Part shown: in pieces, positions 1 to 58,760 of the stretch
Layout of the letters: the number at the start of each line of letters is the position of its first letter
Position numbering within the stretch: the stretch's first letter is position 1
Assembly (NCBI GenBank): GCA_002269645.1
Contig: NIVC01002576.1
Location: 1-58,760, forward strand
Reading direction: 5' to 3'
DNA from: Macrostomum lignano
Lineage: Eukaryota
Length of the DNA stretch: 58,760 bases
Made by a program: the position numbers and the translations under genes
Notes under the pieces: model-generated
The model's input: the letters and a program-made list of their open reading frames with translations, nothing else
The model's database searches: none
What the model was told of the DNA's origin: nothing

Positions 1-310
1 TTCTTGGATATAAATACATTTTGTCAGGGAATATTGATTCTTAAAAATCGAAACCAAAAAAGCTTATTCTTGAAAATTATAAATTTCAGAAAAGCTTTAT
101 ATTTTTTAAAGAATTTTTCAAAATCTATTTATAAACGGAAATTTCAGCTTAAAAAATCAAAGTTAAGCGAGTTTGTTAAGCCAAACCCAATGAATTTGGA
201 GTAAGATACTCAAACTCAAAGCCATGAATAAGTGTTTACTTAGTAATTTAGCGTATGGAAAGTTCTACAGCTGTTTGTTTTACTGCATCCAATAAATCCA
301 ATATTCGCAG

Positions 311-12494
<12,184 letters not shown>

Positions 12495-12630
12495 GGGGGG
12501 GGGTAGGCTACGTAGAGTCAAACTGAGTAGAGTGGGCGTCGCTTTTGTGTTAGGCTCTCAATGAAAATAGGTAGCAAAAGTACCTAACTGACGATTCCTT
12601 GAACCCGCCGCGCCCACCTTACTCCTCTGC

Positions 12631-12955
12631 CCACCCTGGCGCATTTTGGGCGACATTGTCCGGCATTACTGCCCATTCCACCGACTCCCCTGAGCAGGCG
12701 CACAAGCGCGCGGATACGTACGCAGTCATACGCACAGGCACACACTCACACAGGAGTGTACAGCGACCCTAACTAGAACTACAATTTTCACTTCACTGTG
12801 CCTTGTGGGTTTGGCCCTCAAGGCCGTTAATTGCACGAGCAGAGCCAAGCCGAGATTCCAATTCAGCCCCAAATTAATTGTGACTGCACTTGGAATCGAG
12901 CCTGGGCCGCTGGTACATCGGAGCACCGCGCTAGACCAAATAGGCTACGGGCCCC
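12631..12955 (-). mobile_element. tRNA-headed SINE, full-length-looking copy
   Basis: Head GGGGCCCGTAGCCTATTTGG (A-box-like) ... GGCTCGATTCC (B-box-like). Body matches the copies at 28547 and 39618. Confidence 0.75.
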
Positions 12956-13499
12956 TATCTGCCCACCACACTCACTCCAAACCCATTCCATACTCAATCT
13001 TGACCAATCGATCTTTTGTAGTTCTCAGCTGGACACAACAATTTTGCAGTACAATAAATCGACTATTTTTTCTAGCGGAAATCTAGTTTTTTATAGACGG
13101 CGAGAGAACAAAAAACTTTGTTTAGTTGAAGCACTTCAATCTTTATTTCATTTTCTTTGGATTCTTAAGCTTTCCAGACTTTTGCAAAAGTGCATAACAT
13201 ACTTTTGTGTCGCTTTTTTAAAGCAGCTATGCTTTTAGTCAACTTGTAGCTTTTCAAAGTTTAAATTATAGTAAGCAGACCAAATTTATGCTTGATACGA
13301 TATATCAACTGTTGATATATTTGAACTGTGTTCACACAAACAGTCGGCTTTTGGTCACGTGTTTTTTGTTTTCTTTATTGCGTCACAATTTCCAAACAGT
13401 TTACATGTAAACTGACTGCAACCTTTGTTCGTTTGTTCAATTGCACTGCTTTGTTATTTTGTGTTAAATATATTGGTTACCTTTTTATCAGTGGGGCAA

Positions 13500-14357
13500 T
13501 GATCCTTCAGTGGAGATCCGCCCCTACCCTCCCATCCTTCTTGGACATCCGCCTCCTACCCTCCCATCCTTCTTGGACATCCGCCCCCTACCCTCCCATC
13601 CTTCTTGGACATCCGCCCCTACCCTCCCATCCTTCTTGGACATCCGCCCCCTACCCTCGCATCCTTCTTGGACATCCGCCCCCTTCCCTCCCATCCTCAG
13701 TAGACATCCGCCCCCTATCCTCCTATCCTTCAGTAGACATCCGCCCCTACCCTCACATCCTTCTTGGACATCCGCCCCCTACCCTCCTATCCTTCAGTAG
13801 GCATCCGCCCCCTTCCCTCCCATCCTTCCGTAGACATCCGCCCCCTTCCCTCCCATCCTTCCGTAGACATCCGCCCCCTTCCCTCCCATCCTCAGTAGAC
13901 ATCCGCCCCCTACCCTCCTATCTTTCAGTAGACATCCGCCCCCTACCCTCCTATCCTTCAGTAGACATCCGCCCCCTACCCTCCTATCTTTCAGTAGACA
14001 TCCGCCCCCTACTTTCCTATCCTTCAGTGGAGATCCGCCCCTACCCTCCCATCCTTCTTGGACATCCGCCCCCTACCCTCCCATCCTTCTTGGACATCCG
14101 CCCCCTACCCTCCCATCCTTCTTGGACATCCCCCCTACCCTCCCATCCTTCTTGGACATCCGCCCCCTACCCTCGCATCCTTCTTAGACATCCGCCCCCT
14201 TCCCTCCTATCCTCAGTAGACATCCGCCCCCTACCCTCCTATCCTTCAGTAGACATCCGCCCCCTACCCTCCTATCCTTCAGTAAACATCCGCCCCTACC
14301 CTCCCATTCTTCAGTAAACATCCGCCACTACCCTCTCATCCTTCAGTAAGCACCCGC
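13500..14357. repeat. 32-bp C-rich minisatellite (about 26 copies)
   Basis: Unit gacatccgccccctaccctcccatccttcttg and variants. Confidence 0.95.
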
Positions 14358-15106
14358 CCTTCGAACGCTGCCTTAGTTATAAATGAGTTTGTGTTATCTA
14401 TTTTATTATTATTTATAGTTTCTAATTCATAAAAATTTTCTCTATTTGAGCTTTATCAGCAGCTTGAGCTTTTTTGTTGATCCCTGACGGCTCTACCCTG
14501 CCGTTTTCATTGGCTCTAATGCGTAAATATACGAGTATATAGTCTACCGATGCTTTAACTACTAATATATTGTATAAGTTTCTGATCTAAAAAGTAAAGT
14601 TTAGCGATGATCAACCAAGCAGTGTCTTTTCTAAAATCAATTGCATAGGCATGTATCCTTGGGCAATATCGCTATAGTCAATATGACGGTTTATCTAGTT
14701 TTTAGGTGCTGGATAAACCTGGTGTAACCACCGTCCGGATGATAGTAGCGGTTGCTAAAGTCGGGGGGCGGGAGTGGCGGGGTTCACAAACTCGAATTTT
14801 CACAATGTCGGCAGCACAATCCTTCACAAGGATAACAGCCACTTCCACCAGGTCAAAAACTTCATTAGCAACAACGAAATTTCACTACGTGGGAAACTTA
14901 ATATAACAAGAACCCTCTTAGTGTGGCCAAGGAGTGGCCAAGGACACTCTAACCATATAGACAGCTTAACATAATGGCTATTATTTTATATGAAATCAGA
15001 TTGCTTATTTTTGGCGTATTCCATCTGGCCGGCCGTGGTTGAGGGGGAGTGGGTGAGGGAGCAGAGCCCCCACTGGGGGTGTGGGGGCAATGCCCCCACA
15101 ATGGTA

Positions 15107-15712
15107 CCATAGACAAACTTGTATGTAGAAATTTCTCAAAACAGCTTAGGATTCTCATACAGTTAAATCCAAAGAGTATTGAGGTCGCCTAGTATAGAGT
15201 GCCAATAAGGATGAAAATCTGAAGCCGATTTTTAGAACCCACCCACCCCCTCCGGTCACCAAGCTTTTTAGTCTATGGCACAAGTTGTGGCTAGAATGGT
15301 GTACAAAGCCGATGCTCAGAAAGCCGATGACACTTCACACTTAGAAAATGCATGTATCAAATAAGCAAGACAACTCGCTCAGTAACCAGACTCAGTTGCC
15401 GTCGTCGATACACAACTTGTGCCATAGACTAAAAAGGGGGGCGCCAAGGCCAGAGTTGGTGATTGGGGGGGGGGCCACGGCCCCCCTTGCCCCCCCTCTG
15501 GCTACGCCCCTGAGCATACATGTAGAAAACTATTGAGAAGAAGCATTGTACCATGACCTTTGTGCCCGCTGGACACTTATTCTTGCCTTTCAATGCCATA
15601 GACTACATTTAAGCCCGCTTGCAGTAAAGAAATATCGAAATTATCGGACAGTCAATGACATTTAACGCCCGATTATTCTGTCCCACTTTGTCAAGGACAC
15701 AAATGTCTATGG
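15107..15712. mobile_element. Cluster of short CCATAGAC/GTCTATGG-bounded MITE-like elements
   Basis: ccatagac at 15107, 15422 and 15596; gtctatgg at 15271 and 15705; 25-bp perfect inverted repeat between about 15264-15288 and 15412-15436. Confidence 0.55.
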
Positions 15713-15722
15713 CACAATAATA

Positions 15723-16992
15723 TTAGGGTGAGTCAAAAGTTTCCGGAATTTTTTAGAATCGAACTTTTAGTTAATTTTTGTCTATGGAAAAGCTTAAAAG
15801 CAGCAACCATCTACTATGCTGTTGGCCAGCCTTATCATCACTCTTTAGCTTAACATCGCTCAGTTCCCCAGACCCTGCCTACTTAAGCCAGCAAACGCAT
15901 CCAATGGAACAGCCAAGAACTGAATGGCGAGCAATTCTGCTCAACCACTTTCATGCGGGACGCAACGCAGCAGAGGCACATCGCGAGTTGTTGCAGCTGA
16001 TGGGCCCACATGCACCCTCCAAGTCGTCGGTGTACGACTGGTTCTCTCGCTTTGCTGAGGAGAACTATGAGCTGAAGGACAAGCCGAGGTCAGGCAGACC
16101 CCCTGTTGCTGATGGCGATGCCGTTCTCCAAGCCATTGAGGACAATCCGGACTACAGCGTGCGCAAGCTGTCAGCTGCTACTGGGGTGTCCTGTGGCACG
16201 GTCCGGCGGAGCCTGCATGCTGCGGACAAGGTGCCGAAGAAGCCAACTCTGGTGCCCCATGAGCTGACACCTCAGCAGCTGAGAGCCAGGGTGGATGCGG
16301 CAACTTCGAATCTTCACCAGGCCGGTTCGCCAAACTTTCTCAAGTCGATAATAGCTCAAGACGAGAAGTGGGTCTGCTATGAGAACCCAAGCACATCAGC
16401 CGTCTGGGTCGATGCTTCTGAAGAACCACCCAGCTGCCCAATGCGGAACGCCCACTGCGGCAAGGAGCTGCTCTCTTTCTGGTTCTGCTCGTCTGGCCCT
16501 GTTTTCTGGGAGGTAGTCCCGCATGGCATGGCTGTGAACGCGGAGGTGATCTGCAGCGAACTGGAGCAGGTCGCCCGTTTGCTGCGATCCGTGTGCCCGG
16601 GACACCGCGACAAGGTGCTCCTCTTCGACAATGCGCGGCCTCACAAAGCAAAACTCACCCAGGCCAAGCTGGCAAGCCTGGGCTTCAGTGTTTTGCCCCA
16701 CCCACCATACTCGCCAGACCTCTCGCCATGCGACTACCATGTGTTCAGGTCTCTCCAGAGCTTTTGTGATGGACAGCGGTTCGCCAACAAGCAACATGTG
16801 GAGCAGGCAGTGCAGAAAGGGATAGATTCAAAGCCTGCGAGCTTCTGGAGGGAGGGGATTGAGGCATTGCCAGCAAGATGGGAGGGGTTCAGGGCCTTGA
16901 ATGGCAACTACATCACATCGCTGTAAACTGTTTGTTCTTGACACTTTGTTATAGTTTTAAATTGTTCAAATTCCGGACTTGGCTCACCCTAA
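15723..16992 (+). mobile_element. Full-length mariner element (1270 bp)
   Basis: TA TSD at 15721-22 and 16993-94; imperfect TIRs of about 30 bp (TTAGGGTGAG...CTCACCCTAA); intact transposase inside. Confidence 0.95.
15904..16926 (+). CDS. Mariner DD34D transposase, 340 aa, uninterrupted
   Basis: Likely start MEQPRTEW; HTH region SVYDWFSRF...RSGRP; LVPHEL linker; QDEKW, FDNARPH and YSPDLSPCDY with exactly 34 residues between the second and third Asp. Confidence 0.93.
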   Translation: MEQPRTEWRAILLNHFHAGRNAAEAHRELLQLMGPHAPSKSSVYDWFSRFAEENYELKDKPRSGRPPVADGDAVLQAIEDNPDYSVRKLSAATGVSCGTVRRSLHAADKVPKKPTLVPHELTPQQLRARVDAATSNLHQAGSPNFLKSIIAQDEKWVCYENPSTSAVWVDASEEPPSCPMRNAHCGKELLSFWFCSSGPVFWEVVPHGMAVNAEVICSELEQVARLLRSVCPGHRDKVLLFDNARPHKAKLTQAKLASLGFSVLPHPPYSPDLSPCDYHVFRSLQSFCDGQRFANKQHVEQAVQKGIDSKPASFWREGIEALPARWEGFRALNGNYITSL

Positions 16993-17171
16993 TAGTAATA
17001 CCCATGCTTTAAGGGCGTTAATGGGAAAATCAGAGGGCGCCGTTAGGTTACACTTACGTTAGGTTAACTTATAGTATTAATGTATATACTATTAGTTGTG
17101 CGTTATTCATTTACGCTTTTTGTCGTTTTCTATTTGCGACATCAAATCATCCCGGTATAGAAGTAGTTGTA

Positions 17172-17285
17172 CCATAGACTGCTGATTCCTTGCTGCAAAG
17201 GCGCCCATTAAACGTCAGTTAAATAAGCAATCGGATTTTATATTGAATCAGAGATGTTCGCCAGTGATTGAGTTTTTGTCTATGG
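17172..17285. mobile_element. 114-bp CCATAGAC...GTCTATGG MITE-like element
   Basis: Inverted 8-bp termini with TA on both outer flanks. Confidence 0.5.
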
Positions 17286-17904
17286 TAGCAAGGCCAATCA
17301 CAGACCAAACAGGTCCAATCACTGTTTTGTACTCAGGTTTCTCGTCATCAGAAAATGTATAATACCCACAAAAAGGCAATTTAGGTTTTTAAATTTTGTT
17401 AATACGAGTAATGAATATAAATTTTTATGTACACATGTATGTCCCCGGAAATTTGACCCGAGGCTTGGGTTGAGAGTCTCGGGCGCATTACCGCTCTGTA
17501 ATCAGCTTCAAACGCTCTTCAATTAAACCGAGTGATACGACATACGAATCATTGATTTTGGTTGGCTACTAAAAGTAGTGCGAATTCTATTAAAGGCGCC
17601 CACGCCTGGGGGTTGGGCGTGCGCTTTTACTGCGTGTACTATCAATCGTGATTTTGACTCTGCACGTGTGCTCATTTTCCATTGCTCTCCGCACGTCTCA
17701 GCTCTGTCGTGACTTTAATGTAACACTATAGGTTGGTGTTTTAGCCATTTGGGTTGGGGTGGGTGCTATTGAAGCTTGCTTATAATAAATCGTCTTGTTG
17801 TTTGTCAGTGAACTTGGCAAATGCAGGCATAGCTAAATTTGCGTTATTATCGCAGATATCCGACACATTTACAAGTGTTTAGATAATTCAGTGAGCCGAC
17901 AGAC

Positions 17905-19610
17905 ATGCTGACTGCCGACGAGACGCAGATAATTCTGAGCGGGTGGAACCAGGCTATGAAGGATGCGAAAGGCCTCGGTCTGGACATCTTTCTGACGTGA
18001 GAGATTGAATTTTCCCCTTCGGCAAACTACGCGTACATGTACACTATCTGTTATCTTTTTGACCTTCTGTGATCCTTTCTCATTAATCTGTTGTTGCTAA
18101 TCTCATTCTGTTCACCAATTTGCGAGCGTGTTCACCAATTTGTGATCCTGTTCACCATTCTGTGATCCTGTTCACCATTCTGTGATCCTGTTCACCAATC
18201 TGTGATCCTGTTCACCAATCTGTGTGATCCTGTTCACCAATCTGTGATCCTGTTCACCAATCTGTGATCCTGTTCACCAATCTGTGATCCTGTTCACCAA
18301 TCTGTGATCCTGTTCACCAATCTGTGATCCTGTTCACCAATCTGTGATCCTGTTCACCATTCTGTGATCCTGTTCACTAATCTGTGATCCTGTTCACCAT
18401 TCTGTGATCCTATTCACCAATCTGTGTGATCCTGTTCACAAATATGATCATGTTCACAAATCTGATCATGTTCACAAATCTGATCCTGTTCACTAATATG
18501 ATCCTGTTCACTAATCTGATCATGTTCACAAATCTATGACTATGTGATCCTGTTCACCATTCTGTGATCCTGTTCACTAATCTGTGATCCTGTTCACCAA
18601 TCTGTGATCCTGTTCACCATTCTGTGATCCTGTTCACCAATCTGTGTGATCCTGTTCACCAATCTGTGTGATCCTGTTCACCAATCTGTGTGATCCTGTT
18701 CACTAATCATCCTGTTCACAAATATGATCCTGTTCACAAATCTGATACTGTTCACAAATATGGTCTTGGTCACTAATCTGATCCTGTTCACAAATCTATG
18801 ACTGTGTGATCCTGTTCACCATTCTGTAATCCTGTTCACCAATCTTTGATCCTGTTCACCAATCAATGTGATCCTGTTCACCAATTTTTCTTCATAGCAA
18901 ATGTTACCAATCCGTTCTTGTTCATTATTAAATACGACTCTGTTCACAAGTCTGTGACCCAGTTCACCAATCTAATCCTCTTCACAAATCTAATTACTGC
19001 TTTTACTAATTTGTGATTTTGTTCACCAATCAGAGAACAGCTGCTTACAATCTATGATGCTGTTTTATCTGCCAGCGATCATTTTGTGATTATATGGTCT
19101 GATGCTGTTCGGTATAATTTTTAATCTTTGAATTAATAATGTTGAAATCTCATCCGCAGCCTGTTCGAGATGTTCCCCCAGCACCAGGAACTGTTCCGCG
19201 ACTTCAAAGGCAAGAGCCGGGCCGAGCTGGAGAAAATGCCGAAATTGCGGGCTCACGGGCTGCGGGTGGTCAACACGCTGGACGGCGCCATCCAGAGTCT
19301 GGACGACATGGAGGTGTGCGTCAGCTCTCTGGAGCTCATCGGCGCCTCGCACAAGGGCCGCAACATGAATGCCAGCCACTTTGAGGTTTCACCGGGTGCC
19401 GCCCTTGTTCACCAGGGATTCCATTGAATCGGATGTCGGCAAATTTTTTTAGTTCAATGGCCAAATAAATAATCCAGATCGTGGCTGCGAGTCTGATGAT
19501 AGATGAAGATAACAAGAGAACAGGAATACATGTAGAAGAGGAGAGATTAGAGAGGGGAAGGGGGTGAGAGATGGGATGAGAGGAGAGTGCGGAGAGTGGG
19601 GGATAAGAGT

Positions 19611-19669
<59 letters not shown>

Positions 19670-20743
19670 AGAGAGGTCACGGCGTGTTTAAAAAATAATT
19701 AGTTTAGTATGGGCTACCGGTTTCGAGCCTCTGGGCCAGATTGCTATTGTGAAGTTTCAAAGGACCCGATGGTCAGATAGAGAGGCTTTGCGGGCGGGGT
19801 ATGCCGAGCTAGTGGATGAAAAGACCTCCAAATTTCTACATCAGCCTAATATAGTGGCATCTTCACTTGCCCTCTATCCATTGCTGCCCCGTGATCTAAT
19901 TCAAATCTTTCACCTTTACTGCTACCTGTTCTGTCATTCTGTCTTTTTCTTGCTTACATATCTGTGCCATTACTGATAAGCAACTGCGATTTCTGACCCC
20001 CTGCACCTCGACTGTTGCTGCTGCTTCTCTCTTCTTGCGTGCAAATGCAGCTGTTTGGACAGGAGAAGATTCTTCAAGCAGACTGCTGTTTATGCGTTTA
20101 TAATTTTTAAACTGCATTCGGTTGAATACAACTCTTTTCTTCTAATTCCCTCCTTCTGATTCCCTCCTGATTCCCTCCTTCCGATTCCCTCCTTCCGATT
20201 CCCTCCTTCCGATTCCCTCCTTCCGATTCCCTCCTTCCGATTCCCTCCTTCTTATTCCATCCTTCCGATTCCCTCCTTCCGATTCCCTCCTTCCGATTCC
20301 CTCCTTCTTATTCCATCCTTCCGATTCCCTCCTTCTTATTCCATCCTTCCGATTCCCTTCTTCTTATTCATCCTTCCGATTCCCTCCTTCTTATTCCATC
20401 CTTCCGATTCCCTCCTTCTTATTCCATCCTTCCGATTCCCTCCTTCTTATTCCATCCTTCCGATTCCCTTCTTCTTATTCCATCCTTCCGATTCCCTTCT
20501 TCTTATTCCCTCCTTCCGATTCCCTTCTTCTTATTCCCTCCTTCCGATTCCCTCCTTCCGATTCCCTCCGATTCCTACACGCAATCCCACCTTTGACCCC
20601 AAACCCGCCCCGCTCCGCAGGACTTGAACAAGTCCCTGGACGTCGTGTTCACCCGCCGCCTTGGCGCGGCCTACACGGACAACAAGGCCGTCTGGATGAA
20701 GCTACTGGAAGGCGTCATTCCCGTAATTCAGCGCGGCATGTGA
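17905..20743 (+). CDS. Globin 1 (146 aa, 3 exons)
   Basis: Exons 17905-17996, 19160-19385, 20621-20743 (92/226/123 nt), with the ancestral B12.2 and G7.0 intron positions. Pro C2, Phe CD1, His E7 (RAHG), His F8 (ASHK). AATAAA at 20873. Confidence 0.95.
18110..19030. repeat. 20-bp minisatellite in globin 1 intron 1
   Basis: Unit ttcaccaatctgtgatcctg. Confidence 0.95.
20150..20575. repeat. 14-bp pyrimidine-rich minisatellite in globin 1 intron 2; an (AG)n run lies at about 19610-19672
   Basis: Unit ttccgattccctcc and variants. Confidence 0.93.
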
Positions 20744-21204
20744 GGTTGGCGCTGCGACCCATGCAGACACTGAAAATTATGACAGCAGACTTTAACTGGA
20801 ATTCAGCCATTAAGCTATTTAAATATTCAATACTGATTCCCTCGTATCAGATGAGACACGAGCGCTCACAGCAATAAAAAATCGGTTTTCACCAGCTGAG
20901 GTCAACCTTTGATTGACAATTTTTCTTGTTTCTCGTTGCGTTCAGTTTTTCGCTTAGAAATATAGCAAAACATTCTTACTTTCGTACTATAAGTAGACAG
21001 CGATGTAACTGAACTGTCAGAGAAGTCAACAAATTCCACTTGTCAGCCAGGGCCAACCGATGCCCTGGAAGGGGGACACAGCAAGACTGCGGGGGTTACA
21101 AAGGAGGCCGCAGCTTCTGTTCTTTGGTAACGAAAATTCAGTAGACAGCTCAAAGCAAACTTTGTCTGCAGTTGCTAACCAGAAAGCTATTCAAGAAGTT
21201 CGTC

Positions 21205-23041
21205 ATGCTTAACGAGGTTGAGAAGAAGATTATCTTGAGCGGCTGGCAGCAAGCAATCAAGGATAAGAAGGCCCTTGGAATGGACGTCTTTATGACGTAA
21301 GGGCAAATATTGGCACACTGGCATACAATAGCACACTGACATACATTGGCACACTGGCATACATTAGCACACTGACATACATTGGCACACTGACATACAT
21401 TGGCACACTGACATACATTGGCACACTGACATACATTGGCACACTGACATACATTGGCACACTGACATACATTGGCACACTGACATACATTGGCACACTG
21501 ACATACATTGGCACACTAGCATACATTGGCACACTGACATACATTGGCACACTGACATACATTGGCACACTGACATACATTGGCACACTGACATACATTG
21601 GCACACTGACATACATTGGCACACTGACATACATTGGCACACTAGCATACATTGGCACACTGACATACATTGGCACACTGACATACATTGGCACACTGGC
21701 ATACATTGGCACACTGGCATACATTGGCACACAGACATACATTAGCACACTGACATACATTGGCACACTGACATACATTGGCACACTGACATACATTGGC
21801 ACACTGACATACATTGGCACACTGACATACATTGGCACACTGGCATACATTGGCACACAGACATACATTAGCACACTGACATACATTGGCACACTGACAT
21901 ACATTGGCACACTGGCATACATTGGCACACTGACATACATTCACAGCACTGACTCACCCCTCATCATCCGCAGCCTGTTCGAGATGTTCCCCCAGCACCA
22001 GGAACTGTTCCGCGACTTCAAAGGCAAGAGCCGGGCCGAGCTGGAGAAAATGCCGAAAATGCGGGCCCACGCGCTGCGGGTGGTCAACACGCTGGACGGC
22101 GCCATCCAGAGTCTGGACGACATGGAGGTGTGCGCCAGCTCTCTGGAGCTCATCGGCGCCTCGCACAAGAGCCACCACCTTTCCGCGAAGCACTTCGAGG
22201 TGAGGCCCTCACTCCTCATCGCATCCATTCATCCCTCTCCGAACCCATTCACCCCTCATCGCATACATTCAGCCCTCACCACATCAATTCACCCCTCACT
22301 GCATCCATTCACCCCTCACTGCATCCATTCACCCCTCAGCGCATCCATTCACCCCTCATCGTATCCATTCACCCCTCATCGTATCCATTCATCCCTCTCC
22401 GAACCCATTCACCCCTCATCGCATACATTCAGCCCTCACCACATCCATTCACCCCTCACTGCATCCATTCACCCCTCACTGCATCCATTCACCCCTCAGC
22501 GCATCCATTCACCCCTCACTGCATCCATTCACCCCTCAGCGCATCCATTCACCCCTCACCGCAGCCATTCACCCCTCACCGCATCCATTCACCCCTCACC
22601 GCAGCCATTCACCCCTCACCGCAGCCATTCACCCCTCACCGCATCCATTCACCCCTCATTGCAGCCATTCACCCCTCACTGCAGCCATTCACCCCTCACT
22701 GCAGCCATTCACCCCTCACTGCAGCCCTTCACCCCTCACCGCATCCATTCACCCCTCATTGCATCCATTCACCCCTCACCGCAGCCATTCACCCCTCTCC
22801 ACACCCATTCATCCCTCACCGCAGCCATTCACCCCTCACCGCAGCCATTCACCCTTCACCGCAGCCATTCACCCCTCACCGCAGCCATTCACGCCTCCCA
22901 CTGCCCCGCATTCCGCAGGACCTCAACGCGGCCCTGGCTGTTGTATTCGAGCGCCGACTCGGCAAGGCCTTCGTGGACAACAAGGCCGTGTGGGTGAAGC
23001 TGCTTCAGGGCATCATTCCGGTCATCCAGCGCGGACTGTGA
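21205..23041 (+). CDS. Globin 2 (146 aa, 3 exons)
   Basis: Exons 21205-21296, 21974-22199, 22919-23041; same intron phases and heme residues as globin 1. Confidence 0.95.
21310..21940. repeat. 18-bp minisatellite in globin 2 intron 1
   Basis: Unit acatacattggcacactg. Confidence 0.96.
22215..22890. repeat. 20-bp minisatellite in globin 2 intron 2
   Basis: Unit gc(a/t)(t/g)ccattcacccctcacc. Confidence 0.95.
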
Positions 23042-23537
23042 AGCTTGGGCAGTTATCCTCGAGCCATGGATACCAAAATTTGAAAGTTGTCTAAGTTCGA
23101 ACCGAGTAAAAACTTTTACTGTTGACACTTCATAGTTTTTCCCCAAGCAAGACTTTCCCGCCTATTTAAGCACACAGCCTGTAGCCGACTATAAGCTATT
23201 TTTAAAGCGTTTTAACTAAGTAGAACTTCACCGTTTTCTGATCGCCACAAAATATTTTTGCAGCGCAACTGCACGCTTAGCTAATGAAACAATCCCCAAA
23301 TACTAGCTTCGCTCTGAGTTACCGAAATGAAATCGCAAACGCACATTTTCTCGCATGTGTAACAGTACGATAAAGCAAATAATTCTAAAATACATACTTT
23401 ACATACGCACATATTTAAAATTCAGACTTCAGAACTATATATTAAAATCAGTAAATAAAAAATTCGACAATTCTCAGAACATTAACATAAATATTTTATG
23501 CTCTAATTTTGTTATAAATAGTGAATATCTTTTGACA

Positions 23538-24267
<730 letters not shown>

Positions 24268-24879
24268 GTAGGCTGTCAGTGCTCGAGACTGCAGTCTCGC
24301 GGCCCTGGGACCAGCGAAAGCTGTAATTAGCGAGTAACGCGGTGCTGAGCGAACAACTAAGATTGCTAACGATGACATTGAGTGGTTTGAAAAAGAATTG
24401 TTTTTGTCTTCGTACAATTCTCATGGCAATTTAACGATGTTGCAGTAGAGAAGCTGGGAAACCAGCGGGGGGCAGAATAACGCAGTGAGCTGTGATCTTG
24501 TATTGTAGCCACTCAACAGTTGCTTGCCTTGGAGCAAAACATTCTTCACTTCCAGTCGAGGCAATTACAAGCAAAACCCCTTTGTGTGCCCTTCAGGCGA
24601 CTTGAGCGCAAGTCACGTGACTATTCTGCTTAAACTGGACTTGCTCGGTAAACATCATCCATCAAAAATGTCGGCCATTTCTTTTCTTTCATTTCACCTT
24701 TTCTGTACTTTTTTTGAGAACGGTTTTCGAATTTCATTTCAGACTTTTTTCTGCTGTAAACTTTGAGCAATTTTATACAAGAGCCGAACGAGTGTATAGC
24801 TCTCATCTTGTTATTTATGCATCCACTCTCTATACCTCTATCCAATCTCAACCCCTCTATCCACTTTCTGTCCCTCAGG

Positions 24880-25240
24880 ATGACATTGTCTATCCCTGTC
24901 CATCCCTGTCTATCCGTGTCTATCCCTGTCTTTCCCTGTCTGTCCCTGTCTATCCCTGTCTATCCCTGTCTATCCCTGTTTATCCCTGTCTATCCCTGTC
25001 TATCCCTGTCTATACCTGCCTATCCCTGTCTATCCCTGTCTATCCCTGTCTTTCCCTGTCTATCCCTGTCCATCCCTGTCTATCTCTGTCCATCCCTGTC
25101 TATTCCTGTCTATCCCTCTTCCCTGTCTATCCCTGTCTATCCCTGTCTATCCCTGTCTATCCCTGTCTGTCCCTGTCTATCCATGTCTATCCCTGTCTAT
25201 CCCTGTCTATCCCTGTCTATCCCTGTCTATCCCTGTCCAT
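24880..25240. repeat. (CTATCCCTGT)n 10-bp array
   Basis: Same unit recurs at 28040-28490. Confidence 0.95.
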
Positions 25241-25719
25241 CCCCTCTTCGCGTTCCAAATTCCTGCCTGCCGCACAGCACCGTCTCTCAATTGGAACAGC
25301 TAATCTGATTTAACACAGCCCTGCTCACAGATTATTGAATTGCAAAGCTGCACAGACTAATTCCGGCTCAGATAAATCTTTCCATCGGTTGCTCAAAGGA
25401 TTAGTAATTAACCGCGTCTGAAAGCTTTTCCCAAAGAGATTTGTTGAGTCCTTAGAAGAAAGGAAGGAAGAAGCTGTCAACAGATCCCCAGTTAATTACT
25501 TTTCCTTTTAGCGCAGAATTTCCCGCCAGTGATTGGAAAATTTTTAGGGAAAAACTTTTTCGAGGCATTTCGCATTTTTTCGACAGGAAATTTTTACTCA
25601 CTTTGATTTATTAGTTAGGTTGCTCTTTGATTAGCAATGTGGAAGGTCAGTCTTGTAAGACTCCATAGTTGGACTCCAGGTGAGCTCAGTGTGATTTTGT
25701 GTGTTTGCCAGGTGAATCC

Positions 25720-26240
25720 CTGTATCAAATTCCCTGTATCAAATTCCCTCCATCCAATTCCCTCCATCTAATTCTCTCCATCTAATTCTCTCCATACAAT
25801 TCTCTCCTTACGATTCCCTCTATCCAATTGCCTTTTTTCAATTCCCTCCTTCTAATCCCTACACCAAACTCCCTTCATCCGATTCCCTCCACCCAATTCC
25901 CTCCATCCAATTCTCTCTATCTAATTCCATCTATCTAATTCCCTCCGTCCAATTCCCTCCATCCAATTCTCTCTATCTAATTCCATCTATCTAATTCCCT
26001 CCGTCCAATTCCCTCCATCCAATTCTCTCTATCTAATTCCATCTATCTAATTCCCTCCGTCCAATTCCCTCCATCCGATTCCCTCCATCCAATTCCCTCC
26101 ATTCGATTCCCTCCCTCCAATTCCCTCCATTCGATTCCCTCCATCCGATTCCCTCCATCCAATTCCCTCCATCCGATTCCCTCCATCCAATTCCCTCCAT
26201 TCGATTCCCTTCATCCAATTCCCTCCCTCCAATTCCCTCC
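25720..26240. repeat. 14-bp ccaattccctccat-type array with an internal higher-order triplication of about 53 bp
   Basis: Direct periodicity. Confidence 0.9.
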
Positions 26241-26409
26241 TTCCTTGATGCTGTGTGCTAGCCAGGTGACCTCAAACTAGAAAAATGATTCCAGTGTGTC
26301 ATCTCCAGCATGTCAGCATAATGCTACTCAGCCTGAATTAGTAGTATAAAGCGGTCAAGCAAGGTGAAATAAATAGCTGAGAGTTCTATAGGGACCCGAA
26401 GACTGCAAA

Positions 26410-26444
26410 CCAATGGCTGATAGGAACCGTTTTTTGGCTATAAA
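26410..26444 (+). promoter_or_regulatory. Candidate CCAAT + TATA core promoter of the lectin gene
   Basis: CCAAT at 26410 and TATAAA at 26439, about 50 nt upstream of the ATG at 26495. Confidence 0.45.
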
Positions 26445-26494
26445 TTCCCTGGCAACCACCACCCGCTGGCGGACAGAGCAGTGAACTCACAGCA

Positions 26495-29108
26495 ATGAAG
26501 CCACTCGGCCTTGACAATTCAAAGCTATTTTTGCTGCTTGTGCAGCTGCTAACTGACCTGTCTGAGGCAGCCTGTCCACCTGGCTTCAGCAAGAATTTGT
26601 CCTCAACCGTGTGCACCTTCATCCGTCAGGAGCCTCAGGTGACATTCTGCGAAGCCAATCGCCAGTGCGCTCTGCTTGGCGCCGAGCTCGTCACCGACTC
26701 CGGCGCCATTTCGGCGCTAGCCAGCTTCACGCCGCGCCTCTGGATTGGCGCCGCCGACCTCGCCGACGAGCGCGACACCGACAGGACCGACTGGCGGCTC
26801 GTCAACGGGCGCGGCAATCTGGCGGTGGCGAACAGCGTCTGGCGCAGCGGGAGGCCCAACAATCTGGGCGGCAACCAAGACTGCCTGCTGGTCAAGGGAG
26901 GCGACGGACTGGACGATGTGGACTGCACGGATGTGGCTGGCATTGTGTGTCAGGTAGGTTTCCTGTGTGTCAGGTAGGTTTCCTGTGTGTCAGGTAGGTT
27001 TCCTGTGTGTCAGGTAGGTTCACTGTGTGTCAGGTAGGTTTCCTGTGTGTCAGGTAGGTTCACTGTGTGTCAGGTAGGCTCACTATGTGTCAGGTAGGTT
27101 CCCTGTGTGTCAGGTAGGTTTCCTGTGTGTCAGGTAGGTTCACTGTGTGTCAGGTAGGTTCACTATGTGTCAGGTAGGTTCACTATGTGTCAGGTAGGTT
27201 CACTGTGTGTCAGGTAGGTTCACTGTGTGTCAGGTAGGTTCACTATGTGTCAGGTAGGCTCACTATGTGTCAGGTAGGTTCCCTGTGTGTCAGGTAGGTT
27301 TCCTGTGTGTCAGGTAGGTTCACTGTGTGTCAGGTAAGTTCACTATGTGTCAGGTAGGTTCACTATGTGTCAGGTAGGTTCACTGTGTGTCAGGTAGGTT
27401 CACTGTGTGTCAGGTAGGTTCACTGTGTGTCAGGTAGGTTCACTGTGTGTCAGGTAGGTTCATTGTGTGTCAGGTAGGTTCACTATGTGTCAGGTAGGTT
27501 CAGTGTGTCAGGTAGGTTCACTGTGTGTCAGGTAGGTTCACTGTGTGTCAGGTAGGCTGACTGTCAGGTAGGCTAACTGTGTAGGGGGTAGGTAGGCAGC
27601 CTACGCTCGTAGGTGCAGCCGTGCCAAGTTGATTGATTGCCAGTTAGCCTGACTAACTGCCCGTGTTAGGCGCCATTGTTTCAAGTTTTTTGTCAATCAA
27701 GCCATCTATTAGCTAAAAAAACTTTTGCAACAACTGCACAATGAGCTACCCTACCTAAAGTGTTTATGCGTTGCATGCGATTGTGAATTTAGCTCTAATA
27801 GATTAAGTTTTTATGAGCCCGCATGTTTATGACTCTCTTCAAATCCAGCTTCCTTTCCATCGGCCATTAGCTATTTTTTCATTCCTCTCCAGCTTATTTC
27901 CCTCCATTCCCCAGTTTGATGCAAAAAGCCAAGTTATCATTTATGCATCGTCACCCACAATATTGCTTCATCCTTCCACTGCTAATCCAGTTTATCTGAT
28001 CCAGCCCAATCTGTTCTATCCAATCCAATATAGTCCCCTATCCCTTTTTCCCCTGTTTATCCCTGTCTATCCCTGTCTATCCCTGTCTATCCCCTGCCTA
28101 TCCCTTTCTATCCCTGTCTATCCCCTGTCTATCCCCTGTCTATCCCTGTCTATCCCTTTCTATCCCTGTCTATCCCCTGTCTATCCCTGTCTATCCCTGT
28201 CTATCCCTGTCTATCCCCTGTCTATCCCCTGTCTATTCCTGTCTATCCCTGTCTATCCCTGTCTATCCCCTTTCTATCTCTCTATCCCCTATCTATCCCT
28301 CTATCCTCTGTCTATTTTATTACCTGTCTATCCCCTTTCTATCCCCTGCCTATCCCTTTCTATCCCCTGTCTATCCCCTGTCTATGCCTGTCTATCCCTG
28401 TCTATCCCTGTCTATGCCTGTCTATCCCTGTCTATGCCTGTCTATCCCTGTCTATGCCTGTCTATCCCTGTCTATCCCTGTCTATCCTTCTCTAGATAAA
28501 TCCGACTAGATTCATCCAATCCAGTCCAATTTATCCAACCCCCGTTAGCGGCCCAGGCTCGATTCCAAGTGCAGTCACATTAATTTGGGGCTAAATTGGA
28601 ATCTCGGCTTGGCTCTGCTCGTGCAATTAACGCCATTGAGGGCCAACCCCCAAGGCACAGAGAGTGTACATGCCTGACGATAAATAAAGTTAGGGCCGCT
28701 GTACACCCCTGTGTGAGTGTGTGCCTGTGCGTATAACTGCGTACGTCATAAACCCCCAATGCCAACCACCAGGCGCCAGTCCCGACCCCAGCGCCAGAGT
28801 CGGAGCCGGGATGCCAGCGCCTTCAGGCTGGTTGGCGCCCCGCCAGTTTTAGTCGCCGGTCGCCGTACAACACGTTTAACGACTACTGCAGCGAGCAGAG
28901 TACCACCGGCTCTGATCAGCCAGAAGGCGGTGTGGCGGCCTGCGCGTTCCGGGCCTCCGCTAAGATGCGGAAAACCTTCGTTGGTGCGTTTTTGTACAAC
29001 CGACGGACTAGCGACTGCCGCCTGCTGCTCTTCACCGACAGCGAGGTTGAGGAGGCCGTAGAGACCAGCGCTGATTGGCAGAAGTATGTCTACGCGACTG
29101 CGCCCTGA
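26495..29108 (+). CDS. Secreted C-type lectin domain + degenerate PAN/apple-like domain protein (264 aa, 2 exons)
   Basis: Exons 26495-26953 and 28773-29108 in phase 0. Signal peptide; CTLD motifs CPPGF, FCEANRQC, LWIG, WRSGRPNN...QDC, DDVDC...VCQ; Pro-rich linker; second domain ending YNRRTSDCRLLLFTD...WQKY. The PAN assignment is tentative. Confidence 0.82.
26945..27570 (+). repeat. 20-bp array containing 32 copies of the exon1/intron junction CAG|GTAGG
   Basis: Unit tgtgtgtcaggtaggtt(tcc/cac); the first copy is the real exon end (...GTG TGT CAG|gt). Confidence 0.97.
28040..28490. repeat. (CTATCCCTGT)n 10-bp array in lectin intron
   Basis: Direct periodicity. Confidence 0.95.
28547..28746 (+). 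mobile_element. 5'-truncated SINE copy
   Basis: agcggcccaggctcgattccaagtgcagtcac...tgtgtgagtgtgtgcctgtgcgtat matches the reverse complement of 12631-12955. Confidence 0.8.
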
Positions 29109-29129
29109 GTGGTCGGCGGGTGTTCGGGA

Positions 29130-29580
29130 CGGACGTTTGTAGGAGTGACGGACGGTTGTAGGAGTGACGGATGCTTGTAGGAGTGACGGACGGTTGTAGG
29201 AGTGACGGATGCTTGTAGGAGTGACGGACGGTTGTAGGAGTGACGGATGCTTGTAGGAGTGACGGACGGTTGTAGGAGTGACGGATGCTTGTAGGAGTGA
29301 CGGACGGTTGTAGGAGTGACGGACGGTTGTAGGAGTGACGGACGGTTGTAGGAGTGACGGACGGTTGTAGGAGTGACGGACGGTTGTAGGAGTGACGGAT
29401 GCTTGTAAGAGTGACAATGCTTGTAAGAGTGAAGGATGCTTGTAGGAGTGACGGATGCTTGTAGGAGTAACGGACAGTTGTATGAGTGACGGATGCTTGC
29501 AGGAGTGGCGAATGCTTGCAGGAGTGACGAATGCTTGCAGGAGTGACGGATGCTTGTTGGAGTGACGGATGGTTGTAAAA
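29130..29580. repeat. 19-bp array just after the lectin stop codon
   Basis: Unit tgtaggagtgacgga(cggt/tgct). Confidence 0.95.
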
Positions 29581-30084
29581 TGCAAAATTGAAAAGATTTT
29601 TCTCCAGTTTTTAACTAAAATTCTCTTTGTTTTTACCCTTTTTCTTCTATTAATAAGTTGAATCTATCATTATAAAAATTTCTATTCACATATGATTGTT
29701 ATAATTTACAAAACGAATTTAATGACACTCAGTACTTTAAACTTTTCTGTCAGCAGCAACTCCAGGGCTTAATTATTTAGATTTTAATCCAACCGAGAAA
29801 AATCAGCTTTTTTTGCTTTTTCTCTGCTTTTAAATATGCTCCTCTATTGCACCTATTCCAGTGCCCTAATTCTGTATGCAGCTGGAGAGACCCACTGACT
29901 ATTTATTTATGCAAAAGACTCACGGAGACTTAAGAGTCGCCAATTGGTGCAGAATCAATAAAGCTCTGGACAGAAAAAGCCTCTGAAACAATACAGTTCT
30001 GTTTAGAACAGTTTTGGTTTTTCTCTGCTAAAATTTTTCAGCCTCTTGCCAACCAGACCTCAAGCAGGAAAAAGTAGAACGAGA

Positions 30085-30345
30085 TGTGAGGGAAATCAGA
30101 GAGATGTGAGGGGAATCAGAGAGATGTGAGGGAATCAGACATATGTGAGGGGAATCAGAGAGATGTGAGGGGAATCAGAGAGATGTGAGGGGAATCAGAG
30201 AGATTTGAGGGGAATCAGAGAGATGTGAGGGGAATCAGAGAGATGTGAGGGGAATCAGAGAGATGTGAGGGGAATCAGAGAGATGTGAGGGGAATCAGAC
30301 AGATGTGAGGGGAATCAGACAGATGTGAGGGGAATCAGAGAGATG
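30085..30345. repeat. 20-bp array
   Basis: Unit gagatgtgaggggaatcaga. Confidence 0.95.
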
Positions 30346-30719
30346 CTGCATCCATCCTGTTCATTACATATTTATTGCTTGCTGCTTTTTTACAGCAGGA
30401 AAAGGCAGTACGAGTGCCATAAGCCGATGCTTGTATTGGAGTTGCTAGGCTGTTCCTGAGCCTGAGAACACAAAGGGAAAGGAAATGGCCATCTAAGTGC
30501 AGAAGTTCCGGCGTCCGTTGGAACAAACTGTGGAGCTCGTGCTGAGTCAAAGAGGGAGGATGGCGTGAGGACAAGAAGGGAGATTATTTGGGCGCTGTTT
30601 GTGACAGCTGAGTCTATCTGATTGCAATTTCTGGGCAGCAATTGCTCTCTTAGCCACTTGCTTCAATCTCTTTGATAGTTTGAATGCGCCACTTTTGATT
30701 CTCTCTGTGTCACTCCCAA

Positions 30720-33215
30720 TTCTCTTTGTATCACTTCCGATCCTCTTTGTGTCACTCTGGATTCTATTTGTATCACTCTGGATTCTATTTGTGTCACTCT
30801 GGATTCTATTTGTATCACTCTGGATTCTATTTGTATCACTCTGGATTATATTTGTATCACTCTGGATTCTATTTGTATCACTCTGGATTATATTTGTATC
30901 ACTCTGGATTCTATTTGTATCACTCTGGATTATATTTGTATCACTCTGGATTCTATTTGTATCACTCTGGATTCTATTTGTATCACTCTGGATTCTATTT
31001 GTATCTTTGACTTAGCTGCAGGGTGGTCCGTAGACACAGCGGGGAGGCGAGGGTCGCCCATTCCGCTAGCCCCTGAAGGCCCGCAGACAGGCAGAGGCGT
31101 GGGGCCGGTCAGGGTGGTCCGCCGGTCCGTCCTGCAGCGTGATCTTCCGTTGGGAAGAAACTGGCTCGTCTAGTCGCCCGAAGGAACTGGATGAGCCGTG
31201 GGATGCTGTCGGGCTGGCAAACCTCGTCAATGGACGGGTTCGGCCCGAGGTAGCGTAGCCGGTCTCTGTTAAAGAAAGGGCAGTGACAGACAAAGTGCTG
31301 AGCATCTTCATTGTCGCACTCGCAAAAGGGGCAAATTTCGCTCTCGAGGTCGCCTCGGAGGAAGCAGTGCCTGGCGAGGTAGCCATGGCCGGTAAGGGTC
31401 ATGACAAGGGCTCGAATATCCTTCCGATTCTGGTTCAGAAGGATGTTTCTGAGCCTGTGAGACGGGCAAGGAACCGCGGCACGAGATTGCCGGCAGTTTT
31501 GGGTGCCCGCCCATCTGTCCCTGTGGAGGGAGTCAGCCCAGTCGTCGATCTGACGATTGATGACTGTCAAGGGCATAGGGACCAGGGGGCAGGGCCGAAA
31601 AAAGAGCCAGAGCCGCCCCTCTTGGCGAGGGTGTCTGCCAGCTCGTTCCCCGGAAACCCTGCGTGCCCTGGGATCCACTTCAGCCTGACAGTATTGCTTC
31701 TGGCCAGGAGGTTGAGCTGCCGGGCGCAGTCGGCGACTGTCCGGGAGTTCGTTGTGGTGTGGCAAAGGGCCTGTAAGGCCGCTTGGCTGTCGGAGTGGAT
31801 GACAATAGTCTTTCCTCTCGTAACCTTGGCGTTTAGCTCTGCAGCGCAAGAGCTGATGGCAAGGACTTCGTTCTGGAAGACTGTGGAGAGTCTACCAGTG
31901 TGCTGGGCATGCGTGGCAATTACGCGGCCGTTGATGATGATGCAGACCCCAAAGCCGGCGCGACCGTCTTTGATGGATCCGTCCGTGTAGCAATGGACCT
32001 CCTGGAAATTCCAGTGGTCATTGGCAGCATCCCTAGAGGGGATGGTGACCTTGTAGCGCTGAAAGAGGTTGAGAGTGCGGGGTTCGCCGTCAGATAGGAC
32101 GTGGAGCCCGCCGCTGTCTCTCAAGTCCTTGAGGCAGAGGTCAGCGTGGGGCAGAAGCTTGCGCTTAGCCATGGCCCTATGGGGCTGGATTCGAATGCCA
32201 GCGTCAGCTAGACGGCGGGCAGTCTTAGCCGCTTCCCTGCGGACAAAGATGTCCAGCGGAGGAATGTTGAGGAAGGCGTTGAGGCCATCGTAAGGAGCAG
32301 ACGGAGGGGCGCTCATGATCGTGCGACAAGCGCGCCCTTGCGCTCTCCTGAGAGCCTCTAGACAGGTCTTTATCTGCAGGGCGCTAGCCCAGATCAGGCC
32401 GCCATACGAGATAGCGGGCCTAACCATTGCAGTGTAGATCCACCAGAGGCGCTTGGGGGTGAGCCCCCAGGTGGTGCCGACGGCCCTGCGCAATTGCGCG
32501 AGGACTGCGAAGGCCTTTTTGGCTTTTGTTTGAACGTGGGGAGACCAGTTCAGCCTCTATTTGTATCACTCTGGATTCTGTTTGTATCACTCTGGATTCT
32601 ATTTGTGTCACTCTGGATTCTATTTGTGTCACTCTGGATTCTATTTGTGTCACTCTGGATTCTGTTTGTATCACTCTGGATTCTATTTGTATCACTCTGG
32701 ATTATATTTGTATCACTCTGGATTCTATTTGTATCACTCTGGATTCTATTTGTATCACTCTGGATTCTATTTGTATCACTCTGGATTCTATTTGTATCAC
32801 TCTGGATTCTATTTGTATGACTCTGGATCCTATTTGTATCACTCTGGATTCTATTTGTGTCACTCTGGATTCTATTTGTGTCACTTTGAATTCTATTTGT
32901 ATCACTCTGGATTCTATTTGTATCACTCTGGATTCTATTTGTGTCACTCTGGATTCTATTTGTATCACTCTGGATTCTATTTGTGTCACTCCCGAATCTA
33001 TTTTTGTCACTCTGGATTGTAATTGTGTCACTCTGGATTCTCGTTGTCACTTTCGATTCTCTTTGTGTCACAATTCTTGTGTCTCGATTCGTTTTGTGTC
33101 ACCCGCGATTCTATTTATGTCACTCTCGATTTGATTTGCCTCCCTCTCGATTGTCGTTGTGTCACTCACGATTCTGTATGTGTCACTCTCGATTGTCGTT
33201 GTGTCACTCTCGGTT
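30720..33215. repeat. 21-bp array split in two (30720-31005 and 32556-33215) by a LINE insertion
   Basis: Unit tttgtatcactctggattcta on both sides. Confidence 0.95.
31006..32555 (-). mobile_element. 5'-truncated non-LTR retrotransposon with RNase H and CCHC (LOA/R1/I group-like)
   Basis: ORF 31567-32493: WGLTPKRLWWIYTAMVRP, YTDGS, VFQNEVLAI, HSDSQAAL, WIPGHAGFPGNELAD. After one frameshift near 31585 it continues LTGHGYLARH...CPFCECDNEDAQHFVCHCP. Short 3' tail. Confidence 0.92.
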
Positions 33216-33794
33216 CTCTGCGTCTCCGGCCATTTCCTTTTGATTCCTTTTGCTAGGACACGCAATAATTTTCAGTTAGTTGAAACAATAGCAACCGTAA
33301 ATTTTGTTAAGAATGTCATTACAAAAATTTCTTACACATTTTTCTAAGTTCAAAGTTTCAAAGTTTATCAGCAGATACATGTTATTATTTTAGCTGCGGC
33401 TTCGGTAGTTGATAGCTCGATGTCTTGATTTCTGCAGTGCAGTGTCTGATGGCTTCTAAGTGCCGAGAGAAGCGCGTGCTTATAGTGCAGCGGAGGTGCA
33501 GGCATATCCCATATTTGCACATCAGTTTCTGCATTCACAGCTGCATGAACTCTGGCTAGCATCTAATGGGTGGCTGCTAAGTAAACCTCTAAAATAAACC
33601 TGAGGCAGTCGAGAATTGCAGAACAACGTATTACTCCGGTTTTTAATGCTTGATTTTATGCAAGCAGGAGAGGCTACCACCAAATGTGTATTAAGAGGCT
33701 GAAGACTTCACAGCTGAATAGCTAAGGGGGTAAGTGTACTATAGAGAGATATTAGGAAAGAACGATCCAAAGGAGAGCAGAGGAAAAGAATGGG

Positions 33795-34810
33795 GTGGAG
33801 AGGAGAGGAGAGGAGAGGAGAGGAGAGGAGAGGAGAGGAGAGGAGAGGAGAGGAGAGGAGAGGAGAGGAGAGGAGAGGAGAGGAGAGGAGAGGAGAGAGG
33901 AGAGGAGAGGAGAGGAGAGGAGAGGAGAGGAGAGGAGAGGAGAGGAGAGGAGAGGAGAGGAGAGGAGAGGAGAGGAGAGGAGAGGAGAGGAGAGGAGAGG
34001 AGAGGAGAGGAGAGGAGAGGAGAGGAGAGGAGAGGAGAGGAGAGGAGAGGAGAGGAGAGGAGAGGAGAGGAGAGGAGAGGAGAGGAGAGGAGAGGAGAGG
34101 AGAGGAGAGGAGAGGACAGGACAGGACAGGACAGGACAGGACAGGACAGGACAGGACAGGACAGGACAGGACAGGACAGGACAGGACAGGACAGGACAGG
34201 ACAGGACAGGACAGGACAGGACAGGACAGGACAGGACAGGACAGGACAGGACAGGACAGGACAGGACAGGACAGGACAGGACAGGACAGGACAGGACAGG
34301 ACAGGACAGGACAGGACAGGACAGGACAGGACAGGACAGGACAGGACAGGACAGGACAGGACAGGACAGGACAGGACAGGACAGGACAGGACAGGACAGG
34401 ACAGGACAGGACAGGACAGGACAGGACAGGACAGGACAGGACAGGACAGGACAGGACAGGACAGGACAGGACAGGACAGGACAGGACAGGACAGGACAGG
34501 ACAGGACAGGACAGGACAGGACAGGACAGGACAGGACAGGACAGGACAGGACAGGACAGGACAGGACAGGACAGGACAGGACAGGACAGGACAGGACAGG
34601 ACAGGACAGGACAGGACAGGACAGGACAGGACAGGACAGGACAGGACAGACAGGACAGGACAGGACAGGACAGGACAGGACAGGACAGGACAGGACAGGA
34701 CAGGACAGGACAGGACAGGACAGGACAGGACAGGACAGGACAGGACAGGACAGGACAGGACAGGACAGGACAGGACAGGACAGGACAGGACAGGACAGGA
34801 CAAGACAGGA
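33795..34810. repeat. (AGAGG)n switching to (ACAGG)n, about 1 kb
   Basis: 5-bp periodicity; switch near 34115. Confidence 0.98.
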
Positions 34811-34857
34811 GAGCAGAGGAAAGGAGAGACAAGCAAGCTGCCGTCACGGGCCGTCAG

Positions 34858-37800
34858 TCAGTCTCCATCCCGCCTGTCAGCGCTGGCCCGATGGGGCGGC
34901 AAGGCAGCCGTGCCTCGCAGCCGCAGCCTGAGCGACTGTACGGAGCCGAATCTCGGGCGACCGGCCCTGCTGGACGACTGGAATGAAATCGATTTGATGA
35001 CGATATTGCTAATGCGGGATCGAACTGCTGAGAGATGGGTCTCATGCCTACCTGGTCTTCAATCACTAGCCGCCACTTCCCAGCGGGATTTTCTCCCCAA
35101 AAGTGAACGGTGAGAAATTCCCAGTTTCTGATGCCATCGCTGGATCTGTCTTTGCGGCGCGGGGTCAACAGTTGGCTTCCCGAGCCTGCGAGTGAGCGGA
35201 TTACGGTTGATATGCAGGGTGTAGGATGCAGGATTTTACTGTAGGATGCAGGATTTTACTGTAGGATGCAGGATTTTACTGTAGGATGCAGGATTTTACT
35301 GTAGGATGCAGGATTTTACTGTAGGATGCAGGATTTTACTGTAGGATGCAGGATTTTACTGTAGGATGCAGGATTTTACTGTAGGATGCAGGATTTTACT
35401 GTAGGATGCAGGATTTTACTGTAGGATGCAGGATTTTACTGTAGGATGCAGGATTTTACTGTAGGATGCAGGAGTTTACTGTAGGATGCAGGAGTTTACT
35501 GTAGGATGCAGGAGTTTACTGTAGGATGCAGGAGTTTACTGTAGGATGCAGGAGTTTACTGTAGGATGCAGGAGTTTACTGTAGGATGCAGGATTCTACT
35601 GTAGGATGCAGGAGTTTACTGTAGGATGCAGGAGTTTACTGTAGGATGCAGGAGTTTACTGTAGGATGCAGGAGTTTACTGTAGGATGCAGGAGTTTACT
35701 GTAGGATGCAGGAGTTTACTGTAGGATGCAGGAGTTTACTGTAGGATGCAGGAGTTTACTGTAGGATGCAGGAGTTTACTGTAGGATGCAGGAGTTTACT
35801 GTAGGATGCAGGAGTTTACTGTAGGATATCACCACACGCTACCGGAGGGGGGGGAGATTATTTTCACCAGGGGATGAAGGAATTGAACTAGATGGTGGAG
35901 ATAAAGTTTTTTTGATAATGAGAGGTGTCAGCTTGAGAAGGCAATTTTGCTATAGAGTAGAGGGGGAACGGGAGCATAGGAACCATGGACTACTCAATAA
36001 GAAGGACAGGAGATTACGTTTCTGAGAAAATTTCAGGAGGTAGGTTTTACCGAAAAAATACATTACAAAGATAGGAGGCTTTCATTTTTTCAGCCCAGAA
36101 ATTGTTATTGCTTTTGATAGCAGGCAGACCCAGTGTTCATCTTTTGATATGTTGTGCCTCTCTTATAGCTCTATTGATATTCATAAAGCTTTTTGGTTGG
36201 AAAGATTCTACTGTACATGTAGAATGATAAAATAAACGTGCCATTTTTGTGATTTTCGTGTTAAGCCTAGGGTTAGCGAAGGGGTGATGGGCTGGATCTG
36301 AGGCTCTTGATCTCAGGTTAGGAGAATATACAGGCACAACAACCGTGCTCAGACAGACGGGAGTCTGGTGCAGCTGCTCGTACTCTACTATGCTCACCGG
36401 CTCCTGATGTCAGGTGGATGGCAAGCGCCCCGCGCTCTGAGTAGCGCAAGTCGACTCTCAGCTGTACATGCTCCAGGTACTTCACCGAAGCTGTCTGACT
36501 CTCGCTAACATACAGTGTGCAGTGCAACGACTCTGACTGGCTGATCTGCCTGGAGACATATGAGTATAAATTCATGTATCCCTTGCAGATGCTAAGAGCT
36601 TGTTACGGGATCGTTTTTGTGTTGGTTGCTATGGGACTGTTTTTGTGATGGTTGCTATGGGATCGTTTTTATGATGGTTGCTATGGGATTGTTTTTGGTG
36701 ACGGTTGCTATGGGATCGTTTTTTTGATGGTTGCTATGGCATCGCTTTTTGTGATGGTTGCTATGGGATCGCTTTTTTGATGGTTGCTATGGCATCGCTT
36801 TTTGTGATGGTTGCTATGGGATCGTTGGTGTGATGGTTGCTATGGCATCGCTTTTTGTGATGGTTGCTATGGCATCGCTTTTTGTGATTGTTGCTATGGG
36901 ATCGTTGGTTGGATGGTGTCTTTGTTGCTATGGAAACCACTGGATTGCTATAGTTTCTATCGTTGCCGTGGTTGCTATGGCATCATGTATATGATTGCTA
37001 TGGAACACTGCCTTGTTACGGTTGCTATGGGACCGTGGGCTACAATCAGAATGCTCACCATCTGCCGCCACAGTTCCAGTCGTCCAGTTCCACGGTGGAA
37101 GCGTCGGGCACCCGGCGCCAAGCCGCCGGTTCGGTCAGCCGGATCACCGCCGCCACGTTGAATATCCCGAAGCCGAACCGGTGATGATAGCGGTGCCCGG
37201 CTGCGTTCCGACGCCAGCCGGCGATGCTGCGTCGGCGAAGAGGTGCCGACTGCGACGTCCAGACGACGGCGTGTTGAAAATCGCGCCAGGTCAAATTCGG
37301 ACTTGACGGTGGGAGAATTTGGGATCGTGTGGGATGGGTTATCCCTTTGGGATGGATTATCAGTGTGGGATGGGTTATCCCTTTGGGATGGATTATCAGT
37401 GTGGGATGGGTTTGGGTATGGGATGGGTTTTCAGTGTGGGATGGGTTTTCAGTGTGGGATGGGTTTTCAGTGTGTGATGGGTTTTCAGTGTGGGATGGGT
37501 TTTCAGTGTGTGATGGGTTTTCAGTGTGGGATGGGTTTTCAGTGTGTGATGGGTTTTCAGTGTGGGATGGGTTTTCAGTGTGTGATGGGTTTTCAGTGTG
37601 TGATGGATTTTCAGTGTGTGATGGATTTGGGTATGGGATGGGTTTGGGTATGGGATGGGTTTGGGTATGGGATGGGTTTGGGTATGGTATGGGTTTGGGT
37701 ATGGTATGGGTTTGGGTATGGTATGGGTTTGGGCATGGTATGGGTTTGGGTATGGGATGGGTTTGGGTATGGGATAGGTTTGGGTATGGGATGGGTTTGG

Positions 37801-40800
37801 GTATGGGATGGGTTTGGGTATGGGATGGGTTTGGGTATGGGATGGGTTTGGGTATGGGATGGGTTTGGGTATGGGATGGGTTTGGTTATGGGATGGGTTT
37901 GGGTATGGGATGGGTTTGGGTATGGGATGGGTTTGGGTATGGGATGGGTTTGGGTATGGGATGGGTTTGGGTATGGGATGGGTTTGGGTATGGGATGGGT
38001 TTGGGTATGGGATGGGTTTGGGTATGGGATGGGTTTGGGTATGGTATGGGTTTGGGTATGGGATGGGTTTGGGTATGGGATGGGTTTGGGTATGGGATGG
38101 GTTTGGGTATGGGATGGGTTTGGGTATGGGATGGGTTTGGGTATGGGATGGGTTTGGGTATGGGATGGGTTTGGGTATGGGATGGGTTTGGGTATGGGAT
38201 GGGTTTGGGTATGGGATGGGTTTGGGTATGGGATGGGTTTGGGTATGGGATGGGTTTGGGTATGGGATGGGTTTGGGTATGGGATGGGTTTGGGTTTGGG
38301 TATGGGATGGGTTTGGGTATGGGATGGGTTTGGGTATGGGATGGGTTTGGGTATGGGATGGGTTTGGGTATGGGATGGGTTTGGGTATGGGATGGGTTTG
38401 GGTATGGGATGGGTTTGGGTATGGGATGGGTTTGGGTATGGGATGGGTTTGGGTACCCCCTGCCTCTAGCCTCACTTGGCCTCGAGCGCCAGCGCGGCCA
38501 TGGCTGACACCATCGGTGCCGCAGCCGAGGTGCCGCTGAAGTCGGCTGCGCACTGGTGCCGCAGGTCGGTGGTGACCACCTGCTGCTGGCCGTCCTCGCC
38601 GCTCGAGTAGGCCGCCGTCATCGACGCCGAGCAGTCCTCGGCGTACCAGGGCGACTCCAGGCTCTGACTGACGCTGCTGACCGTCAGGGTGTACATCGAG
38701 GCCGAGTAACCATCGCAGTTGCAGTTGTCGCCGTTGCCGCCGCCGTTGCCCGACGCCCACACGTAGATGGCGCCGAGGCCTCCGCGCCCCTGTTCGGCGC
38801 CAATTTTCAGCGCCTCCCGCGCCAGATCGCCCGGCGCTTCCATGGTGGCGCCGTCGTCGCTGGGGCCCCAGCTGGACGAGTACACGTGCACTCTTGGCAG
38901 CGCGTGGGTGAGGCCGCGCGCCTCGCGCAGGTCGCTGGCGTCGTTCTCGAGAATTTTCACCCCGCTGATGCGGGCATTGAAGGCGACGCCGACCCCGCAG
39001 AAGGAGTTGTTGGCCGTCATGGCTATGACGCCGGAGCAGCGGGTGCCGTGCCTGCAGGTTGTTGATTGTGTTCTTAAGTCTATTATGCACTGTGGTTGCT
39101 ATGGTATCGCTGCTGTGTGTGTCGTAATTGCTATGTATATGCAGTGGTTGCTATGGGACTGTTAGTGTATGTGCGGTGGTTGCTATGGGATCGTTGGTGT
39201 ATGTGTGATGGTTGCTATGGTATCGCTGCTGTGTGTGTCGTAATTGCTATGTATATGCAGTGGTTGCTATGGGACTGTTAGTGTATGTGCGGTGGTTGCT
39301 ATGGGATCGTTGGTGTATGTGTGATGGTTGCTATGGCATCATATATTTAATGTTGGAGCCCCGCTAAGTTGTAAGTTTATTTCATGAATTAGTCTATAAA
39401 ACTTCATTGCACCTGTCACTCACCAGGTCCCGGTTCTGCCGTCCTCTCTGCGGGAGAGATTAAATTAATTGAAACTTATCATGCGCATTTAGAGGTGCAT
39501 TTTAGAATGCACTTCTGGCAGTCACATCTTTTATGCGAGTAGTTAAGATAGTGACTGCTAGAAGTGCATTCTAGGGAGTACATGATTCTGGGATGTACTA
39601 AATCATTGCTGGAGGGCACAGCAGCTCAGTGCCATTCACAGCCATCAAGGCCAACCCCCAAGGCGCAGTGAAGTGTACATGCGTAACGATAAATAAAGTT
39701 AGGGGCCGCTGTACACTCCTGTGTGAGTGTGTGCCTGTGCGTGTGACTGCGTACGTATCCACGCGCTTGTATGCCTGCTCAGGGGAGTCTGCGGAATGGG
39801 CAACAATGCCTCAGCGTTGGTTGCAGGATGAGGTCACCGAAAACGTTGCGCCAGGGTGGCAATTATTCTCGGGGCACTCACAGCTGCTCTCTGTAGTTAA
39901 AGTACACCGGCCTGGGCTCTCTGATGCCTCTCGCATAATCGTAGCTGATCTCAGGATCAAAGGCGCGCACCAGGTCGGGGTGATCGCTCTCAACTCCGTC
40001 GTCAATCACGGCGACCGTGACGCCTTGGCCGGTGAAATTCCACGACCAGACGGTAACCACGCCCATGAGGTCGAGGCGGGGCTCCCGCCTGCTGCTCCTG
40101 GCGTCGTGCAGGTACCACTGCCGCGGCCAGAACGGGTCGATAAACGGCTCGCCACCCGGCGACTCTGGCCGGTTCTGGCCGGTTGAGAATCGAGCCGAGG
40201 AGAACCGGCTTGAACCGGTTTGGACGCCGGGGTATTGCCAGTCTGGCGGGCTCTGGTCCCGGCCTGGGATCTGGCGGCGGATTGGGATAGGAGCATCAGG
40301 ATACCGGGAGAGGCGCTTTCTCTACCGATTGATTTTGGGGTCGGTTGGAATGGGGTCATTGGAATGGGATCATTGGAATGGGGTCATTGGAATGGGGTCA
40401 TTGGAATGGGGTCATTGGAATGGGATCATTGGAATGGGATCATTGGAATGGGATCATTGGAATGGGGTCATTGGAATGGGGTCATTGGAATGAGGTCATT
40501 CAAATGGGGTCATTCAAATGGGGTCATAGAAATTTGGTCATTGGAATGGGGTCATTCAAATGGGGTCATAGAAATGGAGTCATTGGAATGGAGTCATTGG
40601 AATGGAGTCATTGGAATGGGGTCATTGGAATGGAGTCATTGGAATGGAGTCATTGGAATGGAGTCATTGGAATGGAGTCATTGGAATGGAGTCATTGGAA
40701 TGGAGTCATTGGAATGGAGTCATTAGGATGGGGTCATTGGAATGGAGTCATTGGAATGGAGTCATTAAAATGGTGTTATTGGAATGGCGTCATTGAAATG

Positions 40801-42110
40801 GCATCTCGAAAAGGTGTTATGATTATCAAAACATGATTAAATTGCTGCATTTTTAAAGGTCCTGCGTGTGGGTTTCAGAACTTTTCGGATTTCCCTCATC
40901 TCATATCAGCTGACCTCACCTCGCTCAGCTTCAGCAAGTCTCTCTTAGTCCTTTTAGTAGCAGACTGGTAGGAGACCCAAGCAACATCTGGATGCGTGTG
41001 CAGGCTGCGGTTAATCCTGAGCTGCAGCGGAGCCAGCAGGAAATTTCTCCCAACGCTTTGGTTGCCGGACTCGGACAAGCGGAAAATGAATTTGTTCCTC
41101 AGGTAGGGGATCTGCATAATTGCATTTAAGTGGGTAGGAGAACTCGATAAACGATTAGATTTTTCTATCGGTCAGGTGTCTCAGATTTGTTATCAATGAC
41201 TCACCTTTCCTTCGTTAATTAAACCGAGCGAGTCCGCCACCCACTGAGCCACTGGGCTGCCTCCGTCTATTTGTGCCACCCAAATATGCTGGAAACGATG
41301 GGTGTGGGATATTGGGTGTGGGATATTGGGTGTGGGATATTGGGTGTGGGATATTGGGTGTGGGATATTGGGTGTGGGATATTGGGTGTGGGATATTGGG
41401 TGTGGGATATTGGGTGTGGGATATTGGGTGTGGGATATTGGGTGTGGGATATTGGGTGTGGGATATTGGGTGTGGGATAGTGGGTGTGGGATATTGGGTG
41501 TGGGATATTGGGTGTGGGATATTGGGTGTGGGATATTGGGTGTGGGATATTGGGTGTGGGATATTGGGTGTGGGATATTGGGTGTGGGATATTGGGTGTG
41601 GGATATTGGGTGTGGGATATTGGGTGTGGGATATTGGGTGTGGGATATTGGGTGTGGGATAGTGGGTGTGGGATATTGGGTGTGGGATATTGGGTGTGGG
41701 ATATTGGGTGTGGGATATTGGGTGTGGGATAGTGGGTGTGGGATATTGGGTGTGGGATATTGGGTGTGGGATATTGGTGTGGGATAGTGGGTGTGGGATA
41801 GTGGGTGTGGGATAGTGGGTGTGGGATAGTGAGTGTGAGATAGTGGGTGTGGGATAAGGTGGGTTGGATGGTTATTGTTAGATAGGTTGCGTGGGATAGG
41901 TTGCGTGGGATAGGTTGTGTGGGATAGGTTGTGTGGGATAGGTTGCGTGGGATAGGTTGTGTGGGAAAGGTTGTGTGGGATATGTTGTTTTGCATATGGA
42001 AACAATGCACTTACCTCATCGCCCCGAACCAAGGCGGTTTCACTGCTCCAGCCTGTTACCAAGACAGCCAGCAAAAGCTTCACAAAACGGCAGTTCGAAA
42101 GACTAAACAT
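34858..42110 (-). CDS. Kexin/furin-family proprotein convertase (678 aa, 9 exons, no TM or Cys-rich region)
   Basis: Exons 42110-42015, 41288-41205, 41111-40920, 40321-39882, 39051-38476, 37301-37059, 36549-36398, 35185-35052, 34977-34858 total 2037 nt in frame. Signal peptide, prodomain ending RTKR, catalytic VIDDG, HGTRC and GTSAAAP, oxyanion WASGNGG, P domain (LEHVQL...HFWGENPAGKWRLVIED). Subfamily not assignable by eye. Confidence 0.93.
35220..35827. repeat. 20-bp array in convertase intron 7
   Basis: Unit gtaggatgcagga(t/g)tttact. Confidence 0.97.
36600..37035. repeat. About 27-bp array in convertase intron 6
   Basis: Unit gatggttgctatggcatcgctttttgt. Confidence 0.9.
37325..38455. repeat. 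17-bp G-tract array in convertase intron 5
   Basis: Units gggatgggttttcagtgt then gggatgggtttgggtat. Confidence 0.97.
39090..39340. repeat. ggttgctatgg-based higher-order array (period about 117 bp) in convertase intron 4
   Basis: Shares its core with the 36600-37035 array. Confidence 0.88.
39618..39860 (+). mobile_element. 5'-truncated SINE copy
   Basis: ggccaacccccaaggc...tgtgtgagtgtgtgcctgtgcg...ctcaggggagtc...tgcgccagggtgg matches the other two copies. Confidence 0.78.
40345..40800. repeat. 14-bp array in convertase intron 3
   Basis: Unit cattggaatgg(g/a)gt. Confidence 0.95.
41300..41990. repeat. 14-bp array in convertase intron 1
   Basis: Unit gggtgtgggatatt. Confidence 0.96.
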
Positions 42111-42494
42111 TTCGTATCTCTGACAGTGAAGGAGTTGCAAGCGGATTTGGTCTGACGGGACCAGCCAGTCTTATATGTCAGCCGGAGACAGCCGCTCAAG
42201 AAAGTAAATAGGAAATCACCGAACTCTTGTTGAATCAGTTTTTGTGTTTGAGGCAGCTAAGGGTTTGTGTTTGCACTCATTCTGTTTAATACCTTGAGGT
42301 GTTCCGGCAACTCTGTTCACAAATTCGTAAGTTTTTGCGACAGATTTTGTCAAAATGTAACTAATTGTGCCCCATTCTATTAAGTGCTACTTACTAATTG
42401 AAGTCAGTAGTGAATTTAGAAAATTAAACGAATAAAATAAATCAATTTTTTAGAATGTTGGATAAGACTTCACAATTTAAGAATTCTATTACAG

Positions 42495-42895
42495 CCCCTG
42501 AATTTTACAACCCCTGAGTTCTACAACCCTGAGTTCTACTACCCTGAGTTCTACAACCCTGAGTTCTACACCCCTGAGTTCTACAACCCTGAGTTTTACA
42601 ACCCTGAGTTCTACACCCCTGAGTTCTACAACCCTGAGTTTTACAACCCTGAGTTCTACACCCCTGAGTTCTACAACCCTGAGTTTTACAACCCTGAGTT
42701 CTACACCCCTGAGTTCTACAACCCTGAATTTTACAACCCCTGAGTTCTACACCCCTGAGTTCTACACCCCTGAGTTCTACACCCCTGAGTTCTAAACCCC
42801 TAAGTTCTACACCCCTGAGTTCTACACCCCTGAGTTCTACACCCCTGAGTTCTACACCCCTGAGTTCTAAACCCCTGAGTTCTACAACCACTAAA
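42495..42895. repeat. 15-bp array upstream of the convertase
   Basis: Unit aca(a/c)ccctgagttct. Confidence 0.95.
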
Positions 42896-44113
42896 TTTTT
42901 TCAACCCTAATTTTTATCTCGTACAACCCCATTTTCTCCGAAATGTCTGATAGAGGAGCGTATTACCCCCTTCGAAAATGATGAGCGATGCTTCCAAAAC
43001 TTCTTTCTCCCTTGGATTCGAGCTCAGGACTTTGAATTAACATCGACTCGTACGACGTAAATTCAAATGGCGCAAGTGTAGACGAGATAAATCCTGATTG
43101 ATGGGATGAGGAGTTTATGACAGGATAATCCCCTCTCTCACTCTATCTTTCAAGTCCCTCTCCAGATTCACGATTTTGCACGCTTCGGGGCGCCCGAGAA
43201 CTTCAATCTCATCCATCAAGCTGCGCCCAGCCTGCCGCCTCCAATCTGACGTGCGGGAGATTTAACGGCCTGCGAGATGCCAGCCCCGGTCAAGGACTCC
43301 TTGAATCAGCAACTGGAATAGAAACTCCTCCCCCACAAGTCAGACTTCGGCCCCCACTTAAGCAATATTAAGTTGAGAACGCAAAAAAATCATCTATTTC
43401 TCATTTCTCTCCTCTCCTCTCTCTTCTCTCCTCTCTCCTCTCTATTCTCTCCCTTCTCCTCTCCCTTCTCTCCTCTCTTCTCTCGCATCTCCCTCCTCTC
43501 CTCTCTCCACTCCCTTTTCATCTTTCCTTTCCTTTCGTCTCCTCTCTTCTCCTTTATTCCCGCGTATCTTCTATCTCCAATCTCTCTTCTCTCTTCTTTA
43601 TTCCCTCTCCTCTCTCCCCTCCTCTGGCCTGCAGCCATACGGTGAATTGTCCGTCTAGTGTTTGAGGTGCAAATGTTTAAAGACCTGCACTGTCATGGAC
43701 AGATACATTTAATAACTGAATATCAGCTATTTGGCAATATGGTTTCCACTCCATATTCTAGTTGAAAGTGTCCTTGTCACCAGGTCAGTAAAGTGGTGGG
43801 CCATGAAGCAGCCAAGCCAGTGAGTTAAGTGGAGAATCGCTGCAGTGGATTCGGGGGCTCCCTGAGATGCTGAGGCCGCCCCCCTATTCAGCTGAGTGAT
43901 GCAACCCATCAGCAGGAGATGCTTAGGCCAATCCATCAATCACAAGCACGCTGCACTGCCGGGAACAGGGAGCCAAGACTGAAAGCATCTCTCACTCTGC
44001 ACCCGCTGCCACTGACACGATAGCGGGGGAAAATTCTCCCAAACATAGCCCTTATACTAGTCCTCGACATGCAACCCTCCCGTGCCCAGAAGCGCAGCTT
44101 TGACAGGTGATGC

Positions 44114-44768
44114 TGATTGACAGGAGGTTATCAGAGAGCGGGTCGGTGGGTTGGGACTGGGGTCGTGTTGGCCAAGCCAAGATTTTTGCGGATGCGCTGT
44201 TTTCCGTTTACCCCATCAGCACCCCCCCCCCACCTCACACAGTGGGCCAAGGAATCCATGGTCCTCCTAATCCTAAACAGAAGGCGATGGAGGGGCCAGA
44301 GATTCGAGTTTCGAGTGCACCAATGCAGCCACCAACAGTGCTTCTCTTGGGGCCAGAGAAAAATTTTGTATACCCGAAACTCTTGCCTGATTAGGACCCT
44401 TACAGAGTTGAGTGTGGAATTTCATAGGAAACAATTCCTCTTTCGGTGTCCAGTCGGCTGTTTTCTGCTGCTGTCTTCTTTTGCCATTTTTCTCTAAAGT
44501 GCGCAACAAAATGCAGCAGACAGGGGAGCAGCACCGCCGGGTCATTGGAACCGGAGATTTGCCAAAAACTTTCTTGACAGGTCAGACAACGGCTCTCAAG
44601 GCTGCTGTTTATCGCGAAGAAAAGTGTAGCGACCGACCATTCTGGACTAATTGTCTTTGACTTTCCTGGAAAAGAGCTAATTGCAGCCCGGCTATTGTTG
44701 CTGGTAATGATTTTCATCCCCCAGCTAAATAGGGGTCGCTATGGATTCGCCTTAATTTTGATTGACAG
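44114..44768 (+). promoter_or_regulatory. Two perfect TGATTGACAG (Pbx-Meis/Prep-type) motifs upstream of Wnt
   Basis: Exact decamers at 44114-44123 and 44759-44768, with extra TGACAG at 44101 and 44575. Function not shown. Confidence 0.35.
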
Positions 44769-45004
44769 GTCAGAAAATTTGATTTTTTGGTTAATTGATT
44801 TGCTAGTTAGGTTAATCACTGTTGTACTGCTTGCTAATTAATCCACTCCTCAATTATAGCGGTCAATGAGTGACACTAAATGGCTATGAGAATTCAATTT
44901 AACAGTAGTGAGACAGCCGTTTGATGCGATCTAGACTCTTGTGCGTTTGGCTCAGGGATCGGCAAGTTTTTTCTTTAATTTTTGGAGCAGGTAAAGAACC
45001 TAGC

Positions 45005-45720
45005 GAATGAGAAGAGAGCTGAGAAGAGAGAGAGCTGAGAAGAGAGAGAGCTGAGAAGAGAGCTGAGAAGAGAGCTGAGAAGAGAGCTGAGAAGAGAGCT
45101 GAGAAGAGAGCTGAGAAGAGAGCTGAGAAGAGAGCTGAGAAGAGAGCTGAGAAGAGAGCTGAGAAGAGAGCTGAGAAGAGAGCTGAGAAGAGAGCTGAGA
45201 AGAGAGCTGAGAAGAGAGCTGAGAAGAGAGCTGAGAAGAGAGCTGAGAAGAGAGCTGAGAAGAGAGCTGAGAAGAGAGCTGAGAAGAGAGCTGAGAAGAG
45301 AGCTGAGAAGAGAGCTGAGAAGAGAGCTGAGAAGAGAGCTGAGAAGAGAGCTGAGAAGAGAGCTGAGAAGAGAGCTGAGAAGAGAGCTGAGAAGAGAGCT
45401 GAGAAGAGAGCTGAGAAGAGAGCTGAGAAGAGAGCTGAGAAGAGAGCTGAGAAGAGAGCTGAGAAGAGAGCTGAGAAGAGAGTTGAGAAGAGAGCTGAGA
45501 AGTGAGCTGAGAAGAGAGCTGAGAAGAGAGCTGAGAAGAGAGCTGAGAAGAGAGCTGAGAAGAGAGCTGAGAAGAGAGCTGAGAAGAGAGCTGAGAAGAG
45601 AGCTGAGAAGAGAGCTGAGAAGAGAGCTGAGAAGAGAGCTGAGAAGAGAGCTGAGAAGAGAGCTGAGAAGAGAGCTGAGAAGAGAGCTGAGAAGAGAGCT
45701 GAGAAGAGAGCTGAGAAGAG
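45005..45720. repeat. (CTGAGAAGAGAG)n 12-bp array
   Basis: About 59 near-perfect copies. Confidence 0.98.
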
Positions 45721-45721
45721 A

Positions 45722-45822
45722 CGCAAACCTTGAGCGGGCCGGATTGCTATGGGAAGTTTCAAAGGATCCGAGGGCCGGCTAGAGAGCATGTGGCCCGCGG
45801 GGCCGGAGTGTGCCAACCCCTG
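45722..45822. mobile_element. hAT/Charlie-like MITE end, related to the sequence at about 19715-19800
   Basis: ...ggcccgcggggccggagtgtgccaacccctg terminus; shares gattgctat.gaagtttcaaagga.ccga.gg.c.g.tagagag with the 19.7-kb segment. Confidence 0.4.
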
Positions 45823-46045
45823 ATTCAGATAGATAAGAACAGTGTGGTCAATGCCGGGCCAATTACCGCATAGGAAAGCTCTGATTGGCTGAGAGTTCGC
45901 CCCCCCGTCCACTTCAGTACCGGCTTTCAATGTCTTCCACAGATAAACCACTGGCCCAGTCAAGCCGTCACTTCTCTCTGGTCTGGGTGAGATCTCTTCG
46001 ATTCAGAAGATTCCAATTAGCAATCTCTAGACAGGGACAACCGCG

Positions 46046-48519
46046 ATGAAGTCGCAGGAGTCTGACTCGGCCGACACAGACGGATCGGAGGCTGCATCGG
46101 CGACGAGATCAACAGACTCGAATGTCTGGCGAATCCGCCGAATCAACTTCGTGATTGGCGTTGCGGTGCTCTGCTGGATCGTGGCGGCTTGTCCGTATGC
46201 GGATGGGTGAGTAGAATTTAGGGAGGGTTAAAATAGAATTTGGGAAGAGTTTGAGAATGTAGGGATAATGGCATAATACATATATATTTACAATGTAGGG
46301 TAAATTTTATAGTGCTTTGGAAGTAGATCTGAGTATAGGGATTAACGGTATTGGGTAGAACAGAGCTTAAACTTACTTAAGAATCAGACAAAATCTTCCC
46401 AAACTCTGGAATTCGCAGAAGCATATTCGGCTACAAAAGCTCCGGCAGGCGAGACCCGGCAAGCAGCGGCAGCGACGGCGTCGGTAGCGACTCCGACAGC
46501 GACCGATTCAATGCGCAAACTTTTCTCCACTTTCTCACGACAAGTCGGGAGGCCATGTGCGGCATTGTCGGCGGTGTCGGTGGTGTCGGCGGTGTTGGCG
46601 GTGTTGGCGGCGGTGTCGGCGGTGTCGGCGGTGTCGGCGGTGTCGGCGGTGTCGGCGGTGTCGGTGGTGTCGGCAGGGTCAGTGGCGATGTCGGCGATGT
46701 TGGAAGTGGTGTCAGTGTTGTCGGCGGCGGCAGCGGCGGCGAGCTGTCGGTGCCGGGCAGTCGCCAGGCGGCCTACTGCCGCGAGGCCAGCCTATCAGAC
46801 CAGTTTGTGCACATCGGCCTGTCCAATGGCTACAAAATCTGTCAATCGATGTTTCGCAACGAGCGCTGGAATTGCACTTTTGCTGCGCCGTTTCTTAACT
46901 CGGGTGAGCTGGTATGAACCATAAGCCAATGGTAAACAAAAGTCAATTAGCAACCACAAGGAACCATTGGAAGCCACAGGAAACCATTGGCAACCACAGA
47001 AAGCCATTGAAAACTACAGGAAACCATTGGAAACCACAGAAAGCCATTGAAAACCACAGGAAACCATCGAAAACCACAGGAAACCATTGGCAAATACAAG
47101 CAACCATAGGCCTAAAATTTCTAAAAATGAGCGCATAATTGCCATTCCAACTCCTCCTCAGGATATCCGCAGGCGGCCTTTGTATGGGCCATCTCGGTCA
47201 GCAAAGCCATCGAGGAGCTGGTCATGGCCTGTCGCCGCGGCGTCCCCGGCCTCAACTGTCCGTGCCACCAGACGCCCCGTCAGCGAGTCGGCCGAAGAAA
47301 CAAAGACCAACAGCGCCAGAATCGACGCAAGAATCGGCGCAAAAACCGGCGCCAGAATCGACGCCGCAGACCGAACGATCGTCGAGAGCGACCGCGTCGA
47401 AGCATCGCGCTGGGCAAAGAGCAGCTGAAGATGCTGAACCCGGAGAAGATCAGCGAGAAGTACGGTAACCTGAATGTGCCCACCTGTGACGACAACATCG
47501 CGCTGGCCAGCCAGAGGGTTCGACAGTTCTTCAGCGACTCGCGCGGATTCGCGCCGGACATGAATTTTATCGAGAAAGTCAACTTTCACAACAGACGGGC
47601 GGGTCACATTGTGAGTTGCGCTCGTTCAAAGATTACTCAGCCAGCCAGCCAGCACAAGGGGGGTGGGGCGCAAAAACTAACGGAAGAACAATTAATAAGG
47701 GAAAGGGAAATAGGGCTAAGGGAAAGCAAGCTTGGTGCGATACCCACTTCCCATCCCTGACGTTCCAAAAGTACGTACATGTATCTATGCACTTTCAAGA
47801 CTGCTTGCGTTGCCGCACGCAAGTTCAGATTATAGCTAACAAACACACTAAAGTGCACAACTTTGAAGGCTTAATAAACGCCAGAAAAGGGACCTGAGCA
47901 CCTAAGCACACGCACCAATCTGCAGGTGGTTAAGCGCAGTCGCATCAGCATCTGCAACTGTCTGGGCATCTCCGGCTCCTGCTCCAAGCGAATTTGCATC
48001 AAAGGCCTTCGCCGACATTCGCGCCGCATCGAGAGCAACCTGCAGAAGCTATTCGTCAAATCCAAGCACGTCCTGCCGCCGGCTGTCATTCAGCAGCTTC
48101 TGTCGCCGTCGGTCTCGACTTCGTCCACCGGAGCAGCATCCTCGACAGACAAGCGTCGGATCGGCCGGCGTCGCATGGCGTCGCAGCTTTTCTACCACGA
48201 CGAGCGGCAGCGTCGAGTAAAACGGGTGCGCAAGAAGCTGCTGGTGTACACCAACCAGCCGCCGGACTTCTGCCAGCGCAACGAGCTGGCCGGCTACTAC
48301 GGAGTTGACGAGCGGCTCTGCAACGTGACTGTGCCGCGCAGCAATCACAGGTCGTGCACTCACCTGTGCTGCGGCAACCGGAATCACCGGGTTGAGTATC
48401 ACTACAAGACCGACTGGTGCAATTGCGCAATGCGCTACAATCCAATCAAGGTGGTCTGCCAGCGATGCGAACAGCAAATCGAGCTGCACAGATGCCTCGT
48501 GCGCCGCGTGTTCTCGTAG
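46046..48519 (+). CDS. wnt: Divergent Wnt ligand (562 aa, 4 exons)
   Basis: Exons 46046-46206, 46419-46903, 47162-47610, 47926-48519 in frame. Motifs: CQSMFRNERWNC, AAFVWAIS...AC, CDDNI, NFHNRRAG, CNCLGISGSC, LVY...PDFC, C...CCG, CNC...CQRC...C. Subfamily unassigned. Confidence 0.9.
46940..47110. repeat. Degenerate 10-bp array in Wnt intron 2
   Basis: Units aaaccattgg/aaaccacagg. Confidence 0.85.
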
Positions 48520-49435
48520 GGACCACCGACACAGCCTCCCCAGATCCCAGATCCCGCCTCTCTCATCGCCTCAGTTCGAATTCTACCGGCATCTTAGCGC
48601 GCGGTGTTTCCCTTAGATACGATTTTGCAAACCCCGATTATCGACGCTTTTTCGGTAGATTTCCCCTCGAGTTAAAGCTTTGCTAGACCTGCTCCCGTTC
48701 TTGCCTTGCGCACAAGCCTAGCGAGTGTTGCTATAGGTTTAGCTGTAGGTTCGTATCCATGGGAACATTCTTTGCCCTTGAATTTGCTTACGCTCACTGT
48801 AACTTGTCTGTCTACAGCTCGTCATAAAACGTCATCCGTGATTCGAATTGCCCCCCCCCCCCAAACTTCATGATCTCATTATGGCTACTGATGGGCAATT
48901 TTGGGCCCGTTCCATTGTTAATTGCTTGTCTACCTCATCCACTTACCTAATGCAGAACTGTTAGTATGCTGTAAATACAGAATGACAGACTGTTTAAGAC
49001 AGCCTCTACATCTATCTATCCTGAACGCAAACATTTTGAAGTAACTTGTGAATGCATGCTTAACAGCGGCACTGCAATGCCGTGTGGGACTTTTTTGTAC
49101 CTAAAATAGCGGGACAGCCGCAAAATGTTCAGCCTCTATAAGTCAACCGCTGCAGCTGAAACTGTACTTGCTTTTATTGTACTGGCAGTGCTGCTAGATA
49201 TTGCGGGGCCACTGTACATGTGTACAAAGCACGTCTGTGTGTTGCAAAGCGCATGGCCCTCCTTCAACTTTTCGCTCTTGATAATATGCTGCTGCCATTG
49301 CTCTTGACTCTATTCAATAAAGCCGCACCGAACTCTGCTGGGCGAATATCTTTGCCCAATATGGCCTCGAAATGGCCATTGCTTTTGCTATACACTCTAC
49401 ACTTCGGATAACTGCTAATACACTGCTGCCTTTTG

Positions 49436-50003
<568 letters not shown>

Positions 50004-51357
50004 GGCATGCATAGGCTGTTCGATAATGCGTCTCTATTGATAAAAGCCAGCGGGAATCCCAGAGCATCGCTGCGGTATTCAGAGCCACTCGAGCAGCACT
50101 CGCCCATCTCTCGCCCATTCCCCATTTCCAGTCGACTGCCTCCTGGGGGATATGGGAGCCGGCACAGCCGGTCTCTCTGAGCTCTGGGTAGGCAGTTTAC
50201 TGAAAAAATCTCCATATTTTAGCAGTCGCGATTCGACAGGCTAAAAGCATGACAATTTGTTCAAAATAGCCCGGGGCTCTGGCCGCAGAAAATCCTTCCC
50301 AATCCCGGGTCTCATCGAGAGCATTAGACAGTATTGACAAGCTCTCACAGAGATATCCATCTGTACATGGACAAAGTCTGCCGAGCCCCTTGGTTAACCA
50401 GCAACACTGGGCCAATTATGAATTGAGCGAATAACTTGGACCTGCCCCTGGCACACCAGTCAATCAATCAGTCTGGGACTGGGCCTGTGTGTATACTGTC
50501 TGAGCCCTGTGTTTAGATCTATTCTAGCGAGTGGGCATTGCGGCCAGACTATTTCTCTATATGGCGAACTGTTTGCCTAGGCAGGGTCGGGCCCCGGCCC
50601 CCTCCAGGCTTTCAGGCTCGTGTTTTTCTTTCTGTCATTCTTTCTCTCTCTCTCTCTCTCTCCGGTTCCCTTCTCGCCAAGACCCTAAGAAAGGCGAAAA
50701 GGAGGTTGGTTGGCTATCCACTGACAGGGACTTCTCGGACTAGAGATCTGGATAGGAAAACCAACGCTTACTAAATAGGTATCCGTCTAATATACCTTTA
50801 CGATCCGCGGTAAACTCTTGCGCCACAGACTCGCAGATACTCCAGTCCAGATATCGAGCTCCTAGACGTCCATGCCCTCCTAGCCCTGTCTTGCCAGTTA
50901 AAAGGATAGGATAAGCAATGGAATAGTGTCTAGAAGTCTGCCCCTTCGGGGGGGGGGGGGTGCGGACCCACTTGGCGAAAGTCAACACTCTGCCCCGGCT
51001 CTAGGGGGGGGGGTGAATTTGACAGGCTTTGATTGACACCTGCCAATCTAGCTTGTAGTCGCACTGGCGGACGCAAGCTCTGACCCCGCGGGCCATTCTC
51101 AGCTCAATTCATGGAGCAGCAAAGGAGGGTCAGTGGCAGACAGGCTGATTGCATAATTCTGTTGAGCTGAGTCAGGTTTTTAAAATAACTGAACCGAGAC
51201 AAGTCAAGCAAGGCCCAGAGCTGGCAAATTTTGAATTCGTGTCTAAAATTGATAATTCACGAACCAGGTGGGGACGCAGGCACAGAAAAGTTCGTACAAG
51301 TTTTGTTTTTAAGTTGAACAACGTTGACGCATTTCACCAGACTTTAATCAGACTTCA

Positions 51358-51442
51358 CCTAACCCCAACCCTAACCCTAGCCCTAACCCTAACCCTAGCC
51401 CTAACCCTAACCCTAGCCCTAACCCTAACCCTAACCCTAACC
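51358..51442 (+). repeat. Short interstitial telomere-type (CCCTAA)n tract
   Basis: 14 hexamers, with a CCCTAG variant every third unit in the first part. Confidence 0.9.
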
Positions 51443-52029
51443 ATAAGATACGATTTCACTAAATAGACTAAATCCATTTGTAAAATTTCTAAACTTCCTA
51501 ATTCTGATATAAGACGAATGCAAAAAAGACAAAATCCCCATTTAAACTACTGCAAGTAGGTTTAGCGAATATAGCTGGAGAATCTCAAAAACTGTGCCGG
51601 ATATGCCGGCTGACTATAATTGGCATTGACAGCTAGTCACTGGCCGAACATGGAAATCCCTTCATTTTATTTCTCCCTTCCCAGCATGATTTGTTCCCCA
51701 TCGCGTCTAAGCTGAAACCTCGCCATTCTCGTGGGGATTCCAGAAGTTTCCATAGCTGGTCAAGAACTAGGGAAGCCACGCAGCGGGGATGCGATGGGCG
51801 CTGTCAATCAACTTCACTTTCCTCCTTCGTGTCTGATGCATCCACAGAATCTGCTGTTTATCTGAAATTCTCCATTGTTGGAATTTTCCCGATATTATTG
51901 CCAGATCAAACATCAAGTTAAAACCTTATCATAACTCATTCCAATTACAAAAGTTTGTTGTTAGTCTGAAACAAATCAATAATTTCAGGGACTTCTACGA
52001 TATAGATTTACCATAGAATAGAAAAGAGG

Positions 52030-52600
52030 ATCCTACCCCTAGGTCCTAAAATCCTCCGTTTTCTATTCTCCGCCCCTTCAACCCTCTGTTTTCCACTCTC
52101 CGCCCCTCCAATCCTCCGTTTTCTATTCTCCGCCCCTCCAATCCTCCGTTTTCTATTCTCCGCCCCTCCAATCCTCCGTTTTCTATTCTCCGCCCCTCCA
52201 ATCCTCCGTTTTCTATTCTCCGCCCCTTCAATCCTCCGTTTTCTATTTTCCGCCCCTTCAATCCTCCGTTTTCTACTCTCCGCCCCTTCAATCCTCTGTT
52301 TTCTACTCTCCGCCCCTTCAACCCTCCACCCTTTCAATCCTCTGCCCCTTCAACCCTCCACCCTTTCAATCCTCTGCCCCTTCAACCCTCCGCCCCTTCA
52401 ATCCTCTGCCCTTCAACCCTCCACCCTTTCAATCCTCTGCCCCTTCAACCCTCCACCCTTTCAATCCTCTGCCCCTTCAACCCTCCACCCTTTCAATCCT
52501 CTGCCCCTTCAACCCTCCGCCCCTTCAATCCTCTGCCCCTTCAACCCTCCACCCTTTCAATCCTCTGCCCCTTCAACCCTCCGCCCCTTCAATCCTCCGC
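52030..52600. repeat. 30-bp array grading into a 16-bp dimeric array
   Basis: aatcctccgttttctattctccgcccctcc, then accctccaccctttca/atcctctgccccttca. Confidence 0.92.
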
Positions 52601-52822
52601 TGCCCTTCTGCGGTCTTTTCTATTCTCTGGTAAGTTTATATCACAGAAGTCCCTGATAATTTTTAACAAGACCATCAACAAGAAGCTCAGAGATCGCATT
52701 GTCTATGGCATTTCCATTTTCAGCCTTGCTCGAACGCACCGAGTTCAATGCAGTTTTCGCCAGGAAAGCGAATTGGGGTAAAACAGACGTCAAAAGGCAA
52801 CAATCGCATTGTCAGAATAATC

Positions 52823-55800
52823 ATGAGCTCAACCGAAGTCAACGAACTATTCGTCCTGATCAGCCCGCCATCGCCTGACGCCAACACGAACGCGAACGAC
52901 GGCGTGCTGCAAGAGAGTCTCAGCAGCAGCGCCAGCGGCGGCAGCAACGGTCAGCGCCTCGAGTGCGGCTGCCCGCGCTACCGGCCTCGCGTACCGGAAG
53001 TGCAGAGCGTTGTGACGAGCGTCAGCCTGTCGCACTCGGTAGTGCAGGACCCCAACCGGGTGCTGGCGCAGCTGCCGAAGCAGCGCAAGAGGCCGGAGGA
53101 GCGGCTGTTCCTGCTGGACGCCTGGCTCCGCCGGCCGGCCCTGTATTACACTAGCGAGCTCATCCACGCCTTCATCGATGCGTTCAGCCCGCTACGCCTG
53201 CCAGCTGGCAAGAGGCTCATTCGCGAACGGGACCCCATCAAGCAGTGCTACCTGGTCTACAAAGGCCAGCTCAGGGCGTTGCGCAGTCACCCGGCGCCCT
53301 GCGGCCTGCAGTACCAGACCGGACTGCTTGAGTGCGGAGCCGAGCTGTTCTTTGACCCGCTGTGCATCGGCCAGGCCTCCCAGTTCAGCTGCGTGGCCGC
53401 CGAGGACTCGCTGCTGTTCTCCCTCGGCTTGAAGGACCTCGGCGGTTTGACGGCCGCGGCCAATGAGATCCGCCGGGGCGCCTTTCTCGAGTGCCTTCGC
53501 AGCATCAAGTACCTGCGGCCGCTGCCCGCTAGAGAGCTGCACGCCCTGGCTGAGAGCTGGGACGAGCCGTTAAAGGTGCGAATAGGAATTGTTAGTCTCA
53601 GTATCAATATATTGTTAATAGTGTGTTCAAAATTTTCCATGAAAGTTTTTAAAGTTGTCATTTACAGGCCGCAAAAGCATCCAAAGTAAATTTTCACGAT
53701 TCAAGAAGTGCATGGTAAATTAATCTATAAGAGTTTAAAAAGTTCAACATTTTTCTTGATAGTAGTAAACTACTACTAGTAGGATGATGCAAAAATTAAA
53801 AACTGCAGACCTACGACTACGAAGCCGGCTACGTGCTGCAAGAGGAAGGCTCGGTGCCCGACCGGCTCTTCTGCATCCTGCAGGGCGGAGTCAGCCTGAC
53901 CGACTCTCGCGGCTTCTCAGCGCGCCGCGGCGCCGGCCGGACAGTCTGCTGCCAGGCGCTGCTCCGCCTGCCGTCGCCCTACACCGCTACAGTCGAGGAG
54001 CTTTCAACTCTAGTCAGCCTTGAAGTCGGCCTGTGCCCCGATCGATCTTCAACCAGCTGATTGAGGATTCCGAAGCGCTGGAGCGCGCCTCCGAAGAGCT
54101 CCGCTCTGAATTGACCCGCGACGAAGAGGAGGCTGCAGCAGCCGCGGCCGCCGCGGCCGATGCCGAGCAGATTGCCGAGGCCGCCGCTGCCGCCGAGGCC
54201 GAGCAAGCCCGGAGCAGGCTGAACCTGCCAGCCATTCACCGACGCTCCGTGCTGCGCCTGTGCCGAGTTCCGCAGCTCAGCGGCCTCCTGCGGCCAACTG
54301 AACTGGACGGCCTCTTCGGCGACCGGGTGCAGATGGCGACGCATATTTTGACGCTACAGAAAAATGACTGCCTTTACGCAGAGGGCATCGACTACGCGAA
54401 GTATGTGTACGTTGTACTGGAAGGCGAGCTGCGCGAGACGGCGCCGGTGGGGCCGGACGGGTCGCACGCCCTGCTGGGAATCGTCAGGCGCGGCGGCTGC
54501 GCCTGCCTGGAGTCGCTGCTGCTTCAGAGCGCCTGCCACTGCCAGCGTTCCGCCTACGCCAACACGGCCTGCACGGTGGTTGCGCTGGACGTCGATGCCA
54601 TGGAGGAGGGCCTCTGCCGCAGTTTCATCTCGGTGATGAAGCGAAGAACGGAGACGTTCCGTCGGTGTGTTGGCGCTGCCCAGCTGACAGCGGTAGACGA
54701 GGATCGAGCCTTCCGGGACGAGGTGTTTCCGCCGACTAGGGACGAGCTCCTGAGCAGCGAGCAAAGCGGCGGTCTGCCAGCCGGCCGGGACGAGCTCACC
54801 TTCAAGGCCTTGGCGGTGATGCGCTTGGTGGCTGCCCAGATTCAACAGATGCTGGAGCCCCTTGGCGATGATGTTCTGACTGCGAGCGAACTGAGGTCAC
54901 TGCGGCTTTGCCATCGGGCGGTTATTCTGGGCGGCCGTGGCGGCGGCCGATTCTCCGACGGAGACCTGATGGTCACAGAGGAGGCCTCGCGCAGGCGGAT
55001 CATCTACTTCTTGCAGAGCGGCGAGGCGGAGGTGACTCACACAGCGCGCTGCGGCGGTGGAAGCGGCTGCATCTCGCAGGTTTGAAATATCATTGAAGCC
55101 CAATTGAAACTCGCAGGAACTCTCGGGAAATCTCTCTATATTTTTCAGGAACGGACAGAGACTCGCCCGGCTGGCAGTCTGCTGTGCCCCGAGCAGCTCT
55201 ACCTGCCGGCCGTGTGCTGCTTCGAAGCTCGCGCGAAGCAGGACGGCACGGAGCTCGCCTTAGTCAATCAGCACGTCCTTGAGACGGCAATTGGCTGCGA
55301 ATTTCGCGACATTTTCCTGCGCCGGCCGGACGCTTTTCGAGCCTACCTGGCGGCCAGGTACCCCAGCGCAGCGGAGGCCGACCTGCAGCTGCTAACCGCC
55401 GCAGCATCGGCCGAGTCGTTGCCAGCGGCTGCTGGCAGAGTCTACGCCTTCGGCCTTGAAGCCCTGATGTGCCATCAGCAAGTGGGACGGCTGTTCACCG
55501 ACCGCGAGCTGCAGAGGCTGAGGGCCAGCCAAGCCAGCATAATGTCGTGCATCGATGAGAAGCAGCCGAACCAGAGCATCTTCTTGGAGGTGGGCGAACG
55601 GTTAAACAGACATTCTTTTGTGCATTCTTTCGTCGTATCCTTATCAGACACGCACGAGCTATGAACTCCAACAGCTTCCTTTTCTCTCTTTTCAATCAGA
55701 TAAAATGAGTCACTGTGTCTTGATGCGACTGAACAAGGAACCTGCATTAGTGACCACAGTACCCAATATTCTTGCCCCTTTAGCTCATATTCTGAGCTCT

Positions 55801-56366
55801 TCCTTCTCTTTTTCCTCTCCTGCCAGGGCTCGGACCAGATCACCAGCCTCTTCATCGTCTACTCCGGTCGCGTCACCAGCTCGGCCACCCCGGGGCCCAA
55901 CCGGCCAAGCCAGCTGCTGGACACGCACGAGCCCGGCGAGTTGGTTGGCACCGAGGCGATGCTCCGACAGGGTCTGCGATCGACCTCCGCGTACGCAGCC
56001 TCAGCTACGGAGCTCATCGTTGTGCCCGTTGACAAGCTGGAAGCGGTAGTCGGCGCCACGGTGTCCGAGCTCCTGGCTCGAGACCAGGACGTCGCGCTCG
56101 CCCTTTTCCGTCGGATCTTCCAGCCGGGCGTGCCGCTGCCGCGCGACGGCTGGCGGCCTGGCGTGGAGCCGCAGCGGCTTCAGCAGCTGCAGTCGGCAGC
56201 GGCGGTCACGGCGGCGGCGGCGGCGGAAAGCTGCGGCAGGCGGCTGCGCGGTCGGCACCTGCGCGTTGAAGCCGAGATTCTTCGCGAATCGGAAGGCGGA
56301 GGAGGCCGGATGAGCTGCGAGTACTCGGCTGGCGCCCCGTGGACTGACGATAAGCAAATTTCTTAG
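52823..56366 (+). CDS. Protein with five tandem cyclic-nucleotide-binding-like domains (about 1000 aa, 4 exons); one apparent 1-bp frameshift
   Basis: Exons 52823-53575, 53809-55079, 55149-55589, 55827-56366. Repeated CNB beta-roll patterns: LIRERDP...YLVYKGQL; LQEEGS...FCILQGGV; LYAEG...YVVLEGEL; MVTEE...YFLQSGEAEV; IFLEGS...FIVYSGRV...GELVGTEAML...RSTS. Frame break at 54036-54039. The 5' end may extend upstream. Confidence 0.75.
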
Positions 56367-57259
56367 CCATCTGGCGTGGACTACTATAAGTAGCATGGAT
56401 TGCAGTCCATGCTAGTAGAAGTAGAAAACCAGCAACTTTGCCGGTTTGGCAGTGATATGAAAAGTTTCCATTGCCATATAGCTCATATTCATAAAATGTG
56501 CTTGTTTATTTTATTTTTCTTCTCCATTCGGTAACTTTGTCTATTGCATTGTTTTGTTTTTTGGTTTGCAGTGCCTTACAAGGAGTATTTATTCAGTAAA
56601 TATTTCAAACTAAATGTTTCCTTACTGTTAATAGAGAATTTATTCTGCACTTTGAAGCTATAAACTTGCTTAAGGATTTTAGAATAACTATAAGCAACAA
56701 CTGACATGCTGAAATATACATTACTATTCCACCCGTCTGCTGTAAGTAGTGTGGCGTACAATCTAATCTATTTAACCCAAAAAAACGCCTATCAAAGCGA
56801 CGAAAAACGTGTGCAGCGATTGATTGTACGGACGCGCGCGTGTATTTAACAGTGCGAGGCCTGCCTCCACCTCGCTGTGCTTTTGCACAAAAATTAAAAA
56901 AAAACAACACAACGAACAACAATGTACATCCGAGAGTAATTATGTGTCTGGGCACACTCGGTGCCCGTGTCTAACGGGGGACTGTAAGCAAGCACAACAA
57001 CAATAAAATAAATCGAAATTGTGTGTGACATGGAGATCCAGGAAGTGACTGGACAGGGCGCTGAATCGAACCAATGTGCTGCTGCGCGATCGACAAGGAA
57101 CCGGTGTATTAGTTTCAGTTTAGGGCAGGCGTCAGAAAACTCCGGCCGCGAAGCCTGTCTATCCGGCCCACGGTCCTTTGAAACTTCACACAATAGCAAT
57201 CCTGCCGTTTTTGTGTCTTCTCTCAGCTCGCTTCTCTCTAATCTCCTCTCTCTTTTTAC

Positions 57260-57610
57260 ATCTCCTCCCCTCTCCTCCCCTCTCCTCCTCTCCTCTCCTC
57301 TCCTCTCCTCTCCTCTCCTCTCCTCTCCTCTCCTCTCCTCTCCTCTCCTCTCCTCTCCTCTCCTCTCCTCTCCTCTCCTCTCCTCTCCTCTCTCTCCTCT
57401 CCCTTCTCTTCTCTCTTCTCTCCTCTCCTCTCCTCTCTCCTCTCCTCTCCTATCCTCTCCTCTCCTCTCCTCTCTCTCCTCTCCTCTCCTCTCCTCTCCT
57501 CTCCTCTCCTCTCCTCTCCTCTCCTCCTCCTCCTCTCCTCTCCTCTCCTCTCCTCTCCTCTCCTCCCCCTCTCCCCCCCTCTCTTCTCCTCTCTCTCAAC
57601 CTCTTCTCTC
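57260..57610. repeat. (CTCCT)n low-complexity array
   Basis: 5-bp periodicity. Confidence 0.95.
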
Positions 57611-58136
57611 CTCCTCTAGCCCGCAGCCATATACGCTGGGTTCTCAATCTGGCTCTTGAGGTTAAAATTTGCCGACCCCAGTTTTAGGGGATAATAAACA
57701 GACACAAGTAGTTCATGGATGGATTGGCGTCAGCTGCAATGTGCAGTTAGGGGTGCACATGAAAATTTCAAACGAGAAGAGAGGGAAGCGTTGCAATCCT
57801 ATATGCGCTATCACTGCACTAGTGAAGCAGTTTAACTATAGACACTGCAGGCGGAAATAGCGAGGCAATGTGCCACAGTCTGTTTGCAGCTGTGCTCAAC
57901 TGGGCATGGCCTTAAATATGATAATATATTGCGACAATTTTAATATATGAGACTCTGCGCGGGTATCTGCTAGGGGAAGCAGACTGGTTCATCTAACTGA
58001 CACTTGTTTGCTCCGATCAAAGGATATCCAGACTCCCTTTCGACATCATAGTTCTAGTTACGCAATAGAGCAGCTGCAACAAAAATCGAAATCAGCAGGT
58101 ATTGTGCAGAGAAATCGGCGCGAAGCCAGCAGCTCT

Positions 58137-58364
58137 TCAAGTGGTGCTCGTCCGGCCGGCTCGCCTGGTTGAAACGACCGTCACATCCGGGTTGGCGGCG
58201 CTGGAAAGTGAAGCGGCTCTGGCCGATGGCAGAGTTCCCATGGGGATGCTGTCTCTCGGCGGGACGCTCGAGTACACGGTGGGCCGGTTGTCAATGGACG
58301 GCCGGCTGAGACGGTTGTTGCCAAAACCGCGACGGTCCATGGACTTGCGTATGAGTGTCGTCAC
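58137..58364 (-). CDS. Probable terminal exon of an unidentified minus-strand gene
   Basis: Acceptor cttccaatccag|GTG, then 75 open codons with the GC-rich composition of the other exons, ending TGA. Ser/Arg/Thr-rich; no recognisable domain. Confidence 0.45.
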   Translation of the reverse strand: MTTLIRKSMDRRGFGNNRLSRPSIDNRPTVYSSVPPRDSIPMGTLPSARAASLSSAANPDVTVVSTRRAGRTSTT

Positions 58365-58760
58365 CTGGATTGGAAGCCAGTTTTTTGACGAACTATTCGA
58401 TTAGAGTTATCGATGAAAGTTAGAGGCCTCAGAAATCAGAAGCGATTGAATAGATGGCTAATGAATGCTATACTTAGAAACTTTCACTTTAATCAAGAAA
58501 AATTTCCCAGAGATGTACGACATGCCGAGAGGGAAATGTCTGAAAAATTTGCAGAAAAAAAATCTGCAGGAAATTTCAAATTAGCTGGGATTGCAGTTCG
58601 GAGAGCGTACGTGGATACGTATGTACTTTTATAAGAACTATAACTTGCTCCAATTTATTTGAGCCTTAATGAAGCTTTAGATGACGACAGAGACCCGTAA
58701 GAATTTGACGGGAGGAAGAAGTCGCCCGCTTCAAATAGTAGAGATTGGTTGATACGCTGA

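What the first reader, a model, noticed from the sequence alone, without database searches (positions are those of the whole stretch)
47953..48500. Wnt keeps the lipidated Ser but has lost the index-finger WCC tip
The thumb reads CNCLGISGSCSKRIC (acylation Ser at 47971 kept; CKCH and TCW altered). The finger reads CNCAMRYNPIKVVCQRC instead of CxCxFxWCCxVxCxxC, removing the disulfide and the aromatic residues that form Frizzled contact site 2 in the Wnt8-Fz8 structure. WGGC is also replaced (VPTC), leaving 22 Cys in the mature region. Such a ligand may bind Frizzled through lipid only, act as an antagonist or decoy, or use another receptor.
Basis: partly seen in the sequence, partly recalled or inferred. 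Interest (0 to 1): 0.72.

Follow-up and report, generated by a model that had tools for sequence, protein, structure and literature searches.

The report
Divergent flatworm Wnt with rewired finger
This is an intact gene for a very divergent Wnt signalling protein of a Macrostomum-type flatworm that keeps the fatty-acid attachment site but has swapped the almost universal Trp-Cys-Cys tip of its receptor-binding finger for a conserved Tyr-Asn-Pro turn, which is a lineage-specific variant and not a broken gene.

Summary
A four-exon gene (46046-48519, + strand) encodes a 562-aa Wnt (Pfam wnt, E 7e-46). The thumb reads CNCLGISGSCSKRIC, with the acylation Ser codon at 47971-73. The finger reads CNCAMRYNPIKVVCQRC. 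Of the 24 canonical Cys positions, 22 are kept and only the tandem Cys-Cys is lost.

This is not decay. The only close relatives among 1.84 billion representative proteins are two Macrostomum lignano paralogue groups (43-46% identity). They share the same NPI(K/R)V tip, Leu for the thumb His, and the altered hairpin 1. The new tip is among the most conserved segments of the clade (5/8 invariant against 34% overall). M. lignano gene copies show few non-synonymous changes.

The clade has no affinity to any Wnt subfamily. It probably matches the 'WntM' group of a 2026 preprint, which does not mention the finger.

Conservation of the tip argues for a re-specified contact surface, not a lost one. 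All three are replaced here, while the acylation core is kept.

Tandem-Cys loss recurs in about 3% of other divergent Wnts. Verdict: a new variant of a known kind, of moderate interest.

The parts
46046..46206 (+). Exon 1: ATG, a 31-residue hydrophilic start, then the hydrophobic stretch INFVIGVAVLCWIVAAC (probable signal peptide or anchor). GT donor at 46207.
   Evidence: ORF list; splice model with GT/AG at every junction. The N-terminal architecture parallels M. lignano P0001/P0002, and their exon 1 ends at the aligned position.
46419..46903 (+). Exon 2: Gly-Val coding repeat (46566-46674), the first two conserved Cys (C101, C174), and ...CQSMFRNERWNCTF...FLNSG.
   Evidence: TRF period-9 array. 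tblastn/tblastx matches to the M. lignano Wnts end at the same FLN(T/S)G junction.
47162..47610 (+). Exon 3: GYPQAAFVWAIS...ACRRG...CPC, an Arg/Asn/Lys-rich coding repeat (47314-47365), remodelled hairpin 1, and VNFHNRRAGHI.
   Evidence: The intron position after GH(I/L) is shared with the M. lignano genes.
47458..47487 (+). Hairpin 1 remnant K315-Y-G-N-L-N-V-P-T-C324, in place of the canonical (K)WGGC of the WxWGG motif.
   Evidence: K315, Y316, G317, P322 and C324 are invariant in the clade. The canonical Trp column (94% W) is aligned to Y316.
47926..48519 (+). Exon 4: thumb, basic linker, C-terminal domain, finger and stop codon (48517-19), all in one open frame.
   Evidence: The same last-exon layout is seen in M. 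lignano group B.
47953..47997 (+). Thumb / hairpin 2: C375-N-C-L-G-I-S381-G-S-C-S-K-R-I-C389. Acylation Ser codon 47971-73. Gly379 and Gly382 are kept; canonical K, H, T and the following W are replaced by N, L, I and I390.
   Evidence: His 120/126 and Trp 112/126 in other Wnts. 10 of 15 residues are invariant in the clade.
48076..48240 (+). Linker between the N- and C-terminal domains (residues 416-470): Ser/Thr-rich, then strongly basic (RRIGRRR, RQRRVKRVRKK). Poorly conserved except R465, V466, K468.
   Evidence: 9/39 invariant. AF2 pLDDT is about 59-75 there.
48322..48330 (+). N-glycosylation sequon N498-V-T just after C497, at the canonical C-N-x-T/S position.
   Evidence: CNVT / CNNS / CNAT in the three lineages. 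The canonical consensus CNxT appears.
48418..48468 (+). Index finger / hairpin 3: C530-N-C-A-M-R-Y-N-P-I-K-V-V-C543-Q-R-C546. The tip M534-V541 is 48430-48453. N537-P538 (48439-44) replace the tandem Cys, and the tip is one residue longer.
   Evidence: tip 5/8 invariant. The AF2 hairpin has strands 424-441 and 444-460 in model numbering (+95 for protein numbering), with the turn at N537-P538 and pLDDT 93-97.

Best explanation
The window carries an intact, selectively maintained gene for a member of a Macrostomum-restricted, very divergent ('orphan') Wnt clade.

Shown:
- It is a Wnt by sequence and by predicted fold.
- It keeps 22 of the 24 family cysteines.
- It keeps the acylation core of hairpin 2: both hairpin disulfides and G-x-S-G.
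- The tips of all three hairpins are rewritten in a way shared by the whole clade. Hairpin 1 WxWGGC becomes KYG plus five residues before the Cys. In the thumb, K, H, T and W become N, L, I and I. In the finger, F-x-W-C-C becomes M-x-Y-N-P-I-K.

Inferred:
- The protein is secreted and palmitoleoylated by Porcupine on S381, and it still inserts this lipid into a Frizzled CRD groove (site 1).
- The vicinal disulfide that makes the tight finger turn has been cleanly replaced by an Asn-Pro turn. The doubly stapled beta-hairpin and the Val equivalent to Wnt3a V337 are left in place.
- Because the new tip is as conserved as the thumb, it is a working contact surface. It has probably been re-specified for co-evolved partners: one of the expanded Macrostomum Frizzleds at site 2, and the luminal pockets of Wntless during export. 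It is probably not a dead surface.
- The most likely role is a lineage-specific, probably short-range, Wnt agonist with narrowed partner specificity.
For: - Family: Pfam wnt 157.6 bits against a cut-off of 20.3. phmmer finds PDB Wnt5a/7a/3/3a/8. The AF2 model built with a 49-sequence alignment has pTM 0.73, and Foldseek matches Wnt3, Wnt7a and XWnt8 at target-normalised TM 0.70-0.75.
- Gene integrity: four exons, GT-AG at every junction, no stops. Intron positions are shared with annotated M. lignano genes.
- Cysteines: 22 of 24 canonical columns kept; only the tandem pair is lost, so no Cys is left unpaired.
- Clade: an exhaustive HMMER profile search of 1.84 billion representatives finds only M. 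lignano proteins above 140 bits, and the next hits are at 115 bits or less. The three lineages are monophyletic in 200/200 NJ bootstraps. All share LG(I/V)SGSC, NPI(K/R)V and KYG...P(T/S)CDDN.
- Constraint: 141/410 columns are invariant overall (34%), against 5/8 in the finger tip and 10/15 in the thumb. M. lignano copies show dN/dS 0.175 (8 non-synonymous, 15 synonymous) in group A, and 0 non-synonymous against 2-4 synonymous in group B. Between lineages dS exceeds 1.1.
- Function of the affected residues in mammalian Wnts:
  - S209A and G210R abolish Fz8 binding.
  - W333A nearly abolishes Fz8-CRD pull-down.
  - C335A kills the reporter, yet W333A and C335A still act in zebrafish.
  - V337 is critical (all PMC4068752).
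  - WCC, the WxWGG tryptophans and H206 are needed for WLS-dependent surface delivery and release, while only G207T blocks lipidation (PMC13434646).
- Macrostomum has multiple Frizzled paralogues and lineage-specific Wnts (preprint 10.64898/2026.07.29.741434). M. lignano also has canonical WCC Wnts such as P0021, so this clade is an addition to the repertoire.
Against: - There is no transcript, expression or functional evidence for this gene or its M. lignano relatives.
- Acylation is inferred only from motif retention. The thumb His, whose Ala mutant of Wnt3a is not delivered to the cell surface, is Leu here.
- AF2 with the clade-only alignment failed (mean pLDDT 32). The confident finger hairpin therefore leans on canonical Wnts in the alignment and is not independent evidence that the Asn-Pro tip folds as drawn.
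- Co-evolution with a Frizzled or with Wntless was not examined, because no Macrostomum Fz or WLS sequences were retrieved.
- The dN/dS values rest on very few substitutions (homeologues) or on saturated dS (0.44-0.52 between lineages).
- One lineage (group B) has Ser instead of Tyr at the Trp position.
Confidence: 0.55

Rival explanations
1. One reading: site 2 is functionally lost. The protein holds Frizzled through the lipid only and acts as a weak ligand, competitive antagonist or decoy.
For: The Trp and tandem Cys that fill the Fz8 pocket are gone. In Wnt3a, W333A nearly abolishes Fz8-CRD pull-down and C335A abolishes reporter activity (PMC4068752). V337R shows that a Wnt can bind without signalling (same paper).
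Against: The replacement tip is conserved more strongly than the protein average across saturated divergence. The hairpin staples and V541 are kept. Tyr is a natural variant at the Trp position in WCC-bearing Wnts. No direct data.
Confidence: 0.15
2. The finger has been re-targeted to a non-Frizzled receptor or co-receptor (Ror, Ryk/Derailed, PTK7, glypican). The lipid thumb serves membrane or carrier association.
For: There is a conserved novel tip. The linker is strongly basic and suited to proteoglycan binding. There is no affinity to any canonical subfamily.
Against: Nothing specific points to any alternative receptor, and none was searched for. The S-G lipidation core that serves Fz site 1 is intact.
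Confidence: 0.15
3. The rewiring chiefly concerns export. With hairpin-1 Trp, thumb His and WCC all changed, the protein is poorly handled by Wntless and stays cell-bound (juxtacrine), or it uses a co-evolved or alternative export route.
For: PMC13434646 reports that W150A, W152A, H206A and W333A of mWnt3a are lipidated or expressed normally but fail surface delivery and carrier-mediated release. The corresponding positions here are E/Q, Y, L and Y/S.
Against: Two of the Trp changes are to Tyr, which may still fill the hydrophobic pockets. Earlier studies found hairpin 3 dispensable for secretion (PMC10112924). Macrostomum Wntless was not examined. This reading is compatible with the best explanation and not exclusive of it.
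Confidence: 0.2
4. It is a pseudogene or a decaying duplicate.
For: Divergence from canonical Wnts is very high (about 25% identity; identical at 51 of the 73 columns that are at least 75% conserved among canonical Wnts). Two coding microsatellite expansions are present. The gene lies in a repeat-rich neighbourhood with transposon ORFs.
Against: The 562-codon frame is open across four exons with canonical splice sites. All 22 remaining Cys are kept. The derived motifs are shared by three lineages. M. lignano copies have few non-synonymous differences.
Confidence: 0.03
5. It is a sequencing, assembly or gene-model artefact: a frameshift or a missed exon hides a normal WCC finger.
For: None was found.
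Against: The finger is flanked in frame by the conserved W-C-x-C and C-x-x-C...H-R-C. The identical NPI motif occurs in five M. lignano loci from another assembly. tblastn with seven Wnts finds no other finger-like exon in 58.7 kb.
Confidence: 0.02

Closest known systems
Macrostomum lignano 'Protein Wnt' genes. Group A: BOX15_Mlig015547g1 / Mlig003032g1 (PAA83956.1, PAA74702.1; UniProt A0A267GD83, A0A267FP07). Group B: BOX15_Mlig029070g1 / Mlig033752g1 / Mlig007946g1 (PAA90069.1; A0A267GXP9, A0A267ETA4).
   Same: They share the derived characters: CxCLG(I/V)SGSC thumb, I after the thumb, KYG...P(T/S)CDDN hairpin 1, GYPQ for G-x-RE, NPI(K/R)V finger, 22 Cys and a basic linker. Intron positions are the same. 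The three lineages are monophyletic in 200/200 bootstraps.
   Different: Identity is only 43-46% at the protein level and dS is saturated. The window gene is a third, roughly equidistant lineage, weakly sister to group A (139/200). Its Gly-Val and Arg-Asn-Lys coding repeats are its own. Group A has an extra intron in the linker. These proteins are annotated only as hypothetical or 'Protein Wnt', and no finger anomaly is recorded.
'WntM', the macrostomorph-specific Wnt ligands of Gasiorowski, Tripathi, Bavafaye Haghighi & Rink 2026 (bioRxiv 10.64898/2026.07.29.741434)
   Same: They are described as multiple Macrostomum (M. cliftonense, M. hystrix) Wnts that fall into no bilaterian Wnt family. 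That is exactly the behaviour of this clade in my searches.
   Different: Identity with WntM could not be verified because the preprint's sequences are not held. The paper also reports two divergent 'Wnt1' copies in Macrostomum, which cannot be excluded as the match. It says nothing on cysteines, lipidation or the finger.
Canonical Wnt ligands with solved structures (XWnt8-Fz8 4F0A, Wnt3-Fz8 6AHY, Wnt3a/Wnt7a/Wnt8a/Wnt5a-WLS)
   Same: The two-domain fold is the same (TM 0.70-0.75). The protein has 11 of the disulfide-forming Cys pairs, the acylation Ser-Gly in a doubly bridged hairpin 2, a long doubly stapled finger hairpin, the CNxT glycosylation sequon and RWNC.
   Different: It lacks the tandem Cys-Cys and the Trp of the finger tip, the WxWGG tryptophans and the thumb His/Thr/Trp. 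It also carries three large low-complexity inserts: N-terminal GV repeat, basic repeat in the N-terminal domain, and basic linker.
Other divergent Wnts that independently lost the tandem Cys: Sycon ciliatum SciWntM (CDO67900.1), Clavelina lepadiformis 'Wnt-6-like' orphan (XP_076822536.1), Notodromas monacha CAG0912581.1
   Same: The tandem Cys-Cys in the finger is lost, while the flanking C-x-C and C-x-x-C are kept.
   Different: The tip sequences are unrelated (RRRFPWPV, KLQKSLNLV, NFSWDVTRVV), they belong to unrelated lineages, and none shares the Macrostomum thumb or hairpin-1 changes. The Clavelina protein also has Cys in place of the acylation Ser.
Drosophila WntD
   Same: It is a naturally occurring Wnt that departs from the family's rules for lipidation and Wntless dependence (PMC10112924).
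   Different: The pattern is the opposite. WntD lacks the lipid and is secreted without Wntless, whereas this protein keeps the lipidation core and changes the protein contacts.

Membership tests
Wnt family (Pfam PF00110) | Significant match to the family profile over the whole domain | tested here: met
   157.6 bits, E 6.9e-46, residues 168-555 on profile positions 7-304 of 305; gathering cut-off 20.3.
Wnt family (Pfam PF00110) | Invariantly spaced set of 22-24 cysteines | tested here: met
   22 of 24 canonical Cys columns are occupied in the window and in all M. lignano copies. Only the tandem pair is missing. XWnt8-type Wnts also have 22 Cys (own knowledge).
Wnt family (Pfam PF00110) | Tandem Cys-Cys preceded by Trp at the tip of hairpin 3 (WCC) | tested here: not met
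   Y536-N537-P538 replaces it. WCC or xCC is present in 110 of 113 other representatives. This is a near-universal feature but not a defining one, since three other bona fide Wnts lack it.
Wnt family (Pfam PF00110) | Acylation serine in the doubly disulfide-bridged hairpin 2 (CxCHGxSGxC...C) | tested here: met
   C375-x-C377-L-G379-I-S381-G382-S-C384-x4-C389. Ser, both Gly and all four Cys are kept; His is replaced by Leu. Actual lipidation is not testable here.
Wnt family (Pfam PF00110) | Two-domain fold: helical saposin-like N-terminal domain plus cystine-knot-like C-terminal beta-hairpin | tested here: met
   AF2 pTM 0.73, with core and finger pLDDT above 90. Foldseek gives 6AHY, 8TZO and 4F0A at E about 1e-13 and TM (target) 0.70-0.75. 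Caveat: the clade-only alignment gave no usable model.
Wnt family (Pfam PF00110) | Secretory signal at the N-terminus | tested here: inconclusive
   A hydrophobic stretch at residues 33-49 follows a 31-residue hydrophilic start. The layout is similar in P0001 and P0002. No signal-peptide predictor was available.
Wnt family (Pfam PF00110) | Binding to a Frizzled CRD; Porcupine- and Wntless-dependent biogenesis | not testable with these tools
   Requires biochemistry or complex modelling. Only single chains could be modelled.
A named bilaterian Wnt subfamily (Wnt1-11, 16, A) | Phylogenetic grouping with, or preferential similarity to, members of one subfamily | tested here: not met
   The best non-clade hits are a mixture named Wnt-2b, -5, -6, -7, -11 and -16-like. 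The clade is roughly equidistant (0.74-0.76) from all of them and joins other long-branch orphans in an NJ tree. No outside sequence prefers the clade profile.
'WntM' (Gasiorowski et al. 2026) | Membership of the macrostomorph-specific clade in their ML tree | not testable with these tools
   The sequences and tree labels are not held. The description fits.
Lipid-free Wnts (WntD type) | Absence of the acylation serine | tested here: not met
   S381 and its G-x-S-G context are present and invariant in the clade.
Processed or unprocessed pseudogene | Frameshifts or stops, loss of splice sites, relaxed constraint | tested here: not met
   The frame is open with GT-AG introns. Introns sit at positions conserved with M. 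lignano. Cys and tip motifs are conserved. Homeologue dN/dS is at most 0.18.

The most novel reading that the evidence does not exclude
The clade is not a peripheral orphan. It is the Macrostomum counterpart of the divergent flatworm 'Wnt1': the preprint reports two Wnt1 copies, and two M. lignano paralogue groups exist here. In M. lignano, wnt-1 marks the posterior pole and the posterior blastema. In that case beta-catenin-dependent posterior patterning in these animals would be driven by a Wnt that lacks the WCC finger tip, the WxWGG tryptophans and the thumb His. It would then be a natural demonstration that Frizzled site 2 and the Wntless hairpin pockets can be completely re-coded together with their partners.
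Probability: 0.15. Interest if true: 0.65.

Novelty: new variant of a known kind. Interest (0 to 1): 0.4.

Why it matters
The WCC finger tip, the WxWGG hairpin and the thumb His are among the most conserved residues of all Wnts. Mutagenesis of mammalian Wnts makes them look indispensable for Frizzled site-2 binding and for Wntless-mediated export.

This flatworm clade has replaced all of them with a new, conserved set of residues while keeping the lipidation core. That makes it a natural experiment on which Wnt contacts are truly obligatory and how ligand, receptor and transporter co-evolve. It also gives a ready-made pair of alternative tips for testing what sets Wnt-Frizzled specificity.

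For flatworm evo-devo, it gives a structural meaning to the lineage-specific Wnts recently reported in Macrostomum, a transgenic and RNAi-tractable regeneration model.

The finding is not unique in kind. About 3% of other representative Wnts have also lost the tandem Cys. The interest is therefore moderate, not high.

Tried and rejected
- Synteny with M. lignano. tblastx/blastn of the window against 10 kb on either side of Mlig029070g1 (L001) and Mlig015547g1 (L002) matched only the Wnt exons plus low-complexity repeats. Orthology could not be settled this way.
- Taxon assignment from a neighbouring conserved gene. The subtilase exon (38475-39020) hit proprotein convertases of many animals at about 55% identity and gave no taxon signal.
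- Third protein search with the clade profile, to obtain named flatworm hits. Low-complexity words swamped the candidate list and only P0001 came back. This search was wasted.
- Subfamily assignment. The NJ tree, a profile contrast and naming of 30 representatives gave no affinity. No ML program and no named flatworm Wnt1/Wnt11 reference set were available.
- Sequences from the 2026 preprint, the M. lignano wnt-1 paper and Koziol 2016. None are held as supplements.
- AF2 with the three-sequence clade alignment as an independent check of the finger. The result was unusable, with mean pLDDT 32. An earlier 70-sequence job was lost on the server.
- Search for a hidden canonical finger exon or a second Wnt in the window. 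None was found.
- dN/dS between the three lineages. dS is saturated (above 1.1), so the 0.44-0.52 ratios are not interpretable. Only the M. lignano homeologue comparisons were used.
- Pseudogene and artefact readings were considered and rejected (see the rival explanations).
Full report
**1. What is in the sequence**

The stretch 47953-48500 lies in the last exon of a four-exon gene on the + strand. The exons are 46046-46206, 46419-46903, 47162-47610 and 47926-48519. Every junction is GT-AG, and the frame is open for 562 codons.

- Exon 1 gives a hydrophilic start followed by a hydrophobic stretch, probably a signal peptide.
- Exon 2 carries a Gly-Val coding repeat and the RWNC motif.
- Exon 3 carries ACRRG...CPC, an Arg/Asn/Lys coding repeat, hairpin 1 and HNRRAG.
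- Exon 4 carries thumb, linker, C-terminal domain and finger in one uninterrupted frame.

The product matches Pfam wnt at 157.6 bits (cut-off 20.3). It also matches the solved Wnt5a, Wnt7a, Wnt3, Wnt3a and Wnt8 chains.

**2. Check of the observation**

- The thumb is CNCLGISGSCSKRIC, with the Ser codon at 47971-73.
- The finger is CNCAMRYNPIKVVCQRC, from 48418 to 48468.
- VPTC (47476-87) sits where WGGC is expected.

I aligned the protein to 66 canonical Wnts. It occupies 22 of the 24 conserved Cys columns, and only the tandem pair is missing. The 100% figure for that pair in this alignment is by construction, because I selected CC-bearing sequences.

The unbiased count uses 113 non-Macrostomum representatives with a complete finger. 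Of these, 110 have the tandem Cys and 3 do not.

- The Trp position holds Tyr, which is the second commonest residue there in other Wnts (9 of 110). The Phe position holds Met. The Val equivalent to Wnt3a V337 is kept.
- The tip is one residue longer than canonical.
- An invariant K-Y-G aligns with the K-W-G of WxWGG and is followed by a five-residue insertion. Hairpin 1 is therefore remodelled, not deleted.

The window contains no second Wnt and no spare finger exon.

**3. Relatives**

A word-indexed search of 5.8 billion proteins returned only two hits, both from Macrostomum lignano, at 47% and 42% identity.

An exhaustive HMMER profile search of 1.84 billion representatives confirmed this. 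Only these two proteins, plus frameshifted fragments of them, score above 140 bits. The next hits, at 115 bits or less, are ordinary WCC Wnts.

Cluster look-ups resolve the hits into two M. lignano paralogue groups:
- Group A: Mlig015547g1 and Mlig003032g1.
- Group B: Mlig029070g1, Mlig033752g1 and Mlig007946g1.

All copies share the derived characters: LG(I/V)SGSC, Ile after the thumb, KYG...P(T/S)CDDN, GYPQ for G-x-RE, and M-x-(Y/S)-N-P-I-(K/R)-V. The four-exon layout and intron positions are the same, and group A has one extra intron in the linker.

The three lineages are monophyletic in 200/200 NJ bootstraps. The window gene is weakly sister to group A (139/200). All three pairwise identities are 43-46%.

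The window therefore comes from a Macrostomum-type flatworm. It is either a species far from M. lignano or a third paralogue. Flanking synteny gave no answer.

**4. No subfamily**

The nearest outside sequences carry names such as Wnt-2b-, -5-, -6-, -7-, -11- and -16-like, and come from arthropods, molluscs, vertebrates, a rotifer and a jellyfish.

The clade is roughly equidistant from all of them and joins other long-branch orphans in an NJ tree. No outside sequence prefers the clade profile to a general Wnt profile.

A July 2026 preprint reports that M. cliftonense and M. hystrix have 'multiple copies of macrostomorph-specific Wnt ligands (WntM)', besides Wnt5, Wnt11 and two divergent Wnt1 copies. 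It does not mention cysteines, lipid or the finger. The clade most probably corresponds to WntM. I could not verify this or exclude the divergent 'Wnt1', because no sequences are held.

M. lignano also has canonical WCC Wnts, for example P0021 with CKCKFEWCCKIHC.

**5. Is it functional?**

- The frame and splice sites are intact, and all remaining Cys are kept.
- Across the three lineages 34% of aligned columns are invariant. The thumb has 10/15 invariant and the finger tip (M534-V541) 5/8. The inserts and the linker are nearly free to vary.
- Between M. lignano copies, group A shows 8 non-synonymous against 15 synonymous differences (dN/dS 0.175). Group B shows 0 against 2-4. The numbers are small but point the right way.
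- Between lineages dS is saturated, so those ratios say nothing.

**6. Structure**

AF2 with a 49-sequence alignment gives pTM 0.73 and pLDDT above 90 for the helical core. It predicts a long finger hairpin (protein residues 519-536 and 539-555) with the turn exactly at N537-P538. Foldseek matches Wnt3, Wnt7a and XWnt8 at target-normalised TM 0.70-0.75.

With the clade-only alignment the prediction collapsed to pLDDT 32. The finger geometry therefore leans on canonical homologues and is not independent evidence.

Removing both tandem Cys leaves no unpaired Cys. An Asn-Pro pair is a classical turn former (own knowledge). The two cross-strand disulfides (C530-C546 and C532-C543, by homology with Wnt3a 327-342 and 329-339; own knowledge of the UniProt annotation) remain.

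**7. What the changed residues do in other Wnts**

- The finger tip of XWnt8 is the tandem disulfide Cys320-Cys321 plus Trp319, which sits in a pocket of Fz8 (PMC6040091).
- In Wnt3a, S209A and G210R abolish Fz8 binding.
- W333A nearly abolishes Fz8-CRD pull-down, and C335A kills the TCF reporter.
- F331A, W333A and C335A nevertheless still act in zebrafish embryos.
- V337 is the most critical site-2 residue (all PMC4068752).
- A 2026 Wnt5a-WLS study shows that WCC sits in a hydrophobic cavity of the Wntless luminal domain.
- In that study W333A, the hairpin-1 mutants W150A and W152A, and the thumb mutant H206A are expressed but fail surface delivery and carrier-mediated release. Lipidation was confirmed in every mutant assayed except G207T. 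K204A, T216A and W218A reduce both read-outs (PMC13434646).

Mapped onto the window protein, the kept positions are G207, S209, G210, V337 and all the hairpin disulfides. The replaced positions are:

| Wnt3a residue | Window protein |
|---|---|
| W150 | E |
| W152 | Y |
| K204 | N |
| H206 | L |
| T216 | I |
| W218 | I |
| F331 | M |
| W333 | Y |
| C334-C335 | N-P |

The acylation core is conserved, while every protein contact at the three hairpin tips is rewritten, and rewritten the same way in the whole clade.

**8. Interpretation**

The best-supported reading is a bona fide, lipid-modified, lineage-specific Wnt ligand. Its partner-contact surfaces have been re-specified together with their partners: Frizzled site 2 and the Wntless pockets.

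Shown: family membership, gene integrity, the clean loss of one disulfide, the clade-wide conservation of the new residues, and the restriction to Macrostomum.

Inferred: lipidation, Frizzled binding through the lipid, use of the new tip as a contact, and co-evolution.

The pseudogene and artefact readings are disfavoured.

**9. Novelty**

The M. lignano relatives are already in databases as unnamed 'Protein Wnt'. A macrostomorph-specific Wnt group has just been described in a preprint. Tandem-Cys loss has happened independently in a calcisponge (SciWntM), an ascidian orphan Wnt and an ostracod Wnt.

I did not find the following described anywhere:
- the coordinated, conserved rewriting of all three hairpin tips with retention of the acylation core;
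- its bearing on the recent Wntless data.

I file the finding as a new variant of a known kind, with interest 0.4.

Noticed in passing
window 46566-46674 and 47314-47365: Two microsatellite-like arrays lie inside the Wnt coding sequence. A period-9 array encodes about 35 residues of Gly-Val repeat before the Wnt domain. A period-12 array encodes RRKNRRKNRRQNRR in the loop before hairpin 1. Neither is shared with the M. lignano relatives, so both are probably recent expansions and possibly length-polymorphic.
   Followed up: partly
window 46952-47111: Intron 2 of the Wnt gene is largely a 20-bp tandem repeat (AACCACAGGAAACCATTGGA, about 7 copies).
   Followed up: no
window 15778-16926 (+): An uninterrupted 382-codon ORF has Mos1/mariner-type HTH_48, Transposase_1 and DDE_3 matches. 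It is a possibly still intact mariner transposase.
   Followed up: partly
window 31109-32493 (-): These ORFs have RNase H and RT-like matches. They are a fragment of a retroelement inserted between the lectin and the subtilase genes.
   Followed up: partly
window 38475-39020 (-): This is an exon of a kexin/furin-type proprotein convertase (Peptidase_S8, E 5e-24). The best database hits are about 55% identical PCSK-like proteins from many animal phyla. It lies about 7 kb upstream of the Wnt, whose linker carries dibasic and RxKR-like motifs. The proximity is probably a coincidence.
   Followed up: partly
window 26495-26977 (+): A single-exon ORF has an N-terminal hydrophobic signal and a C-type lectin domain.
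   Followed up: partly
window 21984-22250 (+), continuing to about 23000: A globin-domain exon runs in frame into a long His-Pro-Ser-rich minisatellite. The reading frame after the globin part is probably intronic repeat and not protein.
   Followed up: partly
window 52748-55664 (+): Three consecutive long ORFs carry at least two cyclic-nucleotide-binding domains. They are a multi-cNMP-domain gene downstream of the Wnt.
   Followed up: partly
window 11772-12494 (+): This is the C-terminal lobe of a protein kinase domain, followed by a Gln/Ala-rich tail. The start of the ORF is a duplicated 30-residue unit.
   Followed up: partly
window-wide, e.g. 725-1234, 23355-24424, 33700-35100, 37240-38500, 41190-42140, 44899-45963, 49372-50040: The load of long micro- and minisatellite arrays is exceptionally heavy. 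These arrays generate most of the long spurious ORFs on both strands.
   Followed up: no
protein P0018 (Clavelina lepadiformis XP_076822536.1), not in the window: This ascidian orphan Wnt has lost the tandem Cys of the finger (CNCKLQKSLNLVCQEC). It also has Cys in place of the acylation Ser (CKCHGLCGSC), so it is a more extreme departure than the window protein.
   Followed up: no
L002 12987-13580 and L003 6220-6733 (M. lignano group A genes): Group A relatives have an additional intron inside the linker region. It is absent from the window gene and from group B.
   Followed up: partly
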